This document shows, one piece after another, positions 1 through 64,000 of a stretch of 64,000 nucleotides of DNA. This stretch comes from a virus. The stretch's first letter is position 1; the number at the start of each line of letters is the position of its first letter. A program made the position numbers and the translations under genes. The DNA lies in the IMG/VR virus record IMGVR_UViG_3300028048_000053, positions 34,692 to 98,691 of that record; one strand, 5' to 3'. The notes under the pieces are model-generated. The model made no database searches, was not told the origin of the DNA, and was given only the letters and a program-made list of their open reading frames with translations.

Positions 1-339
1 TTAAGAAATCATATCGCGTCTTGTTTGACAGTGGGGAACAAGCGCGGGAGCCATAGAAAGGGCTAGTAACCACACGCAGTTATAACATACTGACGCCTGA
101 AACAAGTCGAGGAAAACGAATGATACGGGCGTGCTCGTAAATCCGAGCATTGGGAGGGACTCCAAGTGGCAGGTAACGATTGCAGGACGCTCCTAGGTAA
201 AAAGGCCGTGAAACTCGGCAAAGTGGTTGTATGATTATTTAATTTGGACTAACCATAAAAACTGCCCCTTGGTTTGTATGCAAAGATTTTGGGTTCTCGT
301 CTGGCATAGCGATTGTAAAGGAAATATGCTGCTTCATAT

Positions 340-415
340 GCGCGCTTAGTTCAGCTGGGAGAGCAACGGACTTACATTCCGTAGGTCGCAGGTTCGAGTC
401 CTGCAGTGCGCACCA
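340..415 (+). tRNA. tRNA-Val(TAC), CCA encoded
   Basis: Cloverleaf GCGCGCT../AGTGCGC acceptor, anticodon stem ACGGA/TCCGT, loop CTTACAT, T-arm GGTTCGAGTCC. Confidence 0.85.
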
Positions 416-716
416 GGCCAAATATGCTATCGCGAACAAGGCTTCGGGGATGCTTGGTGGTCGAGCCCCAGAAAAAAGACCACCACTGGCGAGTGAGAGG
501 ATAACCGGTGCATAACGGAAAAACCCCGTAAGCTCACTCAACAAGAATAAACATTTTGAGACGCATACAGCAATAATTAAAAAGATACTTGTGAAAATTA
601 GATTTTTTCTACACATGCCTTATCCAAAGTCCTTTAGTTGTGGACAGTTTTTACTTTGGCCAGGTTTGATTAAAACATAGTCCTCTGCGTCTCGAAGCAT
701 TTAAGAGAGGTATAAT

Positions 717-1169
717 ATGGAGATTTATACAAGCTATTTCTATTAGGTAAGATTTATGAAACCCCATATGATACCTCTTTCTACTGCTGTTTGGGGGCCG
801 TCTTGGTTTAAGCAAGGCCATCCTTGGAAAGATAAAAATGGAGTTTGGAATGGGCTTAAGGCTGATGTATTTGCGCCGGGCCCACTTTGCGAAGGATTGT
901 GCAGAGGTCCAGAGACCTGTGCGACGAAAGACCCGCAAACCTGCCTTTTTCTAAGTGCATATCGTCGTCAACTTGACCAACTTGATTTTGATAGCGTGAT
1001 TGCGCGCTGTGAACGCATGGGCAATTATATTAAATCATTAGAAAATTTTTCTGAAGAACCTGTGATAATCCTTCTCGTTCACGAAGCAAAAACTAATCCT
1101 TGCTCAGAACGTCGCGTTATCCAAGAGTGGTTTGCAGCGCATGGTAAACAAGTAATAGAATGGGGATAA
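717..1169 (+). CDS. hypothetical protein; reads through an in-frame TAG at 744-746
   Basis: ATG at 717 with AGAGAGG RBS 7 nt upstream is in frame with the 756..1169 ORF across one TAG; ends TAA. Confidence 0.5.
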
Positions 1170-1171
1170 TT

Positions 1172-1336
1172 ATGACTGATAAAGAAATTTATCAAAAAAT
1201 TACGGCAAGAGAAATTCTTAATATTATTGAAGAAATTTGTTTCAGTGAACACTATCTTGAATTTAGAGTTAATAAAGGTTCTAATGGACAAAGAGATTTA
1301 ATTATCCGATTAATTAAAGAAAAATATGGGGTATAA
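1172..1336 (+). CDS. small hypothetical protein (54 aa)
   Basis: ATG 1172 immediately after upstream TAA, uninterrupted frame to TAA 1334-1336. Confidence 0.4.
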   Translation: MTDKEIYQKITAREILNIIEEICFSEHYLEFRVNKGSNGQRDLIIRLIKEKYGV

Positions 1337-1338
1337 GT

Positions 1339-1578
1339 ATGGAGATAAAACTTAATTATACCCAGGAGGAATTATCTACTCTTCTGGACGGACTTAATAA
1401 TGCGTGTATCGCCCTTGGAGAAGTTTATGCGGCGGGACGTTTGGGGTGTTAGGTTCCAAGCAAATTCAGACCATTATTTGAAACAAGAACATTTGATGAA
1501 ATGATGGAGGAAACTCGTCTGCGCGAAGATGCTGTGAAGCAACTTTATGATTTTCTTTTGAGTTACGAACAAAAATAA
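1339..1578 (+). CDS. hypothetical protein (79 codons, one in-frame TAG)
   Basis: ATG 1339 directly after previous stop; frame open to TAA 1576-1578 except one TAG. Confidence 0.45.
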
Positions 1579-1580
1579 AT

Positions 1581-1655
1581 GCGCCTGTAGTTTAACGGCT
1601 AAAATAACAGACTTCCACTCTGTAGATGGGGTTTCGACTACCCCTAGGCGCTCCA
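1581..1655 (+). tRNA. tRNA-Gly(TCC), CCA encoded
   Basis: Acceptor GCGCCTG/TAGGCGC, anticodon stem ACAGA/TCTGT, loop CTTCCAC, T-arm GGGGTTTCGACTACCCC. Confidence 0.85.
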
Positions 1656-1761
1656 AAAGCCGCCAGAGCAATGCGGCACTACCTGCTAGCAAGGTCCCGT
1701 AGAAACGCGCCCTGCTGGCGGCTTTATAATCAAGGGTAAAGGAGCAGAATAAAAATAAAGA

Positions 1762-2100
1762 ATGAAAAGTTCTGAGTATTACGAAAATTTTTATCCCAAG
1801 TATGTGAAGGTGCATACGCTTGTTGCCGAAACAGTTGCTCACAGGACAGCGACAGACTACTGGAAGAATTTAACCGATGAAGATTTGTGGGGCGTTCTGC
1901 GTTTTATTGAGTGGGCTAATTTTTCTATTAAAGAAGGCTTAGAAAAACAGGAAAGTGATACTGATTTGACAGCATTCTGCGTACCGGATACATTTCCATT
2001 AAGCAATAGACTAATGTGTACTAATTGTGGATATACCATAGAATCAAAACTTGATCGTTACTGTAAACGTTGTGGTGCTCGATTTATTTCTCGGTCTTAA
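1762..2100 (+). CDS. hypothetical protein with C-terminal CxxC..CxxC zinc ribbon
   Basis: ORF track 112 aa; CTNCGYT...CKRCG motif. Confidence 0.6.
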   Translation: MKSSEYYENFYPKYVKVHTLVAETVAHRTATDYWKNLTDEDLWGVLRFIEWANFSIKEGLEKQESDTDLTAFCVPDTFPLSNRLMCTNCGYTIESKLDRYCKRCGARFISRS

Positions 2101-2171
2101 TATTACATAATCTCTTCTATGTGTAAAAAAACATAAATTAAACATATTCAATTCTAATTAAAAATCCTTCT

Positions 2172-2218
2172 TTGATTTTTTATAAAAAATATAATATAAT
2201 ATTTATAGAAAAGATAAA
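2172..2218 (+). promoter_or_regulatory. conserved phage promoter-like repeat (TTGATTTTTTATAAAAAATATAATATAATAT.TATAGAAAA)
   Basis: Member of a repeat found at least 16 times, always 15-40 nt upstream of an RBS and ATG. Confidence 0.6.
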
Positions 2219-2230
2219 GAGGTATTTTCT

Positions 2231-2422
2231 ATGTATATTTGTCCTATATGTAATCGACAATTTGACAATCCAGAGCAGATAGCAAAACATTCGCTGCCCT
2301 GTTGGAAAGAGCATAATCCTAACCACAAGTCCACACCTGCGCCCCGTAGCGAAGATATAACTGAACGAGAAGTTAGTGATGCTGCTCTTAATTTTTTCGC
2401 TTCTTTGAAGAATCGGGGTTAA
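2231..2422 (+). CDS. small CxxC zinc-finger protein
   Basis: ORF track 63 aa, promoter repeat plus RBS upstream. Confidence 0.55.
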   Translation: MYICPICNRQFDNPEQIAKHSLPCWKEHNPNHKSTPAPRSEDITEREVSDAALNFFASLKNRG

Positions 2423-2424
2423 GT

Positions 2425-2775
2425 ATGCAGGAAGTAATGCTTAAAACCCACCTCATTGTTACCGATGTTCATGAAGAGTATTTTGTGAAGTGGACTGGTA
2501 ATATTGCCAATGCGAAGCCTCTTTTTAAGAACGATATGCCCGTGTTTGTTATCATTGGATCTGAGGCTCGTATGGAGTTGAACACAATCAATATCAAACA
2601 GATTGAGGAGTGCGCCAAGCGCATGACTCACCCTCGTGGCAGACAAGCAGTTACCACAGATAAAGCGTTTATTTACATCAAAGAAGAGGACGGAAGTGAA
2701 AAACTCATCGGCAGCGTTACTCACAATCATGTGAAGCAATATCAGCAGATGTACGACCGTTTTGAACGAGTATAA
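2425..2775 (+). CDS. hypothetical protein
   Basis: ORF track 116 aa, ATG follows previous stop. Confidence 0.6.
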   Translation: MQEVMLKTHLIVTDVHEEYFVKWTGNIANAKPLFKNDMPVFVIIGSEARMELNTINIKQIEECAKRMTHPRGRQAVTTDKAFIYIKEEDGSEKLIGSVTHNHVKQYQQMYDRFERV

Positions 2776-2784
2776 AAATCTTCC

Positions 2785-2832
2785 CTTTGATTTTTTATAA
2801 AAAATATATTATAATATATATGTAAGATAAAG
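2785..2832 (+). promoter_or_regulatory. promoter-like repeat copy
   Basis: same consensus as 2172. Confidence 0.55.
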
Positions 2833-2858
2833 AAAGGGAAAGAAACCAAGATAGAAAG

Positions 2859-3107
2859 TTGAGAGAGGTGATTGTTATAAAAAATATTCTTAGTTATCAG
2901 TCTGGTACTCGTTTTACTGGCGCAGAAATCAAAGCGTGGGTAAAAGAGCAACTTGAAAATCACACTTCTCACGAGCATCAAGCTCATTATATGACTCGCT
3001 TTTCTAATGTGAAAGATGACCGTTTATACTTCATTAGTATCGAGCATCCCTATGTGTCTCCTTGGACTAAGAAGCAAGTGCGTCCAAAAGTCTATCGAGC
3101 TACATAA
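2859..3107 (+). CDS. hypothetical protein (start TTG 2859 or GTG 2868 uncertain)
   Basis: ORF track 82 aa, downstream of promoter repeat. Confidence 0.5.
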   Translation: MREVIVIKNILSYQSGTRFTGAEIKAWVKEQLENHTSHEHQAHYMTRFSNVKDDRLYFISIEHPYVSPWTKKQVRPKVYRAT

Positions 3108-3110
3108 AAA

Positions 3111-3158
3111 GATTTCCTTTTGATTTTTTATAAAAAATATAATATAATATTTATAGAA
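3111..3158 (+). promoter_or_regulatory. promoter-like repeat copy
   Basis: consensus repeat. Confidence 0.55.
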
Positions 3159-3176
3159 AAGATAAAGAAAGGGGAT

Positions 3177-3545
3177 ATGAATATGAGCTACTTTGATAGA
3201 GAAAAAAATCCTTATGGCATCAACAAAAATTCTCACTATTTCGCTCTGATGAATCCTATCTGCGGCTTCGGTTTCTTTGCCGATGCAGACAAGCATGACT
3301 GGGTGGAGTGCGAGATTGTTGAGGATCGCTACGAAGTCGATGAGGGTTATAAGGTGACTCTGAAGCCTCTGGACAGCAATCACGCTTCTCGGGACTTCTA
3401 TCAGTGCGACTTCATTAGCTTGATGAAAAGTGGTCATATCGTTGAAAAGACCAATGATTCACTTCATATTGAGCATGAAGAAATTTATATTCCTCTGACC
3501 AATACGGCTTATCTGGTTTGCAATGGTGATTATATCACAGACTGA
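3177..3545 (+). CDS. hypothetical protein
   Basis: ATG after AAAGGGGA RBS; the ORF track 5-prime extension overlaps the promoter. Confidence 0.6.
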   Translation: MNMSYFDREKNPYGINKNSHYFALMNPICGFGFFADADKHDWVECEIVEDRYEVDEGYKVTLKPLDSNHASRDFYQCDFISLMKSGHIVEKTNDSLHIEHEEIYIPLTNTAYLVCNGDYITD

Positions 3546-3561
3546 GCAAAATCCTCTGTTT

Positions 3562-3605
3562 TTGATTTTTTATAAAAAATATAATATAATATATATAGAA
3601 AATAA
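3562..3605 (+). promoter_or_regulatory. promoter-like repeat copy
   Basis: consensus repeat. Confidence 0.55.
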
Positions 3606-3623
3606 AGAAAGGGGAATTGAAAG

Positions 3624-3818
3624 ATGTTTTATGATTCTTTTTTATGTGAGCAACAAATTGATGAAATCATCCCCGAAGAATATGAAGATTGGCTGCGCTT
3701 CTGTGCCGGAGCCTACGAGGAAGCCGAATATGAGCTTCATGACCACTTCGAGGAGGATGAAGATGATTGCTTCGAGCCTGGCCGCCCTATTGTTTACATG
3801 TTTGACCTGAATCCCTAA
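3624..3818 (+). CDS. small acidic protein
   Basis: ORF track 64 aa, RBS AAAGGGGAA upstream. Confidence 0.55.
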   Translation: MFYDSFLCEQQIDEIIPEEYEDWLRFCAGAYEEAEYELHDHFEEDEDDCFEPGRPIVYMFDLNP

Positions 3819-3835
3819 GCAAAAAGAACTTCCAT

Positions 3836-3882
3836 TGATTTTTATAAAAAAATATTATATAATATATATGTAAGATAAAGAA
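3836..3882 (+). promoter_or_regulatory. promoter-like repeat copy facing an ORF-free structured region and the tRNA array
   Basis: consensus repeat; no credible ORF for 1.1 kb downstream. Confidence 0.5.
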
Positions 3883-4094
3883 AGGGAAAGAAACCAAGAT
3901 AGAAAGTTGGACTTGGCATTGACCATCATCCCTTCTCGTTCTTTAATATCGCTCCCTGTTAGTTATGCGCGAGGGACTTGGACAGCCGTAAAGGAAATCC
4001 ATCAAGTAAGTTGTAGCTTTTTCTAAAAAGAAATATCAGACTGCGTAATATCTTATTTGGTGGTTGGTATCGACACACGACGCGCGATTTATAT

Positions 4095-4173
4095 GGGGGA
4101 TGGGACTGCATAGAGTGGTCATCTGTTTTGCACACAGAAAATCAGACGGGGGCGGTACCCGTATCCTCCACCA
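4095..4173 (+). tRNA. tRNA-like element, anticodon TGC (Ala-like), non-canonical D and T loops, CCA encoded
   Basis: Acceptor GGGGGAT/ATCCTCC, anticodon stem TCTGT/ACAGA, loop TTTGCAC, T-stem ACGGG/CCCGT. The D-loop lacks GG and the T-loop is GGCGGTA. Confidence 0.35.
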
Positions 4174-4231
4174 AGAGCGCAAAAGGAGATTGATAGTATC
4201 CACTCGGTCTTAACGGCGCTATACAAATAGG

Positions 4232-4271
4232 CAAAACCAATTACTATCTGGGCAAAACCAATTACTATCTA
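4232..4271 (+). repeat. 20-nt direct repeat GGCAAAACCAATTACTATCT x2
   Basis: Exact tandem duplication in the ORF-free region. Confidence 0.7.
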
Positions 4272-4977
4272 TGCCATCTACTGGCTATCAACAGTAGTGA
4301 GGGTGTGATAGCATCCAAAAGCGAAGCGACGAATGAGCTGGTACTCTCCCAGCCCTAAGGGATATAAGTCGCTGGACACCTCGCCCATTGAGGAGGGAAG
4401 TGCTGGTAGAAACCCACAACACCAGACACCAGAACATAAGGGCATATGGAATGGTAACATTTGGGAATTCGGTGCTATTTTCGAAATAGCCCACCAGCGT
4501 GGCGTGCTGTTTAAATATCCGCCATTATGGCTACAAATCCTACCTCCACGTGGTGTAGCTGGACACTCTGCGAAAAGTTAGCAGACAGAGTGACTGACAG
4601 GATAGATAAGAAGATAATGGCTTGCTAACTTCCCATTATCGTAGAACCGGCAGGATACAACCTGTTCCACAACGGAATAAAAGTCCACGTGATGCATCTA
4701 AGGGGCGACTTAAAGCGTCGCCGTGAATAGGTTCTAATTATCGAAAAGTTATCTCCTTCTTCAAAAATGGAGTAATTGGAAGAACAAAATTTCCAGTAAT
4801 CAAAAGATGTGTGGCTGGCCAACCCAAGGCCCGTAAATATAGCCTTGGGGGCAGGAAGTCGAGCCGCGTGTCTGTCACACACGAGATAGTGGGAGCATTA
4901 CCCATCAGGGCTGCCAAGACGATAGCAAATAAGTCTATAAACAGATGTGCGGTTAGCTGACCTAAAGCTTCATATAT

Positions 4978-5063
4978 GCGGAGCTGGCGTAATTGGTAGC
5001 CGCGCTAGCCTTAGGAGCTAGTGAGCCCAGCTCGTGCGGGTTCGAGTCCCGCGCTCCGCACCA
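4978..5063 (+). tRNA. tRNA-Leu(TAG), type II, CCA encoded
   Basis: Acceptor GCGGAGC/GCTCCGC, loop CTTAGGA, long variable arm, T-arm GGGTTCGAGTCCC. Confidence 0.85.
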
Positions 5064-5252
5064 AAAAGGTTGATTGCGCCTTTAGCCAAAAGCAATCTAA
5101 GCCTGTAAAGACAGGCCGGTGGTATCTATACATCCGTTAAACTGGAAGGTTGGCTTGGGAGTGCGACATGTAACTCCATTCTAGCTCGCGAAGGGACGAG
5201 ATATGCGTGTCTGGACGCTAAAGAAACAAGGTTGGCAACCACCAGCTTTTAT

Positions 5253-5324
5253 GTGGCCGTCGTTTAAGAGGTAGGACAGCCCCGCGGTGAGGGGCGCGTA
5301 CGGGTTCGAGTCCCGCTGGCCGCA
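5253..5324 (+). tRNA. tRNA-like element with an aberrant anticodon loop (GCGGTGA, no U33)
   Basis: Acceptor GTGGCCG/TGGCCGC, D-stem GTTT/GGAC with GG in the loop, canonical T-arm ACGGGTTCGAGTCCCGC, no CCA. Confidence 0.3.
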
Positions 5325-5643
5325 AGATTAGATAACGGGTAGCAGCGCCCATAATACTATGAATAGATGATAGATAGTAAATAAAGAGCTGCGTTGATGA
5401 AGTGCTGGTTGTACGTTCTATGCCGAAACGTAGCCGTGGAATGGCCTTTTGGTTATAGGTTTAGCCTCGCTCCCGTGAAGGCGAGGGATGAAAACCTCCC
5501 AGATAGAATCGCTGTAAGAAGGATTCATGTTCAGGTTTTTGTACTTTTTTCACCGAAAAGGCGGTTGGATGAAAAAAGTACGGTTCAGTGAAGCCGCTGT
5601 AACCAGAAAGAAGAGGGCTGCAGACCTCTTAAGTGCGTTATAT

Positions 5644-5728
5644 ACTCGAATGGCGAAATTGGTAGACGCGCCTGCCTCAAAAGCAGGTGTCGAAAGACGT
5701 GTGGGTTCGAGTCCCACTTTGAGTACCA
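5644..5728 (+). tRNA. tRNA-Leu(CAA), type II, CCA encoded
   Basis: Acceptor ACTCGAA/TTTGAGT, anticodon stem CCTGC/GCAGG, loop CTCAAAA, long variable arm. Confidence 0.85.
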
Positions 5729-5865
5729 ATAGGAAATGCTTGTTGTGAAAGGCAACTCCTTCTGGCTCGACAGAAGAGAAATAATCGAGAAAGGTAGAGG
5801 ATAGCAGGAAAACAACCTGCGGCCGCAAGCATAGTTGAAACCTCACCTCCAACTGGCCATAAAAA

Positions 5866-5910
5866 TTATTTGAAAATTATAAAAAAATATTATATAATAT
5901 ATATAGAAAT
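5866..5910 (+). promoter_or_regulatory. promoter-like repeat copy
   Basis: consensus repeat; a 380-nt GC-rich ORF-free stretch follows before the HNH gene. Confidence 0.5.
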
Positions 5911-6288
5911 GGTGGTTAAAGACTATTACCTCCTCGTGGTGCCACTGGACACGCTTGATTCTATCTCTATAGAGCGTGACGAAAAATAGTCAGATAATAT
6001 TAGCTTGCCTCAAGAACGGGGCCCTCTTGGATGGTGAGATAGCCAAGGGGATACAACAGTAACTCGAAGGTACCAAAGGAATTCGGCTATAAAGTGCGTA
6101 GCGAGCCGTAGAAAAGCTAAAATTATCGAGGTTTGCGGTCAACCTAAAACCGCACTATCTGGCGCAGTAGTGGAACTGGCTAACACGCCGGCCTTTCGTT
6201 AGATTATTTCAAGAGTAGAAAATTTTTTGGTCATCGAAGTTCAATTATCGAAGTGCATTTTTTAAGAATAATGAAAGGAGTAGATGAT

Positions 6289-7017
6289 ATGTCTATTTTA
6301 AATAATTATTCAAACGAAGAATTTGCACGAATTGTATCTGAAAGTATTAATTATAGGGATTGCCTCTACGCTTTAGGATATAATTCATATTCAGGAGCGA
6401 CTATAACTTTGTTGAAATAGAGAATTTCAGATTTAAATCTTGACACTTCTCATTTTACCAGCAAAACACCTATTGAACGCTCGGAAGCTAATATTTTTAT
6501 AGAAAATTCAACCGCCGATCAAAAAACCTTGCGTAGATGGTATACAAAAGGCAATTACACCGAATATAAATGCTCTATATGCGGACAAGATCCTTTTTGG
6601 AATGGCAAAGAATTAACACTTATTCTAGACCATATCAACGGAAAACATACGGACGATAGACTAGAAAATCTTCGTTGGGTTTGTCCGAACTGTAATTATC
6701 AATTAGAAACAACTAATGGTAAAAACAAGCAACATAGAGAGCATAGTTTAAATTATTGTATTGATTGCGGTCAACCTATTTCTAAATCGGCAACAAGGTG
6801 TTTATCTTGCGCCAATAAGGCAAGAGCCTCTAAAGATGTTCCGTATGTATCTAGAGAAGAATTAAAACGCTTAATTAGGATCATGCCTTTTACTTAGATA
6901 GGTGAAAAATTTGGAGTTAGCGATAATGCGGTACGAAAATGGTGTGATAAATATTAGTTACCAAGAAAATCTTCTGAAATAAAAAAAATAACTAATGATG
7001 ACTGGAAAAAAATATGA
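6289..7017 (+). CDS. HNH homing endonuclease (reads through 3 in-frame TAG)
   Basis: WNGK...HINGK...NLRWVCPNC HNH motif; the frame continues through TAG at 6409, 6895 and 6955 to TGA 7015-7017. The C-terminus has a GVSDNAVRKWC helix-turn-helix-like tail. Confidence 0.75.
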
Positions 7018-7215
7018 GTGCAATTCTCATATCTAGCACCAAAGCCGGAGATTGGGGTTTCAAGCACCCCCTGCGTCACCACCTGCGGCGATAGTGCCGC
7101 AAACCGATAACACGGATTTGAGAAGTAAACTACCACCGGCATGGCGTCATGAACCATGATATGTGGCTTAGCGGAAATTCGGTATATAAAGAAGCGAAGT
7201 AACTTCTCTCTATAT

Positions 7216-7292
7216 GGCGCTTTCGTCTAATTGGACTAGGACGCCTCTCTCTCAAGGAGGTAATGTGAGATCGTTCCTCGCAAGCGTCACCA
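7216..7292 (+). tRNA. tRNA-Glu(CTC)-like, T-loop ATCGTTC (54/58 identities swapped), CCA encoded
   Basis: Acceptor GGCGCTT/AAGCGTC, anticodon stem CCTCT/GGAGG, loop CTCTCAA, T-stem GTGAG/CTCGC. The overlapping ORF-track ORFs are spurious. Confidence 0.45.
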
Positions 7293-7295
7293 CAG

Positions 7296-7325
7296 CGGCG
7301 AGCGCCGCAAGCGTTTTTATGACAG
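7296..7325 (+). terminator. rho-independent terminator (GCGGC GAGC GCCGC then T-run)
   Basis: GC hairpin with tetraloop followed by TTTTTAT directly after the tRNA-like element. Confidence 0.5.
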
Positions 7326-7401
7326 CAATAATACCAGCAGCCAATCACGCTGGAAAAACACTCGTTTTCCTTGTTTCGAGCATAAAAACAAGGATTCTTA
7401 A

Positions 7402-7474
7402 TGCGGGGAGAAACAGTTTTCACTCTGGCCCCATAAGCCAGACTCCGTGGGGGCAGCACCCACTCCCGCAACCA
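7402..7474 (+). tRNA. tRNA-like element with anticodon CAT, loop CCCATAA, minimal D-arm, CCA encoded
   Basis: Acceptor TGCGGGG/TCCCGCA, anticodon stem CTGGC/GCCAG, T-stem GTGGG/CCCAC with a non-canonical loop. Confidence 0.25.
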
Positions 7475-7839
7475 ACCAGGGCCGTGATTTCTAATTACTT
7501 TCAAATGCGCCCTGTTACAAATAAACCAAGAAAGTAATAGAACCTCAAAACGGGATCTTATTAGTTCTGCTCATCGGTTTGTCCTCCCTATTTACAAACT
7601 TTGGTCTAATAAGCTGAGGGAAGCCACCGTTTTTTTCAATACAAAAAGACTTTATTAGCAGGAGTCTTTTAGAAAACTTGTATGTGGGTATCTCCTTTCT
7701 TTGTATTTTGTGTGTTTTCTTTTTCACTTTCTTTTTTGTTTATACAAGTTGGATTTTTTTACCTGCTAATTCTTTTTTTGTGTATATTAAAGATTTTTTA
7801 ATCTTTTAATATAATATATTTGAAAGGTAGGAATTTCAA

Positions 7840-8127
7840 ATGAAGTTTTATAGCGAAAGTCTAAACAAGATGTTTGACTCGGCTGATGCGTGCGCAGAAG
7901 CAGAGAGCGCGCATGAAAAGGCTATGGCAGAAGCAGAGGCCAAGAAAAAGGCACTTGCGGATGAAAGAGCCAGTAGAGCCAAGGAAGTTGAGGAAGCTTA
8001 TAAGACTGCCGTTGAAGCCAAAAAGGTTTACAACGAAAAGCTTCAGGATTTCTTGAAGGATTATGGTTCATTCCATGCGACCTTTAAGAATGTTGATCCA
8101 TTCTTCAGCTTCCTTGATTGGTTCTAA
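7840..8127 (+). CDS. hypothetical Ala/Lys/Glu-rich protein
   Basis: ORF track 95 aa, RBS AAAGGTAGGAA upstream. Confidence 0.6.
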   Translation: MKFYSESLNKMFDSADACAEAESAHEKAMAEAEAKKKALADERASRAKEVEEAYKTAVEAKKVYNEKLQDFLKDYGSFHATFKNVDPFFSFLDWF

Positions 8128-8171
8128 CAAAAGCGGTTTCAGCTCCTTTTCCGCAAAAGGAGCTTTCATAT

Positions 8172-8264
8172 GGATGGGTGGCAGAGTTGGTTGAATGCGG
8201 CGCCCTGCTAAGGCGTTGACCCTGGTAACGGGGTCCGGAGGTTCGAATCCTCTCCCATCCGCCA
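8172..8264 (+). tRNA. tRNA-Ser(GCT), type II, CCA encoded
   Basis: Acceptor GGATGGG/CCCATCC, loop CTGCTAA, long variable arm, T-arm GGAGGTTCGAATCCTCT. Confidence 0.85.
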
Positions 8265-8335
8265 AAAGCCAAGACTCTTGCAGCAATATTTTTTACATAT
8301 TTTAGGCTATGTATGAACGAGTCTTGTTTTTATAT

Positions 8336-8424
8336 GCGCGGTGATTTCACCCGGCGGTGAACCTAGTCTTGAAAACTAGTGGAGTCAGGGATGGCTTGGG
8401 GGTCGGCACCTCCGCCGCGCGCCA
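8336..8424 (+). tRNA. tRNA-Ser(TGA)-like, type II, atypical T-loop GTCGGCA, CCA encoded
   Basis: Acceptor GCGCGGT/GCCGCGC, anticodon stem CTAGT/ACTAG, loop CTTGAAA, long variable arm. Confidence 0.4.
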
Positions 8425-8429
8425 AATAA

Positions 8430-8502
8430 GCCCGTGTGGCCAAGTGGATAAGGCACGAGCTTCCTAAGCCCGGATTCCTAGGTTCAAATCCTAGCACGGG
8501 TG
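8430..8502 (+). tRNA. tRNA-Arg(CCT), no CCA
   Basis: Acceptor GCCCGTG/CACGGGT, loop TTCCTAA, T-arm CTAGGTTCAAATCCTAG; one A.C mismatch in the anticodon stem. Confidence 0.7.
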
Positions 8503-8646
8503 CGGCAACAAGAGCAGACCTTCACGTGGTGTTGTTGTTTTTACTAATTGCTCAAAAAAAACTACGAATTTTTTTGGACGAAGTTCAAAAAGATGGTTCT
8601 AATAATTTTTATATGTAATAGAAGATAAAACTAGGAGGAATTATAT

Positions 8647-9330
8647 ATGAAAATTAAATTTGAACATACAGAATTTCCATATCATGGCGGCGCTCTAAAA
8701 GATGAATTAATTAAAATAAGAGGAAATAAATGTGAAGACTGCGGTTTAACAATATGGAAAAATTAGCCTATCCCTCTTGAAGCACATCATATTGATGGAG
8801 ATAGATGTAATAATACTCTTGAAAATTTAATACTTTTATGCCCTAACTGTCATACCTTAACTCCAAACTACGGAGCAAAAAATAGAAACAGAAGAGAATT
8901 TTCTGATGAAGAAATTATTAAATCTTTACAAACGCACAAATCAATTCGTCAAGCGTTGTTCGCATTAGGAATGTCTGATGCTGGCGCAAACTATGAAAGA
9001 GTAAGAACTTTAATAAATAATAATGCAGATAGAGAAATTTTAATTGATAATTCAATAGAAAAACGAATAAAATATTGTCCTGATTGTGGCAAAGTTATTT
9101 CACAATAGGCAACTCATTGTGCAGAATGCGCTAAAAAAGCATCTCGTGTTGTTGAAAGACCAGATAGAGAAACTTTAAAAGAAGAAGTTTATAATACTCC
9201 ATTTACCGAACTTGGAAAAAAGTATCATGTAAGTGATAAGAGTATTTAGAAATGGTGTGCTTATTATAAATTGCCTTCAAGAAGAAAAGATATAAAACAA
9301 TTTACAAAGGAAGAATGGATGGCGTTATAA
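8647..9330 (+). CDS. HNH homing endonuclease (reads through 3 in-frame TAG), paralog of 6289
   Basis: LEAHHIDGDRCNN..LLCPNCH motif; the frame is continuous from ATG 8647 to TAA 9328-9330 with TAG at 8764, 9106 and 9247. Confidence 0.75.
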
Positions 9331-9332
9331 AT

Positions 9333-9408
9333 GCGCCCTTAGGCTAATTGGATAAACCAAAGGCCTACGAAGCCTTTATTACCTGTTCAAGTCAGGTAGG
9401 GCGTACCA
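9333..9408 (+). tRNA. tRNA-Arg(ACG), CCA encoded
   Basis: Acceptor GCGCCCT/AGGGCGT, anticodon stem AAGGC/GCCTT, loop CTACGAA, T-arm ACCTGTTCAAGTCAGGT. Confidence 0.85.
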
Positions 9409-9507
9409 ACGGGGTTGTGGGAGTTTCCCCGCCGGATAAAACTCCAAGGGATCTACAAGAGTTAGGTTAAGCCCATAGAGGGGTGACGATGAAACACTAT
9501 TCCCCTC

Positions 9508-9637
9508 CTCTTTATATGGGGAACTAGGCAAATCGGTAAAGCCGCGTTATAGACGATGTCTAGTCCAAGACAGTGACAGCAATTTTTCCTTTGCATGTAG
9601 GAGCACGTGTTTGCTGGTTCGAGTCCACCGTTCCCCA
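9508..9637 (+). tRNA. tRNA-like element with a roughly 55-nt insertion between the D-arm and T-arm
   Basis: 5-prime GGGGAAC-TA-GGC..GCC D-arm at 9508 pairs with 3-prime GTTCCCC after a TTCGAGT T-arm at 9615-9637; the intervening sequence forms hairpins. Confidence 0.25.
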
Positions 9638-10290
9638 TCAGGGTTGTCCCGAATAATCCCTATCGTCAATTTAAAAGGACAATAGAATTGACACCCCCTA
9701 ACCAATATTTTTTCAATTCACAGTCGTCTGTAAATAACTTGCGACTGCAGAAGAACTCTTAGGGTTGTTCTCAACGAAACATAGTTTATTGGTATAAGAT
9801 TGAGCGTGGTCCCAACACGAAAAGTAGGGATACTGTGGATAGTGATTATTGATTTGATGCTGCGATTAGGGCAGTTTATTGTATACTAGAAATTACAGTC
9901 TTGAAGCCAGACGCACACTCCACCTCTTGTGCGGCCTAATAAATTTGGCGAATAGATTGGGATTGAGTATCCAAAAGAATATGTGATAGGCTGAGGAGAG
10001 GTTAATACCTTGCGGCGAGGCTCATGGGCAACTGTGGTTAGCGACATGGGGTGTAAGCTGAACATATATTACTTGAGGATGCTTAATTTTTTCTCTAATG
10101 TGGCCTGGCCGCAGTCAGACACCTCAATCGTCTCGCCAAAACAAAGTTGACTTTTCAAAATTTTTTTGTTATTATATAGATAAAGATAGAAAAAATCTAT
10201 CTAATTTATATTAGTAAAGGAGAAAACATATGGCTGATGATGCTCCTATATGGAAGATGGCTATGATTTTTTCAGCCATCTTCCTCTCTG

Positions 10291-10335
10291 ATTGATTTTT
10301 ATAAAAAATTATTATATAATAATTATAGAAAAATA
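10291..10335 (+). promoter_or_regulatory. promoter-like repeat copy upstream of the tRNA-Thr/Pro/Gln cluster
   Basis: consensus repeat. Confidence 0.5.
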
Positions 10336-10401
10336 AAGAAGGCGTTTTCAGCAAATATATAAACTTAGCTATTGGGTTATATATAGACGCCTTGTAGAAA
10401 T

Positions 10402-10476
10402 GCTGGTGTAGCTCAGCGGCAGAGCACGCGCCTTGTAAGCGCGGGGTCGAGATCTCGGAATTCTCCACCAGCCCCA
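10402..10476 (+). tRNA. tRNA-Thr(TGT), divergent T-arm, CCA encoded
   Basis: Acceptor GCTGGTG/CACCAGC, anticodon stem CGCGC/GCGCG, loop CTTGTAA; the T region GAGATCTCGGAATTCTC is non-canonical. Confidence 0.65.
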
Positions 10477-10720
10477 TATCACAGCCCTCTTAGCGTGTGT
10501 AAGACCAATAGGATAGAAGCTGGCCGGATATATCAGATTCCGTTTGTAATGCAGGGCCACGGGTGAAGCGGTTGTGATTTTTATACAGATAAAGACTCAT
10601 ACAGCAAATTTATAATATAAAATAAATGTCATTGGTTCGATTCCAATTTTAACAGCTTTTTGTTAAATAGCTCAATCTGGTAGAGCATTATTGTTTATTG
10701 AAAGAGTCTTGATTATATTT

Positions 10721-10796
10721 CGGGGTGTGGCTCAGTTGGTAGAGCGCGTGGTTTGGGACCATGAGGCCGTGAGTTCGAATCTCACCACTCCGACCA
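10721..10796 (+). tRNA. tRNA-Pro(TGG), CCA encoded
   Basis: Acceptor CGGGGTG/CACTCCG, loop TTTGGGA, T-arm GTGAGTTCGAATCTCAC. Confidence 0.85.
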
Positions 10797-10861
10797 CTTT
10801 TTAGACACACACAGCCAATTAAAAAGACTTAAAATCTTTCTATTTAGTGTCTAGTAGATTT

Positions 10862-10935
10862 AGGGGATTAGCGTAATGGTAGCGCGGTGGGCTTTGAACC
10901 CATACGTGGAAGTTCGATCCTTCCATCCCCTGCCA
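10862..10935 (+). tRNA. tRNA-Gln(TTG), CCA encoded
   Basis: Acceptor AGGGGAT/ATCCCCT, loop CTTTGAA, T-arm GGAAGTTCGATCCTTCC. Confidence 0.85.
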
Positions 10936-10938
10936 TAT

Positions 10939-11012
10939 ACCGACTTCGTATAGTGGTAGTACAACGGACTCTGACTCCGTTGGTGGTGGTTCAATTCCAT
11001 CAGCCGGTGCCA
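10939..11012 (+). tRNA. tRNA-Gln(CTG), CCA encoded
   Basis: Anticodon stem ACGGA/TCCGT, loop CTCTGAC, T-arm GGTGGTTCAATTCCATC; one A.C mismatch in the acceptor stem. Confidence 0.75.
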
Positions 11013-11223
11013 AGTTTAATAGAGGTATTCAGGTTGGAAATCTGATATAAATCCTCTAAATATATAACCGATAGGATGTAGGCTTAAAAGCAGCCATCAT
11101 TTAAAGAGTAGGTAATTTCCGCGGCGTTATCTTTTAGCGTAGCAGCACACTATCGACCCGGAGAAGGGGACAACGGGTATATAAATTTCCCTTTCTTATT
11201 TTATGTGAAAAAGGTGAATAAAA

Positions 11224-11571
11224 ATGTTTGATGCTCCGACACTTGATAAGTACGATTTTTATTTTTCCAAGGACAAGCAAAAGGTGATTGCGGTTTCTAC
11301 ATATGCTGGTCGTCCTGTTCGCGGGGTGGCTATTTGCAGTCCAGAAGATACCTACGATGTCTGGTCTGGTAAGGTGCTTGCGGCCGCCCGTTGTAACCAG
11401 AAGGTAGCTGAAAAGCGTCTAAAGCGAGCTGAAAAGAAGCTGCGCGAAGCTACGGCTGCATTTGCCCAGGCACAGAAGTATATGCTCGAGATGAATGACT
11501 ACTATGAAGATGCACGCCGCAGTAACTTCGATGCCAAAAAGCAGGTCAAAAATCTTTTGAATGAAATGTAA
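11224..11571 (+). CDS. hypothetical protein
   Basis: ORF track 115 aa; RBS AAAAAGGTGA. Confidence 0.6.
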   Translation: MFDAPTLDKYDFYFSKDKQKVIAVSTYAGRPVRGVAICSPEDTYDVWSGKVLAAARCNQKVAEKRLKRAEKKLREATAAFAQAQKYMLEMNDYYEDARRSNFDAKKQVKNLLNEM

Positions 11572-11597
11572 TCGTCAGGTAAAAGGAGGAAGTTAAT

Positions 11598-12395
11598 ATG
11601 AAAGATGCTCTTGGCGATCGCATGAAAGGTTTTTATGAAGATCGCTATCGTATCTATCTAACGAGACGAATGCCTGTTATTATCCGCGTTGATGGCAACG
11701 CTTTCCACACTTTTACACGCGGACTTGATAGACCGTTTGACGCAGATTTTATGAAAATTATGCAGAAAACTTGTCTATCTCTTTGCCAGAATATCCAAGG
11801 CTGCGTTGGTGGATATGTCCAGAGCGACGAGATTTCTCTCCTTTTGGTTGATTATCAGACCCTTGAATCTGATGCATGGTTCGATTATAACCTCCAGAAG
11901 ATTACTTCACTTGCGGCCGCCCGTGCCACGATGACTTTTAATGCGCTTGTTAGAGAATTGGTCAATAGATATATCCGTAAAGTAAGCAATGATCCTGACA
12001 TGGACGCAAGAAGATTAAACCTTTGGAGCGAAAAGCAGAATCGTGCTATGTTCGATGCTCGTGCCTTCAACATTCCCAAAGAAGAAGTATGCAACTACTT
12101 CATCTGGCGTCAAAAAGATGCCACTCGCAACAGTATTCAGGCCGCTGGCCAGGCACAATTCTCTCATAAAGAGCTTGAAGGTAAATCTCAGTCTGATATT
12201 CAGGAAATGCTGTTCCAGAAGGGGATTAATTGGAACAATTACACTATCCCCGAAAAGCGCGGCTCTTTTGTGCGAAGATATTTAGAAACTATTGGACAGG
12301 AAGATGGGACACTTACTGTGCGTCGTCCTTGGTGCATTGATGATGAAATGCCTATTCTCACCGAAGATAGAGGCTATATCGAAGAACTTATTTGA
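11598..12395 (+). CDS. Thg1-like protein (tRNA-His guanylyltransferase / 3-5 polymerase family)
   Basis: N-terminal RVDGNAFHTF...PFD motif typical of the Thg1/TLP family; 265 aa; RBS AAAGGAGG. Confidence 0.6.
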   Translation: MKDALGDRMKGFYEDRYRIYLTRRMPVIIRVDGNAFHTFTRGLDRPFDADFMKIMQKTCLSLCQNIQGCVGGYVQSDEISLLLVDYQTLESDAWFDYNLQKITSLAAARATMTFNALVRELVNRYIRKVSNDPDMDARRLNLWSEKQNRAMFDARAFNIPKEEVCNYFIWRQKDATRNSIQAAGQAQFSHKELEGKSQSDIQEMLFQKGINWNNYTIPEKRGSFVRRYLETIGQEDGTLTVRRPWCIDDEMPILTEDRGYIEELI

Positions 12396-12430
12396 AAAAT
12401 TATAAAAAATATTATATAATATATATAGAA
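12393..12430 (+). promoter_or_regulatory. promoter-like repeat copy
   Basis: consensus repeat. Confidence 0.5.
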
Positions 12431-12451
12431 AATGAGAAAGGAAATATTGAT

Positions 12452-12709
12452 ATGAAATATGTCTGTTTCTCTGGTGGAAATGGTTACTGCGGCTGCGACT
12501 ATGAAGATTATGTCGCCATTGCAGACGATACTCCGGAAAGTTGGATAGAACAAATGTCCGTGGAGCGAGCATACGAAAACGCTGAGTCTTATGCTCACGT
12601 TGCTTTGGACGATGATTTCACAGCGGAAGAAGAGCAAGAATATTATGACAACCTCGATTTTGATTGGCACTATGTAACCGAAGAAATCTATTTAGAAAAT
12701 ACAAACTAA
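12452..12709 (+). CDS. small acidic Cys-rich protein
   Basis: ATG 12452 after GAAAGGAAA RBS; the ORF-track extension covers the promoter. Confidence 0.55.
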   Translation: MKYVCFSGGNGYCGCDYEDYVAIADDTPESWIEQMSVERAYENAESYAHVALDDDFTAEEEQEYYDNLDFDWHYVTEEIYLENTN

Positions 12710-12755
12710 TTTGAAAATTTTAAAAAAATATTATATAATATATATGTAAGATAAA
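12710..12755 (+). promoter_or_regulatory. promoter-like repeat copy upstream of the suppressor tRNA cluster
   Basis: consensus repeat. Confidence 0.5.
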
Positions 12756-12868
12756 GAAAGACACAAACAGCAATTTTCAAGGATTTAATTTCAAGGATTT
12801 AGTTTCTGATTAAAAAATTACCTAATAGTGTCTTGTTTGGATAATGGGGGTTGGAGTAACGGTTATGT

Positions 12869-12962
12869 GGCGGGTTCGTTTAACGGTAAGACAGCTGACT
12901 CTAAATCAGTCCATAGCCCCCTGAAGGAGCTTATGAAGGTTCGAATCCTTCACCCGCTGCCA
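12869..12962 (+). tRNA. amber suppressor tRNA, anticodon CTA, type II (long variable arm), discriminator G, CCA encoded
   Basis: Acceptor GGCGGGT/ACCCGCT, D-stem GTTT/AGAC, anticodon stem GCTGA/TCAGT, loop CTCTAAA (U33 and A37 present), 24-nt variable arm, T-arm GAAGGTTCGAATCCTTC. Confidence 0.75.
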
Positions 12963-13017
12963 AAGTCAAAGTTTACTGGAGTTCGTCGTGACTATAACCC
13001 TAAACCAGTAGTCCTAT

Positions 13018-13600
13018 GCGGGTATGGTGGAATGGTAGACACGGCGGACTTTTGTCCCAAGTACAAGGACATGAGCACTAGGATAGGAAACTTCCTAAGT
13101 GAATGTTGGCTAATTCGGCGAAAGTCTCAAGCAGATAACGCCGAGCTAAATTGAATATAGGTGCAACAAAGCTGAAATACAGAGAGGTCGCCTGTAGGTC
13201 TATGGCAGTTGAATAAGCAACTCCGCTTGTATGTATTAAGATTGAGCAGTAGTTGTTAAATGGAGTTAGATGAACAGCCTATACTCATAAATGTGTAGAG
13301 ACTATATACCAACTACCTAAGTCAAACGAGTTAGTAAGGAAACGGCACATTGAGTGGGAGCGTTTGATATGGTAAAGACATAGTCCAGACTACAACTTAA
13401 TAATAAAGCAGGTGCTACGAAGCCATTGACGTAAGTCCTTGTGGAGACTATCGTGGAACTCGAAAGAGCGGAAAGAGAAGCTGTAGTAAATGGAGTTAGA
13501 TGAACAGCCTGCTTTTATGTATTAAGGCTATGGTGACATAGAGTAGTAAGAAAATCCTCTGAGCTGAGCTCGTGCCGGTTCGAGTCCGGCTACCCGCACC
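13018..13600 (+). tRNA. tRNA-Leu(TAA) interrupted by a group I intron in the anticodon loop (exons 13018-13051 and 13550-13600)
   Basis: 5-prime half GCGGGTA-TG-GTG..CAC-G-GCGGA-CTT, 3-prime half AAAA-TCCTC-TGAGCTGAGCTCG-GCCGGTTCGAGTCCGGC-TACCCGC-A-CCA. The spliced loop is CTTAAAA. Confidence 0.75.
13052..13549 (+). ncRNA. group I intron (498 nt, no ORF) within tRNA-Leu(TAA)
   Basis: Inserted after U34 as in the classical tRNA-Leu(UAA) intron; exon ends in U, intron ends in G. R-like element TAGAGACTATA near 13296, S-like ACATAGTCC near 13378, internal 24-nt direct repeat. Confidence 0.7.
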
Positions 13601-13758
13601 ACGTAAGAGCCATACAGCAAAATTTTATTTACAAGATATTTTTTATAGAATTTTGATAAGGATAGTCCAGAGATAGGCTCTTGTAATTAAAAAATCTCTG
13701 GCTGTAAAAGGGAAGTTAGAAATTTGAATAATATTTCTAATTTCCCTATTTTTTATTT

Positions 13759-13835
13759 GCGCCAGTAGCTCAACAGGACAGAGCACGAGATTTCTAATCT
13801 TGGTGTTGAGGGTTCAAGTCCTTCCTGGCGTGCCA
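13759..13835 (+). tRNA. tRNA-Arg(TCT), CCA encoded
   Basis: Acceptor GCGCCAG/CTGGCGT, anticodon stem CGAGA/TCTTG, loop TTTCTAA, T-arm GAGGGTTCAAGTCCTTC. Confidence 0.8.
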
Positions 13836-13957
13836 ATTAGCATAAGAAGCTAGAGCGCAAGACCTCGGCGTTTTACCCGATAGTTGACGCGGCTGGCCAG
13901 GACGCCAAAAGAAGATGTAACAGTAGAGACCACACTTGCCTTTCTTATGCTTTATAT

Positions 13958-14033
13958 GCGCCCGTGGTGTAACGGTAACACAGCGGACTTTTAATCCGTC
14001 AGAGCGTGGGTTCGAATCCCACCGGGCGCACCA
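13958..14033 (+). tRNA. tRNA-Lys(TTT), CCA encoded
   Basis: Acceptor GCGCCCG/CGGGCGC, anticodon stem GCGGA/TCCGT, loop CTTTTAA, T-arm GTGGGTTCGAATCCCAC. Confidence 0.85.
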
Positions 14034-14036
14034 TCT

Positions 14037-14112
14037 GTCGAGGTACTCAAGTCTGGTTTAAGAGGCGGGTCTGCAAAATCCGTATTCGTGGGTCCGAATC
14101 CCACCCTCGACT
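14037..14112 (+). tRNA. tRNA-Cys(GCA), no CCA
   Basis: Acceptor GTCGAGG/CCTCGAC, anticodon stem CGGGT/ATCCG, loop CTGCAAA, T-arm GTGGGTCCGAATCCCAC. Confidence 0.8.
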
Positions 14113-14186
14113 CGGTATCTTATAGGAGCCTTCTCGTGGCGATACTGTTTTAACTAATCCTATAATAATAGAGAGGAGCTGTTTTT

Positions 14187-14837
14187 ATGGCATACATCTA
14201 TTTAATCACAAACAAAACTAATTAGAAACAATATGTAGGAAAAACCCAAAATAGTATAGAATAGCGGTGGAAAGAACACTGTCGAGATTATAAAAAGGAG
14301 CATAACGAAAAACGTCCATTGTATGCGGCTATGCGTAAGTATGGTATTGAAAATTTTGAAATTTCATTAATTGAAGAAGTTTCTCCTGAGTAGAACCTTG
14401 AAGAGCGTGAAATTTACTGGATAGACTATTATCAAACTTATAACAAGGGCTATAATGCTACTATTGGAGGAGACGGTAAATCTTTTTTGCCATATAAAAC
14501 TATACTAGAGTTATGGAATCAAGGACTAAATTGTAAACAAATTGGAGAACAGCTACATTGCGATGCCGGGTGGATTGGTGTGATTTTAAAAAGTCATAAT
14601 GTCTCCCCCCAAGAAATTTAGAATAAGTCCTTTGTTGATAAGAAAATTCGAGTTTGTCAAATAGATAAAAAAACAAATTAGATTATAGCAATTTTTCCAT
14701 CCTATAGAAGTGCCGCTCAAGCAATGCTTGATAAAAAATTAACAAATTGTAAAGTTGGTACTGGAGCTGCTCATATAGGAGAAGTTTGCTCAAACAAAAG
14801 AAAGACCTTTGCAGGCTTTAAATGGAAAAAGGCTTAA
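14187..14837 (+). CDS. GIY-YIG homing endonuclease (reads through 5 in-frame TAG)
   Basis: AYIYLITNKTN-TAG-KQYVGKT...RWKEH GIY-YIG motif plus a C-terminal NUMOD-like region; continuous frame from ATG 14187 to TAA 14835-14837. Confidence 0.75.
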
Positions 14838-14902
14838 AAAACGGCCTATTTAATCAAATTACGGTCTTGAAACAAGACTAAGAGAAAAAGGAGATTTAAA
14901 AT

Positions 14903-15346
14903 ATGAACAAGTTTATGAACGGCCTCAAGAATGAGTCCAACTACACCTATACTGAGAACGGCGCCTTGACTTACAAGTCTACCCTCAACGGTCTGCTCGA
15001 CCTGTTCGCTCTCGGTGGTGCGTATCGTACCCGTACCGATGCCGATGTCATCAATCTCTTTAAGAAAGCCTTTGAAGAGAATGAAACTTATGCTCTCAAG
15101 TGTCTTTTTTATCTCCGTGATATTAGAGGCGGACAGGGAGAGCGTAGATTTTTTCGTGTGGTTATTAAGTGGCTTGCTAATAATCATCCGGACGTTATAC
15201 GACGTAATCTAAAATATATTCCAGAGTATGGTCGATATGACGATTTATATATTTTTATAGACACCCCTGTTGAAGAGGATATGTGGAATTTTTTGTGCCA
15301 TGAAATAGCTGAAGGAATTAAAATTATCGAAAGCATTAAAGAATAA
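14903..15346 (+). CDS. N-terminal part of a split DUF2828/vWA-like gene (TENGA motif)
   Basis: 147 aa, NxxYTYTENGALTYKST motif. The vWA-containing C-terminal part resumes at 16240 after an inserted HTH plus GIY-YIG cassette. Confidence 0.55.
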   Translation: MNKFMNGLKNESNYTYTENGALTYKSTLNGLLDLFALGGAYRTRTDADVINLFKKAFEENETYALKCLFYLRDIRGGQGERRFFRVVIKWLANNHPDVIRRNLKYIPEYGRYDDLYIFIDTPVEEDMWNFLCHEIAEGIKIIESIKE

Positions 15347-15409
15347 TTCTTGGACAGTTTTAAACAAAATGTTTAATCAAAATTTTATATACAGTAGGAG
15401 GATGACAAC

Positions 15410-15589
15410 ATGACTCTTCAAGAAGTGTGTAAAATTTTGGGAAAGAGTGAAAAAACTCTAATTTATAGTTTTAAAAGAACCTAGTTAAACCTTGCTAAAA
15501 AAGGTATCATCCTTCTAAAAACTGGTGTAGGCAAAAATGCCGACTATCAAATAACCTATGAGGAGAATGATACAAATGAAAAAGGATAA
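15410..15589 (+). CDS. small HTH-like protein, leader of a mobile endonuclease cassette (one in-frame TAG at codon 25)
   Basis: MTLQEVCKILGKSEKTLIYSFKRT-TAG-LNLAKKGII; its paralog at 35500 has a TAG at the identical codon. Confidence 0.5.
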
Positions 15590-16235
15590 TACAATATTCA
15601 AAGTATATATTCATAAATTGAAAATAGATGGAAGAGTCTATGTTGGATAGACGAGTTCATCTATGGAAGAGCGCGCTGGCAGTAACGGATATAGATATAA
15701 ACATTGCACCAAATTTTGGCACGCGATTTAGAAATATGGGTGGGAGTCTTTTGAGCATATATTAATTAAGGATGGATTAACTTTAGACGAAGCAAATCAG
15801 TTAGAAGATGAACTGATATTAAAATATAATAGCATTGAAAATGGATTTAATATTAATCGCGGTGGACTAAATCATCTTTGGACAGATGAATAGCGAAAAA
15901 TAATGTCCGAAAGAAATATGGGAGAAAAAAATCCCAATTACGGGAAACCGCGTTCCGAAGAGACCAAGAAAAAAATAGGAGCTGCAAATGCAGTTGCTCA
16001 ACTGGGAAAGCATCACTCTGAAGAAACCAAAAAGAAAATGAGCAAATCTCATCGTAAGCAAGAACCTATTTTATGTGTCGAAACGGGAAATATTTATAAC
16101 GATGCGATAGAAGCCGCAGAATCCATTGGTAAAAAAGCTTCTGCAGCGAATCATATTAGAGAAGTTTGCGATGGTAAGAGATTGTCGGCTTATTCATATA
16201 CATGGAAATATCTTGACAAAGATAAAGGAGAATAA
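15576..16235 (+). CDS. GIY-YIG homing endonuclease (3 in-frame TAG, one at the YVG-Q-T motif position)
   Basis: VYIHKL..GRVYVG-TAG-TS ... AI-TAG-KYGWESFEH; C-terminal NUMOD-like repeats; ends TAA 16233-16235. Confidence 0.7.
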
Positions 16236-16239
16236 AAAA

Positions 16240-17355
16240 ATGAAACTTAATAGTGGCTTAATTTTTAAATGGCTCAAATCCGAAAACACTTCCTCGAAAG
16301 AGTCACGACACCTTGGAAAATTAACTCGTCAACATCTTGGAATGACATCGCGCCAATATAGAAAAATGTTGAGTGAAGGCAGACGCAAAACAAAGGTGCT
16401 GGAACGTCTTATGTCTGCAAACGAATGGGATAAAATAGACTTTTCCAAAATTCCTTCTCGCGCCGGTATGATTTACAAGAACGCGTTCGCGCGTCACGAC
16501 CTCGAGCGTATGCGCCAGGGCGCCACCCAGTCCTACGAGGATTTCGTCAAGGACAAGAACACCAAGGTTAATGCCAAGGCTTTGTATCCGTTTGACGTAG
16601 TTAAGGAGGCTATGGCTTTCGGTCAATGGGGCGGATACTACGGCTATGGCCGCAAGTCTCAGGCCCTCGACAACACTGAGCGTCTGATGGTCAATAAGTA
16701 CTGGGAGAACCTTGAAGATGTGTTCAATGGATACAGCTACAACGGTATCTGCGTCTGTGACACCTCAGGAAGCATGTATGGTGACCCCCTTGCAGTAGCC
16801 ATCTCTATTGCGATGTATTGTGCCGAGCATAATACCGGAGACTTTGCTAATCATTTCTTCACCTTTAGTAATAATCCTACTTTTGTAGAGATTGAAGGGG
16901 TTGATTTTGTTGATAAGGTCAACCGCATTGCCAAGGCTGATTGGGGTGGCAGCACCAATATCGAAGCGGTGTTTGATAAGATGCTCGCTATCGCAAAGCA
17001 GAACCATCTGAGCCAGGATGATATTCCAAATATTATAATTGTTTCGGATATGGAATTTGATGACTGCGTTTGCGGCTATGGAGGAAATGGACGCTGGGGC
17101 CAAGGAAGAGAAGTTAATCAGACACTTTTTGAAACCATTGAAAAACATTGGAATGCAGCAGGGTATCGTCTTCCTTTGGTAACATTTTGGAATGTGCAAG
17201 CACGTCAAAATAATATTCCTATGCGATCTACAAAATATGTAAATTTTATTAGTGGAATGTCTCCGATGATTTTTGAACAAGTTATGAAAAATCTTACGGC
17301 GATAGATCTTGTAATGGATAAACTTAATAATAAACGTTATGAGTGTATTCATTAA
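16240..17355 (+). CDS. C-terminal part of a split DUF2828-like gene, von Willebrand A domain (DTSGSM MIDAS motif)
   Basis: ATG 16240 with RBS AAGGAGAA; 372 aa with ICVCDTSGSMYGDP; the ORF-track 5-prime extension overlaps the GIY-YIG gene. Confidence 0.6.
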   Translation: MKLNSGLIFKWLKSENTSSKESRHLGKLTRQHLGMTSRQYRKMLSEGRRKTKVLERLMSANEWDKIDFSKIPSRAGMIYKNAFARHDLERMRQGATQSYEDFVKDKNTKVNAKALYPFDVVKEAMAFGQWGGYYGYGRKSQALDNTERLMVNKYWENLEDVFNGYSYNGICVCDTSGSMYGDPLAVAISIAMYCAEHNTGDFANHFFTFSNNPTFVEIEGVDFVDKVNRIAKADWGGSTNIEAVFDKMLAIAKQNHLSQDDIPNIIIVSDMEFDDCVCGYGGNGRWGQGREVNQTLFETIEKHWNAAGYRLPLVTFWNVQARQNNIPMRSTKYVNFISGMSPMIFEQVMKNLTAIDLVMDKLNNKRYECIH

Positions 17356-17384
17356 TCATATCTAAAAAAATAATTAAATTTTCG

Positions 17385-17420
17385 GGCAAATTAAGTTAAA
17401 TAATTTGCCCGAAAATTTAT
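17385..17420 (+). terminator. hairpin terminator (GGGCAAATTAAGTTAAATAATTTGCCC)
   Basis: Perfect inverted repeat after the vWA gene followed by an A/T run. Confidence 0.5.
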
Positions 17421-17454
17421 ATATAATAGAAAAATAAAAAGGGGTTTTTAAGAT

Positions 17455-18426
17455 ATGATTATTTCAAAAGAAAAGCAATAGGAAATTGATAGTTTGTCAA
17501 CTATTTCAATAGATATTAGAGCAAAAGATTTAACTGGAAAAAGACAAGGGTCAATCACGTTTTTAAAGCCAGCAGAAAAAATCAATAAAAGAATTTATTG
17601 GTGGGTGATATGTGATTGTGGTAATATTGAAAAAGTTCGAGCAGATAGTAAAATATAGCGTTGTAAAGAGTGCAATGCAAAAAGAACTGGTGAACAAAAC
17701 AGAGGAAAAAATCTTATAGATTTAACCAATCAAAGATTTGGTAGATTAACAGTATTATTTTTACAAAACGAAAGAAGAAATGGTAATGTTATGTGGCATT
17801 GTAAATGCGACTGTGGTAATGAATGTGATGTTCAATCTACAAGTTTAACAAGTGGGAATACTAAATCTTGTGGATGTTAGAAAAGAGAACGTGCTTATTT
17901 TACGACTTTAAAAAAAGATCTCTCAGGAAAAAAATTTGGGTATTTAACCGTATTAAAAGAAACTAAAGAAAGACAATATGGAGGAAAAGTTATATGGGAG
18001 TGTCAGTGTGATTGTGGTAATATTGTCTATCTCAACACTGGACGTTTAACCAGTGGAAACGATACTTCTTGCGGATGTAAAAAATAGTCAATTGGTGTTG
18101 AAAATATAAAAAATATTTTAAATTAGAACAATATTGTATATAAAAAAGAATACAAATTCAATGATTACTAGGAACGAAGGTATGATTTTGCGATTTTTAA
18201 TAATGAAGGATTGGTAATTCGTTTAATTGAATTTGATGGGGAATAGCATTATAAATATACTGGGGGATGGAATGACCAAAAATCATTAGAAAAAAATAAA
18301 TTACACGATAAAGAAAAAAATGAATATGCTTTGTCTCATAATATTCCATTGGTTCGTATTCCATATTGGAAACGAGATAATATCACTCTTGACATGATAA
18401 TGGGAGATAAATATTTGGTAAAATGA
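17455..18426 (+). CDS. Zn-ribbon repeat plus PD-(D/E)xK (DUF559/Vsr-like) nuclease, about 10 in-frame TAG
   Basis: Repeated W.C.CDCGN....SCGC zinc ribbons, then YDFAIFNNEGLVIRLIEFDGE-TAG-HY (canonical DGEQH). Single frame from ATG 17455 to TGA 18424-18426. Confidence 0.65.
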
Positions 18427-18458
18427 AACATACTTATATTTTTGAGATTGAAACAAAT

Positions 18459-18596
18459 ATGTGCGCCGAAAGCACTGAAAAAATTGTTATTAAAACAAAA
18501 ACTCAGAGATTAGCTTATCTCAAATTAAATAAGCTCATGGATAAGAGAAATGATATTCTCTATTGGCACATTAATTCTTGCAAAGAGGTGGTGTAA
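18459..18596 (+). CDS. small hypothetical ORF (45 aa)
   Basis: ATG..TAA with no internal stops; weak RBS. Confidence 0.25.
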   Translation: MCAESTEKIVIKTKTQRLAYLKLNKLMDKRNDILYWHINSCKEVV

Positions 18597-18598
18597 CC

Positions 18599-18892
18599 AT
18601 GCTTCCAGAAGAAAAAATGTATATAACAAAAATAGAAAATCATATTCCTCTTACCGAAGAAGAACTTGGTACTCTGGTTCTCTTTTATTCTATTGAGAAA
18701 GAATATGGTGAAGATCATAGGTGGCAAAGAGAAGTAACTTCAATCGTACAATTAGGAGAAAGATATTTCGCAGTTGAATGGTATCAAGGATTAACCGAGA
18801 TGCAGGAAAACGACTTTTTTGATCAACCTTATGAAGTTGAATTAAAAGAATATGAAAAAACCATAACCGTAAAAGAATGGGTGAAGAAATAA
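18599..18892 (+). CDS. hypothetical protein
   Basis: ATG 18599 after AAAGAGGTGGTG RBS; the ORF-track TTG extension is unlikely. Confidence 0.55.
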   Translation: MLPEEKMYITKIENHIPLTEEELGTLVLFYSIEKEYGEDHRWQREVTSIVQLGERYFAVEWYQGLTEMQENDFFDQPYEVELKEYEKTITVKEWVKK

Positions 18893-18895
18893 AAC

Positions 18896-19237
18896 ATGAC
18901 AAATACTGAATATTTAAATACAAAATCTTATCTCGCTCAGTAGGCATTGGATTTAGCAAATACGCTATCCCATATTGACGAACAGCTTGATGATATGTAT
19001 AAAATTAACTTATATCTACTTCGTAGATATAAAGATGATTTAATCAAAGAATTTAATATTGATATACCAGAAGGTGTACTAGAGGATCCCTGGTTTAAAC
19101 TTCTCGAAAAAACTTTTAATCAAAAAGTAGGCTTTGAAAATGAAACATTAATCTTATCACTTATCTCAAATCGTATTAAAGATAAGATGAAAGAAGAAAT
19201 GCCAGATCCCTGGTATTGTTATGGATTTGGAGGTTGA
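18896..19237 (+). CDS. hypothetical protein (one in-frame TAG at 18944)
   Basis: ATG 18896 is in frame with the 18947..19237 ORF across TAG; ends TGA. Confidence 0.5.
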
Positions 19238-19653
19238 TTATCATTCGTTTGTGGCATAAATCTCTTATTCATGTTCTTCCAAGAGAGCAATTAGTAGCTC
19301 AGTGGCGGGAATTGTCTAGTATTGCTGGTAGTATTCAAACCAAAGGAACTCCAAATCACATCTTGGTAAATAAAGTTTTAGTTTATGATTTTGACCATTT
19401 TATTACTTACGCCAAAAACGTCCGTGACGAGATGACTAGACGAGGTTACCGCACGATGGACAGCGTTTGGAATAAGATTGTAGCTTTAAAACCTGATTGG
19501 CAGGAAATTGATTTTGACAATCTTTATTTTAATTGGATGAATTCTGAATATTTGCGCATTTGCTATTACAATCTCTTAGAGAAGTACAGATGTGGTGGTA
19601 TTAGAGAAGACGATTGGAAAGCAATTCAAGAAATCGTGGGAATTTTGGGATAA
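19216..19653 (+). CDS. pyrimidine-dimer DNA glycosylase (T4 DenV / endonuclease V-like); start codon uncertain (TTG)
   Basis: LPREQLVAQWREL...RRGY resembles T4 endoV ADQHLMAEYREL; 145 aa. Confidence 0.55.
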   Translation: MLWIWRLIIIRLWHKSLIHVLPREQLVAQWRELSSIAGSIQTKGTPNHILVNKVLVYDFDHFITYAKNVRDEMTRRGYRTMDSVWNKIVALKPDWQEIDFDNLYFNWMNSEYLRICYYNLLEKYRCGGIREDDWKAIQEIVGILG

Positions 19654-19660
19654 AATAAAA

Positions 19661-19700
19661 AAAGGCTGGATAGTTTTAACAACTATCCAGCCTTTTTTTA
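19661..19700. terminator. bidirectional rho-independent terminator between convergent + and - gene blocks
   Basis: AAAAAAGGCTGGATAGTT-TTAA-CAACTATCCAGCCTTTTTTT. Confidence 0.7.
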
Positions 19701-20099
19701 TTGTTTAGTCCAGCCGTATACTCCAGGTTCCCAAACATTGTTATCTACGTCACTTATCCAAATATCACCTTGTTCATCTGGATATTTTACTTTGTCGCCC
19801 TTGGCGTAAGCGTCCTGCGCTCCAGTCGGTTGTCTCCAAACTGGTATTGTGCCAGGTTCCGCAACCTCAGTCCATAATGCGGGAGTTGTAGGCGGCTCCC
19901 AACCATCTTGCGCTGTATGTTCCTATTCACAGCGATATAGTTTGTCGCTATAGCGAACTCGAATTCCAACAGCATACCCTACGCCAGGAGTCCATAAGTG
20001 AAACAGCTCAATGGCTTCTAACGCATCTTCGTCTGGTAGACTTATAGCAGCCTTTTCTATCAAAGGCCGCAATTGCCTTGCTCTATCCTGCGGTCTCAT
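19698..20099 (-). CDS. hypothetical protein with a carbohydrate-binding-like C-terminus (one in-frame TAG)
   Basis: ATG overlaps the upstream TGA (ATGA); 134 codons to TAA 19698-19700; ...DGWEPPTTPALWTEV.. Confidence 0.45.
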
Positions 20100-20320
20100 T
20101 CACTCACCCCCATCAGAATATCATAAGCTTCAGCCTTGTCTTCTACGGTGATTTCATCGGGCTCTACAAGCTCATTGGATTCGCTATAGGTGTATGGGCA
20201 GGGCACGACATCTACTGCATCATCATAGAGGATATTCGTTTCGTTCTGCCAAATTTTATAGCCCGCGTCACTCCAATGATGAATACGTTCACCATTTTCA
20301 ATCAGTTCTTCACGAATCAT
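20096..20320 (-). CDS. small tail-fibre assembly/chaperone-like protein (paralog of 21897..22154)
   Basis: MIREEL... ends EDKAEAYDILMGVSE like its paralog; AAGGAGG RBS; sits immediately downstream of a fibre gene. Confidence 0.5.
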   Translation of the reverse strand: MIREELIENGERIHHWSDAGYKIWQNETNILYDDAVDVVPCPYTYSESNELVEPDEITVEDKAEAYDILMGVSE

Positions 20321-20333
20321 ATTTGCGCCCTCC

Positions 20334-21728
20334 TTAGTATTCAACATAGGTATAGGTACTACTGGATGGATAATTTGTTGCGCTGGTATAGGCAGCCAGC
20401 GTGCCAGACGGCACATAAATAACACAGTCGGTGGGTATGCTTGACCAGGTGTTGCGGGATGACGCAGTGGGCGGAGTGGCCGCAACAAAGCGTATGAGAC
20501 GAAGACCGCCACAGGTATAGAACGCACTGCTTCCGATGCTCGTCACACTATCTGGGATTGTTATGCTCGTTAGACAGTAGCAGTTGTAGAACGCACTGCT
20601 TCCGATGCTCGTCACACTATCTGGGATTGTTATACTTGTTAGATTGTAGCAGCAGTAGAACATATTATTCCCAATTCTCGTCACACTATCTGGGATTGTT
20701 ATGCTCGTTAGACTGCAGCCCCCGAACGCACTGCTTCCGATGCTCGTCACACTATCTGGGATTGTTATGCTCGTTAGACAGTAGCAGTTGTTGAACACAT
20801 AGTTCATAATGCTCGTCACGCCGTCCGGAATTGTTATGCTCGTCAAGCTGTAGCAACTGTCGAATGTGTTGGACCCGATGCTCGTCACGCCGTCCGGAAT
20901 TGTCACGCTCGTCAGACTACTGCAGCCCCCGAACGCACTTTCCCCGATGCTCGTCACGCCGTCCGGGATGGTCACGCTCGTCAGACTGCTGCAGCCGTAG
21001 AACGCACTTTCCCCGATGCTCGCGTTTCTGCCGATCTCTACCTTCTGAATGGCATTTTGATATACACGATTAAACTATAAACTTCCGCTGGTCTTCCACA
21101 GCAGTTGAGAGCCGGCGCCGCCTCCAGTAATGCCCAAGCTCCCCGTCACATCGATAGTGATGACATATTTCCCTGGAGCTGGATAGACATGTTGAGTGTT
21201 GATAACGGTGTAGACATCGTTGCCCGTCACGGTATCGGGCTCGCTGTCGTCGCCCCAATCGATCACTGCTGTGCCATTGACAGCTATGCCGAGATAAGGC
21301 TCCAACCGTCCCTCTTCAAGGTGGATATACACCCGTGTCTTGCCATCGTCGGTAACATACATCTGTCCCATCCACAGCTTGCCATACTTCGCCACATATG
21401 CCTGGGCCTTTGCCAACGTCCAGTTCCAGCCTTGCGAAGTCAGCCCCGCGTGGGACGGATTCTCAGGCATCGCCGTAAGCGCCGCAAACTCAGCAGCTGT
21501 ATAACTATGAACAATCGTACCATCGTAGTCGATAAAATTGACATCATTAACCTCAGTTTTGTCACCTCCTCCAGTTGGAACGTTGACAACAACTTCACTT
21601 AGTCCATCATATCCAGCATCTGGCGTGACCGTTCCATTCTGCGTAGTTGTTTTCGTTTGTAGTGTCGCCTGTCCGATGCTGGCGATTGCCGCCGCCATCT
21701 GGGACGGCGTGTAAGTTTGATTAGGCAC
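20334..21728 (-). CDS. tail fibre / receptor-binding protein with C-terminal BspA-type leucine-rich repeats (one in-frame TAG at 21075-21077)
   Basis: GTG 21728 with AAAGGAG RBS; ORFs 21075..21728 and 20334..20975 are in one frame joined through TAG; repeated [22 protein letters not shown]; GC-rich. Confidence 0.65.
20350..20975 (-). repeat. about 8 tandem 69-72 nt LRR-coding repeats
   Basis: Near-identical repeats (GCTCGTCACACTATCTGGGATTGTTATGCTCGTTAGAC...). Confidence 0.7.
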
Positions 21729-21896
21729 TAAATATCACTCCTTTCAAGTCCCTCTGTCGGGCATGGGATGGTGGATCGGGGAGAATAATTTGTGTAATAA
21801 ATTTCAGAATGTCATAGAGTTTGTTGGACATAGTTTTACTCCTCCTCCGGCACGTCCTCAATGTACGGCGAAGCTGTCTCGCTCTGTCCTGCGGTT

Positions 21897-22154
21897 TCAT
21901 TCCGTCACCCCCATTAAGATGTCAAAGCCCTCTGCCTTGTCCTCGGTGGTCGGAACATACGGCTCCGGCGGAATCTCGACCAGTTCCCAAGTCAAGTCGG
22001 TGCGGAGTTTGTAGGCATATCCATCCGGGGCTGTCGGTGCATTCTGAATGACCGTCATGATCTCGTTGTACTCGGATTCCGTGATTTCCGTCTCCCCCGC
22101 TCCGCTCGATATGCTGGCGATAAATCCGTTGTCGATATTCTTGTAATATTTCAC
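21897..22154 (-). CDS. small tail-fibre assembly/chaperone-like protein
   Basis: GTG start overlapping the upstream TGA; 85 aa ending EDKAEGFDILMGVTE. Confidence 0.5.
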   Translation of the reverse strand: MKYYKNIDNGFIASISSGAGETEITESEYNEIMTVIQNAPTAPDGYAYKLRTDLTWELVEIPPEPYVPTTEDKAEGFDILMGVTE

Positions 22155-22918
22155 GCATCATCACCCCAGTAATAGCACTCGATGTTGTACGTTACACCGG
22201 CTGGTGCCAAAAAGTTATTGCCGTTCTTAAACTTTAAAATCCTGTTTTCCAAATCAATATAGTAATCCGTGTTTGCAGTCGCTGCGCCAGCAATGATTTG
22301 CACAAAAGCATTTTTTGACATGCTTCCAGTTGCCTTGTTTCTGTAATTCCCAGCACAATTACATGAATTACTAACAGAGATTTCATCATCAGAAACTGGC
22401 AGTGCAATTATCTGAATTATTTCTCCAAAGGCATAATCAGATAGCACCGTTGCTGGCGTATCGGATTTAATGAAAATAAGTTTAGGGAGATTTGAAGAGG
22501 GGAGCGGGAAGAGCACAGTGTCGACAACATCCGTCGCCGCTGTATATGTTGCGGTAAGTTTTGTAATCCCCGGCACCGCAACGGTCACAAGCGAAAATGC
22601 CTTGCCCGTCTCTTGGTATGTCCCGTTCTGCGTCACGGACAGCGGCTCCACGGTCACAGCGTTTGGGCGTACCTTGGCTGCGTTGATGGCGTCGGCAATG
22701 GCCTCATAGTTCGCAGGGTTGGTCTTGCCTTTGTCAGGCAACGTCGGATTGTCGCCGAAGGCCACAACGTCAACGTCGGACAATTTTTCAATATCACCAA
22801 TATCTTCTGCAAATCCTTCAAAACCGTGATTAGAAGCGTCTATTCCTTGTCCTTCTAAAGCGGTTCTAATATTATCCCTAGCAATTACTAGTCTATGTAA
22901 TTTATCTTCAACACTCAT
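22151..22918 (-). CDS. tail fibre protein (N-terminal domain shared with 29554..30255)
   Basis: ATG 22918 with GGAGG RBS; PDKGKTNPANYEAIADAINAAK resembles PEKGNSNPQYYEDIAKAINEIK of the paralog; ends TGA. Confidence 0.65.
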   Translation of the reverse strand: MSVEDKLHRLVIARDNIRTALEGQGIDASNHGFEGFAEDIGDIEKLSDVDVVAFGDNPTLPDKGKTNPANYEAIADAINAAKVRPNAVTVEPLSVTQNGTYQETGKAFSLVTVAVPGITKLTATYTAATDVVDTVLFPLPSSNLPKLIFIKSDTPATVLSDYAFGEIIQIIALPVSDDEISVSNSCNCAGNYRNKATGSMSKNAFVQIIAGAATANTDYYIDLENRILKFKNGNNFLAPAGVTYNIECYYWGDDA

Positions 22919-23112
22919 AGGACTGCCTCCAATACTTTTTCTATATCTCCAATAGTATCCCGTAGTGGCGAAACAATGCTTTCAGCATCGACTATATACA
23001 AGTCGTCCTTATCATACTCAACTGTTTTCCCATTAACCGTGATAGTTTTATTAGCTAGTAATTCTTCTTTCTAATCTTTGGTTAAATATATTATCCTTTT
23101 AAGCGTTGACAT
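22915..23112 (-). CDS. small hypothetical protein (one in-frame TAG); its TGA overlaps the next ATG
   Basis: ATG 23110-23112, 66 codons. Confidence 0.35.
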
Positions 23113-23116
23113 TTAT

Positions 23117-23299
23117 TTAACCCCCTTTTAATTTTAAATATTCTAAAAGAGAATACTCATCTTCATCGTATTCTCTTCCTTCGTGACCTTCAGAATCTGT
23201 TATTGTTTGTATATTATATCTTTTATACACCGTATCATGGTTTATTTCAAACTCTTTAACGTCTCGAGGGCCACAATGCACTTTTTCTCTATGAATCAT
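23117..23299 (-). CDS. small hypothetical protein (60 aa)
   Basis: ORF track; RBS AAAGGA upstream; TAA stop. Confidence 0.45.
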   Translation of the reverse strand: MIHREKVHCGPRDVKEFEINHDTVYKRYNIQTITDSEGHEGREYDEDEYSLLEYLKLKGG

Positions 23300-23392
23300 A
23301 ATATTTTTCCTTTCTATTTTTTAGATGTAAAGGATTGTGGTTTTTATCCCGTCTTAGTTATTATTAGTTTTTAATCTAGAAAAATAAATAAC

Positions 23393-24979
23393 TTAATGGA
23401 AAGCGAGGCGACCGCCCAGACCCGAATCCCGAACAGAGGGAAGCCAAAACACATCCAAGTAAAAGACCCCCGCATTGTCAAGCGCGCCGTAATCGCCACC
23501 AAACACAGCCGAAAAGGACGGATAGACCTCGCCGTAGTCAGCGAAATAGGTACTTGTAGATCCACTATCGCTTTCGTCATAAAAAGGTATAAAACCTGTA
23601 ATAGTTGTACCAAAAATATATCTAATATACTGACCGTAGCTACTAATATTACTGTTTTCAACGGTAATGGTATTTACCTCTGCGCCAGAAGAATCGACCA
23701 CTTCACTAATAATCAGACCATTATTTTCATTGGTGCGTAATCCTTCGACCCAATCATAAATGTTGCCCCAAAAATCTTCTATACCAAATAACTTCATACG
23801 ATTAAGGTTATTATTTTTTGTTCCATAGCAGAAACCTAGAGAATCTGTGGCTCCTGTCATTTGAGCTGTATAACCACCACTGCTTCCATCAGTATATCCG
23901 CCTCCAAGAGCGGCTTGAGAATTTAGATTGCCATACTTAATCAAGTATAGACACTACAATGCCGTAATATGATAAAATAGCTGTTGATAATAGCCTGCGC
24001 CATTTGCGGTCGCCGCGGCACGGAATTCGGTGAGGTTTTCACTTACTGTTGGAGTAACTCCAGAAATTGACCGTAACTTGCCCGTATTCTCGTCTATATA
24101 TCCTTTATAAGCACCTTCATACCAATGTTCACCAGTTAGCTCGGTCCAGTTGCTATATCTTTCATCCGATACTTTTGGGTCATTGGTAATAGAAACATAA
24201 ATATCTGTACCGTCCTTATAGATACGGTATTTAAAATTAGGAAATTCTATCATTACATCTCCATCAGTACCATCTAATACTGAAGTGGTACCATCTGCTT
24301 TTTTAGTATAGTCATTGCGGTCTAGATAATACACAACCTATCCTTTGTTGAATACACAAGGTTTAATATCCGCAAATATTGGCATACTATCCCAGTCGTC
24401 ACTACCCTTGGTCATACCAACTGCATCATCCATATAAGTACAGCAAGTATCTGGATTGCTCATTGTGTTATCTATTTTAACAGTATAGGTTACATAAAGA
24501 CCATCAACTAAATTTATTAGCTCTATTCCAGTATCATCATTCTGCGCTGTTCCAGACTCTGAGAACGCAGAATCTAGTGTGGCCGCAGACTTGTTAATAA
24601 AAATATTTCTTCCGCCATTTAAATCGACTAGACAGAAAGTAATAATAGATGAACCATCTAATGAACTCATATTAACAGTTCCAAATAGAGCTTTATTATC
24701 TATTGTATTTATATACTTCAATAAAATTTCATTGTTGATGTACAAAGAAATTAAGTTACTATTTGCAATATTTTGCTTAATGGTAGATATTTCATCTTCT
24801 GGAAGAGTCATATCATATTCAATATCTAAAATATCAAGTATATTAGCTAATTCATTATCTTCAAAACTAGGATGGATAGCATATATCATACCACTATTTT
24901 CGATATTAATCTAAGTCTATAATTCTCTTACACTGGTTTTAATATTGCTAGAACACAATGCATAAGTTATTAAATCCAT
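23393..24979 (-). CDS. large structural (tail/baseplate-like) protein assembled from three ORF-track ORFs through 4 in-frame TAG
   Basis: ATG 24977-24979 with AAAAGGAGG RBS; TAG at about 24915, 24909, 24338 and 23954; ORFs 24338..24889, 23954..24334 and 23393..23944 share one frame; ends TAA 23393-23395. Confidence 0.55.
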
Positions 24980-25085
24980 TTTTATCCTCCTTTTTTAAAC
25001 TTTTCTTGTTAAATATTTGAAAAGAAACCAGCAAGAGCAACCCACAGCTTCCTCGAAGTGAGCTTTCTTTTCCAGTCAATCATGA

Positions 25086-26207
25086 TTATTCCTCCTCAAT
25101 GCGAGTGATGATGAGATCGTAAGAACTTTGGCCAGTTATCTGAGAAAGTTGCTCGTCAGAAATAATACTCCACTCTCCAGTAATACCATTGAAAAGCGTC
25201 ATAGCACAAGCAATTGAGTTATCATCCCCGACATAAAGAAATACCACGCTGAGTGTCAGGTTATTATCAATGCTATTATTGCTAGCACATAACATGAGCG
25301 AACGAGGTTCGTCATCAACCATTAGCGGGCTCATAAAACCCTTTATGGTTGTGTTCGTCCCCATACCTATAGAGATAGCAGCAGAAGCCTTACCCGAATA
25401 GATATCACTGATAAGCTCTTCAAATTTCTCCTTAGTATATCCATTATCGTTAAAGATCGTGCTAAGCGGTCCGCTAATAGTTTCCGTGGTAACCTTAGCG
25501 CCGCCAGAGGGCTCTACGCCTTCATCCATATAGTAGAAGGTGAAACGGAAACGACCTAAATTATCGATATGATCCTGATCGATAATAGTTGGGCTACCAT
25601 TCCTATTGATATAAGCAAAATATCCAAGCGCAGAAGATTTGGTTAGCCGCACTACTATGGATGCGCCCACATCCACCCAAAAACTGTTTTTAACATGATC
25701 TATGTACTCGGCTTCATCCGAAAAAGTCTTATTCCACTCAGAACCGGACATATCAAGCATATCACTATAAGCTACTCCGAATGTTCCTGCGCCAAAAGCG
25801 AAGAATCCGGGATCAGTGTCCTCCGGCGGAGGAAGATAAATCATTCCCATTTTAGTCTCGGCCATCTTTTCATCTGTTGCAGCAAGACTTTGCGCAACGC
25901 CAATGGCCCCCGCGTCCAGAGCAGCACCATATTTCTGAATGTTTTCAAATGTTAGGAGCTCACTTAACAAGCCCTCATATACTTCCGTCCGAACATTACC
26001 CGGTTTTTGCGTTCTGGTTTCTCCAGTGCCATACTCAATCCATTCTTCTCTACCTAAATCAAAAACACATCTTTTACCAGTATCTATTTCTATTAATTCA
26101 CTACCATTGGCTATGTTCTCAACAGGTTTTTCATCATCAGAGGTACAAATGCCTTTTCCAAATTGCTTATTATCTATTGATTTTCTTAATGTCTGCCAAG
26201 TAATCAA
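25086..26207 (-). CDS. structural protein (373 aa, no TAG)
   Basis: ORF track; ATG adjacent to the upstream TAA; TAA stop. Confidence 0.6.
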   Translation of the reverse strand: MITWQTLRKSIDNKQFGKGICTSDDEKPVENIANGSELIEIDTGKRCVFDLGREEWIEYGTGETRTQKPGNVRTEVYEGLLSELLTFENIQKYGAALDAGAIGVAQSLAATDEKMAETKMGMIYLPPPEDTDPGFFAFGAGTFGVAYSDMLDMSGSEWNKTFSDEAEYIDHVKNSFWVDVGASIVVRLTKSSALGYFAYINRNGSPTIIDQDHIDNLGRFRFTFYYMDEGVEPSGGAKVTTETISGPLSTIFNDNGYTKEKFEELISDIYSGKASAAISIGMGTNTTIKGFMSPLMVDDEPRSLMLCASNNSIDNNLTLSVVFLYVGDDNSIACAMTLFNGITGEWSIISDEQLSQITGQSSYDLIITRIEEE

Positions 26208-26208
26208 A

Positions 26209-27786
26209 TTAATTATCTCCTTTCATCATCTTTTTAATCTCTTCCAAAGCTGCATAAACAACTCCAGAAGTAACGAAGTTGTCACTGTCAGGGAGCGGCA
26301 CGGAATCTAGCATAAAATATATCCCCGTATCTCCTACCAGTTTCCACTCTTCATCTATATACATAAATTCATTATATGAATTATCAGAAAATTTTTCTAT
26401 CATATAAATAGTGTTAGTATCTATATCTTCTGTAGGAAGATTTATAACTACCTTGCGTTTTAGAAGGCCAGAAGCTGCGCTAGATAATGCAGTCTATACA
26501 AAAGCTGTAGTTGCAATTTGCGAGTTAGAAGTACCAAATTCTGCTGTTGGCGCAAGCGGCACTCCAGTAAATTTAGGACTTTCTATTGACGCTTTATCGC
26601 TAATATCCTAATGGGAAGTCAAATATCCCATATCATTATCAAAATCCGAAATTTTAGTAGGTTTATTTAATATTTCTCCCATTCCAGAAGTAGCGTTCCA
26701 ATCACTCTGAACTTGCGGCAACGGGATGCTTAATAGCACCTCTCCAGTTTGCCCATTAACGCTAGTCACTGGCGCTTTATATTTTACATTACCAGACTAT
26801 CCATTAAATGATTTAACATATTTCGTAGTATCTGGCAACGCCCCAACCTCATTAGCTGTATACCTTGGTTTAGTGGGTTCTTTAGCCCAAGATGGCACCG
26901 TAGGGTCGGTTTCTATAAAAGAGGTTAAATAACCAACATCATTAGTAAAATCTGAAAGATTGGTTGGTATCATCGGCTTGTTACTTAAATCATTATAGTC
27001 TCCAGTAGTAGCTACATTGGCCAACCTATCTGCTAAATGTTTTGCGGCCCCAGCCTCATCGAACTCTTCAACTGAAGCAAAGGCAGCGGAACCTAGACCT
27101 GCGACAGGAACATCTTCTCCAGCCACCTCTATTGTTCCTTCTTCAGTTCCGGTAGTTATATCCGCCGGCTGGAGAGCGCTATCCGCACTCTCCAAGCTAT
27201 TTTGCACTTCCTGTGAGAACTTGTCTTTAGTTATACTACCGCGCAAAATACTAGCTGATACGGTCCCATCTGCGAAGACCGCAATCTATATGGCATCTTT
27301 TCGTTTGCTACCGGAACTTATATGATTAATTAAGCTATCTACTAGTATATACACATCAGACTTGGGAACATTTGCTAGGACTAGGTGGAGATATACTCCA
27401 GCCTAGCCCCATGTCCCAGCCTCGGATTTTATATCTATAAACCCATTTAATATCTCCATACCTTTTGGAATATTAATGGGAACTCCTATCGTTTGCCCAT
27501 CTTTGGTTAGTTGATAAGAAGTCAAATAGTTATCATCAGAAGCCAATTCTTTTATATTATAAACAGGATAAATTGTCTATGGTACATATAAACCATCAGC
27601 TTTTAGTTCTAGGGCATTACCCTCGTCTTGAGATCTCGAAATAGCAATGGTTGGCTCCATCTCTGTGCCAGATATTGCGATACTTGAGTTGGCGGCCGCA
27701 AGTTTATCAACCCGACCCTTTTTACTTAACTCAAATTTAATTTTCTGCCACAGTTTTGCTACTCCATTATAATCTAAAAATTTCAT
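26209..27786 (-). CDS. tail fibre with NKP..SDF.ND.GY repeats (6 in-frame TAG)
   Basis: ATG 27786 with AAGGGGG RBS; one frame through TAG at 27577, 27403, 27286, 26797, 26608 and 26494 to TAA 26209-26211; motifs LSNKPMIPTNLSDFTNDVGYLTS and ILNKPTKISDFDNDMGYLTS. Confidence 0.6.
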
Positions 27787-27799
27787 TTACCAACCCCCT

Positions 27800-28000
27800 T
27801 TAACTATTAAAAATAGCGTCTAATTCTTGGTTGGTAATTTTTTCAATGTTTGTATTAAAATAGGATTCTAAATCTTCTTGGGTTAAAAAAAGATTTGCGT
27901 TTTTTATATCCTAATCCTATAATTTGCTAACTATTAAATTGTTAATATAGTTTAATAGTTCTGCTATATCTGTTGTTTGCATAATTATTTTAATCTCCAT
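27800..28000 (-). CDS. small hypothetical protein (2 in-frame TAG)
   Basis: ATG 27998-28000 to TAA 27800-27802, 66 codons; weak RBS. Confidence 0.3.
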
Positions 28001-28050
28001 ATTTTTTGCCCATTCCGCATATATCGGGCATTCTTAAAATATTGCTCCTT

Positions 28051-29538
28051 TCACGCCCATGTGACCCCACCATCCGTGGTGCTGATGGCGGTTTCCTGCC
28101 CGTAACCGGTTTTTGTGATCAGCGTTGCGTGTCCGATTGGCCCGTCGTAGTTCTCCAGTGTGCGCACGGTGCTGGCACTGCTTCCGTACTGCGCTGTGTC
28201 TGCCTGGACGCTCTGGACATGATCGCCGCAATGCAAATACAACATATTGTACCCGAACGTGTTGCTGTAGCAGCTGTCCCCGAAGGTGTTGCTGTAGCAG
28301 TTGTACCCGAACGTGTTGCTGTTGCAGCCGTTCCCGAAGGTGTTGCTGTAGCAGGAGTCCCCGAAGGTGTTGCTGTAGCAGCCGTACCCGAACGTGTTGC
28401 TGTTGCAGTTGTACCCGAACGTGTTGCTGTAGCAGCTGTCCCCGAAGGTGTTGCTGAAGCAGGAGTCCCCGAAGGTGTTCATCCAGTTGTGCATCCCCAG
28501 CCTGTTTCCGGAGATGTTGTTCCAGCCTTTGGAAGAAAGCTTCGCCGTAAACACGCTGTTGGTCTCCCACACGCTGCCCCCCAGGCCGAAGACGTTATAC
28601 GCGCCCTGCATCATGGCAATCAGTGGTTCCGTCTCCAGCTCGATGTAGTTCTCCCGGCACGGCACCTTGGCAAGCCCGTTGAAGCTGGCGTCAACGTGGG
28701 CGCTCTCATCGGCGTCGTAGTAGTCGAAGGTGTAATACCAATCGGCCCCGAAGGTGCTGAGATACTGCGCGTTCGGTTCCGCAAACTGAATTGCGCCCAG
28801 GATATTCGCGCCTACAGCGAAGTCGTAGTCAGCCACCGCGCTGTCTACGCCTTTGTACTGGTGAAGGTACGGGTTGACGTAGCTCCCGGCGCTCATATAC
28901 GCTTGCAGGGCCGTAAAGAGCTGATACATTCCGCCGTATCTGTTCGGCTGCGTACTGGCGTCATAGGCCAGCTTACCGTCAGCGGGTGGCGTATAGTCCC
29001 CCTGCGCGTCCGCCACCTTCAGCGCATAGCGCAGGAAGCGGATGTTCTTGAAGTCGTATCCCACCCGGTTGTTGAACTCGTCCTCCATCCAGAAGATGAC
29101 GCCCTTTCCGTTGGCGTTGGCCCAGGCGTAAGTGGCCTGGTCGTTGTCAAGGCAGTATTTCAGCTTCCACGCCCCGATGGCGCTGTTGGCGAAATACGTG
29201 TCCCCCTCGTGCAGAGCCGCCCGTGCGTTCTCGTTCAGATGGCTCTCGTCGTCTGCGGTCACAATCACGTCAAAGGGGTGGCTTTCCGGCACCCCCGCGT
29301 TGTGTAGATACCCCTGCGCTCCTAGGGTGCTCAAATCGTAGCTACCTGTGATGACTGTCTCATAGTCCGTAATGCGGTACTACATTCCTGGCACGAGGTT
29401 GCCCCCGTCCCGCAGAGCCTTCAATTCCGCCCAAGTGGTCTCCGTCATAGGCTCCACTGTGGCTGTGGGTGTTTCAACTTTAGTTAGTTCTTTTATTGCA
29501 TTAGCCATCTCAGATGGCTTTAAATTATCAATAGCCAT
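28051..29538 (-). CDS. tail fibre protein with about 12 tandem NTFG(D/Y)(S/N)C(Y/N)S nonapeptide repeats (one in-frame TAG at 29380-29382)
   Basis: ATG 29536-29538 after AAAGGAG RBS; in frame with ORF 28051..29334 across TAG; ends TGA. Confidence 0.65.
28250..28480 (-). repeat. 27-nt tandem repeat array (about 9 copies) encoding the NTFGxxCxS repeats
   Basis: GTTGCTGTAGCAG(C/T)TGTCCCCGAAGGT-like units; other-frame ORF-track ORFs 28034..28570 and 28125..28457 are artefacts. Confidence 0.75.
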
Positions 29539-29553
29539 ATTGTATTACTCCTT

Positions 29554-49378: not shown

Positions 49379-50691
49379 TGGACTATACTGCCAAAGATAT
49401 AGTTTCTCTATCTGCTGGAAGAGCTTTTCGTGAAAAATTAGGTATGTATCTTTCCGCTGATAAACAGGAAGCTATTAATTTAGGATTAAGAGAATTAATT
49501 GTAAATGTTCAAGATGAATATGAGGTTTACAAACCAAGTAATCCAAAACTTATAATTACACTCGATACCAAATCCCACGAAATAAATGTAGAAGATAATA
49601 TGCGCGGAATCCCAGTGGGTTTGCGAGAAGATGGAATTAATTCTTTAACTGCGGCATTTCTTATTCCTCATTCAGGAGGAAAACATACTGAAGGAGTTTA
49701 TTCAAGCGCTGTTGGTATAAACGGAGAAGGAAACAAAATTGTATGCCACACAGCAGAATGGCTCGAAGTTGAAGTTCATAGAGATGGAAAGATATATAGA
49801 CAACGCTTTGAATCAGACGACGAAGGCGCTCATGCAATGTCAGATGTGACAGAAACACAACCAGTTAGTGGCACTGGAACTTTTATCTCATATAAGCCAG
49901 ACCCAAAGGTATATGGAGATATTTTTATTGATATAGATGCTTTACGAAAAATGCTGCATGAAATGTCTATGTTCTCTACTGGACTGAGAATTGAGTTATG
50001 GGTAGATAATAAACCTGAAATTTTTTATTCAGAAAGTGGATTAATTGATGGTTTATCTACCGAAAATCGACTTTCAAAACCATTTTCTTATTATTATGAA
50101 ACTCCTGATTGTAAAGTTGAATTAGCTTTACAATGGGTAAGTAAAAAGGGTGAAATTAGAGGTTACGCAAATAATCTTTATATGCCCGACGGAGGAGCTT
50201 TTATTACAGGATTTAAATCTTCGCTAACAAGAACTTTTAATTCTCTTGCTGGAGAAAAATTTGATAGCGACGCTATTAGAAATGTTTTAGACGGCTTTGT
50301 AAGTGTAAAAGTTAAAATGGGACAGTTTACGAATCAACAAAAAACAGCTTTAGCCAATCCAGAAGCACGAACAGCCACTTCAACAGCCATTTCTAATGCT
50401 TTAAAAGAGTATCAACATGACAGACCTAAAGACTTTGCGCAAGTCGTCGAATTACTTACTAAACTCTCGCGTGCGGAAGCCGCTGCCGAGAGAGCGCGTA
50501 AGCAAGTCTTAGAGGCTACTAAAGACATTGAGCGAAATCAGAAGAAGAAGGTCTTTGCCAGTGATAAGTTAAAAGATGCCGAATATTTAGGTCAAAATTC
50601 AACCCTCCTTATAGTGGAAGGAAATTCTGCTCTGGGCGGAATGGCTCAAGCAAGAGACCCTTCAAAATTTGGCCTTCTGGCAATTAGGGGT
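49378..50691 (+). CDS. DNA topoisomerase II large subunit (T4 gp39/GyrB-like), exon 1
   Basis: GyrB ATPase region ending at the conserved ..GLLAIRG|K site; the stop TAA immediately after belongs to the intron. Confidence 0.7.
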
Positions 50692-51946
50692 AAATAAAAT
50701 TGCCCCAACTTACCTAACCAATTCATTATTGGGGTCTATAAAATATTATAGGCTAACGGGGAAACCTGACCAGTTTCTAAAAGTGGCTCTTTTAGTTAAG
50801 ATGAAGGCAATCCCGTGAGGACTTGTGAATTTGTTCATAGAAAAATTAGAAAAGAGGTGAAAAGATTAAATGGAAAAAGGACAAAAATTTGGTTTATTAA
50901 CACTAATTAAAGAAGTGCCTAGACCCGAGGGTAAAAATAGAAAAGGTAAATATTGGTTATGTCAATGCGACTGTGGAAATCAATGTATTAAATATCATTA
51001 TGATATTAGCCGTGGCGATACAAAATCTTGTGGCTGTCTGCAACACCGAAAACCGATTTATGATAAAAACGAACATGAAATTTCTAATCATGCCGGTATT
51101 TATGGTTTTCAAAATGTTTTTAATGGGCACTGGTACATTGGAAAAGCGAAAAATTTATATAACCGATACTGCCGTCATAAAAACGATTGGCAAACACATC
51201 AAGAAAAACAATTTTATCAAGCAATTAAAAAATATGGTTGGGATTCTTTTAATTATTATATATTAAAAGAATATTTAGAAATGCCGACTAGAGAAGAGCT
51301 TTCAGAACAAGAAGAATATTTTATTCAAAAATATGATTCTTATAAAAATGGATATAATGCTTCTTATATAAGTAGTGGAGGATTTTATTCAGAAGAGCAT
51401 CAGGAAAAATGTACCCAGATTTTAAAAAATTTAAACCAAAAACAAAAGAATGAAAATCATCCAAATACAGATTTTACAAAAAACGAAATTTTAGATATTT
51501 TTCATTTTGCAATGTTAGGTGCCCCAGTAAAAGAAATTTATGAGAAATATAAACATCATGACATTTCGTATGAAGGCTTCAAACAGATTTATAGAGGTCA
51601 ACATTTTCGAGATTATTTACCAAATAGTTGGGAGTCAAGACCTGTTGTTGCAACAAATTCAAAACTATGGGGAATAGATGTAATTGATATAAAAACACGT
51701 CTACTTAAAGGAGAAGATATTCAATCTATCTACCAAGATTATAAAGAGAAATGCTCTTTGGCAGTCATACAAAATATTAAAAACAATAAAACTTATAAAC
51801 AAATTCACCCTTGTATCGACTAATCGCGTTGTTGCGATGTAAGATTTCTATTAATACGAAATCTGAAAAGGTAAGCACCATAAACTAGAATAGCCAACTA
51901 GTTGGTGAAAAGTTAGTCAGTCCCAGTAGAAATACTGGATAAGATG
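50692..51946 (+). ncRNA. group I intron (1255 nt) in the topoisomerase II gene, carrying a homing-endonuclease ORF
   Basis: Exon 1 ends GGGGT; an IGS GCCCC lies 10 nt into the intron (P1 with a U.G at the splice site); the intron ends ...GATAAGATG (omega-G); exon 2 restores LRGK|ILNV-type continuity (..IRGK|IINAMSNNEE..EEIKLLLSALN); 3-prime region contains TAGTC. Confidence 0.65.
50870..51823 (+). CDS. Zn-ribbon plus GIY-YIG homing endonuclease (intron-encoded, no TAG)
   Basis: KFGLLTLI...WLCQCDCGN..SCGC zinc ribbon, then GIYGFQNVFNGHWYIGKAKNLYNRYCRHK..AIKKYGWDSFNYYIL GIY-YIG core; 317 aa. Confidence 0.75.
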   Translation: MEKGQKFGLLTLIKEVPRPEGKNRKGKYWLCQCDCGNQCIKYHYDISRGDTKSCGCLQHRKPIYDKNEHEISNHAGIYGFQNVFNGHWYIGKAKNLYNRYCRHKNDWQTHQEKQFYQAIKKYGWDSFNYYILKEYLEMPTREELSEQEEYFIQKYDSYKNGYNASYISSGGFYSEEHQEKCTQILKNLNQKQKNENHPNTDFTKNEILDIFHFAMLGAPVKEIYEKYKHHDISYEGFKQIYRGQHFRDYLPNSWESRPVVATNSKLWGIDVIDIKTRLLKGEDIQSIYQDYKEKCSLAVIQNIKNNKTYKQIHPCID

Positions 51947-52483
51947 AAAATTATAAATGCCATGTCAAACAACGAAGAGGATATTTATCAAAACGAAGAA
52001 ATTAAGCTCTTGCTTAGTGCTTTGAATATTACACCGGGCAAGTATGATGCTAAAAAGCTAAGATATGGAAAGCTAGGTATTTGCGTGGATGCGGACGCAG
52101 ATGGTGGGCATATAGCATTATTAATCATGGCCGCAATGACGTATCTCGCTCCAGATTTTATTAAAGAAGGGCGTTTATGCTGGTTACGTTCTCCTTTGTA
52201 TATTGTAAACAATAGAGGAAATGAAACGTATTATTTTTCCGATGAAGAATACAATAAAGTTCGTGGAAAAATAAAAGGGGAAGTAACTAGAAATAAAGGA
52301 TTAGGTGAATTATCAGCAGAGTCGGCCCGTAAATCCATGTTTGACCCAGAATATCAAAGACTGGACATTTTAGAGTATGACCCGCACGCGATTGAGCTAT
52401 TGACACAGTTAATGGGCTCTGATGTAACTCCACGAAAAGATTTTATTTTTAAAAATGTTGATTTTAGCACAATTTCAGAGTAA
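51947..52483 (+). CDS. DNA topoisomerase II large subunit, exon 2 (Toprim region)
   Basis: KIINAMSNNEEDIYQNEEIKLLLSALN... then Toprim motif LGICVDADADGGHIALLIMAAM; exons 1 plus 2 give 617 codons in frame. Confidence 0.7.
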   Translation, partial: KIINAMSNNEEDIYQNEEIKLLLSALNITPGKYDAKKLRYGKLGICVDADADGGHIALLIMAAMTYLAPDFIKEGRLCWLRSPLYIVNNRGNETYYFSDEEYNKVRGKIKGEVTRNKGLGELSAESARKSMFDPEYQRLDILEYDPHAIELLTQLMGSDVTPRKDFIFKNVDFSTISE

Positions 52484-52493
52484 GGAGAATTAA

Positions 52494-54839
52494 ATGAGTG
52501 ATTTAAAAGAAATTATAGAGCAATCTTTCACTCAATATAGTGGAGCAGTATTGCAAAGTCGTGCCCTTATAGATGTAAGAGATTGTCTAAAACCATCTGC
52601 ACGGCAAATTTTTTACGCACTATTCACGGATAAGTTTACTTACGACAAACCTCATAAAAAGACTCTAAAGGCTGTTGGTTCGCTTTCTCGATATTATATT
52701 CACGGTGATTCAAGCGCTGTTGGAGTTCTTATGAGGGCAGGCCAGCCGTTTGCTATGAGATATCCCCTTATAGATGTAAAAGGTAATGCGGGCAATCTTA
52801 TGGAATCTGGTAACTGGGCACATCAGCGTTATACCGAAAGTCGTTTAAGTGAACTTTCTAACTATTTATTCGCTGACATTGATAAAAATACAATTAATGA
52901 TTGGCGAGATAATTATGATAATACAGAACAATATCCAGGAGTGCTTCCTAGTAAAGGATATTATAATATAGTAAATGGCACTCTTGGAATTGGAACTGGT
53001 CTTGCGTCCAGCATACCGCAGTTTAACCTGCGCGAAATTAATAACGCTCTTATCTATTTGCTTCAGCATCCAGATTGTGATTTTGAAGAAATTTACTGCG
53101 CGCCAGATTTTGCTACTGGTGGATTATTGCTAAATGAGCAGGACGTAAAAGAATCGCTTAAAAATGGTAACGGCCCAGCTTGTAAACTGCGGTCGGTAAT
53201 AGAGTATGATATTTCAGACCATTGCCTGGTAGTAAAAGAAATTCCCTATGGAGTTTATACTAATACTATCTGCGGCCAGCTTGAACAAATTATTGAAGCC
53301 GACGATAATCCTGGTATTGATAGATTTAATGATTTAACAGGTGAAAAGGTTAATATTAAAATCTATCTTCATAAAAATATTAATCCGGATAGAGTAATTA
53401 AGTATCTTTATAAGAATACTGCATTACAATATTATTATGGAATTAATATGACAATGCTTGACAATGGTAAATTTCCAAAAGTATTCACCTGGAAAGAGGC
53501 TCTGCAAGCTCATATCGACCATGAAAAAATTATTTATAGAAATGGCTTTGAATATGACTTAAATAAAATTAAGCATCGTATTCATATCATTGACGGGTTA
53601 TTAATTTGTCTTGCTTCTATTGATGAAGTGGTACATACTATCAAGTCTTCTGAGAATACCTCTGCAGCAAGTCTGGCTTTACAGAAAAACTTTTTGTTAG
53701 ATGCCGAACAAGCGAAAGCCGTTCTTGATATGAAACTTAGCCGTTTGGCAAACTTAGAGGTCAAAAAGCTTGAAAATGAAAGACAAGACCTTGACCAGAA
53801 GAGACAAGAGATTGAAAGAATCTTAAATGATGAAGAGTTGTTTAATCAAGAGTTAATCAAAGGATGGCAGGAAGTAAGTAAAAAATTTGGCGACGACAGA
53901 CGTACTAAGATTGTTAAACTCGCAGAAGAAAATGAAAATGGAGAGTTGCAGGATATTGTTGCCGAAAATTGTATCGTTGTATTAACCGAGGGCAACACCC
54001 TGAAGCGTATACCCACGAAGAACTTTACCGCCCAAAAGAGAAATGGTAAGGGTGTAAAGAATCAAGAAGATATTACTTCTATGATTATTAGAACTAATAC
54101 TCTTGATAATCTAATGATTTTTACCAACAAGGGAAATATGTATCGTCTTCTTGTTGATGAAATTCCAGAAGGGACTAATTCATCTAGAGGTTACCCCATT
54201 GATGCTCTTGTATCCATGCAGGCAGACGAGCAGGCGCAAGTAATTTATTCTATTTACAGAGACACCAATGCTCAGTATATTTGTTTTGTTACTAAGCAAG
54301 GAAATATTAAAAAGACCAGTTTGGAAGATTATTTAAAAACCAAGAAAAAGAATGGTATTGCCGCAATTAGCCTGCGCGAAGGGGATAGTTTAGCATCTGC
54401 CTTTTTAGCAAAGGATGAAGATGTTATTATCTTGACAAGAAATGGCTATGGAATTAAGATAGCTTCTAAAGAAATCTCCGCTTCTGGACGTGTAACAATG
54501 GGCGTTAAGGGAATTACACTTGGTAAAGATGATGAAGTAGTATGTGCACTCCCGATTAGAGATTCGAATGATTCACTCGCGGTCTTCGCGGAAGCCGGAA
54601 CAGCTAAGAAATTCCCGATTAAGGAAATCACTCTACAAAATCGTGGAGGTAAAGGACTTATTTATAGTAAGGAACCTGCGGCCGCCGCCTGTTTAATCTC
54701 TGATGGAGATACAGTGCTTGTAGTGGGAAATAAAAATTCGATTTGTGTAAAAGCAGAAGATATTCCAGTAGGCCAAAGAACCACTATGGGCAATCAAATT
54801 ATTAAAGGTAGTAAGGTTATCGGAGTGAGTAAAGTATGA
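52494..54839 (+). CDS. DNA topoisomerase II subunit A (T4 gp52 / GyrA-ParC-like)
   Basis: DVRDCLKPSARQIFYA (GyrA RDGLKP..R motif), 781 aa, no TAG. Confidence 0.8.
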   Translation: MSDLKEIIEQSFTQYSGAVLQSRALIDVRDCLKPSARQIFYALFTDKFTYDKPHKKTLKAVGSLSRYYIHGDSSAVGVLMRAGQPFAMRYPLIDVKGNAGNLMESGNWAHQRYTESRLSELSNYLFADIDKNTINDWRDNYDNTEQYPGVLPSKGYYNIVNGTLGIGTGLASSIPQFNLREINNALIYLLQHPDCDFEEIYCAPDFATGGLLLNEQDVKESLKNGNGPACKLRSVIEYDISDHCLVVKEIPYGVYTNTICGQLEQIIEADDNPGIDRFNDLTGEKVNIKIYLHKNINPDRVIKYLYKNTALQYYYGINMTMLDNGKFPKVFTWKEALQAHIDHEKIIYRNGFEYDLNKIKHRIHIIDGLLICLASIDEVVHTIKSSENTSAASLALQKNFLLDAEQAKAVLDMKLSRLANLEVKKLENERQDLDQKRQEIERILNDEELFNQELIKGWQEVSKKFGDDRRTKIVKLAEENENGELQDIVAENCIVVLTEGNTLKRIPTKNFTAQKRNGKGVKNQEDITSMIIRTNTLDNLMIFTNKGNMYRLLVDEIPEGTNSSRGYPIDALVSMQADEQAQVIYSIYRDTNAQYICFVTKQGNIKKTSLEDYLKTKKKNGIAAISLREGDSLASAFLAKDEDVIILTRNGYGIKIASKEISASGRVTMGVKGITLGKDDEVVCALPIRDSNDSLAVFAEAGTAKKFPIKEITLQNRGGKGLIYSKEPAAAACLISDGDTVLVVGNKNSICVKAEDIPVGQRTTMGNQIIKGSKVIGVSKV

Positions 54840-55018
54840 ATTTAAAAGATTTTTGTTTTTATAAAAATCAATTTGAAGAGTTAAAACAAGTTGTAGAGGA
54901 ATACCCAATAACAATGGAACAAATCGTTTTGTGTGCAAAAGAGCTTGGCAAAATCGCGGAGTATGGTAAACTTGGGGTTTACTATCACATATTGTTCGAT
55001 GGCGCTCACTCAACTTGA
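54836..55018 (+). CDS. small hypothetical protein
   Basis: ORF track 60 aa, ATGA overlap with the topo gene. Confidence 0.4.
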   Translation: MNLKDFCFYKNQFEELKQVVEEYPITMEQIVLCAKELGKIAEYGKLGVYYHILFDGAHST

Positions 55019-55158
55019 ATAATTAAAAAATTTTTTATATAATAATCGTAGATTAAGGAGATAAAAATTCTTTATAAAAAACTAATGGAGAATGGGACGA
55101 AAATGATTAATTTATTATTAACATTTTTCATATAATTATGAAAGGTGATGATAATAAA

Positions 55159-55935
55159 ATGGAAAAAGACGAAATTAATTTAGGAAAAGCAGAAGATTTG
55201 CGAGGATAGCGTTTTGGGTTTTTAGAACCGCAATATAGAACAAAAAATATTGGTAAACATACAGCATGGAAATGTAAATGTGTTAGAGATAATAATTTAG
55301 TATCAGTGAGAATAGACCATTTAAAAGAGGGTAGAGTAATATCTTGTGGTTGCTATAATAAAGAATAGGCTAAATAGAAAATAACTAAATTATAGTATAA
55401 AGGTAAAAATATGAAAGATATTACTGGACTTAAAAGTGGTTTTTTAATTGCTATTGAGCCAACTGAAAAAAGAATTTCTTATGGAGCAAACAATTCTAGA
55501 GTTGTATGGAAATGTCAATGTTTAAGTCCAATACATAAAATACCAGTTTTTTGTGAAGCAACTACGACTGATATTACTACAAAAAATAAATTATCTTGTG
55601 GTTGTATTAAATCGTATGGCGAGGGAAGAATAATAGAAATTTTATTACAAAATAATATTTTATTTGAATAGCAAAAAACTTTTGACACTTGTCGTTTTCC
55701 AAAAACAAATTATTTAGCATATTTTGATTTTTACCTACCAAAATATAATATTTTAATTGAATTTGATGGTAAGTAGCATTATTTATAGAATGCTGGATGG
55801 AATGAGTCATTAGAGAGTATTTAGGAAAGAGATAATTATAAAAATCAATGGTGTAGAGAACATAATATTTAGTTAATTAGAATCCCATACTGGGAAAGAG
55901 ATAATATAACATTAAAGGATATTATTTATGAATGA
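55159..55935 (+). CDS. Zn-ribbon plus PD-(D/E)xK (DUF559-like) nuclease, paralog of 17455 (about 10 in-frame TAG)
   Basis: Single frame from ATG 55159 to TGA 55933-55935; W.C.C...SCGC ribbons; LIEFDGK-TAG-HY ... LIRIPYWERDNITL. Confidence 0.6.
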
Positions 55936-57847
55936 AATAGACACAATGAAAAATATAGTTAAAACTCTAAATAAATATACAGAATTATATGATTTAGGGT
56001 GTCCCGTAGTTAGTGACAAGGAATGGGATAACCTTTATTTCCAACTTCTTGAAATGGAACGAAAGACTGGTATAATTTATCCCGATTCTCCTACTCAAAC
56101 AATTAGTTACGAGGTAGTAAACAAGCTTTCAAAAGTAGAACATAGTCATAAAATGCTATCTTTAGAAAAAACCAAAAACGTGGATGAAGTTGAGGCTTTT
56201 TTAGGCAATAATGATTATGTGGTTATGGCAAAATTAGATGGACTTACGTGCTCTCTAACTTACGAAAACGGAGAGTTGGTACTGGCAGAAACCAGGGGGA
56301 ACGGAGTAGTAGGAGAAGATGTAACTCACAATGCAAAAGTTATATCTTCTATTCCACAAAAAATCAATTATAAAGAAACTTTAATCGTTGATGGTGAAAT
56401 TATATGTTTTGAGTCAGATTTTGTTGATTTTTCTCAAGATTATAAAAATCCACGCAATTTTGCGGCCGGGTCAATTAGACTTTTAGATGCCAAAGAGTGC
56501 GCTGGCCGCAAACTTTCTTTTATAGCTTGGGATATGATAAAGGGATATGACGAAGAAGATTTATTTACCAATAGATTAAATTTACTTCAAAATTTAGGAT
56601 TTCAAACAGTACCTTGGATAAAAGAAAATCCGATTTATGCTATAGCAGACATGAAAGACTATTGTCAGCATAACAATTATCCAATAGATGGTGTCGTTTT
56701 TAAATTTGAAAGTGTAAAGTTTGGTAAATCTTTGGGAGAAACTTCACACCATTTTAAGAATGCCATTGCCTATAAGTTTGCTGACGATGAATATGAGACC
56801 GTTCTACGAGATATAGAATGGTCAATGGGAAGAACTGGAATTTTAACTCCTGTAGCAATTTTTGACCCAGTGGATATGGATGGTAGCTTAGTGTCTAGAG
56901 CAAATTTGCACAACATTAACATACTAACAGATATTCTTGGAGAACCTTATGTCGGACAAAAGATTTGGATAATCAAGAGTAATATGATTATTCCGCAGGT
57001 TATTAGGTCAGAGATAGTTAAAGAACATAATTCTACAATTCCATTTATTGCAAAATGTCCATGCTGCGGCGAACCAACCTCGATTATTGAATCGGACAGT
57101 GGAACTAAAGAACTATATTGTTCTAATCCATTGTGTAGTGGAAAGCTAATTAATAGATTAGACCACTATCTTGGTAAGAAGGGCTTGGACGCAAAAGGTA
57201 TTTCAGAAGCAACCTTAGAAAAATTAATTGAATGGGGCTGGGTGTCCAATATCGAGGATATTTATAGTCTTTATTTATTTAAAGATGAATGGAAGAAAAA
57301 GCCCGGTTTTGGAGAAAAATCCGTTAATAATATTTTAGAAAGCATCAATAATAGTAAAACAACCACTCTTACTAAATTTATCACTGCTATTGGAATTCCA
57401 CTGATTGGAAACGCAATGGCAAAAACCTTGTCTAATTATTTTAAAACATGGGAAGCGTTTAGAGAAGCAGTAAAAACTGGTTTTGATTTTTCTAAATTGG
57501 ATGATTTTGGTCTTATTACTTCAGAAGCAATTTTAAATTTTGATTATACAGAAGCAGATAAACTTTATCTATATCTTAATCTTGAGATAGAAGATGTTCC
57601 AGTTTCTAATAAGTTAGAAGGCAAAAAGATTGCAATTACAGGAACACTTCATAATTTTAAAAATCGTTCGGAATTACAAGCTGTAATCGAACAAGCAGGG
57701 GGAAAAGTGGTCTCATCTGTTACAAAAAATACAAGTATTTTAATTAACAATGATACTGCGTCAGCCTCAAGCAAAAATATAACTGCCAAAAAACTGAATA
57801 TTCCTATCATTACAGAAGAACAGTTTATGACGGATTATATTGACTAA
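55928..57847 (+). CDS. ligA: NAD-dependent DNA ligase LigA
   Basis: KLDGLTCSL (KxDG), ETRGNG, OB and zinc (CPCCGE...C) regions, C-terminal BRCT (KKIAITGTL..RSELQAVIEQAGGKV); 639 aa, no TAG. Confidence 0.8.
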   Translation: MNEIDTMKNIVKTLNKYTELYDLGCPVVSDKEWDNLYFQLLEMERKTGIIYPDSPTQTISYEVVNKLSKVEHSHKMLSLEKTKNVDEVEAFLGNNDYVVMAKLDGLTCSLTYENGELVLAETRGNGVVGEDVTHNAKVISSIPQKINYKETLIVDGEIICFESDFVDFSQDYKNPRNFAAGSIRLLDAKECAGRKLSFIAWDMIKGYDEEDLFTNRLNLLQNLGFQTVPWIKENPIYAIADMKDYCQHNNYPIDGVVFKFESVKFGKSLGETSHHFKNAIAYKFADDEYETVLRDIEWSMGRTGILTPVAIFDPVDMDGSLVSRANLHNINILTDILGEPYVGQKIWIIKSNMIIPQVIRSEIVKEHNSTIPFIAKCPCCGEPTSIIESDSGTKELYCSNPLCSGKLINRLDHYLGKKGLDAKGISEATLEKLIEWGWVSNIEDIYSLYLFKDEWKKKPGFGEKSVNNILESINNSKTTTLTKFITAIGIPLIGNAMAKTLSNYFKTWEAFREAVKTGFDFSKLDDFGLITSEAILNFDYTEADKLYLYLNLEIEDVPVSNKLEGKKIAITGTLHNFKNRSELQAVIEQAGGKVVSSVTKNTSILINNDTASASSKNITAKKLNIPIITEEQFMTDYID

Positions 57848-57901
57848 CAAAAAAATTTTTTATATAATAAAAATGTAAAAAATGAGGATGAAAAAAATTA
57901 A

Positions 57902-58087
57902 ATGAAGAAAAAAGAGTTAAAGCAGTTAGCTCAAAAAATTGCTGATGCTGAATTAAACATTCAACGAAACGAAAACGTGGAAGAATCCAAAGAATTGATT
58001 ATGAAACTAACAAGCCAAGTTGATTGGCAATATTTAGATTAGTTGGATGAATTAATTCAAACACTTCTTCACAAATCCGAAAATTAA
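57902..58087 (+). CDS. small hypothetical protein (one in-frame TAG)
   Basis: ATG 57902 to TAA 58085-58087. Confidence 0.35.
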
Positions 58088-58139
58088 TTTTTTTACAAAA
58101 AACAAAATATTTTATTTATTAAAAGGAGATTATGTAATT

Positions 58140-58406
58140 ATGGCTATGAAAGAGAATTCGAAGAAAGTTTTGTTATATCTAAAGGGTATTAACGGTCAGG
58201 ACGTGACTGCCGCAGACGTTGCTGAGGCTCTGGGTCTTGAGAAGCGTTCCGTTGATGGTATTTTTACCTCTGCTATTCAGCGCAAGGGTCTGGGTGTTCG
58301 CACCGAGGCAGAAATCGAGCTTCCTGATGGTAAGCATCGCGCAGTTAAATTTTTGTCTCTAACTCCCGCCGGAATGGCTTTCGACCCCGATAGTGATGAG
58401 GACTAA
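58140..58406 (+). CDS. small hypothetical protein
   Basis: ORF track 88 aa; RBS AAAGGAGA. Confidence 0.55.
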   Translation: MAMKENSKKVLLYLKGINGQDVTAADVAEALGLEKRSVDGIFTSAIQRKGLGVRTEAEIELPDGKHRAVKFLSLTPAGMAFDPDSDED

Positions 58407-58505
58407 TTTTAGGCCAAAAGCTGTTAGTTTATATTTTATAAAACCGATATTATATCGGGAGGAATTTTCTTCCTCCCGATAATTTATATATGGAGGCTTT
58501 GTAAG

Positions 58506-59435
58506 ATGCCAGTAATTGATTTATTAGGAAAGAAATTTGGTAAATTAACAGTTTTAGAAAGAGACATGTCTAAAACCGGTGGAGCAGCATATTGGATTTG
58601 TAAATGTGACTGTGGTAATATTATTTCTACAAGAGGAACATCTTTACGGGACGGCTCAAAACAAGATTGTGGATGCATAAATAAGGAAAAAAGAAGAAAT
58701 AATGTTGACATTACAAAATATATAGGTTAGCGCTTTGGAAGATTCGTTGTTAAAGAAAGAGATCTTACTAAACCTATAGGACATGGAAATTCTTCTTGGT
58801 GGATATGTCAATGCGACTGTGGAAATATTAAGTCCTGTGATATTACACAATTAAAACGAGGAAATATTTAGTCTTGTGGTTGTTTAAAAACTGAAATGTT
58901 AAACAAAAGAAATATAAAGGATATAACAAATTAGCGTTTTGGAATGGTAGTAGCAAAAAAAAATACTTATCAAAAAAGCACCCACAATAGCTACATTTGG
59001 TAGTGTGAGTGTGATTGCGGTAATACTGAGTATTTTGTATCAGCAGAATCACTATTATCTGGAAAGATTCATTCTTGCGGTTGTAATACAAGATCCTATG
59101 GAGAACGAAAGATAAATGAATTATTGCTACAAAATAATATATTATTTATTCAAGAATTTAAATTTTTGGATTCTGATATTTCAAAATTAAGATATGATTT
59201 TGCTATTGTCGATAATAACTATAAGCCAATACGCTTAATTGAATTTGATGGAGAATAGCATTTTAAGCCAAAAGAATGTTTTGGCGGAGAAAAAGCTTTT
59301 CAAATATAGTAGCAGCACGATATGTTAAAAAATCAATATGCTAAAAAAAAGAATATTCCATTAGTACGTATCCCCTACTATGAATTAAACAATATTACAT
59401 TAGAAATGATAATGGGGGATGAATTTTTAACATGA
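58506..59435 (+). CDS. Zn-ribbon plus PD-(D/E)xK (DUF559-like) nuclease, third paralog (about 9 in-frame TAG including two consecutive)
   Basis: Single frame from ATG 58506 to TGA 59433-59435; W.CKCDCGN..DCGC ribbons x3; IEFDGE-TAG-HF ... QI-TAG-TAG-QHD ... PLVRIPYYELNNITL. Confidence 0.6.
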
Positions 59436-60259
59436 CTATATTATATATTTTACTAGGTCTAATAGCGGGTAGTCTTGGGGTATATCTGCTATTAAGGCCC
59501 AAATTAAAATTAACAGTTTAGAAAAATCTTGCTATTGAGTAGGAGAACCAAAAGCTTGAAATCGAAAATGCTAATTTAAATAGCATGAAGAAAGATAAAG
59601 AAGAGTTATTGCACTAGGCCGAAAAAGAATATCTTGCCATGGGTGCCAAAAGAGAGGAAATAAGAGAATCTCTTGAGAATCTAAAGGAGACGCAAACCAA
59701 GGCTGCTGACGATATTTTTGTTTTGGCGAGACAAAATGCTGAGTAGGCTTTTGATAATGAAGTTGAAAGAATTAATCAAGAGCTAGAAGCCAATAGAGAG
59801 CAAGCCGACAAGGAATACAAACAAACTTTAAAAGAGTTAGTTGAAGATTTTTCTAAAGAGGCTGCGGCCGCAGGTTTAGAGCTCTCTAAGCTCAGACAAG
59901 AGTTGGCAGAAACAAAGTCTATAGTAGATAGCGCGGTTGCCGACCGCAAACGAGCCATCGAAATGGAAGAAAAAAGCGACTTTTATAAGCTATAGCTATC
60001 TCACGAAGATATATAGGAGATAGCTAAATTAAGAGAAGTATTACCCTATCTCCGGGACAAAGAGCCTTTAAATAAGGTTATCTATAAAGTATATTATGAA
60101 AAGCCATATACCGATTTGGTTGGCCGAGTATTAGGATAGGGTAAGCGCACTGGTATTTATAAAATTACCAATACTAAAAACGGTATGTGTTATGTGGGAC
60201 AAGCGGTCAAATATCGGCCGGTGAAAAACTTTTCCTAGTTGCTGCTAGGGGTCATTTAA
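59432..60259 (+). CDS. membrane-anchored coiled-coil protein; its last roughly 35 codons encode an N-terminal GIY-YIG motif fragment
   Basis: N-terminal TM helix (MTILYILLGLIAGSLGVYLLL), long coiled coil, then ...GKRTGIYKITNTKNGMCYVGQAVKYR; about 8 in-frame TAG; TAA 60257-60259. Confidence 0.45.
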
Positions 60260-60369
60260 TATTAAATGGCTAACGAGGAATGATATTAAAATATAGAATC
60301 TCGTGGGAAATTTTGTATAATTCATCTTTCACAAGCTTTAAATAGATATGAAGGGTGGTTGAAAATAAC

Positions 60370-64000: not shown

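Follow-up and report, generated by a model that had tools for sequence, protein, structure and literature searches.

A phage tRNA array with conserved tRNAs carrying rewritten elbow loops and two tRNA-shaped RNAs that appear not to decode

The DNA analysed here, a stretch of 64,000 nucleotides (the window), holds the tRNA array of a large AT-rich phage in which TAG is read as a sense codon. The array follows an order common to its relatives (designated L and a number): Ala, Asp, Leu, element (b), Leu, Glu, Glu, Met, a 95-aa open reading frame (ORF), Ser..., Arg, element (f), Thr. A set of RNA-repair genes adjoins it, and the window encodes an RNA ligase, a P-loop kinase, phosphoesterases, a Thg1-like enzyme, an MVP-like protein and PhoH-PIN. 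Upstream of the Ala gene, at 3835–3863 on the plus strand, lies a sigma-70-type promoter (TTGATT-17-TATAAT) of repeat family D1, a phage promoter repeat with nine copies, others of which include 5870–5898 and 10292–10320. These promoters would drive polycistronic transcripts in which tRNAs and structured spacer RNAs alternate. All RNA elements located below are on the plus strand.

A preliminary description had singled out six unusual cloverleaves, elements (a) to (f). All six are present in the sequence and its folds, far beyond chance. As a chance control, we scanned for cloverleaves ending in NCCA while ignoring the T-loop sequence; across 16 kb, the plus strand gave 17 matches and the minus strand 1. 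In the 6.2-kb island region the shuffle comparison likewise favoured the real sequence, with 8 matches vs 0.16 per shuffle. Standard tools recovered the elements only in part. ARAGORN found (b) and (c) by default, (a) and (e) as well with relaxed thresholds, and (f) when introns were allowed, but never (d). The Rfam tRNA model scored (c) at 45.4 bits and (b) at 29.3 bits, and the tRNA-Sec model scored (e) at 43.5 bits; neither model matched (a), (d) or (f), not even when only 100 nt were searched. A clade covariance model, trained on the tRNAs of relatives only, gave 53.3 bits for (c), 42.3 for (b), 29.9 for a tRNA-Asp at 4841–4916, 20.3 for (d) (E = 4e-4), 16.1 for (a) (E = 6e-3) and 10.7 for (e), while only the T arm of (f) was matched. 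Elements (a), (b), (c) and (d) and the Asp gene all had E values of at most 6e-3, and the minus strand held no comparable match, none there being better than E = 1. ORFs of at least 50 aa, said to cover every element, overlie (a), (c), (d) and (f), leaving (b) and (e) uncovered.

Element (a), at 4095–4173, is a tRNA-Ala(UGC) with a 7/5 cloverleaf and an encoded CCA, identified from its orthologues and the clade model. Its 7-bp acceptor contains G3.U70, the anticodon loop is UUUGCAC and the 3' end is ACCA. The anticodon, the D-loop without GG (GCAUAGAGU) and the T-loop GGCGGUA are all as previously described. Among six orthologues, all 21 pairs are paired throughout (126/126 cells, a cell being one pair in one sequence), with double changes at six pairs and G3.U70 invariant; slid-register controls were at most 56% paired. 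Four of the orthologues have the canonical T-loop UUCRAUU and a D-loop GG. The odd allele occurs in one lineage only, the window and L081 being 99% identical. Compared with L089, the T-loop of (a) differs at 4/7 positions and the rest of the tRNA at 9/69 (p = 0.014). The T arm and acceptor, ACGGG-GGCGGUA-CCCGU...CCUCCACCA, resemble the tRNA-like domain of alpha-proteobacterial two-piece tmRNA (17.8 bits; model consensus CCGGG-GGCgGUA-CCCGG...CUCCACCA). Both RNAs are alanine acceptors with a reduced D-loop. Unlike tmRNA, (a) possesses a complete D stem and, with UGC, a normal anticodon arm, and lacks an mRNA-like domain; ARAGORN found no tmRNA.

The Asp(GUC) gene at 4841–4916 has the T-loop AGCAUUA and an encoded CCA, and was recovered by the T-loop-blind scan and by ARAGORN -ps90. 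It occupies the array slot of canonical Asp genes in L083, L097 and L005, and its family shows double changes at 13/21 pairs. Element (c), at 7216–7292, is a tRNA-Glu(CUC) with the anticodon loop CUCUCAA, the T-loop AUCGUUC (A54/U58) and an encoded CCA. In five orthologues, 95/95 cells are paired, with double changes at 11/19 pairs; the T-loop is AUCGUAC in L005 and canonical in L081, L083 and L097. The terminator reported behind (c) is present as a terminator-like hairpin (7295–7308) with a U run (7295–7318, plus strand). At 10402–10476 is a tRNA-Thr(UGU) with the T-loop CUCGGAA and a U53.U61 mismatch (Rfam, 49.1 bits; clade model, 54.5 bits), whose orthologue in L081 has a canonical loop.

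Element (d), at 7402–7474, is a tRNA-Met(CAU) by array position and clade model, with an initiator-like acceptor end (UGCGGGG...UCCCGCA-ACCA). Its described CAT anticodon, C33 and 4-nt D-loop are borne out by sequence and fold: the anticodon loop is CCCAUAA, the D arm is short, the T-loop is GGCAGCA and the 3' end is ACCA. The slot is that of Met(CAU) genes in five relatives (L081, L082, L083, L096 and L097), and the D region AAACAGUU is common to (d) and the Met genes of L082 and L096, which have the T-loop AGCAUCC and a C1xA72 mismatch. The stems of (d) are perfect and covary; C33, the abnormal D arm and U1-A72 speak against a decoder. No recognisable promoter was found for (d), which lies downstream of the terminator-like hairpin.

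Element (e), at 8336–8424, had been called Ser(TGA)-like. The serine identity holds, and the label is too weak: (e) joins the published (8/4) tRNA-Ser, or allo-tRNA, class as a new member, with nothing essential different. It has an 8-bp acceptor, a 6-bp D stem with a CGGC tetraloop, the serine anticodon loop CUUGAAA, a long variable arm, a 4-bp T stem and G73-CCA. The T-loop GUCGGCA looks odd, yet the T arm GGGG-RUCGRCA-CCUC is the hallmark of the class. In the comparison with its orthologue (L081:11674-11763), 23/23 pairs are kept and 8/23 show double changes, including the eighth acceptor pair (G:C to U:A). At 52 bacterial genome loci this architecture recurs with the same T arm, and in the (8/4) tRNA-Ser genes there positions 54 and 58 covary (A/A in 45, G/G in 6, mixed in 1). 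[quoted passage not shown] 2017, Nucleic Acids Res., PMC5389517). Most of the odd elements are thus of kinds already glimpsed in phages and rumen bacteria, and in those same portions we found no description of 7/5 tRNAs with A54/U58 or G54/G58 loops.

On the evidence of gene order and alignment, (a), (c), (d) and (e) are orthologues, with order kept, of Ala(UGC), Glu(CUC), initiator-like Met(CAU) and Ser(UGA) genes in related phages, and the Asp and Thr genes likewise have orthologues there. Could they be decaying pseudogenes, left from duplication or once host supply sufficed? The loss of the universally conserved U54, U55, A58, G18 and G19, the C33 and deformed D arm of (d), the UCA in place of CCA in the window copy of (f) and the low Rfam scores would fit such decay. 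The stems, however, are undecayed, with 19–21 of 21 pairs intact in each, and the many compensatory double changes relative to orthologues largely refute it. The same few T-loop solutions also reappear in tRNAs that are not orthologues and in unrelated arrays of bacteria, and diverged orthologues share odd loops (the window with L005 for Glu-CUC, with L082 for Met and with L081 for Ser). Since the stems are intact, decay is unsupported for any element, and we consider it very improbable.

Element (b), a tRNA-like module at 5252–5325 with canonical D and T loops and no CCA, is housed in island B (5064–5643), a conserved non-coding RNA that spans about 580 nt and separates Leu(UAG) from Leu(CAA). 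Island B matches no Rfam family. It contains blocks 100% identical to L003/L081, is present too in L083 and L097, and in its 3' part has a consensus fold of 61 pairs with double changes at 9. The anticodon loop GCGGTGA without U33 was described correctly (position 33 is C), but the arms are not perfect: the acceptor contains U3.G70, and A49.C65 is mismatched in the T stem. Covariation is seen at acceptor pair 7-66 and in the T stem. The "anticodon" loop is not conserved: it is GCGGUGA in the window, CUGAAUC in L081, GAGGAGA and CAUUUGGAAAU in two L083 copies, and CUAUAAAAC in L097. Because this loop varies and CCA is absent, (b) appears to be a tRNA mimic rather than a decoder. It would most likely act as a CCA-less, tRNA-like handle in the 580-nt RNA, where RNase P/Z-type cuts would free the flanking RNAs. 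Non-decoding tRNA shapes within longer non-coding transcripts are also known from MALAT1 mascRNA and the MHV68 tRNA-miRNA units. Like these, (b) is placed for RNase P/Z cuts that free its neighbours, although its processing is suggested by position alone and those units are eukaryotic or herpesviral, unlike the phage source of (b).

Element (f), at about 9517–9640, is a tRNA-shaped RNA. As described, its acceptor, D and T arms are set apart by an insert: in the predicted fold, an acceptor, a D arm with GG and a canonical T arm surround a long interrupted hairpin, which stands where an anticodon arm would be. The 3' end is AUCA in the window and ACCA in relatives. The element is 91–95% identical in L001/L083, L003/L081 and L004/L082; in L082 the second small hairpin is absent. 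A distant homologue (L251:789-921) keeps the frame with a different insert. No Rfam family matched (f). Its module AAGAC-N4-ACAGCAAUUUU is also found in a YrlA-like (Y-RNA-like, permuted tRNA-like) RNA at 10592–10718, recognised by its fold and by the Rfam YrlA model, where its 45.1 bits (E = 2.6e-9 in a search of 201 nt) fall short of the gathering score of 69. Element (f) and YrlA (Rfam RF02553) are alike in having a tRNA-like D/T/acceptor frame and a long stem, and the 21-nt module (AAGAC-N4-ACAGCAAWUUU) is common to (f) and the window's own YrlA-like RNA. The topology of YrlA is permuted, with its 5' and 3' ends in the long stem and a loop-closed acceptor, whereas (f) has an open acceptor with NCCA and a closed long stem. 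Since the frame is strongly conserved and the anticodon arm absent, (f) is, as far as its sequence tells, a mimic and not a decoder. It most likely would combine a tRNA frame with a Y-RNA-like stem module as a protein-binding mimic whose function is akin to that of the YrlA-like RNA nearby. We identified no Ro/Rsr gene within the window.

With (b) and (f) clearly mimics, all odd elements might be non-translational: decoys or sponges for modification enzymes or for toxins aimed at tRNA, or punctuation for spacer-RNA processing. Structured RNAs other than tRNAs abound in the array, the YrlA-like RNA among them, tRNA models give (a) and (d) poor scores, and irregular tRNAs that are charged yet unused in translation are reported by Mukai et al. 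Against this, anticodons and synthetase identity elements are strictly kept in orthologues despite stem turnover, and a decoy would need neither. Moreover, the odd-loop copies are the array's sole Ala, Asp, Glu(CUC), Thr and Ser(UCN) genes, and in relatives the same slots are filled by normal-loop orthologues. We therefore regard an array of mimics throughout as improbable. Of the three readings first offered, functional atypical tRNAs suits (a), (c), (d) and (e), because their order, anticodons and identity elements are conserved and their stem changes compensatory; mimicry suits (b) and (f), and decay none. The cluster thus consists of several real, conserved tRNAs with rewritten elbow loops and two non-decoding tRNA-shaped RNAs. 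In our best joint reading of the sequence, this phage tRNA array probably combines odd-elbow decoders with mimics (b) and (f). The decoders would be (a) Ala-UGC, (c) Glu-CUC, (d) initiator-like Met-CAU, (e) Ser-UGA, Asp-GUC and Thr-UGU. They would be released by RNase P at a conserved U-rich (UAUAU) leader, would carry genome-encoded CCA ends and would be charged by host synthetases through retained identity elements (G3.U70 for Ala; the long variable arm and G73 for Ser; A73/CAU, with an fMet-type acceptor end, for Met). Codon usage gave no specific support for this reading.

The rewriting of the elbow follows a pattern. In the odd decoders, U54/A58 becomes A54/U58 or G54/G58 (purine-purine), with C56 and R57 kept, and G53-C61 is kept in 5/6. 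Anticodons are conserved in every tRNA family, and stems are kept by compensatory changes. Non-canonical T-loops occur in 19/133 distinct CCA-ending tRNAs of the clade, mostly A54/U58 or G54/G58, and the bacterial (8/4) tRNA-Ser arrays contain the same odd loops in 48/256 further tRNAs, AUCGUUC and AGCAUUA exactly included. The suggestion that A and U at 54 and 58 are swapped by covariation is upheld statistically by the clade and bacterial T-loop comparison. Joint alteration of both elbow partners is upheld as well: U55 and the D-loop GG tend to be lost together (Fisher p = 2e-5). Because U55, where it is lost, goes together with its partner G18/G19, the T-loop/D-loop fold appears re-solved rather than destroyed. 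The odd-loop tRNAs are unable to carry m5U54, and some are unable to carry pseudouridine-55. Loss of U54 and pseudouridine-55 may impair contacts with the ribosome, EF-Tu or RNase P, and some copies could therefore be poor or non-translational.

Eukaryotic initiator tRNA has an A54-A58 pair (PMC7912444); in this functional tRNA, U54 is replaced and a purine-purine 54-58 Hoogsteen pair closes the T-loop, as with G54/G58 and A54/A58 here, although it belongs to another domain of life and is one tRNA species, whereas many elongator species are involved here. For the A54/U58 swap we found no comparable precedent in the literature. Both elbow partners are missing or altered together in tRNA-Pyl and in type II mitochondrial tRNAs, which are nonetheless functional (without G18G19 and T-psi-C; PMC7609411), as in (a) and (d); those serve dedicated or organellar translation with co-evolved partners, whereas the tRNAs here need standard bacterial host machinery.

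Phage tRNA arrays replace host tRNAs cleaved in infection, with mutations that block recognition (eLife 2023, PMC10264068; PARIS and retron studies). Evasion of anticodon nucleases, as first suggested, fits poorly: the anticodon loops of (a), (c) and (e) are ordinary, and the change lies in the T/D elbow. Documented escapes lie in the anticodon loop or stem; here the anticodon loops are mostly ordinary and it is the elbow that differs. Odd elbows could have been retained if they left the replacement tRNAs unaffected by host factors, T-loop nucleases or modification enzymes for instance, that recognise the T-psi-C loop. A T-loop-cutting toxin does exist (CdiA-CT of Burkholderia E479; PMC9086364), and such evasion would suit the RNA-repair gene set adjoining the array. 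We put this forward tentatively, as a possibility more doubtful than not. Alternatively, the tRNAs may be functional and their elbow changes selectively neutral, arising by drift among foldable variants or by recombination copying, with evasion uninvolved. Phage tRNAs act briefly and at high copy, and T-loop constraint would therefore be relaxed. T-loop states flip both ways between close orthologues, comparable variants are found across many phyla, in GC-rich as well as AT-rich arrays, and no host defence was identified. Neutrality fits less well with the few recurrent types, which keep C56, R57, mostly G53-C61 and a pairable 54/58, with the co-change of position 55 and the D-loop GG, or with the concentration of changes in the loop. 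These features speak for a constrained fold and do not thereby prove an adaptive benefit; we hold neutral change to be a serious possibility that still falls short of even chances.

A further gene, tRNA-Glu(UUC) at 6161–7081, is split by an insert of 844 nt (6198–7041) that lies between nt 36 and 37, and was found by ARAGORN with introns allowed. Intact orthologues have the loop CUUUCAA or CUUUCAC. The insert carries an HNH endonuclease ORF, with weak HNH Pfam matches (E about 3e-3), and its ends form a 7-bp helix and a T-arm mimic, AUGAG-UGCAAUU-CUCAU, followed by ACC. Endonuclease genes break tRNA anticodon loops; a ribozyme would not fit, and the insert ends are tRNA-like. This split gene, Asp(GUC) (4841–4916) and Thr(UGU) (10402–10476) were absent from the preliminary list.

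The flagged region comprises ORF-free stretches of 45–55% GC interleaved with coding stretches of 27–34% GC, in a window whose overall GC content is 38%, and every tRNA gene between positions 340 and 14113 lies on the plus strand. The GC-rich islands are not copies of one another, as no similarity between them appeared in a sensitive self-BLAST. Nine copies of a 50-nt AT-rich promoter repeat (TTTGATTTTTTATAAAAAATATAATATAATATATATAGAAAA, containing TTGATT-17-TATAAT) are distributed over 2171–12759, upstream of small ORFs and of operons of tRNAs and non-coding RNAs. Many long ORFs are open only under a code in which TAG is a sense codon, and an amber suppressor tRNA(CUA) is encoded at 12869–12962. 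In-frame TAG codons are found in a subset of genes only (e.g., 3–10 per ORF at 44–47 kb and 55–61 kb). Serine-like identity features of this tRNA(CUA) are its 24-nt variable arm and G73; its 5' half is similar to the Lys(UUU) gene, and the tRNA(CUA) genes of relatives are short and of type I. Codon usage was uninformative as evidence of decoding need. No relative at the DNA level was found among INPHARED phage records, and the five to eight close relatives come from IMG/VR and metagenome contigs (designated by L numbers), some of them rumen samples by record name.

Six cloverleaves with atypical loops had been proposed in the preliminary description, and all six were present in the sequence as described: (a) Ala(UGC) at 4095–4173, (b) at 5252–5325, (c) Glu(CUC) at 7216–7292, (d) an initiator-like Met(CAU) at 7402–7474, (e) Ser(UGA) at 8336–8424, and (f) at about 9517–9640. 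Of the 21 pairs of a standard 7/5 cloverleaf, 19–21 were Watson–Crick or G·U in (a), (b), (c), and (d), while (e) folds as 8/4 and (f) is without an anticodon arm. ARAGORN identified (b) and (c) under default settings, additionally (a) and (e) under relaxed thresholds, and (f) when introns were allowed; (d) was never reported. The Rfam tRNA model (RF00005) scored (c) at 45.4 bits and (b) at 29.3 bits, both at or above the gathering threshold of 29 bits, and gave no match at E ≤ 10 to (a), (d), or (f), also when the searched sequence was cut to about 100 nt. A scan blind to the T-loop, defined by the acceptor, D, anticodon, and T stems followed by NCCA, gave 17 matches on the plus strand of 16 kb versus 1 on the minus strand, and 8 matches in the island region versus 0.16 per shuffle. 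The same scan surfaced a tRNA-Asp(GUC) at 4841–4916 and exposed the odd T-loop of a tRNA-Thr(UGU) at 10402–10476. A covariance model trained solely on 66 relatives' tRNAs and run without filters scored (c) at 53.3, (b) at 42.3, Asp at 29.9, (d) at 20.3, and (a) at 16.1 bits, all with E ≤ 6e-3; on the minus strand nothing scored better than E = 1. Scores no better than those of shuffled sequence, which the preliminary description named as counting against the elements, were not seen for (a)–(e) and applied only to (f) taken as a whole. Standard finders under-count phage tRNAs: when Asp and Thr are added to the six flagged, Rfam was blind to three of the eight odd elements and default ARAGORN to four, including (d).

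The relatives share the gene order Ala, Asp, Leu(UAG), (b), Leu(CAA), Glu(UUC), Glu(CUC), Met, a 95-aa ORF, Ser genes, Arg genes, (f), Thr, in which each of (a), (c), (d), and (e) occupies the slot of an ordinary tRNA. In the Ala family (n = 6), all 126 cells, a cell being one pair in one sequence, were paired, with double changes in six pairs and an invariant G3·U70; when the pairing register was slid, at most 56% were paired. Every cell was likewise paired in the Glu(CUC) family (n = 5), with double changes in 11 of 19 pairs, and the Asp family showed double changes in 13 of 21 pairs. Element (d) has in common with its orthologues in L082 and L096 an unusual D region, AAACAGUU, together with a T-loop of non-canonical sequence, and differs from them in the acceptor, anticodon, and T stems through compensated changes. 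Its ends, UGCGGGG...CCCGCA-ACCA, are similar to those of bacterial tRNA-fMet. Compared with the features of initiator tRNA-fMet, CAU and GCA-ACCA are present, and anticodon-stem pairs 29–31 are G-C, G-C, and C-G. Pair 1–72 is U1-A72 in the window and a C1×A72 mismatch in L082 and L096. An anticodon accompanied by U33 and a purine at 37 is conserved across orthologues of (a), (c), and (e) and in the orthologues of (d), the window copy of which has C33; no such conservation was found for (b), whose loops are different in every phage, or for (f).

These patterns bear on the possibility, also raised in the preliminary description, that the elements are decaying copies. Decaying tRNA pseudogenes are very unlikely: stem mismatches are not accumulating and neither the anticodons nor the identity elements have been lost. 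Of the other readings offered there, functional atypical tRNAs fits four of the flagged elements and the two that had been missed, and mimics fits (b) and (f). Elements (a), (c), (d), and (e), together with Asp and Thr, are probably working tRNAs in which the elbow, the region of contact between T-loop and D-loop, has been re-solved. The tRNA-Thr(UGU) genes of three relatives (L082:11029–11112, L096:2847–2930, and L005:7857–7942) have a variable arm of 12–14 nt, which is unusual for tRNA-Thr.

The elbow residues U54, ψ55, A58, and G18/G19 are regarded as universal in cytoplasmic tRNAs, and TrmA/TrmFO, TruB, RNase P, the ribosomal L1 stalk, and T-box RNAs all engage tRNAs through them. Reviews describe U54 as universally conserved, the exception being the A54-A58 of eukaryotic initiators (PMC7912444). 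The T-loops of (a) GGCGGUA, (c) AUCGUUC, (d) GGCAGCA, and (e) GUCGGCA all differ from U54-U55-C56-R57-A58. The D-loop GG is missing in (a) and (d), and (b) and (f) keep both a canonical T-loop and G18G19 in the D-loop. Departures from tRNA rules are confined to the T-loop, joined in some cases by the D-loop. Of the 133 distinct CCA-ending tRNAs in the clade, 19 carry a non-canonical T-loop, so that elbow residues are replaced in about one-seventh of its tRNA genes. The state of the loop varies between orthologues: the Ala T-loop is GGCGGUA in the window, AUCGUAA in L083, and canonical elsewhere, and that of Gln(CUG) is canonical in the window and GUCRGCA in L001 and L003. When (a) was compared with its orthologue in L089, the changes were clustered in the T-loop (p = 0.014). 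The types of variant are few, namely A54/U58 (AUCGUNN, AGCAUNN), G54/G58 (GKCRGYA), and U54 with G55; C56 and R57 are kept in all of them and G53-C61 in almost all. Loss of U55 accompanies loss of the D-loop GG (Fisher p = 2e-5), indicating covariation between tertiary partners. The replacements form a small, recurrent, covarying set (A54/U58, R54/R58, and G55 with loss of the D-loop GG) in genes that otherwise evolve like working tRNAs, and such tRNAs are natural material for testing which of the elbow contacts translation cannot do without. A match to the T arm of (a) is found in the tRNA-like domain of alpha-proteobacterial tmRNA.

By its predicted fold, (e) belongs to the published (8/4) tRNA-Ser class. 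It is 66% identical to its orthologue at L081:11674–11763, and all 23 pairs of the 8/4 fold are retained, the eighth acceptor pair changing from G:C in the window to U:A in L081; when (e) is read as 7/5, pair 49–65 becomes a U·C mismatch. Both genes have a 6-bp D stem, a CGGC loop, a variable arm of 18–19 nt, and G73-CCA, and the traits of (8/4) tRNA-Ser, or allo-tRNA, are all found in (e): an 8-bp acceptor and a 4-bp T stem, a long D stem with a tetraloop, a long variable arm, and G73. Mukai et al. (PMC5389517) report (8/4) tRNA-Ser from bacteriophages and bovine rumen Clostridia, and showed serylation by SerRS and use in translation for other members of the class. A tRNA-Sec was considered for (e) and rejected: the Rfam tRNA-Sec model (RF01852) scored 43.5 bits, under 47 bits, and the anticodon is UGA, which reads the serine codon UCA, and not UCA. 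Genome-wide search with the T arm of (e) as a pattern returned 102 loci. Of these, 52 adopt the 8/4 fold with NGA anticodons and have G73, a long variable arm, and a 6-bp D stem closed by a CGGC loop; the records they come from are named for rumen Oscillospiraceae and Clostridia, Nocardia, Xanthobacteraceae, and others. By a manual count from the list, positions 54/58 in the 52 loci are A/A in 45, G/G in 6, and mixed in 1. The (8/4) genes lie mostly in dense tRNA arrays, and loops like those of the window occur in 48 of 256 further CCA-ending tRNAs at these loci, AUCGUUC and AGCAUUA exactly among them. Judged from these gene sequences, the odd elbow loops extend beyond this phage, with a similar share of replaced elbows in tRNA arrays with (8/4) tRNA-Ser in many bacterial phyla.

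The window also encodes, at 39029–40291, an RNA ligase (PF09414, 6e-21) within a set of RNA-repair type that comprises a Thg1-like enzyme, a DUF2828/DUF7788 vWA protein, an MVP-like protein with vault shoulder and repeat domains, a weak RlaP-like nucleotidyltransferase, three metallophosphoesterases, the RNA ligase, a Band 7 protein, an AAA_33 P-loop kinase, and a PhoH-PIN protein. The genes of the set lie at 11598–12395, 16042–17355, 30750–33254, 34419–35231, 36393–37337, 39029–40291, 40296–41264, 41622–42386, 42512–43096, 42999–43631, and 44395–45774. As predicted from domain content, the set fits an RNA-repair toolkit, consistent with a phage guarding its tRNA supply. A toxin that cleaves the T-loop has been documented, the CdiA-CT of Burkholderia E479 (PMC9086364). 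The elbow changes may be adaptive; odd elbows next to RNA-repair genes point to the elbow as a possible site of conflict, so far unexplored, between phages and host defences that act on tRNAs.

Element (b) lies within a 580-nt non-coding stretch, blocks of which outdo the flanking tRNAs in conservation, and the stretch matched no Rfam family. The structured RNAs on either side of it, at 5064–5250 and 5326–5643, are more conserved than the neighbouring tRNAs and likewise have no Rfam match; the 320 nt downstream of (b) have a conserved fold with nine covarying pairs, and the 3' RNA is closed by a long-range helix. The homologues of (b) retain the D-loop, T-loop, and acceptor, and pair 7–66 and the T stem covary. 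None has a CCA, and their "anticodon" loops vary from 7 to 11 nt on stems of 5–8 bp. Two tandem copies are present in L083. We read (b) as a non-decoding mimic that may serve as a processing handle. ROOL, GOLLD, RNase P RNA, tmRNA, and group I and II introns were sought with Rfam in the GC-rich islands (15 kb, plus focused scans of the island around (b) and of island E) and none was found; these scans gave only tRNAs, the group I intron in Leu(UAA), a YrlA-like match, and an rRNA-fragment match. The last places window 11074–11122, just 5' of an ORF at 11224, at positions 1096–1145 of bacterial LSU rRNA (31.6 bits, E = 1.8e-6), which we take to be the L11/GTPase-associated-centre region of 23S rRNA. 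Further conserved non-coding spacers are present at 5905–6160, 7085–7215, and 4389–4613. The first, a leader that follows the promoter at 5870, shares about 70% identity with L005 and L097; the second, just before Glu(CUC), is 80% identical to L097, and the third is 91% identical to L082:6276–6500.

Element (f) is 91–95% identical among phages, versus 70–80% for their true tRNAs. Its substitute for an anticodon arm consists of a bulged 7-bp stem, an internal loop, and a 5-bp hairpin; L082 is missing a second small hairpin. We rejected a tRNA with a short intron, the structure implied by ARAGORN: no consistent 5-bp anticodon stem with a 7-nt loop can be built, the hairpin that ARAGORN takes as the anticodon arm is absent from L082, and the anticodon call shifts between orthologues. 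The 3' strand of the arm contains AAGAC-N4-ACAGCAAUUUU. The motif ACAGCAAWWTT occurs four times in the window versus 0.36 expected, all inside the array, and one copy forms the 5' strand of the stem in the YrlA-like RNA at 10592–10718. A module AAGAxxC-AWACAGCAAWWUU, paired to a downstream GxxUCUU, is found at 10592–10718, 12758–12835, 13605–13700, and 9566–9586, that is, also in two more hairpins, and may be a shared protein-binding or processing site. Because the arm of (f) shares this module with the stem of the YrlA-like RNA, (f) looks like a circularly permuted, Y-RNA-like tRNA mimic. YrlA and Y RNAs combine a D/T module with a long stem formed from the 5' and 3' ends of the RNA, whereas (f) has the module and related stem sequence in a permuted topology. 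Rfam gave no match for (f) as YrlA or Y RNA, and no TROVE (Ro60/Rsr) protein was found among the ORFs scanned in the window. The DUF2828/DUF7788 vWA protein was considered as a Ro/TROVE homologue and rejected, with no detectable similarity in a PDB sequence search and no support in the literature. Complementarity of (f) to targets within the window was at chance level for 9-mers. An exact pattern recovered homologues only in the same four contigs, and a distant one at L251:789–921 keeps the frame and three short motifs around a different insert. The block of about 450 nt 3' of (f), at 9641–10100, is non-coding, has no Rfam match, and is kept in L001, L003, and L004 at 72–85% identity with long invariant runs.

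Several tRNA genes are interrupted. In the tRNA-Glu(UUC) at 6161–7081, an 844-nt insert (6198–7041) with an HNH ORF separates nt 36 from nt 37; a homologous insert with a GIY-YIG ORF occupies the Gly(UCC) slot at L097:3871–4799, and a third lies in Glu(UUC) at about 2790–2860 of L238, in minus orientation. An AT-rich pattern search for more inserts with homing endonuclease genes gave 41 matches, only that in L238 being real, and a protein search with the GIY-YIG ORF found free-standing copies only. The parts of these inserts outside the ORF amount to about 90 + 25 nt. Their first 7 nt and a 7-nt stretch close to the 3' end (GUUAGAU/AUCUAGC in the window, GUUUCAU/AUGAAAC in L097) form a helix with compensatory changes; a hairpin of 5 bp and 7 nt (loop UGCAAUU or UUCAAGU) precedes the 3' strand and ACC(A) follows it, and together these elements form a mimic of an acceptor/T-arm minihelix. 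A second type of insert lies precisely at the junction of nt 36 and 37 in the relatives' tRNA-Thr(UGU) and tRNA-Ser(GCU) genes (L083:13314–13850, L081:10336–10870, and L098:307–845). These inserts are of about 450 nt, nearly all of it a PD-(D/E)XK (PDDEXK_5) ORF, and their last three nt complement the anticodon, lengthening a long helix. The Ser(GCU) of the window (8172–8264) is an uninterrupted allele. In a region upstream of the window's start, tRNA-Ile(UAU) of relatives, with the loop CUU|AUAA, holds a nested, complete tRNA-like unit of 81 nt (L081:3875–4032, L083:3984–4141, and L097:1821–1979), which in L081 has its own GCCA end.

A group I intron was rejected for the Glu(UUC) insert, since a ribozyme core of about 200 nt does not fit and the last nucleotide is C, not the 3'-terminal G. 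Rfam Intron_gpI found nothing in islands B (5064–5643) and E or in the L083 insert, and none of the inserts matches the group I model. A group I intron does lie in tRNA-Leu(UAA) at 13018–13601 (499 nt; Rfam match 13042–13408, 46.1 bits, just below the gathering score), and is 800–820 nt long in L085 and L088. An archaeal host with bulge-helix-bulge introns was ruled out by the sigma-70 promoter TTGATT-17-TATAAT, a type II tRNA-Tyr, the fMet-type acceptor end, and encoded CCA. We tentatively propose, as a reading with odds clearly against it, that the tRNA-shaped structures are splice signals for protein-only tRNA splicing in a bacteriophage, with (b) and (f) as related tRNA frames that are free-standing, and with elbow rewriting as one part of a wider diversification of tRNA shape in mobile tRNA arrays. 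Cuts of RNase P/Z type, or of RNase III type for the helix form, would leave nicks with 3'-OH and 5'-P in the anticodon loop, which the phage's own set of RNA ligase, kinase, and phosphatase could then seal. Should splicing occur, the anticodon-loop inserts that carry an endonuclease gene and no ribozyme would represent a bacterial tRNA intron of a new kind. Among the tRNA genes there are also free-standing genes for HNH and GIY-YIG endonucleases (8629–9330, 14169–14837, and 15555–16235), and a C-terminal zinc-ribbon/helix-turn-helix domain is common to the free-standing HNH ORFs and the GIY-YIG ORF within the L097 insert.

Follow-up and report, generated by a model that had tools for sequence, protein, structure and literature searches.

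An amber-suppressor tRNA gene in a phage genome raises the question of whether TAG acts as a stop or as a sense codon in that genome, which amino acid it specifies and how the tRNA comes to be charged. The stretch of DNA analysed here, 64,000 nucleotides and called the window below, is part of a large, AT-rich and tRNA-rich phage genome. Recoding of the code-15 type is already known from phages and has been established since 2014–2022. We consider it very probable that this phage fragment uses such a code, in which TAG stands for Gln in a subset of genes and is decoded by the phage tRNA(CUA).

The phage represents a lineage without close GenBank relatives. Megablast of a 24-kb query against 50,697 GenBank phage records gave zero nucleotide matches, and an exact look-up of the RNA ligase found no identical protein among protein records. 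The best matches of the ligase are in Clostridium phage c-st and in unannotated human-faecal phage contigs, at no more than 41% identity. Relatives are found in IMG/VR, where a 128-kb contig (L002) is syntenic with the window at 36.5–57.8 kb and contigs of 55–200 kb (L123–L127) carry a Thg1 that is 76–80% identical to that of the window, and in ENA, where a contig of 5.1 kb (L296) is 97% identical to positions 56063–60202. The homologues of the PD-(D/E)xK endonucleases, which use CAA or CAG at the motif Gln, lie mostly in Clostridia genomes and MAGs, on which grounds a clostridial host, probably from the gut, is likely but unproven. No hallmark capsid or terminase gene, by which affinity to the crAss-like and Lak phages would be judged, was found within the 64-kb window. 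An earlier note, made from the letters of this DNA, had likened it to these phages; the code-15-like recoding stands, but the kinship does not follow, as no GenBank phage is matched by megablast and the best matches are Clostridia-associated.

The features on which the reading of TAG depends are, in order along the window:

340–14113, plus strand: array of 16 tRNA genes (ARAGORN) with a Thg1-like gene
14187–14837, plus strand: GIY-YIG homing endonuclease, 5 TAGs
17455–18426, plus strand: PD-(D/E)xK homing-endonuclease-like gene, 7 TAGs, with TAG 18244 at the Gln of DGEQH
20334–29544 (region 20.3–30.3 kb), minus strand: tail-fibre-like module (Pfam and ORF calls), with tail-fibre-like genes at 20334–21728, 23393–24979, 25086–26207, 26209–27786 and 28054–29544 that carry 1, 4, 0, 6 and 1 TAGs
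30798–43631, plus strand: nearly TAG-free block of vault-like, RNA ligase, SPFH, kinase and phosphatase genes, the larger ones CAG-rich
44461–45774, plus strand: PIN-PhoH, 5 in-frame TAGs (Pfam; alignment to PDB 3B85)
45816–46667, plus strand: NAGPA plus SPOR cell-wall hydrolase (lysis), 7 TAGs
46674–47555, plus strand: Amidase_2 endolysin, 4 TAGs
49378–57847, plus strand: replication genes GyrB-N, GyrB-C, GyrA/ParC and NAD ligase, TAG-free, interrupted by homing endonucleases
55138–55935, plus strand: PD-(D/E)xK homing endonuclease, 9 TAGs, with TAG 55774 at DGKQH
58506–59435, plus strand: PD-(D/E)xK homing endonuclease, 7 TAGs, with TAG 59256 at DGEQH
60355–61275, plus strand: GIY-YIG homing endonuclease, 6 TAGs, with TAG 60451 at YIGQA

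The window also holds genes for UDG, RNase H and a thymidylate-synthase-like protein, and GyrB is split by a GIY-YIG endonuclease. Homing-endonuclease-like genes number at least 10 and are of the HNH, GIY-YIG, LAGLIDADG and PD-(D/E)xK types.

The TAG codons lie in frame in real genes. The 35 curated genes, each supported by Pfam or by homologues, contain 81 TAGs, 0 TAA and 0 TGA in frame, in keeping with the claim of the earlier note that reading frames run through TAG and end at TAA or TGA. In the off-frames of the same genes TAA is more frequent than TAG in both +1 and +2, and TGA is so in +2 only. When TAG is taken as sense, the fraction of the window in ORFs of at least 200 aa rises from 0.35 under the standard code to 0.61, compared with 0.40 for a TGA-sense and 0.50 for a TAA-sense control; this is the coding-coverage check that had been proposed, and it favours recoding. 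TAG occurs inside 34 of the 73 ORFs of a greedy set, the Pfam domains PhoH, PIN, NAGPA, Amidase_2, RNase H and GIY-YIG extend across TAGs, and ORFs with TAG as sense match full-length homologues in length. The syntenic relatives L001 and L002 and the loci L123–L205 align through the TAG sites (58 TAG columns), and the residues found most commonly opposite window TAGs in the syntenic relatives are Q, K, TAG, N and E. All TAG coordinates given in the earlier note proved to be in-frame TAGs in the peptide context quoted, including YVG-TAG-TS at 15648 and YIG-TAG-A at 60451 in GIY-YIG contexts and the TAG at codon 25 of two paralogous small genes (15482 and 35572). It erred in taking all ORF calls under the standard code to be fragmented, since 16 of the 35 curated genes are free of TAG, among them the largest ones of 818, 781 and 639 aa.

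Many of the TAG-rich genes are homing endonucleases, which are often prone to decay, and the gene at 59432–60259 is apparently disrupted by insertion of a homing endonuclease gene. There is nonetheless next to no chance that the TAG-containing ORFs are decaying pseudogenes, mostly of selfish endonucleases, or the product of assembly errors. The absence of TAA and TGA in frame, set against their abundance in the off-frames, excludes both decay and random error; essential lysis and tail-fibre genes carry TAGs too, the ORFs have the lengths of full-length homologues, and independent contigs show this pattern as well.

With TAG thus read as a sense codon, the amino acid was sought in homologues. 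Window proteins with TAG written as X were compared by tblastn with approximately 2.9 Mb of fetched DNA and the subject codons were read directly, a DNA-level procedure that lets subject TAGs be left out. A Codetta-like column-likelihood test, TAG cells excluded, was applied to those 36 TAG columns in which three or more homologue residues were available; it scored Q at +15.8, K at −10.5, R at −25.8 and S at −43.3, so that the homologue alignments favour Gln as the earlier note had expected. Q came first in 963 of 1000 bootstraps (96%) and K in 35. In the controls, each replicate of 36-column subsamples returned the right amino acid for 53/53 testable sense codons; TAG has a margin of 26 nats, below those of all 53 controls (the lowest being CAA, 33.7). 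An empirical profile test, which asks which window amino acid has the partner distribution most like that of TAG, placed Gln first in both directions, with a lead over Lys of 27 nats one way and 2.6 in the reverse and with Ser behind by 51–102 nats. Gln is therefore well supported by homologue comparison as the residue that TAG would encode, and Lys is a weak runner-up. The column test rejects Ser, Tyr and Leu as the meaning of TAG. A homologue search with three TAG-rich proteins joined yielded 16 matches, all to intein-containing PhoH and of no use for columns; this query nevertheless pointed to standard-code relatives.

Gln also fits at the most conserved positions. The TAG at 45631–45633 in PhoH (GDEKT-X-VDL) aligns with the Q of GD-ITQVDL in PDB 3B85 and is CAA or CAG in five relatives, which agrees with the placement of this codon at the family Gln of GD..Q.DL by the earlier note. 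The TAG within DGExH of three PD-(D/E)xK paralogues (18244, 55774 and 59256) corresponds to Q in 119/119 database homologues, a count that is not independent on its own because the protein collection renders TAG as Q in a 97%-identical homologue. Owing to this potential circularity the column was re-examined on codon-resolved DNA of bacterial genomes, and with TAG cells excluded. CAA or CAG was found in 12 of 19–22 bacterial-genome homologues and TAG in 2, and the assignment of these three codons to the Gln of DGEQH thus holds at the DNA level.

Lysine deserves separate consideration. In several alignments TAG is faced by K more often than by any other residue, K trails Q narrowly in the reverse profile test, and the D-arm of the suppressor resembles that of the phage tRNA-Lys. 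We still regard it as highly improbable that TAG encodes lysine or some other polar residue. In this AT-rich genome K is an abundant residue in any case, it falls 26 nats short in the column test and leads few of the bootstraps, and the strongly conserved TAG positions are Q, not K. The tRNA itself has G73 and C34/A36, as opposed to the A73, U34, U35 and U36 of bacterial Lys identity (PMC9976931).

The putative decoder and its surroundings comprise:

12711–12739, plus strand: putative sigma-70-like promoter (TTGAAA, 17 nt, TATAAT), 130 nt upstream of the suppressor tRNA
12869–12962, plus strand: amber-suppressor tRNA(CUA), 94 nt (ARAGORN; Rfam RF00005, 53.3 bits against a gathering score of 29 bits, E 1e-8)
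12901–12903, plus strand: anticodon CTA, which reads UAG (ARAGORN)
12911–12934, plus strand: class-II-like variable region of 24 nt that forms a 5-bp hairpin

The tRNA(CUA) exists and, from its predicted fold, looks functional. The earlier note had described a tRNA with anticodon CTA and U33/A37 in the tRNA array, and ARAGORN and Rfam recover it there; the gene is real but its form is not ordinary, the length of 94 nt being due to a long variable arm that the note had missed. The acceptor end consists of a 7-bp stem with G1·U72, discriminator G73 (tRNA position 91) and an encoded CCA. The D-arm has a 4-bp stem and a GG-containing loop of 7 nt, the same loop length as in the two phage tRNA-Gln genes at 10862 and 10939; the anticodon loop is CUCUAAA (C32-U33-CUA-A37-A38) and the T-loop TTCGAAT. 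In the variable arm, 12915–12919 pairs with 12926–12931 with one bulged A, leaving a loop CCUGAA that contains UGA at 12922–12924. HDV-like or theta ribozymes have been reported at the 3´ end of phage tRNA-Sup; here, no Rfam match at E<=5 was obtained in 12400–13800, and Rfam may lack the family.

Isotype profiles, which are rough as they derive from 400 phage tRNAs with the anticodon masked, rank Gln best at 32 bits with Ser at 25. Together with the D-arm they favour a Gln over a Tyr, Leu or Ser ancestry. The bacterial Gln identity set comprises G73, U1-A72, G2-C71, G3-C70, G10, U34, U35, G36, A37 and U38 (PMC9976931, Table 1), about half of which is found here. Present are G73, G2-C71, G10, U35 and A37, plus a weak 1-72 pair that is a G1·U72 wobble and not U-A. 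Pair 3-70 is C-G instead of G-C, position 38 is A, and A36 is obligatory to read UAG. The short variable loop of 4–5 nt that marks tRNA-Gln as class I is replaced by the 24-nt hairpin.

This arm raises the possibility that the tRNA is a substrate of SerRS and that TAG means Ser, or a mixture of Ser and Gln. Serine identity does not depend on the anticodon, and of the bacterial Ser determinants (G73, C72, G2-C71, R4-Y69, C11-G24, a large variable region and G30-C40; PMC9976931) 5/7 are present, namely G73, G2-C71, R4-Y69, the large variable region and G30-C40, which leaves the isotype ambiguous from the tRNA alone. The two that are missing, with U at 72 and U-A in place of C11-G24, speak against Ser, as do the small class-I D-loop, the isotype ranking, and the G1-C72 of bacterial tRNA-Ser, which occurs in 0/12 members of the family of long-arm suppressors described below. 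Considering also the score of Ser in the TAG columns, −43 against +15.8 for Gln, we give a serine reading only the slightest chance. Gln remains the preferred meaning of TAG.

TAG use differs strongly from gene to gene. Its density among the 35 genes is heterogeneous (chi2 152.7, df 34, p 6e-17), and by functional group it is as follows:

Lysis genes: 19.1 TAG per 1000 codons, 39% of Gln-type codons
Homing endonucleases: 16.4 TAG per 1000 codons, 35% of Gln-type codons
Tail-fibre-like genes: 5.8 TAG per 1000 codons, 22% of Gln-type codons
Replication genes: 1.5 TAG per 1000 codons, 4% of Gln-type codons
RNA-repair genes: 0 TAG per 1000 codons, 0% of Gln-type codons

Recoding is thus gene-specific and mosaic, not window-wide. 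Within the block at 30798–43631, TAG is confined to a LAGLIDADG homing endonuclease gene at 35669 and its small upstream gene (TAG 35572). TAG-rich genes use CAA and TAG and nearly no CAG. Among the larger TAG-free genes of the tRNA-array and 30–42 kb blocks, most are rich in CAG, the vault-like gene having 1 CAA and 29 CAG. This codon usage is consistent with TAG having arisen from CAG through AT pressure. Because the TAG pattern tracks base composition, with CAG-rich genes on one side and AT-rich genes on the other, gene history is a possible confounder of any regulatory reading. The sharp division into TAG-free, CAG-rich genes on the one hand and genes with CAA and TAG on the other goes beyond the known pattern of recoding. 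A repeated sigma-70-like element, TTGAnnnTTTwTAAAAAAATATwATATAAT, has at least 13 plus-strand copies, which lie mainly in the tRNA array and in the block at 30–42 kb that is free of TAG; the putative promoter ahead of the suppressor tRNA is one of them.

The 97%-identical ENA contig retains 14/14 TAGs of the genes that it shares with the window and is devoid of the endonucleases at 55138–55935 and 60355–61275, which must therefore have been mobile recently. No group I intron was found around the GIY-YIG insertion (60202–61460). Since such mobile endonucleases carry 6–9 TAGs each, they would be expressible only where a suppressor is present, that is, within a gene pool of recoded phages. Heavy recoding of endonucleases that are demonstrably mobile is likewise beyond the known recoding pattern.

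The mechanism that we propose takes UAG as a Gln codon in a subset of genes, with genes ending only at TAA or TGA. The tRNA(CUA) at 12869–12962 would act as decoder and would be transcribed from its own sigma-70-like promoter inside a tRNA array that can itself be read with the standard code. From the weak 1-72 pair, G73, G2-C71, G10 and U35 we infer that charging is most likely by the host Gln system, either GlnRS or ND-GluRS with GatCAB. Once charged, the tRNA would compete for UAG with the RF1 of the host. Genes for RNA repair, free of TAG, and for replication, nearly so, could be translated on DNA entry, and full-length products of the lysis, tail-fibre and homing-endonuclease genes would appear only after the suppressor tRNA has built up. 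The layout, with a promoter and a TAG-free early block, fits the suppressor-gated late-gene model, in which the tRNA and the early genes can do with the standard code and the late and lysis genes depend on the suppressor (Borges et al., 10.1101/2021.08.26.457843); the timing in the present phage we infer from this layout.

A different view is that TAG is mainly a stop that is partially suppressed, with mostly truncated products from the TAG-rich genes and with some read-through serving as attenuation. The host presumably has RF1, and genes for RF2, an RF1 inhibitor or a synthetase are absent from the window, which covers 64 kb of a genome of probably 150–200 kb; phage RF2 genes are in any case known from few lineages only (Borges et al., 10.1101/2021.08.26.457843). 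We find this view improbable. A single gene can contain as many as 9 TAGs, some of which fall on residues that are catalytic or strongly conserved, and at 50% suppression per site less than 1% of the protein would be full-length. The +4 base after TAG shows no difference from that after Gln codons (p 0.24) and so no termination-context bias, and all 14 TAGs in genes shared with the 97%-identical relative are kept. A further suppressor tRNA, RF2 or synthetase gene could lie beyond the 64-kb window.

The long variable arm is not peculiar to this phage. When IMG/VR was scanned with nothing but the anticodon arm, eight of the CUA tRNA genes recovered proved to be additional ones of the long-arm type, and a second scan brought the total to 18 loci with 12 distinct sequences of 89–97 nt, mostly on contigs of 80–170 kb. 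In all 12 the D-loop is small and positions 1 and 72 form a weak pair or a mismatch (U-A, A-U or A·C in the other members), and most have G73. All 12 also form a variable hairpin of 21–27 nt and 3–6 bp with UGA in its loop, a feature that is unbiased for the first nine sequences only, as the second scan demanded UGA. The arm pairing was taken from per-sequence folds, since MAFFT loses the stem register between the two subfamilies. Three contigs have a class-I suppressor in addition to a long-arm one. The closest relatives of the window, L123–L127, have one or two ordinary Gln-type class-I tRNA(CUA) genes of 74–77 nt, in most of them at the same site, directly after Thg1.

The new element is a tRNA that joins a Gln-like acceptor end and D-arm to a class-II-like arm. 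The family of such suppressors, with its invariant UGA loop, also exceeds the known pattern of recoding, and no description of long-arm phage suppressors was found in the literature searched, the coverage of which is incomplete. One speculative idea is that the long-arm tRNA(CUA) constitutes a distinct, specialised suppressor class that has replaced class-I suppressors, with the UGA-loop arm as a handle for a partner and with conditional or ambiguous decoding of UAG. We are doubtful of it. Long arms occur also on class-I tRNAs of other isotypes in related phages (Ile, Thr and Ala), and the arm may accordingly be a broader quirk of these phage tRNAs. Candidate partners of the arm could be a phage factor, a modification enzyme, protection against defences that target tRNA or a second synthetase, e.g. 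SerRS.

Several known systems invite comparison. In gut phages with code 15, Gln at TAG has been addressed by LC-MS/MS (Peters et al., PMC9523058). The window shares with these phages (crAss-like, Lak and Agate) the in-frame TAG read as Gln, a phage tRNA-Sup(CUA), an AT-rich genome, recoding in lysis and structural genes, and early genes that are compatible with the standard code. It differs in that homing endonucleases are as heavily recoded as lysis genes, in the class-II-like arm of the suppressor and in having neither an RF2 nor a synthetase gene within the window. The phage phAss-1 (proposed Phassvirus) is a gut phage of ~136 kb with many tRNAs, including two or three tRNA-SUP-CTA; it has TAG in ~28% of ORFs, assigned to Gln by alignment, and lacks a dedicated synthetase (Babkin et al., 2023, PMC10607447). 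The likeness lies in code and tRNAs; there is no megablast match between the window and GenBank phages, a single suppressor of the long-arm type is visible here, and a variable arm is not mentioned for phAss-1 (PMC10607447).

Class II tRNAs (Ser, Leu and bacterial Tyr) and allo-tRNAs share with the long-arm family a variable region of 21–27 nt and a hairpin of 3–6 bp. Here, however, the D-loop is small and of class I, the acceptor and T stems are a canonical 7/5, G1-C72 is lacking and UGA is invariant in the arm loop; the TAG columns fit none of Ser, Leu and Tyr. In E. coli, amber suppression is performed by supE, a tRNA-Gln(CUA), and mutants of su+3/supF tRNA-Tyr(CUA) are mischarged with Gln. 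Those su+3 mutants with a weakened 1-72 pair or G73 get Gln, and a class-II body is thus not barred from GlnRS. The phage suppressor has the CUA anticodon, the weak 1-72 pair and G73 in common with these tRNAs, which are laboratory mutants of host tRNAs, whereas the present tRNA is a natural phage gene with predicted charging.

The contig and its relatives need annotation with table 15, as lysis, tail-fibre and endonuclease genes are otherwise shredded. Public protein sets mix TAG=Q translations with real Gln and are therefore unfit as independent evidence of the code. Long-arm suppressors of the Gln type offer a cheap and testable lead in tRNA identity and in the engineering of orthogonal amber suppressors. 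If the arm handles a dedicated partner, decoding of UAG may be conditional or ambiguous, unlike simple supE-like suppression. The window presents a clear mosaic case, in which an early block is free of TAG and the late and selfish genes are rich in it; this fits the suppressor-gating model and would extend it to homing endonucleases that are mobile between near-identical phages.

Comparison of window positions 55068-56063 and 60202-61460 with L296, a 5.1-kb ENA contig (ERZ1029115) that is 97% identical, revealed that this contig carries neither the PD-(D/E)xK endonuclease gene found at 55138-55935 nor the GIY-YIG endonuclease gene at 60355-61275. Because both are missing from so similar a sequence, both are recent insertions. 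The GIY-YIG insertion interrupts a resident gene (59432-60259) that encodes a protein with a coiled coil and a GIY-YIG domain of its own and that is whole in L296 (329 aa); a search of the region flanking and including this insertion (60202-61460) found no group I intron. Two small paralogous genes are also found next to homing endonucleases:

15404-15583: small gene, ~58 aa, immediately 5´ of a GIY-YIG homing endonuclease gene that starts at ~15590
35500-35670: its paralogue, ~58 aa, immediately 5´ of a LAGLIDADG homing endonuclease gene at 35669-36520

The paralogues have a TAG at codon 25 in common, and they look like part of a mobile cassette. Their designation as HTH genes is that of the earlier note.

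The gyrB gene (49378-52483) is in two parts, N-terminal (49378-50697) and C-terminal (about 51944-52483), separated by a GIY-YIG endonuclease gene without TAG (50870-51823). L203 and L204, two relatives that use the standard code, have gyrB split in the same way. The PIN-PhoH protein of related phages (database homologues P0001-P0016; loci L203-L205, around position 10001-12310) has a LAGLIDADG intein, giving a product of ~770 aa, in standard-code and recoded relatives alike; the window PhoH is 437 aa and has no intein.

A further intervening sequence splits a tRNA gene, listed here with an additional tRNA:

13018-13601, + strand: tRNA-Leu(UAA) gene with a group I intron, from Rfam RF00028 and in silico exon joining
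10402-10473, + strand: Thr-UGU-like tRNA (Rfam, 49 bits) with anticodon loop CUUGUAA and an odd T-loop

The intron, of ~500 nt, is inserted between anticodon positions 34 and 35, the classic cyanobacterial position. Its RF00028 score (46.1 bits, E 3e-10) is slightly below the gathering score of 50, and the split gene was called neither by ARAGORN nor by the Rfam gathering scan. Joining of exons 13018-13051 and 13551-13601 in silico gave an 85-nt tRNA-Leu(taa) recognized by ARAGORN. Fragments of the intron also occur in phage loci that bear suppressor tRNAs (L063, L289, L294, L097, L109, L071 and L102). ARAGORN made no call for the tRNA at 10402-10473, and its tRNA-Thr(ggt) at 5252-5325 was absent from the Rfam results.

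A sigma-70-like element (TTGA..., an extended AT-rich spacer and TATAAT) is present in at least 13 copies in the window:

2172, 3120, 3562, 3835, 5870, 10292, 12392, 12711, 30549, 33606, 38338, 41567 and 55015, + strand: sigma-70-like promoter element

The majority belong either to the tRNA array or to the TAG-free block at 30-42 kb. Related phage loci also contain multiple copies, and the element probably represents the family of early promoters used by these phages.

28054-29544, - strand: tail-fibre-like gene, 497 aa, with SNTFG repeats and one TAG

The longest reading frame in this region, 28006-29523 on the + strand, is a spurious frame over a low-complexity repeat.

Unusual tRNAs were found in other phages:

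L127 3051-3145: long-arm Ile(tat), 95 nt
L126 2342-2425 and L127 7857-7942: long-arm Thr(tgt), 84-86 nt
L078 503-600: long-arm Ala(tgc), 98 nt
L017 6864-6947, L022 7214-7297 and L040 687-770 (IMG/VR phage contigs): class-II tRNA(CUA), 84 nt, A73

The first three are normally class-I isotypes, and the long variable arm is therefore not confined to suppressor tRNAs in the phage group of the window. The tRNA(CUA) scores 46 bits with the Tyr isotype profile (runner-up 27) and is, by this prediction, a supF-like tyrosine-type amber suppressor. Reassignment of TAG to Tyr was not reported for phages by Borges et al. (10.1101/2021.08.26.457843); a suppressor of this type would mean that TAG is read as Tyr in the phages represented by L017, L022 and L040.

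Follow-up and report, generated by a model that had tools for sequence, protein, structure and literature searches.

The amber-suppressor tRNA gene at 12869-12962 (+) of the window, which is the whole 64,000-nt stretch of viral DNA analysed here, probably encodes a glutamine-inserting tRNA(CUA) of a large phage that partly uses TAG as a sense codon, and its long variable arm would be a "pseudo-anticodon" that restores the anticodon-dependent recognition by GlnRS (or GluRS/GatCAB) lost at position 36. We put this joint reading, which is drawn from sequence comparison, at a probability of about 0.55. More generally, the odds are about even that recoded phages have evolved "split-identity" tRNAs, in which a stop-reading arm serves the ribosome and a tethered hairpin with the cognate sense anticodon serves the synthetase. 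Such tethered second anticodons (CUG or UUG for Gln, CCA for Trp) appear to be undescribed for any natural tRNA.

TAG as a glutamine codon

TAG is a sense codon in some genes of this large phage, lysis, tail-fibre and homing-endonuclease genes among them. The recoding is partial, as gyrA, ligA, Thg1 and an MVP-like gene contain no TAG. In three protein families, TAG falls on Gln columns that are invariant when homologues at least 90% identical are excluded. The PIN/PhoH-like ATPase gene (44500-45774 (+), 5 in-frame TAGs) has TAG at the invariant Q of the GDxxTQxDL motif (118/118), the lysis-type gene with NAGPA and SPOR domains (45813-46667 (+), 7 in-frame TAGs) has it at the Q of the SPOR motif 'YYKVQVGAF' (117/118), and the endolysin-type Amidase_2 gene (46680-47555 (+), 4 in-frame TAGs) has it at the Q of 'GWIQFEICE' (119/119). 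Q dominates three further TAG columns. In the Amidase_2 gene, a second TAG lies at a Q-dominated column (102/119). Summed over 16 TAG columns, the BLOSUM62 score is 22.3 for Gln, 8.3 for Glu, 2.7 for Lys, 0.3 for Ser and -19.1 for Tyr. Besides, paralogue columns at TAG positions read Q/TAG, and S or K occurs in some variable columns, as the preliminary description had noted for a few positions.

A tRNA(CUA) is found here together with in-frame TAG in genuine phage genes where the homologues have Gln, which is the pattern of code 15. As far as alignments can settle the matter, TAG is Gln in the window and should be translated as Gln. The preliminary description had favoured Gln at TAG positions, rightly, and had called the decoding identity genuinely uncertain; with the invariant Gln columns and the BLOSUM62 sums it is much less so. 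P0121 and P0241 were rejected as independent evidence on TAG, because they are 99% identical, have Q at every TAG and are code-15 translations of the same phage. For other phages, tRNA(CUA)s have been reported to be charged by E. coli and Prevotella GlnRS, with Gln insertion detected by mass spectrometry (PMC12636597).

Structure and body type of the tRNA(CUA)

ARAGORN called a 94-nt tRNA with anticodon CTA at position 33 and an encoded CCA. The Rfam model RF00005 matches 12869-12962 with 53.3 bits (gathering score 29) and places a 21-nt insertion within the variable region, and the variable loop is not short. A second copy, identical in sequence, exists on an independent metagenome contig (L487), so a sequencing error is excluded for G1. 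The following parts, all on the plus strand, were read from the sequence. The 5' strand of the acceptor stem, GGCGGGU (12869-12875), forms 7 bp with ACCCGCU (12952-12958), beginning with a G1·U72 wobble, G2:C71 and C3:G70, and is separated from the D arm by U8 and C9. The D arm (12878-12892) has a 4-bp stem GUUU/AGAC and a 7-nt loop AACGGUA lacking nucleotide 17; by this parse and the anticodon positions of each isotype, it belongs to the Gln/Lys-type class, not to type II. G10 and A26 are present. The decoding anticodon arm GCUGA-CUCUAAA-UCAGU (12894-12910) contains CUA at 12901-12903 and A36-A37-A38, the T arm GAAGG-UUCGAAU-CCUUC (12935-12951, also aligned by Rfam) has a 5-bp stem, and the discriminator G73 (12959) precedes CCA at 12960-12962.

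The variable region between the anticodon and T arms, in the parse and the Rfam alignment, covers 24 nt (12911-12934), CCAUAGCCCCCUGAAGGAGCUUAU. Its sequence is exactly as first described, with a length put at roughly 24 nt, and the discriminator G was also given correctly. RNAfold predicts a hairpin at 12915-12931 with the stem segments AGC/GCU and CC/GG and a bulged A18, in agreement with stem covariation in the family described below, and the base of the arm is unpaired for 4 nt on the 5' side and 3 nt on the 3' side. The arm folds with an energy no better than shuffled sequence (z of -0.9 and -0.75 in RNAfold), so the evidence for the hairpin is comparison with other genes, not thermodynamics. 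The loop, read against the consensus of 50 family members, is CCCUGAA (12919-12925). Its triplet CUG (12921-12923) is a Gln anticodon, and the A-A after it corresponds to A37 and A38. The complete set Y34-U35-G36-A37 is found only in this loop (12921-12924), whereas the decoding anticodon has C34, U35 and A36. At the equivalent of U33 the loop has C, not U. The glutamine anticodon in the arm had gone unremarked in the preliminary description.

Arm length aside, the molecule is Gln-type in its sequence features. The anticodon stands at position 33 in 30 of 52 sense tRNA-Gln genes and in 25 of 46 arm-bearing CUA tRNAs, which have it at 33-34, while it lies at 35-36 in most Ser, Leu and Tyr tRNAs (Ser: 55/75 genes) and at 36 in the tRNA-Ser(GCU) of the window. 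The 1:72 pair is G:C in 63 of 70 tRNA-Ser genes of the same loci, against G·U here, and it is weak or mismatched in 47 of 50 arm-bearing CUA tRNAs. In bacteria, most tRNA-Ser conserve G1-C72 and G2-C71 (PMC9976931). G2:C71 is present in 38/50 members of the arm-bearing family, N73 is G in 37 and A in 13, and the 3:70 pair, which is C3:G70 in the window instead of G3:C70, is split 24/24. Among 43 sense tRNA-Gln genes of the same loci, 1:72 is U:A in 35 and N73 is G in 27 and A in 15; since tRNA-Gln also has G73, this base does not discriminate Ser from Gln. The nearest homologues with the same arm (L004, L025 and L488) carry the textbook Gln set U1:A72, G2:C71, G3:C70 and G73.

In terms of class features, the tRNA shares with bacterial tRNA-Ser a long variable arm (more than about 13 nt) with a hairpin, and lacks G1-C72, the enlarged D loop and type-II core, and a Ser-aligned codon. 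A73, required for Tyr and Leu and found in 31/33 Tyr and 119/122 Leu tRNAs, is replaced by G73, and the G1-C72 of tRNA-Tyr by G1·U72. The features of the tRNA-Gln type, namely a weak or breakable 1:72 pair, G2:C71, G73 and G10, are all present. "Ser-like rather than Gln-like", as the tRNA had been called, fails on the anticodon position, the 1:72 pair, the Gln-set homologues and the non-discriminating G73, and a derivation from tRNA-Ser or tRNA-Tyr runs against the D arm, the 1:72 pair and the TAG columns. The Gln-type body and TAG = Gln instead support the other option of the preliminary description, that the Gln-charging route would accept an unusual scaffold.

Two other classes were rejected. 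The tRNA-Pyl label of ARAGORN comes from CUA alone, and the variable region has 24 nt where the Pyl loop is very short; no pyl genes were seen among the window ORFs examined, which cover part of the window. An allo-tRNA (Mukai 2017) would have an 8/4 or 9/3 body, not a 7-bp acceptor stem with a 5-bp T stem.

Sense anticodons in the arms of phage suppressors

The same kind of arm, on a Gln-type body, is present in about 50 distinct tRNA(CUA) genes of phages. This family was gathered with search patterns in which the anticodon loop context and GGTTCGAATCC are fixed, and it is therefore not a full census. The long arm is a feature in common with many other suppressors of phages. The arm-loop consensus is Y-U-(C/U)UG-A-R. 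Among 50 unique genes, Y32 occurs in 44, U33 in 35, C34 in 40, U34 in 10, A37 in 46 and R38 in 40; U35 and G36 were the anchor of the loop analysis and were left out of the evidence. The same 7-mers form the anticodon loops of sense tRNA-Gln genes. For example, the window has two sense tRNA-Gln genes with short variable loops (UUG and CUG, 10862-11012 (+)), which ARAGORN confirmed at the starts first given, 10862 and 10939, and suppressors of other phages have the anticodon loops of both, CUUUGAA and CUCUGAC, as arm loops.

The stems of the CUA arms covary: 87% of cells are paired, against at most 50% with a slid partner, there are 33 double changes, and none of 500 shuffles matches the pairing. 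Many family stems close the 7-nt loop with only 2-3 bp, weaker than a real anticodon stem, and the stem in the window is bulged. The motif is kept while the real anticodon stems differ between suppressors. Competition for UCAG between CUGA of the arm loop and its identical counterpart, the 5' strand of the anticodon stem, was considered and rejected, as the motif persists with quite different anticodon stems.

Long-arm opal suppressors, tRNA(UCA), served as a control. Their arms contain UCCAA in 21 of 22 cases, mostly inside CUCCAAA or GUCCAAA, which presents the Trp anticodon, and most of these tRNAs have Trp-type bodies; the loop is (C/G)U-CCA-AA on 5-bp stems. U[CU]UGA is present in 34/65 CUA arms and 0/22 UCA arms, and UCCAA is absent from all 65 CUA arms (Fisher p = 3e-19). 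In each of two independent classes of suppressors, Gln and Trp, the arm "anticodon" agrees with the type of body. Neither motif was found in 161 arms of Ser, Leu and Tyr tRNAs, and a long variable arm is absent from all 62 sense tRNA-Gln genes. An arm-anchored scan (TCTGARG...GGTTCGAATCC) was uninformative on whether sense tRNAs bear the arm, since it returned mostly ordinary tRNAs, the string being the 3' strand of the anticodon stem.

Of the CUA suppressors in a length-unbiased scan, about 55% have no arm at all, so the arm is not required in general, and related phages with a short-arm suppressor exist (L007). A metagenome scan for the arm class of the window returned only L487 and L488. 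In a scan of genome contigs, four genes with the arm turned up on MAG contigs, whose bins are Bacillota, Acutalibacteraceae, 'Mollicutes' and Erysipelotrichaceae; the latter two contigs (162-164 kb) are probably misbinned phages, and the bins give a weak hint that the hosts of arm-bearing phages are Bacillota.

Proposed role of the arm, alternatives and known systems

Every stop-codon suppressor must mutate its anticodon, and the anticodon is a major identity element for both GlnRS and TrpRS. For GlnRS, the identity elements are U35 and G36 of the anticodon together with the acceptor end, and identity mutations cost up to 10^5-fold (PMC9976931). The change from G36 to A36 for reading UAG would remove a major anticodon element for GlnRS, or for a non-discriminating GluRS followed by GatCAB. 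The flexibly tethered hairpin would offer an intact C/U34-U35-G36-A37 loop to the anticodon-binding domain of the synthetase, this contact would restore binding or activation, and the true CUA arm would decode on the ribosome, which tolerates long variable arms. We infer both the synthetase as the binding partner and the manner of binding. With a GlnRS monomer that spans from acceptor end to anticodon, the arm would need either to swing over to where the anticodon arm lies or to make a second contact, which counts against the mechanism. Gln is inserted by amber suppressors whose 1:72 pair is destabilised (PMC9976931), and the combination of G1·U72, G2:C71, G73 and a long arm could permit some mischarging by SerRS.

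Borges et al. raised the open question of how phages efficiently switch a host with the standard code to TAG = Gln or TGA = Trp, and a sense anticodon copied into the suppressor itself would be an answer both simple and testable. If true, it would be a new natural principle of tRNA identity, by which charging and decoding are uncoupled in nature for class I synthetases that depend on the anticodon, and genetic-code expansion would gain a ready-made means of having suppressors charged by anticodon-dependent synthetases. The arm triplet would be a sequence signature predicting the amino acid that a suppressor inserts. Non-canonical structures are suspected to hinder suppressor detection (Borges et al.), and the arm may likewise affect the detection of such tRNAs, as in the 'Pyl' label here.

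A pseudo-anticodon arm on a Gln-inserting tRNA might instead serve a partner other than a synthetase, which is possible at distinctly lower odds. Candidates are a phage or host factor timing the code switch, a tRNA-modifying or repair enzyme, and an anticodon-directed nuclease with the arm as decoy. Selection on the loop sequence does not identify the binder, many suppressors manage without an arm, and tRNA-handling genes lie nearby (Thg1, 11598-12395; RNA ligase, 39029-40291). However, the arm triplet tracks the acceptor type, YUG with Gln bodies and CCA with Trp bodies, and only aminoacylation needs this link. Sense tRNA-Gln and tRNA-Trp genes, equally visible to such factors, have no arm.

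It is doubtful that the arm is an evolutionary leftover with at most a structural role, in which the original Gln anticodon arm was displaced by an inserted or duplicated CUA arm. The order, always decoding arm first and sense-type arm second, would fit this, as would Gln-family arm stems shorter than real anticodon stems and arm-less suppressors at work in related phages. A relic is expected to decay first in the loop. Instead, divergence has affected stems, linkers, acceptor stems and real anticodon stems but spared the loop, and the stems of the arm covary. The same design also exists in the separate Trp/UCA family, and the arm stem of the window is unlike the anticodon stems of its own tRNA-Gln genes.

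That the arm is mainly an anti-determinant against class II synthetases, notably LysRS, or part of a two-headed decoder that also reads CAG, is quite improbable. LysRS comes in from the side of the variable loop and mischarges amber suppressors that contain U35, and the D arm and anticodon stem of the tRNA(CUA) resemble those of tRNA-Lys in the window. Such U35 suppressors are prone to Lys, and a change from A73 to G73 shifts them towards Gln (PMC9976931). A steric block, however, needs no conserved Gln or Trp anticodon loop; for a second decoder, many arm stems and loops are too short, and the phage already has two sense tRNA-Gln genes. Least likely of all is a type-II suppressor derived from tRNA-Ser or tRNA-Tyr and charged by SerRS or TyrRS, with TAG at least partly Ser or Tyr: the long arm, G73, G2:C71, G1, the S or K columns and the dominance of the arm in serine identity (PMC9976931) speak for it, as do genuinely type-II-looking suppressors elsewhere (L078 and L116), but the latter kind has larger D regions and no YUGA motif in our data set, the unpaired arm base is unlike Ser arms, and the TAG columns, D arm, anticodon position, 1:72 pair and absence of A73 given above all stand against it.

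The pseudo-anticodon reading can be compared with several known systems. The phage 'code 15' suppressors (tRNA-Sup-CUA; crAss-like, Lak, phAss and other recoded phages) and the E. coli supE-type tRNA-Gln(CUA) share CUA and a Gln-type acceptor end with the tRNA studied here, and the former also TAG = Gln in late or lysis genes and reliance on the host synthetase. supE and many phage suppressors have an ordinary variable loop of 4-5 nt, against 24 nt here, and the searchable literature makes no mention of a long variable arm or an anticodon-like loop in code-15 suppressors. Type II tRNAs (Ser, Leu, Tyr; tRNA-Sec) also have a long hairpin between the anticodon and T arms, and Ser and Sec have G73. 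Type II arms are recognised by shape. In the tRNA(CUA), by contrast, the D loop is small, the 1:72 pair is weak, the linkers at the arm base are long and unpaired, and the arm-loop sequence is conserved.

In nematode nev-tRNAs, the extra arm sets an identity that mismatches the anticodon. Like them, allo-tRNAs (PMC5389517), some of which are suppressors, have a long variable arm that uncouples amino-acid identity from the anticodon. Both depend on SerRS or LeuRS, enzymes indifferent to the anticodon, and the body of allo-tRNAs is 8/4 or 9/3, whereas the phage tRNA(CUA) is 7/5 and would target anticodon-reading class I enzymes.

No natural pseudo-anticodon was found in the searchable literature, where the only precedent is engineered: a pseudo-anticodon in the variable arm enhanced the aminoacylation and specificity of an amber suppressor (Mukai 2020, Int J Mol Sci 21:7793, PMC7590224). 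There, too, the hairpin bears the cognate sense anticodon, in an anticodon-loop context as here, and is meant to recruit the anticodon-binding domain of the synthetase. That design is a synthetic allo-tRNA 9/3 chassis in which the pseudo-anticodon is GUG for His, used with a HisRS to which an extra anticodon-binding domain is fused; the phage design is natural, with a 7/5 Gln-type body and a presumably unmodified synthetase. Hairpins copying a cognate anticodon loop also occur in mRNA mimics of anticodon arms (the E. coli thrS operator with ThrRS; yeast aaRS mRNAs) and in viral tRNA-like structures, and the mRNA-operator mimics are bound by the anticodon-binding domain of the synthetase according to identity rules (PMC9976931). 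These mimics regulate translation or sit in RNAs other than tRNA, but the phage mimic lies inside a decoding tRNA and would serve its own charging.

As for the surroundings of the gene, blastn of 11000-18900 against the phage collection gave only similarity in the Thg1 gene and no close relative, and tblastx gave 40-75% protein identity for the relatives compared. A theta (HDV-like) ribozyme was considered in the 55-nt spacer after the tRNA (from 12963), where AGUCA/UGACU and ACUGG/CCAGU pairs stand in the right order. It was rejected, with no convincing P3/P4, no G at the cleavage site and no Rfam match in the spacer; most tRNAs adjoining theta ribozymes lack an encoded CCA, which this tRNA has. 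About 130 nt upstream of the tRNA, a consensus scan alone picks out a putative promoter-like site, TTGAAA-17-TATAAT (12711-12739 (+), 11/12 matches).

Structure and body type of the suppressor tRNA

Of the 16 tRNA genes that ARAGORN reported within the window's first 14 kb, one is a tRNA(CUA) of 94 nt at 12869-12962 (+) with the anticodon CTA at position 33. The label “Pyl” given by ARAGORN was rejected, as it rests on the CTA anticodon only. Against the Rfam tRNA model the gene scores 53.3 bits, with a 21-nt insertion placed in the variable region. Read from the sequence, it consists of an acceptor stem GGCGGGU/ACCCGCU (G1·U72, G2:C71, C3:G70), U8 and C9, a D stem GUUU/AGAC with the 7-nt loop AACGGUA, the anticodon arm GCUGA-CUCUAAA-UCAGU, a variable region of 24 nt (CCAUAGCCCCCUGAAGGAGCUUAU; 12911-12934, +), the T arm GAAGG-UUCGAAU-CCUUC, G73 and a CCA encoded in the gene. 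The preliminary description of a 24-nt variable arm with G73 is therefore exact. An identical gene is found in an independent metagenome contig (L487). RNAfold draws a hairpin for the variable arm, with an energy no better than that of shuffled sequence.

We compared the isotypes by anticodon position and acceptor end in roughly 480 loci fetched from IMG/VR, metagenomes or MAG contigs (L-numbers). In these loci, the anticodon lies at position 33-34 in sense tRNA-Gln genes and mostly at 35-36 in Ser, Leu and Tyr tRNAs; the 1:72 pair of sense tRNA-Gln is U1:A72 or similarly weak and N73 is G or A, G1:C72 is present in 63 of 70 tRNA-Ser genes, and A73 marks Tyr and Leu tRNAs. Gln identity is known to depend on U35, G36 and acceptor-end elements, among them N73 and a destabilised 1:72 pair, while bacterial Ser identity involves the conserved G1-C72/G2-C71 and the type-II tertiary shape (Giegé & Eriani 2023, PMC9976931). 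The window tRNA(CUA) has a small D loop, anticodon position 33, a G·U pair at 1:72, G2:C71 and G73, and its closest homologues with the same arm (L004/L026/L488 and L025) carry the textbook Gln set of U1:A72, G2:C71, G3:C70 and G73. Judged by these sequence features, the body is Gln-type and not Ser-type. It had been called “Ser-like rather than Gln-like”, which is contradicted by the D loop, anticodon position and G1·U72, while G73 is common to the Gln and Ser sets and doesn't discriminate between them.

Relatives with the window's arm type encode, besides the tRNA(CUA) with the pseudo-anticodon arm, a second tRNA(CUA) that has a short variable loop and lies about 500 nt away (L004, 3019-3112 and 3541-3613; L025, 8021-8095 and 8521-8614; L026, 5863-5935 and 6364-6457), unlike the window, which has the long-arm gene only.

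Sense anticodons in the arms of amber and opal suppressors

A first IMG/VR scan, with the window's anticodon arm followed by the T loop and a variable region of any length, gave 29 loci, and the tRNA(CUA) of 12 of them has a long arm with YUGA. The second scan, for long arms only with any anticodon stem, gave at least 119 stretches; the matches listed, pooled with those of the MAG-contig scan, comprise 65 unique tRNA(CUA) genes with a long arm. In 50 of these 65 listed genes the arm can be anchored by treating a YUG triplet as positions 34-36 within a loop of 7 nt, and the 50 anchored loops have Y32 in 44, U33 in 35, C34 in 40, U34 in 10, A37 in 46 and R38 in 40. The most frequent arm loops among the matches listed are CUCUGAA, UUCUGAG, CUUUGAA and CUCUGAC, 7-mers that also serve as anticodon loops in the sense tRNA-Gln genes of these loci; CUUUGAA and CUCUGAC are also the loops of the window's own sense tRNA-Gln genes. 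The arm loop of the window tRNA(CUA) is CCCUGAA. Among the matches listed, the three loop-closing pairs co-vary (87% paired versus at most 50% with the partner slid), with 33 double changes, and none of 500 shuffles equals the observed pairing. Acceptor stems, linkers and real anticodon stems diverge widely across the arm-bearing tRNAs, so we rejected the idea that the arm loop competes with the anticodon stem.

As a control, the same scan for opal suppressors (anticodon loop CUUCAAA) found 22 unique long-arm tRNA(UCA) genes, in loci within L138-L257 (e.g. L200, L169, L179, L186, L192 and L150). The ends are of the Trp type in most of them (16 of 22 with A1:U72, 19 of 22 with G73), and the arm typically forms a stem of about 5 bp around a CUCCAAA or GUCCAAA loop, the former being the anticodon loop in 36 of 39 sense tRNA-Trp genes of the same loci. 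Their arm stems also co-vary strongly (84% paired, 35 double changes, 18 further pair types). The two arm motifs are mutually exclusive, with the CUA arms counted among the matches listed: UCCAA occurs in 21 of 22 UCA arms versus 0 of 65 CUA arms (p = 3e-19), and U[CU]UGA in 34 of 65 CUA arms versus 0 of 22 UCA arms. Neither motif was found in 161 Ser, Leu and Tyr arms, and no long variable arm in 62 sense tRNA-Gln genes. These sequence comparisons show that two independent suppressor families, Gln and Trp, each conserve a predicted hairpin in which the cognate sense anticodon is displayed.

Long-arm tRNA(CUA) genes without the motif have type-II-like D regions, e.g. L078, L116 and L095. Those in L078/L100, L116, L095, L042 and L049 have Ser/Leu/Tyr-like D arms and no YUGA, and in those phages TAG may be read as a residue different from Gln; recognition by SerRS and LeuRS does not involve the anticodon. 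Several odd long-arm phage tRNAs are not explained by the pseudo-anticodon idea: “Trp” (cca) tRNAs of 84-91 nt in L041, L064, L084 and L102, some having the CCA anticodon on a type-II-like body, an initiator-like tRNA(CAU) of 88 nt with CAU also within the arm loop (L138), and a tRNA(UAU) of 92 nt with arm loop CUCACAA (L105). Arm-bearing suppressors also occur in a 163,874-bp contig of a “Mollicutes” MAG (L358) and a 161,537-bp contig of an “Erysipelotrichaceae” MAG (L373), which are probably large phage genomes binned with bacteria.

Meaning of TAG and the proposed mechanism

The window is a phage-like segment with 38% GC. In-frame TAGs are absent from gyrA, NAD-ligase, Thg1, RNA ligase and the MVP-like protein, and many occur in clearly real genes, such as the PIN/PhoH ATPase, NAGPA+SPOR protein, Amidase_2 endolysin, tail-fibre-like proteins, GIY-YIG genes and genes with the terminal IEFDGE(TAG)H motif. 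For the first three, 120 database homologues were aligned per protein, leaving out those at least 90% identical, because P0121, one such homologue, is a code-15 translation of the same phage. Three of 16 TAG columns are invariant Gln, in the SPOR motif YYKVQVGAF (117 of 118), the PhoH motif GDxxTQxDL (118 of 118) and the amidase motif GWIQFEICE (119 of 119); another three are Gln-dominated and the remaining columns variable. The BLOSUM62 sums over the 16 columns are 22.3 for Gln, 8.3 for Glu, 2.7 for Lys, 0.3 for Ser and -19.1 for Tyr. In alignments of the window's paralogues, too, Q and TAG replace each other, and variable sites show K or G. This evidence argues that TAG is Gln in the window genes, and bears out the preference for Gln in the preliminary description. 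It agrees with code 15, which has been reported in other gut phages and verified there by mass spectrometry (PMC12636597). Three paralogous genes (17452-18426, 55111-55935 and 58407-59435, +) have repeated C-x-C-D-C-G-N motifs, 7-9 in-frame TAGs each and a C-terminal LIEFDGE(TAG)H, with TAG at the identical motif position in all three.

The suppressor anticodons would lose identity by G36 to A36 (Gln) or C34 to U34 (Trp), for which the hairpin might compensate by offering an authentic loop to the anticodon-binding domain of the synthetase. In favour of this mechanism, the arm shares its starting hinge with the anticodon arm and has a similar length, so it is conceivable that the two swap places on the enzyme. 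The unpaired linkers that tether the arm are unusually long; on the 3' side most of them measure 6-7 nt among the matches listed. Class I GlnRS approaches from the D-loop side, hence the variable region faces solvent, and some synthetases can charge acceptor helices better when an anticodon hairpin is supplied in trans. For GlnRS, the cost of identity mutations reaches 10^5-fold, with G36 acting in both binding and recognition (PMC9976931). As a further point in favour, an engineered V-arm pseudo-anticodon, resembling the natural phage arm, raised amber-suppressor charging (Mukai 2020, PMC7590224). Against the mechanism, Gln-family arm stems are short, the U33 equivalent is missing from the window arm loop, an arm is absent in over half of the CUA suppressors from the scan open to any variable-region length, and a related phage makes do with an arm-less suppressor. 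Hosts without GlnRS would use ND-GluRS and GatCAB, which likewise recognise YUG and U1:A72 (PMC9976931). Full-text searches of the openly accessible literature, and the main papers on recoding in phages, theta ribozymes, phAss-1 and orthogonal translation systems from metagenomes, gave no mention of natural suppressor tRNAs whose variable arm is long or anticodon-like. In these sources a fifth arm with the cognate anticodon appears undescribed for phage suppressor tRNAs, though subscription journals may contain earlier work.

Neighbourhood and other window features

About 130 nt upstream of the tRNA(CUA) is a promoter-like site close to the consensus. The window ORFs examined included no gene for a synthetase or release factor. 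The next gene downstream is a tRNA-Leu(UAA) at 13018-13602 (+), missed by both ARAGORN and the Rfam tRNA model. A group I intron of roughly 508 nt interrupts this gene following U34 (Rfam RF00028, 46.1 bits, E = 2e-10, slightly below the gathering score). The intron is confirmed by an exact intron-less tRNA-Leu in the related contig L487 (2662-2746, minus strand), identical to the predicted spliced product. An additional tRNA at 10402-10473 (+; Rfam 49.1 bits), not reported by ARAGORN, has an atypical-looking T-loop region (…GATCTCGGAATTC…).

A DUF2828/DUF7788 (vWA-like) gene is apparently split (14903-15346, 15555-16235 and 16126-17355, +). A TAG-containing GIY-YIG homing-endonuclease ORF parts its N- from its C-terminal portions, which suggests an intron or mobile insertion. 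The MVP-like ORF (30750-33254, +; 834 aa, no TAG) matches PF11978 (3e-19) and PF17795 (major vault protein shoulder and repeat domains), a match unusual in a phage, and is followed by an SPFH/Band 7 gene at 40296-41264.

Follow-up and report, generated by a model that had tools for sequence, protein, structure and literature searches.

The closest described relatives of the locus reported here are the group I introns of bacterial and plastid tRNA-Leu(UAA) genes, which occupy a classical site in the anticodon loop (CUU/...g/AAAA, between positions 34 and 35) (bioRxiv 10.1101/2020.01.27.920355, PMC13011429). All phage introns known by 2014 lay in protein-coding genes, despite the many tRNA genes carried by phages (PMC3984707). 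The classical phage group I introns (T4 td, nrdB, and nrdD; SPO1 DNA polymerase; Twort; mycobacteriophage cluster J) interrupt ORFs and are often linked to homing endonucleases. The Lak megaphages, which are large, rich in tRNA genes, and use an alternative code, contain "enigmatic" introns in their Phe, Gly, Thr, and Tyr tRNAs, and these inserts stayed unclassified though the authors tested them against Rfam (Devoto et al., bioRxiv 10.1101/356790). Here, we describe a split tRNA-Leu(UAA) gene in a 64-kb stretch of viral DNA (referred to as the window). The most probable reading by far is that the tRNA-Leu(UAA) gene of a phage tRNA array is interrupted between U34 and A35 by a bacterial/plastid-type group I intron, which would splice. 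The new elements are the presence of a tRNA-Leu group I intron in a phage array and a previously undescribed RNA module; the intron family itself is known from bacteria and plastids.

The window intron resides in the same host gene and at the same insertion point as the cyanobacterial tRNA-Leu(UAA) intron. Compared by description, the two also share a U·G pair at the 5′ splice site, a terminal G, exon pairing in the anticodon stem, and a compact core without P2.1, P5abc, or P7.1/P7.2. The window intron differs in its location in a phage tRNA array, its length (499 nt versus about 250 nt), its GUAAG end, and its expanded L6, L8, and L9a loops, two of which hold a foreign structured module. Like the classical phage group I introns, it is phage-borne and, through the HNH gene of a syntenic relative (described below), linked to homing endonucleases; unlike them, it sits in a tRNA gene and its family is that of the bacterial tRNA introns. 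The Lak phages resemble the window in having interrupted tRNAs, whereas the tRNA-Leu intron of the window can be assigned to group I with confidence. A second split tRNA is present in the window at 6161–7081 and is closer to the Lak case; no group I core was found in its insert or in the split topoisomerase gene, and its 5′ half had no exact match in IMG/VR.

When introns were allowed, ARAGORN reported tRNA-Leu(taa) i(35,499) at 13018–13601, a gene that was missed by default ARAGORN and by the Rfam tRNA model. The 5′ exon comprises the acceptor strand, the D arm, the 5′ strand of the anticodon stem, and C32 U33 U34, ending in GCGGA-CTT. The 3′ exon starts with AAAA-TCCTC and supplies A35 A36 A37 A38, the 3′ strand of the anticodon stem, the long variable arm, the T arm, the acceptor strand, A73, and an encoded CCA. 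The joined exons fold in ARAGORN as a canonical class II tRNA-Leu with A73, CCA, and the loop CUUAAAA. Only the junction 13051/13551 gives an 85-nt tRNA-Leu(taa) with this 7-nt loop, a U at –1, and a terminal G; the spliced junction is predicted as GGCGGACUU/AAAAUCCUC, that is, CUU/AAAA between positions 34 and 35. The initial annotation had placed the insertion at this site, with the loop CTTAAAA, the anticodon TAA, an exon-final U, and an intron-final G. All of this is borne out (the last two are U13051 and G13550), and so is the split gene itself, except that the gene ends at 13601 with its encoded CCA rather than at 13600 and the insert measures 499 nt rather than 498 nt. The predicted junction GGACTT/AAAATCC, together with the same 5′ exon stretch, was found in uninterrupted tRNA-Leu(UAA) genes of more than 120 IMG/VR contigs, and the anticodon arm of one uninterrupted phage tRNA-Leu(UAA) (L382) is identical to that of the window. 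Since uninterrupted phage genes contain exactly the predicted junction, the split gene is not a chance arrangement. ARAGORN detected no second tRNA-Leu(UAA) in the 64-kb window, and hence no uninterrupted copy from which the two halves could be explained; the array does carry tRNA-Leu(UAG) and tRNA-Leu(CAA).

Table 1. Features of the split tRNA-Leu(UAA) gene and its intron (window coordinates)
Feature	Position	Strand	Evidence
tRNA-Leu(UAA) 5′ exon	13018..13051	+	ARAGORN -i; stretch shared with phage tRNA-Leu genes that have no intron
Group I intron, 499 nt, no ORF	13052..13550	+	Rfam RF00028 46.1 bits; model R2 90.7 bits
P1	13049..13075	+	Listed pairs, one U×U mismatch; MFE fold reproduces helix
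P2 hairpin, GAAA tetraloop L2 (13087–13090)	13076..13101	+	Pairs listed; MFE fold
P3, GUUGG 13105–13109 with CCAAC 13309–13313	13105..13313	+	Pairs listed
P4 (13115–13120 with 13139–13144) and P5 (13124–13127 with 13133–13136)	13115..13144	+	Pairs, MFE fold, covariation
P6 stem (13153–13161 with 13278–13286), loop replaced by module a	13153..13286	+	Pairs listed
Module a, from GGUGCAAC to GUUGUUAAAUGGAGUUAGAUGAACAGCC, contains 13257–13280	13154..13285	+	Model R1 73.5 bits, E = 6.8e-17
P7, guanosine-binding helix, pseudoknot with P3	13298..13386	+	Pairs listed
P8, with 32-nt apical extension 13329–13360	13314..13374	+	Pairs, MFE fold, covariation
P9, ACUAC 13389–13393 with GUAGU 13543–13547	13389..13547	+	Pairs listed
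P9a, 17-bp helix (13396–13412 with 13508–13526), capped by module b	13396..13526	+	Pairs listed; MFE z = -3.07
Module b, contains 13487–13510	13405..13515	+	Model R1 73.6 bits, E = 6.6e-17
P9b hairpin, GUGA (GNRA-type) tetraloop	13528..13541	+	Pairs, MFE fold
Terminal guanosine (omega-G), 3′ splice site, ..GUAGUAAG/AAAAUCC	13550	+	Sequence
tRNA-Leu(UAA) 3′ exon	13551..13601	+	ARAGORN fold of joined exons, 85-nt tRNA-Leu(taa)

The helices of the intron core are listed in Table 1. In P1, the exon CUU and the intron UUGUCC (13049–13057) pair with GGACAUGAG (13067–13075), leaving one mismatch (U13052×U13072). The 5′ splice site is marked by the wobble pair U13051·G13073, beside C13049-G13075 and U13050-A13074; U·G is present at this position in 13/13 aligned homologues, and CUU/GAG is invariant in 16 sequences. 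Compensatory changes occur in the homologues at all 10 pairs of P2, and 5/5 pairs of both P3 and P9b covary, with 100% of the P3 cells paired. P7 is formed by G13298 and 13300–13304 with 13381–13386, A13299 being bulged. The R-like and S-like elements noted earlier as P7-forming were located as TAGAGACTATA at 13296–13306 and ACATAGTCC at 13378–13386, and they do pair with each other as P7 (96.9% of cells paired in 16 homologues, with compensatory changes at 2 pairs). P8 carries an 11-nt motif (CCUAAG 13316–13321 with UAUGG 13368–13372), which we take to be GAAA-tetraloop-receptor-like. The third pair of P9 is U-A in the window and C-G in 11/16 homologues. A terminal G is found in all 50 distinct phage introns (window included), and 47 of them, the window among them, end in GUAAG/AAAAUCC (the other three in UAUG, CAGG, and UACG); the GUAAG ending is so common because the pattern of the first scan demanded it. 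MFE folds of intron segments reproduce the P1–P9b helices written by standard pairs. Folding of P1–P9, a check proposed with the first reading of the locus, gave a core in which every helix can be written in standard pairs and covaries in the homologues. P7 and P3′ lie only 4 nt apart, P5 forms a hairpin of 4 bp, the L2 loop reads GAAA, and CCUAAG/UAUGG is found in P8. From this architecture and the published descriptions of the family, the intron may tentatively be placed in subgroup IC3. An IA or T4-td-like core (GUAGAGACUAUA/AAGACAUAGUCC) was also considered and ruled out, as the family model links the intron to bacterial tRNA-Leu introns and there is no room for P7.1/P7.2. Whether translated by the standard code or with TAG, TGA, or both as sense codons, the window intron showed no endonuclease-like ORF.

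A covariance search with Rfam Intron_gpI (RF00028), likewise proposed at the outset, aligned the full model end to end with 13042–13408 (E = 1.7e-10 locally), but at 46.1 bits it falls just short of the 50-bit gathering cut-off. Two features go along with this low score: 114 nt are inserted in P6, and the alignment missed the true P9; shorter phage homologues score above the cut-off (73.3, 62.1, 61.3, 61.0, and 58.8 bits). A model (R2) was built from 16 seeds, comprising short phage introns and a trimmed copy of the window intron. R2 matched the untrimmed window across the whole intron and into both exons (13044–13558, 90.7 bits), a score that is partly circular given the trimmed window among the seeds. 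R2 also matched all 62 viral intron loci and, at full length, 80/80 bacterial tRNA-Leu(UAA) intron loci with up to 189 bits. When 15 short phage introns and the window intron, its insertions trimmed, were aligned with MAFFT, 96.3% of cells were paired, versus 30–38% when the partners were slid. Compensatory changes were found in 31/53 pairs of the same 16-sequence alignment, and 0/500 shuffles reached the observed values. The multiple alignment was used because the insertions made the MAFFT pair of the window and a single homologue (L001) misleading. The aligned bacterial matches showed 94.3% of cells paired and compensatory changes in 41/47 pairs. As a model built from phage introns matches all 80 bacterial loci, the introns form one family; judged from sequence and pairing, the window intron is a member of the bacterial/plastid tRNA-Leu(UAA) group I family. 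Rfam, R2, the P1–P9 helices, and ARAGORN agree on a group I intron at the classical anticodon-loop site of a phage tRNA-Leu(UAA), as originally proposed.

One pattern-limited scan of IMG/VR yielded 62 phage loci with this intron family, representing 49 distinct introns, and a 41-kb contig (L038) contains three intron-split tRNAs. The bacterial loci used for comparison (L182–L301) are from Proteobacteria, Acidobacteriota, Bacteroidota, and Clostridia. These non-cyanobacterial introns share helices, the GUAAG/AAAAUCC 3′ end, and the length range with the phage introns, and versions of about 700 nt, long enough for an endonuclease gene, exist among bacterial introns. They differ in that the tRNA is solitary rather than part of an array, the module is lacking, and the core subtype of the window (AAAUGUGUAGAGAC, AGACAUAGUCCAGAC) is not found: among 62 viral and 120 bacterial loci it occurs in viral loci only. 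Surveys of non-cyanobacterial tRNA-Leu(UAA) introns have been made by Williams (2020) and in mSystems (2026). No report of a phage tRNA gene with a group I intron was found in the openly accessible literature searched. The initial annotation had called such an intron unusual. This is right for the literature searched (PMC3984707, bioRxiv 10.1101/356790) but not for sequence space, given the 62 IMG/VR loci.

The window intron is expanded at three peripheral loops, L6, L8, and L9a, with ~270 nt inserted in all. The P6 region is 24–42 nt long in relatives without a module and 112–113 nt in those with one, versus 148 nt in the window, and the length of P9 is also polymorphic among relatives. In a contig syntenic with the window (L428), L6 contains an HNH ORF (Pfam PF01844, 27.3 bits versus a cut-off of 21.4) and the module is at P9a. 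L6, L8, and L9a are tolerated sites of peripheral expansion, and in the window L6 and L9a each hold one phage-specific module. The HNH homing endonuclease gene in L6 of L428 indicates that the intron loops are cargo sites and that homing has moved, or continues to move, introns of this lineage.

These expansions might slow or misdirect folding. An alternative reading is that the intron is a decaying, splicing-dead relic in a tRNA-Leu(UAA) pseudogene, one that has lost its homing endonuclease, gained insertions, and no longer folds productively. The Rfam score under the cut-off, the three large insertions, the mismatched pairs of P1 (U13052×U13072) and the anticodon stem (C13045×U13558), and the lack of an ORF where the syntenic L428 keeps its HNH gene would all be expected of a relic. 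Nevertheless, the core helices are all intact, and the conserved junction and P7 sequences of the window equal the invariant columns of the homologue alignment. The insertions are confined to terminal loops, at sites where relatives hold a homing endonuclease gene, and the two-module layout is kept in two independent contigs (L423 and L426). The identical anticodon-stem mismatch is present in one uninterrupted phage tRNA-Leu. Moreover, the array has no other tRNA-Leu(UAA), and UUA codons are frequent (e.g., 19/72 Leu codons of topoisomerase II). We therefore regard decay as unlikely.

A bacterial origin of the locus, on a host chromosome or another mobile element, would make this an ordinary bacterial tRNA-Leu(UAA) intron. 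Introns of the family are common across bacterial genomes, the GenBank phages contained no nucleotide-level match to the window or its intron, and the window's own contig was absent from the IMG/VR scan returns. Against this, the window has 18 tRNA genes within 14 kb, versus typically one tRNA per 8 kb at bacterial intron loci. Among its PHROG matches are a T4-type split topoisomerase II with homing endonuclease, RNA ligase, polynucleotide kinase, and thymidylate synthase; a Thg1-like enzyme and a phosphoesterase are also encoded. A suppressor tRNA(CUA) accompanies an HNH ORF with in-frame TAG codons. The best 30 loci matching the window intron are all IMG/VR contigs, its subtype motifs occur in 9–12/62 viral loci and 0/120 bacterial loci, and the module is absent from 100 bacterial tRNA-Leu intron loci. 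The split gene belongs to the tRNA array of a large, TAG-recoding phage, and a bacterial locus is very improbable.

The 24-mer TAAATGGAGTTAGATGAACAGCCT occurs exactly twice in the intron, at 13257–13280 and 13487–13510, 230 nt apart, with no copy expected by chance (100 shuffles). The repeat had been described as internal to the intron; both copies stand, but each is the conserved 3′ end of a separate RNA module rather than part of an internal duplication. The module, roughly 110–130 nt long, consists of a closing stem, GGUGCYAC..., a variable interior, and ...GURGUUAAAUGGAGUUNRANGAACAGCC. A recent duplication within the intron, giving repeats with no identity of their own, would account for the perfect identity of the 24-mers and for two further short direct repeats near them (D3 and D7). 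It is hardly tenable, since modules a and b differ outside their conserved ends in length (132 versus 111 nt) and sequence, and over 126 nt module a shares 85.7% identity with a stand-alone copy from a different contig (L064). In addition, at least 119 IMG/VR contigs carry the motif, for the most part away from introns; more than 100 phage contigs have it as a separate unit next to tRNAs, and its two helices covary across 68 copies.

The P9a-plus-module layout was found in 6 metagenome contigs, and the P9a site holds different module subfamilies in the window and in L423; a metagenome pattern tailored to the P9a/module-b junction of the window had no match. In Rfam 15, the group I model was the sole match over 12950–13680 at E up to 10, with none for the module, and no Rfam family matched the module positions at 16 loci. 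Searches of GenBank phages for the module gave chance-level matches only, and a search of the literature for its sequence string returned no relevant paper. In size (~100–140 nt), structure, co-orientation, and adjacency to tRNAs, the module is similar to the T4 species 1 and 2 RNAs (rnaC and rnaD) and to the Rfam families drum, skipping-rope, and DUF3800-I. It differs from them in also residing in group I intron loops and in matching no Rfam family, and it has no sequence similarity to rnaC or rnaD, so identity with species 1 or 2 RNA was rejected. Hammerhead, 5S rRNA, RNase P, the 5′ end of 16S rRNA, SRP RNA, and a Shine-Dalgarno sequence with AUG were rejected as well, because the "diagnostic" positions vary and Rfam gave no match. 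A Ro60-like gene is present at 10/119 module loci, 7/62 intron loci, and 4/120 intron-less loci, but the loci are short and the difference is small, and a link with the module was dropped for these reasons.

We tentatively suggest that the module could be a new class of small structured phage RNA with its own function, or a mobile RNA or DNA element. If so, it would be expressed either as a stand-alone gene, by processing of tRNA-array transcripts, or as cargo in L6 and L9a of tRNA-Leu introns. The intron would then be a delivery vehicle for the module, like introns bearing homing endonuclease genes, and the 499-nt RNA released by splicing would itself be a product bearing two modules, not waste. 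The different subfamilies at P9a in the window and L423 would point to repeated insertion or exchange.

Here, we propose a splicing pathway for the intron that follows standard group I chemistry. In the folded array transcript, P1 would bring the exon CUU together with GAG, the internal guide, with U13051·G13073 at the splice site. A free guanosine bound in P7 would attack after U13051. G13550 would then enter the guanosine site, and the freed 3′-OH of U34 would attack after G13550. The exon–exon anticodon stem probably assists in aligning the 3′ splice site, as in Anabaena. The exons would be joined as the loop CUUAAAA, giving the only tRNA of the array that reads UUA. We infer catalytic activity in vivo from the features of the core. 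Removal of the insert by proteins (an endonuclease with the phage polynucleotide kinase and RNA ligase) instead of RNA catalysis can be set aside almost entirely: the window does encode RNA ligase, polynucleotide kinase, and phosphoesterase, but T4-type kinase–ligase pairs serve to repair cleaved tRNAs, the ribozyme core is complete and covarying with U·G at the 5′ splice site and a terminal G, and neither a bulge-helix-bulge motif nor a splicing endonuclease was seen.

The generalisation that phage group I introns occur only in protein-coding genes is corrected by dozens of distinct phage tRNA-Leu examples from one scan; this asymmetry had served arguments on homing endonuclease targets and on coupling to translation. 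Phages are plausible vectors of these introns and could account for their patchy, horizontally transferred distribution across bacterial phyla. As default ARAGORN and the Rfam gathering cut-off miss the tRNA and the intron, respectively, phage tRNA repertoires, and the codon-usage arguments built on them, are biased. The conserved, covarying, phage-restricted, and tRNA-array-linked module makes the intron a testable case of a ribozyme with a non-coding RNA cargo.

The sequence agrees with the initial annotation of two tRNA-Leu(UAA) halves separated by an insert, which measures 499 nt, one more than had been counted. The split gene was not detected by ARAGORN at default settings or by the Rfam tRNA model; with introns allowed, ARAGORN called tRNA-Leu(taa) i(35,499). 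The joined exons adopt a canonical 85-nt class II tRNA-Leu fold. Among the junctions scanned, only 13051|13551 combines an 85-nt tRNA-Leu(UAA), the 7-nt loop CUUAAAA, a U before the 5' splice site, and a G before the 3' splice site. The window also encodes Leu(UAG) and Leu(CAA) tRNAs, and no second Leu(UAA) gene was found in it. Uninterrupted genes with the predicted spliced junction, GGTGGAATGGTAGACACnnnGGACTT|AAAATCC, occur in >120 IMG/VR contigs, and the predicted junction is thus a sequence of real genes. The anticodon arm of locus L382 is identical to that of the window, including the C28×U42 mismatch. The insertion occupies the classical anticodon-loop site, as first proposed; the position CUU/...g/AAAA is that described for tRNA-Leu(UAA) introns (bioRxiv 10.1101/2020.01.27.920355; PMC13011429).

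Sequence and structure comparison identifies the insert as a group I intron. Rfam reported nothing in it at the gathering cut-off. In a local scan, Intron_gpI (RF00028) matched 13042-13408 end to end with E = 1.7e-10; the full model was aligned, but the score of 46.1 bits was below the cut-off of 50. This alignment puts a 114-nt insertion in P6 and stops 140 nt short of the 3' splice site, and P9 is therefore wrongly placed in it. The full anatomy was deduced from homologues, and every helix pair from P1 to P9, including the P7 pseudoknot, as well as the terminal G, was verified on the window sequence, in line with the group I intron proposed in the initial annotation. Minimum free energy folding of segments recovered P1, P2, P4-P5, P8, P6, P9a, and P9b. 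Because the segment z-scores were modest (-2.3, -1.4, -0.9, 0.06, and -3.1), the case for the fold rests mainly on comparison.

Coordinates of the split tRNA genes, the predicted intron helices, and associated genes (window positions unless stated)
Feature	Position	Remarks
tRNA-Leu(UAA) 5' half	13018-13051	ends GGCGGA-CUU
Insert	13052-13550	499 nt
tRNA-Leu(UAA) 3' half	13551-13601	begins AAAA-UCCUC, finishes ACCCGC-A-CCA
P1	13049-13057 with 13067-13075	splice-site pair U13051·G13073; one U×U mismatch
P2	13076-13101	loop GAAA
P3	13105-13109 with 13309-13313	
P4	13115-13120 with 13139-13144	
P5	13124-13127 with 13133-13136	
P6	13153-13161 with 13278-13286	
P7	G13298 and 13300-13304 with 13381-13386	bulge A13299
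P8	13314-13374	receptor-like motif CCUAAG/UAUGG; tip 32 nt
P9	13389-13393 with 13543-13547	
P9a	13396-13412 with 13508-13526	17 bp
P9b	13528-13541	loop GUGA
Terminal G	13550	
Second split tRNA gene	6161-7081	5' half 6161-6196; 3' half about 7041-7081
Topoisomerase II large subunit	ORFs 49378-50697 and 51944-52483	split at profile position 468
Homing endonuclease gene	50870-51823	between the topoisomerase II large-subunit ORFs
tRNA-handling enzyme loci	11598-12395, 34422-35231, 39041-40291, 42530-43631	
Split tRNAs of contig L038 (its own positions)	112-384, 5359-5644, 5850-6132	Thr(GGU) 73.3, Leu(UAA) 61.3, Met(CAU) 42.3 Rfam bits

A search of IMG/VR with the intron-core pattern returned one contig, L001 (310 kb), whose tRNA-Leu(taa) is split by 483 nt, and the 3'-junction pattern GTAAG|AAAATCC...GGTTCGARTCC returned 62 viral loci. 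Junction refinement left 50 distinct phage introns of 198-977 nt, including that of the window, and all of them fit ...GGACUU|...G|AAAAUC. The 15 shortest (198-229 nt) were aligned using MAFFT with an edited window intron, in which GAAA took the place of the P8 tip and of modules a and b (described below). On this alignment, RNAalifold found P2, P3, P4/P5, P8, P9, P9b, and the exon-exon anticodon stem. When P1 and the P7 pseudoknot were added, 96.3% of the cells were paired, compared with 30-38% when the partners were slid by 1-3 columns. Compensatory changes were present in 31 of the 53 pairs, and the observed values were reached in none of 500 shuffles; covariation was complete in P3 (5/5 pairs), P2 (10/10), and P9b (5/5). 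The Rfam group I model exceeded its own cut-off in the short homologues of L038 (73.3 and 61.3 bits), L011 (62.1), L056 (61.0), and L044 (58.8). L038 (IMGVR_UViG_3300034013_000942, 41 kb) is a phage contig with three group I-split tRNA genes, and ARAGORN suggested further split tRNAs (Arg, Asn, Ala, Pro, and CUA) in other viral loci.

The 3'-junction pattern also matched >120 bacterial genomes (Alpha- and Gammaproteobacteria, Acidobacteriota, Bacteroidota, and Clostridia). ARAGORN identified split tRNA-Leu(taa) genes in 97 of 120 bacterial loci, nearly always as the sole tRNA in 8 kb. A covariance model (R2; 221 positions, 47 pairs) built from the phage alignment matched 62/62 viral loci and, at full length, 80/80 bacterial loci with up to 189 bits. 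The bacterial alignment, which is fitted to the model, was 94.3% paired (31-41% when slid), with compensatory changes in 41 of the 47 pairs. The untrimmed window was matched over the whole model at 13044-13558 (90.7 bits, a partly circular score because the edited window intron is in the alignment), and the insertions fell exactly at L6, L8, and L9. These matches, the bacterial covariation, and the shared insertion point place the window intron, as judged from sequence comparison, in the bacterial/plastid tRNA-Leu(UAA) intron family. Its subtype (AAAUGUGUAGAGAC, AGACAUAGUCCAGAC, and GAGUAGUAAG) was found in 9-23 of the 62 viral loci versus 0-2 of the 120 bacterial loci, and its 30 best blast relatives were all viral. 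In nine bacterial loci (L223, L246, L235, L245, L210, L244, L251, L197, and L212), a second, weaker R2 match lies ~500 nt from the tRNA-Leu intron, which suggests a neighboring tRNA split by a related intron.

The window has a GC content of 38%, and its first 14 kb hold 18 tRNA genes; no GenBank phage matched it at the nucleotide level. PHROG and Pfam searches identified a T4-type topoisomerase II, NAD-dependent DNA ligase, thymidylate synthase, HNH endonucleases, and a dense set of tRNA-handling enzymes (Thg1-like tRNA-His guanylyltransferase, nucleotidyltransferase, RNA ligase, polynucleotide kinase, and phosphoesterase). A homing endonuclease gene separates the two parts of the topoisomerase large subunit, a layout resembling T4 gene 39/mobA/gene 60, and Rfam found no group I core in this region (49378-52483). 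A tRNA(CUA) with a long variable arm (12869-12962) precedes the split tRNA-Leu by 55 nt. Metagenome contig L428 is syntenic with the window: Pro-Gln-Gln tRNAs, the Thg1-like gene (80% nucleotide identity), tRNA(CUA), split Leu(UAA), and Lys-Cys follow one another in this order. The tRNA(CUA) and the in-frame TAG codons in HNH ORFs of the window and L428 indicate that this phage lineage reads TAG as a sense codon. Rfam also gave a YrlA (Y-RNA-like) match abutting tRNA-Pro (10601-10718, 45.1 bits, cut-off 69), a 49-nt piece (11074-11122) like positions 1096-1145 of the bacterial 23S rRNA model (31.6 bits), a tRNA-Sec-like match (8336-8420, 43.5 bits, cut-off 47), and a tRNA not called by ARAGORN (10402-10473, 49.1 bits). 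A 409-aa DUF2828/DUF7788/VWA protein (PHROG "RNA-binding protein"; 16126-17355), encoded 5.4 kb downstream of the YrlA-like match, is possibly Ro60-like.

The array contains a second split tRNA with seven acceptor-stem pairs and a perfect anticodon stem (CCGGC/GCCGG); the choice of junction would make its anticodon UCA, CCA, or UUA. Its halves are ~845 nt apart and enclose an HNH ORF (about 6270-7016) that matches PHROG 10822 at full length (E = 4.6e-46) only if three in-frame TAG codons are taken as sense codons. Neither Rfam nor R2 found a group I core in this insert, and a terminal G is obtained with none of the junctions. The gene is either a pseudogene or carries a phage tRNA intron of unclassified type, like those of Lak phages or Vibrio phage pVa5.

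The 24-nt direct repeat noted in the initial annotation, TAAATGGAGTTAGATGAACAGCCT, is present at 13257-13280 and 13487-13510 (none expected in shuffles). It is not specific to the intron; rather, it forms the 3' end of a separate structured RNA module. The exact 24-mer occurs in three other IMG/VR contigs, and a slightly degenerate motif, AAATGGAGTTNRANGAACAGCC, in at least 119. In every case listed, the motif ends a ~80-180-nt unit that starts with GGTGCYAC and is closed by complementary flanking bases. The closing stem and an inner helix (GCUAC/GUAGU, GCCCA/UGGGU, or GCAAC/GUUGU) covary in 68 diverse copies, with 81.6% of cells paired versus 24-50% when slid and a covariation score of 0.445 versus 0.08-0.13. 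The module model found exactly two copies in the window, 13154-13285 (module a, 73.5 bits) and 13405-13515 (module b, 73.6 bits), two matches among the 62 viral Leu-intron loci, and no match in the 721 kb of 100 bacterial intron loci. Among the matches listed, the module occupied P6 of a group I intron in 8 of 104 distinct genomic contexts, and a same-strand tRNA lay within 1 kb in 90 of the 92 contexts with one in the locus. The module matches no Rfam family and is unlike T4 rnaC and rnaD, both of which were rejected as identities. In L075 (1540-1760) and about ten similar loci (L079, L082, L093, L097, L102, L114, L145, L153, and L175), it lies inside another conserved, apparently structured RNA context, GAGAACGAGGCA...GCUGCAAAAUAUGAU[module]AUCAUAU..CUGCGCUUGAUGCGUGGG..CCGAAAC, which matched no Rfam family at gathering thresholds. 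In L098, L069, L070, and L108, Rfam "orphan" RNAs share phage tRNA arrays with the module. The matches to drum, skipping-rope, and DUF3800-I exceeded the respective cut-offs, and that to cow-rumen-3 fell short (60.2 bits, cut-off 86.7). These arrays are thus rich in small structured RNAs without assigned function.

The P6 region of relatives spans 24-42 nt without a module and 112-113 nt with one (148 nt in the window), and the P9 region, 160 nt in the window, measures 39-48 nt in every IMG/VR relative. These lengths identify the modules as discrete loop insertions. In six metagenome contigs, P9a of a tRNA-Leu(UAA) intron bears the module. Two of the six (L423 and L426) have the two-module layout of the window with a different module subfamily. 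In another, L428, L6 holds a 148-aa HNH ORF (Pfam PF01844 above cut-off; five in-frame TAG) and P9a a module. Thus, L6 and L9a are cargo sites, taking either a homing endonuclease gene or the module RNA.

Given the intact core, the intron would splice by the standard group I two-step transesterification. Lacking an ORF, it is not at present autonomously mobile; the HNH ORF in its relative of L428 suggests that the lineage spreads by homing. Tentatively, the module may be a functional or mobile RNA using the intron as a carrier, and the alternative reading is a tolerated or stabilizing peripheral element. In the literature searched, we found no description of a phage tRNA gene interrupted by a group I intron. 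Devoto et al. (bioRxiv 10.1101/356790) described tRNA introns of Lak megaphages, left them unclassified, and were aware of no previous report, and surveys of bacterial tRNA-Leu introns (PMC13011429; bioRxiv 10.1101/2020.01.27.920355) leave out phages. What is new is the phage host context, the phage-enriched subtype, and the cargo of RNA modules; the intron family and its mechanism had been described before.

Follow-up and report, generated by a model that had tools for sequence, protein, structure and literature searches.

The phage DNA described here carries two related insertions that are probably free-standing homing-endonuclease cassettes, borne neither by an intron nor by an intein and equipped with a portable, probably autoregulatory module composed of a small helix–turn–helix (HTH) gene and its operator. 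The window, by which we mean the whole stretch of 64,000 nucleotides that was analysed, comes from a large phage of gut or rumen, at least 172 kb in size, in which TAG is decoded as glutamine (code 15); the genes and leaders of both loci are on its + strand. Cassette 1 (15347–16239) consists of a leader, the HTH1 gene (15410–15589, 59 aa) and the gene of a GIY-YIG/NUMOD3 nuclease (15576–16235, 219 aa), while cassette 2 (35412–36520) consists of a leader, the HTH2 gene (35500–35676, 58 aa) and the gene of a LAGLIDADG nuclease (35669–36520, 283 aa). A first-pass annotation had proposed HTH genes of about 60 codons at 15410 and 35500. Both are real, and their products are paralogs, identical at 71% of positions over 52 aa (BLASTP within the window, E = 1e-21); a third copy was not found in the six-frame translation of the window. 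The GIY-YIG and LAGLIDADG nucleases that it placed behind one and the other HTH gene were recovered at full length with TAG read as glutamine.

Cassette 1 lies within a DUF2828 gene. The upstream piece (14903–15346, 147 aa, no TAG) covers positions 1–89 of the Pfam DUF2828 profile and ends with a TAA stop right at the cassette edge. The downstream piece (16240–17355, 371 aa, no TAG, with its own ATG) covers profile positions 264–395 and contains a DUF7788/vWA domain (DUF7788 123 bits). The product of the former aligns with the N-terminus of intact 513-aa homologs as far as '...LELDVQ', and that of the latter aligns with intact homologs from 'CKTPSLLAKW' onward. In a homolog search that scored thousands of sequences, the top matches listed include intact relatives of 513–515 aa to which the joined halves are 74–75% identical over 100% of the length, and cassette 1 therefore truly splits a DUF2828 gene, as suspected from the first reading. 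Uninterrupted relatives, sought at both loci as that reading had advised, set the insertion sites. In L058, a syntenic relative, the DUF2828 gene is uninterrupted (...GAGCTGGACGTCCAGTGCAAGACCCC... around the cassette site) and the HTH and nuclease genes are both absent. The same split, with an HTH gene and a GIY-YIG nuclease ortholog at the same position, is found in L046–L050 (68% nucleotide identity over flanks and cassette) and in L051 (87%). Just before its stop, the upstream piece has a tail of 7 residues, which the L046–L050-type lineage (68% nucleotide identity) has kept, and the ribosome binding site (RBS) and ATG of the downstream piece are conserved as well, this RBS (AAGGAG, 16225–16230) being carried by the 3' end of the nuclease gene.

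Cassette 2 lies within a metallophosphoesterase gene, with a different outcome for the host gene. The short ORF that starts at 35320 had been described as a 35-codon duplicate of the N-terminus of the phosphoesterase gene that follows the cassette. Its phosphoesterase origin stands and no other origin appears, but its extent does not, since the ORF continues into the cassette, which contributes its last five codons and its stop at 35425–35427. What remains is the displaced resident 5' end, codons 1–31 (35320–35411). Likewise, the right end given for this copy (36520) was correct, but its left end is not at 35430: it lies at 35411/35412, inside the fragment ORF. The remnant is identical at 87 of 93 nucleotides (94%) to the cassette-free allele of L059, where it has the same position, and it is collinear with the L059 upstream gene; it is identical at only 67 of 93 nucleotides (72%) to the full-length copy of the window, which excludes a recent duplication within the genome. 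At the protein level, 31 of the first 33 residues of the fragment, counted from the sequences, match the N-terminus of P0122. The full-length gene (36510–37337, Pfam Metallophos) most likely starts at 36510 or 36513; the 3' end of the LAGLIDADG gene overlaps this start and provides its RBS (GGAGGAGG, 36498–36505). Compared with L059 and L021, which both lack the HTH and nuclease genes and read ...GATAAATATAC followed by GGCGGTTATTATTCTCGGCGAT around codon 31, the full-length gene shows 62–77% identity up to 36752 and 80–98% thereafter. The first ~240 nucleotides (36513–36752) are thus foreign and came in with the cassette: cassette 2 entered after codon 31 together with ~240 nucleotides of foreign 5' coding sequence, it rebuilt an intact phosphoesterase gene, and the resident codons 1–31 remain as a remnant. 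A further locus, L055, has an L021-like backbone (90%), its own decayed remnant and a cassette that is 97% identical to that of the window from 35345 onward, and is a recombinant. An IMG/VR scan using a single phosphoesterase protein matched no pattern.

The idea of a conserved HTH gene travelling with interchangeable nucleases, put forward at first from the two copies of the window, holds over a much larger set. In the related metagenomic loci fetched, HTH proteins of 64–98% identity occur in many different genomic contexts, directly ahead of nucleases of three classes: GIY-YIG, LAGLIDADG and a Cys-repeat class with a DUF2726-like domain. In the DNA alignment of the two cassettes that had been recommended as a check, the common stretch runs only from the RBS through the initial two-thirds of the HTH gene (15396–15520 and 35487–35610, 73.6% identity, E = 9e-17), beyond which weaker leader motifs are shared, and a comparison of the two nucleases gives no relation (BLASTP E = 5.5). 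The GIY-YIG motifs of the first appear once TAG is read as glutamine ('KVYIHKL...RVYVGQT...R...H...E...N'); it scores 18.3 bits against Pfam GIY-YIG, below the cut-off of 22.6, and its L046 ortholog 23.0 bits. It also matches PHROG 314 'homing endonuclease' (E = 1e-35) and carries the DNA-binding module NUMOD3 C-terminal to the catalytic domain (56 bits, two stretches). The second is recognized by Pfam LAGLIDADG_3 (32.9 bits for a cut-off of 22.5) and PHROG 4645 (E = 1e-25), and has two LAGLIDADG motifs in one chain ('YIYGLFLTDGYI' and 'FWRGVIDGDGSL'), as in the single-chain type. Loci L004 and L009 have homologous upstream genes followed by the HTH gene, behind which one of these loci has a Cys-repeat and the other a GIY-YIG nuclease. 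One identical HTH protein (P0334) heads cassettes that differ in their placement relative to a conserved gene block and in the 3' parts of their nucleases; HTH2 itself is identical to P0311.

These observations could also be explained if the HTH gene were an ordinary resident regulator, outside the mobile unit, beside which homing-endonuclease genes (HEGs) insert repeatedly. An HTH gene with its leader is indeed found without a nuclease in the diverged phages L018, L036 and L038, where its partner is a 66–68-aa non-nuclease protein, the HTH also forms the N-terminal domain of ~260-aa proteins (L006–L008, L019), and the same type of leader precedes two HEGs of the window that have no HTH gene (8647–9330 and 17455–18426). 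The HTH is therefore neither required for a HEG nor exclusive to HEGs. We regard a resident regulator as unlikely all the same, because at both sites of the window the HTH and nuclease genes are present or absent together, all the cassette-free relatives (L058, L021 and L059) lacking both, because the similarity between cassettes in different contexts already starts ~90 nucleotides upstream of the HTH start, and because the interiors of a DUF2828 and a phosphoesterase gene are no home for such a regulator.

Preferring a mobile unit that includes the HTH gene raises the question of what this gene does in it. The HTH family comprises at least 450 homolog clusters, with proteins of 54–66 aa across cassettes. 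Searches of Pfam, PHROG and NCBIfam assign it to no family (HTH_17 scores 17 and 13.7 bits for a cut-off of 27; NCBIfam E = 0.09), and fold and profile searches are non-significant (PDB profile E ≥ 0.12; Foldseek against PDB, best E = 0.19 with a probability of 0.97; BFVD, best E = 0.07). The AF2 model is a winged helix (pLDDT 84), with MarR/ArsR-type proteins as best structural matches, which supports winged helix as the predicted fold class; family membership is not borne out. As predicted, the protein resembles MarR/ArsR-type domains in having three helices and a beta-hairpin wing, and its best structural matches are operator-bound repressors; unlike these proteins, and unlike the MerR- and excisionase-like HTH_17 domains, it is a bare domain, devoid of a dimerisation or ligand domain.

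The leader is the other constant part of the unit. It is 60–90 nucleotides long and is kept ahead of every HTH gene examined; its elements are a GGACAAA box, an inverted repeat and a TATA(TA)AT box rich in A and T. Leader 1 (15347–15409) contains a TTGGACAG box (15350–15357), the dyad TTTAAACAAAATGTTTAA (15359–15376), a TATATACAGTAG box (15386–15397) and an RBS (GGAGG, 15397–15401); leader 2 (35412–35499) contains TTGGACAAAG (35433–35442), a dyad (35444–35461), CATATATAATAG (35469–35480) and an RBS (35487–35492). The dyad of cassette 2 is an imperfect palindrome; read on the opposite strand, it differs from the cassette-1 site at two positions. Over the leaders compared, the dyad is 78% paired versus 30–41% in slid controls, with compensatory changes at 7 of 9 pairs; none of 500 shuffles reaches the observed percentage of paired cells and one of 500 reaches the covariation score. 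Residue 19 of the HTH protein follows the half-site, N19 going with TTC(A/C)A, T19 with T(C/T)TA(T/G) and other residues with TTTAA (mutual information 1.32 bits, reached by none of 5000 shuffles), a value that is uncorrected for shared ancestry and similar to that of other protein–DNA column pairs. This residue falls in the second helix of the AF2 model, which we take as the recognition helix by its likeness to HTH_17/MerR-type domains. The position, symmetry and covariation of the dyad suggest that the HTH protein binds it. A role as an RNA hairpin or terminator was considered and rejected: predicted stabilities are only 0 to –9 kcal/mol, with zero for cassette 2, which speaks little for a structured RNA, and we prefer a dyad bound by protein. 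A scan for the sigma-70 –35/–10 consensus finds no such pair in either leader, overall counts being at shuffle level, and the presence of a promoter in the leader is therefore assumed. A general phage promoter was likewise discarded, as the GGAC/GGGC-box-plus-TATA leader occurs only four times in the window, always before HEG units; other genes of the window have a different, repeated TTGAAA-N17-TATAAT promoter.

A DNA-binding HTH protein could instead be a targeting subunit that steers the nuclease to its homing site. The two ORFs are tightly coupled, the nuclease start overlapping or abutting the HTH stop (overlaps of 14 nucleotides in cassette 1 and 8 in cassette 2), which suggests translational coupling, and the predicted fold is that of a DNA-binding protein. 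Such a two-component nuclease is nevertheless quite improbable, as the HTH proteins are 64–98% identical despite unrelated target genes and three nuclease folds, as the nucleases have DNA-binding modules of their own (NUMOD3 repeats, or Cys repeats that are presumed to bind zinc), and as HTH variation follows the dyad of its own leader and not the insertion site. A fusion of the two proteins by programmed frameshifting was also examined and rejected: the overlap varies in length or is replaced by a 2-nucleotide gap, and there is no conserved slippery site.

We thus favour a regulatory rather than a targeting role for the HTH protein, within cassettes that are free-standing. GIY-YIG and LAGLIDADG genes are frequent in phage group I introns, and cassette 1 could be taken for a self-splicing intron, of group I or another kind, that carries its endonuclease, the DUF2828 message being restored in the RNA. 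The precision of the insertion is in keeping with splicing, the two pieces summing to 518 aa for 513–515 aa in intact proteins. However, Rfam yields no intron family, whether at the gathering threshold for the whole 64 kb or at E ≤ 10 for the individual cassettes, and its RNA matches are tRNAs only; the upstream piece has its own stop after the conserved 7-residue tail and the downstream piece its conserved RBS and ATG; and a leader of ~60 nucleotides followed by two ORFs leaves scant space for a ribozyme core. An intron is very doubtful for these reasons. An intein does not agree with the layout either: TAA ends the upstream piece, the HTH and nuclease genes have their own starts, the latter being read in the +1 frame with respect to the former, and an RBS and an ATG of its own begin the downstream piece. 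The locus corresponds instead to 'genes in pieces' of the mobE/nrdA type, with a host gene that is contiguous in relatives and two pieces that are both intact ORFs with translation signals.

Both free-standing cassettes can only be read with TAG as glutamine. In-frame TAG codons are present in HTH1 (15482) and HTH2 (35572), at codon 25 of each, and in the GIY-YIG (15648, 15729 and 15891) and LAGLIDADG (35687) genes. Because of them, a standard-code list of ORFs contains neither HTH gene and shortens both nucleases, which is of practical importance for annotation. It is alignments that point to glutamine as the identity of TAG: at codon 25 most HTH relatives have CAA or CAG, and the motif positions encoded by TAG are dominated by glutamine. 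The window encodes a suppressor tRNA(CUA) (12869–12962, + strand; ARAGORN, Rfam tRNA 53 bits, and fold), 2.4 kb upstream of cassette 1, with a long variable arm and G73. This long arm is unexpected for a tRNA-Gln. Serine, an idea that came from the type-II shape of this tRNA, was discarded, as TAG positions align with Gln, Lys, Arg and Glu and never with Ser. TAG represents 36% of glutamine-type codons in the HEG and HTH genes of the window versus 1% in replication and repair genes, and CAG is nearly absent from the free-standing HEGs. The alternative that the cassettes are decaying pseudogenes, their TAGs true stops and the fragment at 35320 no more than a duplication, in tandem or of the target site, takes up the fact that the standard code interrupts both HTH genes and both nucleases, but is extremely unlikely given the suppressor tRNA, the divergence of the two phosphoesterase 5' ends, and the observation that TAG is the sole interrupting codon, at glutamine positions and with no frameshifts, in 11 of the 12 HEG or HTH genes, and is likewise present in structural and lysis-like genes. 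The recoding, the inclusion of the leader with its dyad in the unit, and the occurrence of HTH genes and leaders without nucleases in distant phages all go beyond the first-pass annotation. We also note how heavily the window is loaded: its 64 kb contain about a dozen HEGs, and three of its genes are interrupted. Blastn against GenBank phages gave no match for cassette 2 and a single 172-nucleotide match for cassette 1, inside the upstream GIY-YIG gene (14187–14837), and the cassettes therefore have no annotated relative there.

Several known systems share part of these features. The closest are the free-standing HEGs of T-even phages (seg and mob, responsible for 'intronless homing'), the split nrdA with mobE in Aeromonas phage Aeh1 and T4 gene 39/60 with mobA, illegitimate double-strand break repair being a further precedent (PMC2988022). 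As in these cases, the genes of GIY-YIG-type nucleases are not in introns but between conserved phage genes or within them, and are variably present among relatives; a contiguous gene has become two separately translated pieces; and expression signals of the host gene lie inside the nuclease ORF. Unlike them, the nuclease is preceded here by a conserved winged-helix gene and its leader, a partner undescribed in that review of T-even phages (PMC2988022), one module stands ahead of three unrelated nuclease folds, LAGLIDADG among them, and TAG is a sense codon in these genes. With respect to regulation, the I-TevI endonuclease binds an operator that overlaps its own late promoter (PMC2988022). 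The logic proposed here is similar, in that a DNA-binding activity encoded by the element would limit nuclease expression from a site in its own leader. I-TevI is however both nuclease and repressor and its operator mimics its homing site, whereas the candidate regulator here is a separate protein of 54–66 aa and the candidate operator dyad is unrelated to the insertion sites. Endonuclease ORFs that carry a replacement gene terminus are known in fungal mitochondria, for Allomyces atp6 and for Glomus atp6, atp9, cox2 and nad3 (PMC3630166). At the phosphoesterase locus, similarly, an ORF inserted within a gene has brought a foreign gene end, the gene stays intact, and the native end persists nearby as a remnant closer to the relatives than to the inserted copy. 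Here the end is the 5' one, a mirror image of the fungal 3' ends, the host is a phage, and the foreign piece is downstream of the nuclease, whose ORF supplies the RBS. Finally, code 15 gut phages with suppressor tRNAs have been described, in which a recoded intron endonuclease was noted and delayed expression proposed (Borges et al., bioRxiv 10.1101/2021.08.26.457843). The present phage resembles them, with TAG concentrated in structural, lysis and mobile-endonuclease genes and nearly missing from replication genes, and differs from them by the very high share of TAG in free-standing HEGs and by the long variable arm of its suppressor tRNA.

We propose a model in which the unit comprises the leader, the winged-helix gene, a coupled nuclease ORF and the nuclease 3' end that supplies the RBS of the downstream host gene. 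The nucleases would be active and would cut cassette-free alleles, repair of which would copy the cassette (homing); for cassette 2, the remnant could act as the left homology arm. The HTH protein would bind the dyad of its own leader and regulate the operon, a control akin to the autorepression of I-TevI but entrusted to a protein other than the nuclease, so that any nuclease placed behind the HTH gene and leader would gain controlled expression. In-frame TAG codons could add a further gate by making translation dependent on the suppressor tRNA.

Homing endonucleases are mostly described as single genes that have to evolve their own expression control, I-TevI being an example. A broader view, which we hold only tentatively, is that of a self-regulating 'driver' module, portable and composed of the winged-helix gene and its leader, behind which GIY-YIG, LAGLIDADG and PD-(D/E)XK-like nucleases have repeatedly been plugged in. 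This would define a class of composite mobile elements of large, TAG-recoded phages that are controlled twice, in transcription by operator-bound HTH protein and in translation by suppressor-dependent TAG codons. If so, such an element could occupy essential or conserved genes without killing the phage, and a regulator and operator shared by three nuclease folds would explain both the swaps of catalytic modules and the many sites colonised per phage. It would also provide a small DNA-binding protein and operator pair with at least 450 natural variants and an apparent covariation between a helix residue and the half-site. The phosphoesterase locus, for its part, documents in a phage a 'bring your own gene end' insertion, of a kind known from fungal mitochondria.

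Cassette 1 (15347–16239) and cassette 2 (35412–36520) each consist of a leader, a small HTH gene and a nuclease gene. HTH1 (15410–15589, 59 aa) and HTH2 (35500–35676, 58 aa) show 71% identity across 52 residues in a within-window comparison (E=1e-21), and a six-frame translation of the window revealed no third copy. The nuclease ORFs, both in the +1 frame relative to the preceding HTH gene, encode a GIY-YIG/NUMOD3 protein in cassette 1 (15576–16235, start overlapping the HTH1 end by 14 nt) and a two-motif LAGLIDADG protein in cassette 2 (35669–36520, start overlapping the HTH2 end by 8 nt). The first-pass annotation, which had recognized a related HTH gene before different nucleases in both places, was correct: the two nucleases share no similarity, and at the DNA level the cassettes resemble each other only in leader motifs and in a 125-nt stretch (73.6%) that runs from the RBS through two-thirds of the HTH gene. 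Over its whole length the window matches a stretch of a 171,985-nt contig (L053) at 100% identity.

A protein search, together with IMG/VR and metagenome-contig scans, gave at least 450 clusters of HTH homologs of 54–66 aa, which match no Pfam, PHROG or NCBIfam family. Among the related loci fetched, the gene directly downstream of the HTH encodes a GIY-YIG nuclease in the window, L009 and L046–L051, and a LAGLIDADG nuclease in the window lineage, L020 and L052–L057. The commonest partner is a Cys-motif-repeat nuclease with a DUF2726-like C-terminal domain, presumably of the PD-(D/E)XK type (L001–L005, L012–L016, L022–L031, L041–L045). Contexts vary: cassettes lie, for example, beside DNA ligase, ThyX, RNase H or phosphoesterase genes, and one cassette-sized island lies between oppositely oriented genes. 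L004 and L009 have homologous genes upstream of the HTH gene (both ending in ...MEI), but behind the HTH gene L004 has a Cys-repeat nuclease and L009 a GIY-YIG nuclease. Cassettes headed by one and the same HTH protein, P0334, are found in related contigs on either side of a conserved 1.4-kb gene block; they resemble each other from roughly 90 nt before the HTH start onward, and their nuclease genes diverge past the first ~480 nt. Three nuclease classes behind the HTH gene, in such varied contexts, bear out the proposal that it travels with interchangeable nucleases. In diverged relatives the next gene encodes a 66–68-aa non-nuclease protein (L018 3501–3887, L036 2501–2910, L038 2260–2660), or the HTH forms the N-terminus of a ~260-aa protein whose remainder is a ~200-aa domain (L006–L008 and L019; L006 4001–4789). 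The members with the 66–68-aa partner keep the same leader, and in L036 codon 25 of the HTH gene is TAG too. These non-nuclease partners and fusions in distant relatives argue that the HTH is older than its association with nucleases.

Cassette 1 splits a DUF2828 gene. The products of 14903–15346 and 16240–17355, joined, make 518 aa and match proteins of 513–515 aa over 100% of their length at 74–75% identity, and of 8,000 scored candidates nearly all proved significant homologs. The first piece aligns to about '...LELDVQ' and ends in a 7-residue tail; the second begins at the 'CKTPSLLAKW' position of the alignment. Together with L058, a syntenic relative in which the gene is intact between the same neighbours, these homologs confirm that the two pieces belong to one gene, as had been suspected; some 200 nt at the junction have diverged beyond what blastn can align. 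No intron RNA family was matched at cassette 1; the first piece has a TAA stop at the cassette edge, and the AAGGAG and ATG of the second are supplied by the nuclease ORF end. The same order of a 147-aa piece, HTH, GIY-YIG and a 370–371-aa piece occurs in L046–L050, which are only 68% identical to the window in DNA, flanks and cassette alike, and L051 shows the same arrangement at 87% identity. This sharing argues for a split that is old or recurrent, with both halves kept intact, like the 'genes in pieces' made by free-standing endonuclease genes of T-even phages (PMC2988022). A 103-aa product of L058 (718–1029) weakly matches the Pfam family of the phi29 gp4 late-transcription activator.

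Cassette 2 displaces the 5' end of a metallophosphoesterase gene. Of two alleles lacking it, L021 has an upstream RlaP-like gene, separated from the phosphoesterase gene by 233 intergenic nt, of which 169 lack a window counterpart; L059 keeps the window's short intergenic region and is collinear with window 34995–35411 at 89%. The fragment at 35320 had been read as a duplicate of the phosphoesterase N-terminus, and it does derive from such a gene, matching the L059 gene start at 87/93 nt and the window's own full-length gene at 67/93. Similarity to L059 stops after codon 31 (35411), from where cassette sequence begins. The full-length gene is a mosaic: relative to the cassette-free alleles, 36513–36752 is 62–77% identical, 36753 to ~37110 is 80–98% identical, and 37113–37289 forms a second diverged patch. 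The match of the fragment to L059 and the mosaic gene point to an inserted segment made of cassette 2 plus ~240 nt of foreign 5' coding region, whose left joint was illegitimate and whose right joint formed by homology. L055 represents a further step: it has an L021-type backbone (90%) with the long L021-type intergenic region and its own remnant, now frameshifted, but from 35345 on its cassette and that of the window agree at 97% identity; homing with the remnant as left homology arm would give this arrangement. The geometry mirrors that of fungal-mitochondrial endonuclease ORFs, which import a gene terminus of foreign origin while the native end stays behind (PMC3630166). Beside cassette 2 (37310–37700), a small membrane-protein ORF (37318–37668) is missing from the otherwise 96–98% identical L020, L052 and L054, an indel polymorphism.

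In every HTH gene examined the leader has the order GGACAAA box, inverted repeat, AATTTTT-CATATA(TA)AT box, RBS and ATG, with the upstream gene's stop within a few bases of the GGACAAA box, and no sigma-70 promoter was detected in cassette leaders. Among 22 distinct leaders the 9-bp arms of the dyad are complementary in 78% of cells, versus 30–41% with slid partner columns, and 7/9 pairs have changed on both sides; none of 500 shuffles reached the paired-cell percentage or the number of double changes, and one reached the covariation score. As an RNA hairpin the dyad is weak (0 to -9 kcal/mol). The AlphaFold model of the HTH (pLDDT 84) shows a bare winged helix that comes closest, though not significantly, to operator-bound MarR/ArsR repressors. 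By analogy to HTH_17/MerR-type domains we take the second helix for the recognition helix, and residue 19, which it contains, partitions perfectly with half-site type: N19 goes with TTC(A/C)A (six leaders, about four lineages), T19 with T(C/T)TA(T/G) (six leaders, about five lineages), and A, Y, G or S with TTTAA. Mutual information between residue 19 and two symmetric column pairs is 1.32 bits, reached by 0/5000 shuffles, in a statistic that ignores shared ancestry, and some unrelated protein–DNA column pairs score as high. Since its conservation does not depend on nuclease type or insertion site, the HTH is unlikely to serve in target recognition. The best-supported putative function, to which we give about an even chance, is that the HTH binds the dyad in the leader of its own gene and thereby autoregulates the HTH–nuclease operon, a logic like that of I-TevI autorepression (PMC2988022) but exerted via a separate portable protein. 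Two endonuclease genes without an HTH gene (8647–9330 and 17455–18426) have cassette-type leaders (8573–8621 and 17375–17429), one reading GGACGAAG...TATATGTAATAG, the other with TATATATAATAG after a perfect 10-bp dyad (CGGGCAAATT/AATTTGCCCG); speculatively, HTH1 and HTH2 might act on them in trans. A repeated sigma-70-type promoter distinct from cassette leaders (TTGAAA or TTGATT, 17 nt A/T, TATAAT) occurs at ~3854, 5889, 10311, 12411, 12730, 55032 and 57857, preceding small genes within the tRNA region and elsewhere.

In standard-bacterial-code ORF lists of 14000–18500 and 34500–38000 the HTH genes are absent and the nuclease ORFs appear only truncated, because each gene contains in-frame TAG codons. 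Re-listing with TAG as sense restored long ORFs at many places in the window, whose first 14 kb encode 16 tRNAs, among them a suppressor with anticodon CUA (12869–12962). HTH codon 25 is TAG in both window copies versus CAA/CAG in most relatives, TAG lies opposite Gln or Glu in aligned orthologous GIY-YIG genes, and in two repeated motifs of Cys-repeat nucleases the TAG positions are otherwise mostly Gln, next Lys or Arg, never Ser. These alignments predict Gln insertion at TAG in window genes. The suppressor tRNA, labelled tRNA-Pyl by ARAGORN, has G73 and a type II shape: its variable arm measures ~25 nt, a length not expected of tRNA-Gln. TAG makes up 46/129 (36%) of Gln-type codons in 12 endonuclease/HTH genes, where CAG is almost absent, 28/117 (24%) in minus-strand structural and lysis-like genes, and 2/196 (1%) in replication and repair genes; the endonuclease gene at 50870–51823 lacks TAG altogether. 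An earlier study described recoding in late genes and in an intron endonuclease (bioRxiv 10.1101/2021.08.26.457843). At 45750–45815 and 58440–58505, a GC-rich hairpin (AGGGACTATAAT/ATTATAGTCCCT and CGGGAGGAA/TTCCTCCCG) and then TTTATATATGGAGG stand immediately in front of a TAG-rich gene, possibly as a terminator or processing site combined with an RBS.

Beyond the two cassettes, the 64 kb contain at least eight endonuclease-like genes, confirmed or probable HNH, GIY-YIG or Cys-repeat/DUF2726-like (6289–7017, 8647–9330, 14187–14837, 17455–18426, 50870–51823, 55159–55935, 58506–59435 and 60367–61275); L058 has a different one at the place of 14187–14837 and none at that of 17455–18426. GyrB is a second gene in pieces (49378–52483), its DNA_gyraseB domain (49378–50697) and C-terminal domain (51902–52483) being separated by a chimeric Cys-repeat and GIY-YIG endonuclease gene (50870–51823). 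In a third interruption (59432–61640), ORF 59432–60259 stops just past a GIY-YIG start motif ('GIYKITNTKNGMCYVGQAV') and is followed by the GIY-YIG gene 60367–61275, the remainder of the interrupted domain ('DLRERWRQH...ENFTFEIIE') being readable at ~61390–61640. Both genes invaded by the cassettes (regions 34422–40291 and 14903–17355) look like members of an RNA-repair or tRNA-related set, comprising the RlaP-like nucleotidyltransferase, the metallophosphoesterase, an RNA-ligase-like gene (39041–40291, assigned by eye from similarity to a neighbour in L002), the DUF2828/vWA protein and the 16 tRNA genes.

In conclusion, the overall reading of the first-pass annotation, modular homing units, holds. 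The cassettes are, judged from sequence, free-standing homing-endonuclease cassettes of a known kind, with cleavage and homing as predicted activities. What is new in them is the combination of a shared HTH and candidate operator front end with three nuclease folds, together with a heavy use of TAG as a sense codon and an insertion of the 5' 'bring your own gene end' type at one of the two sites.
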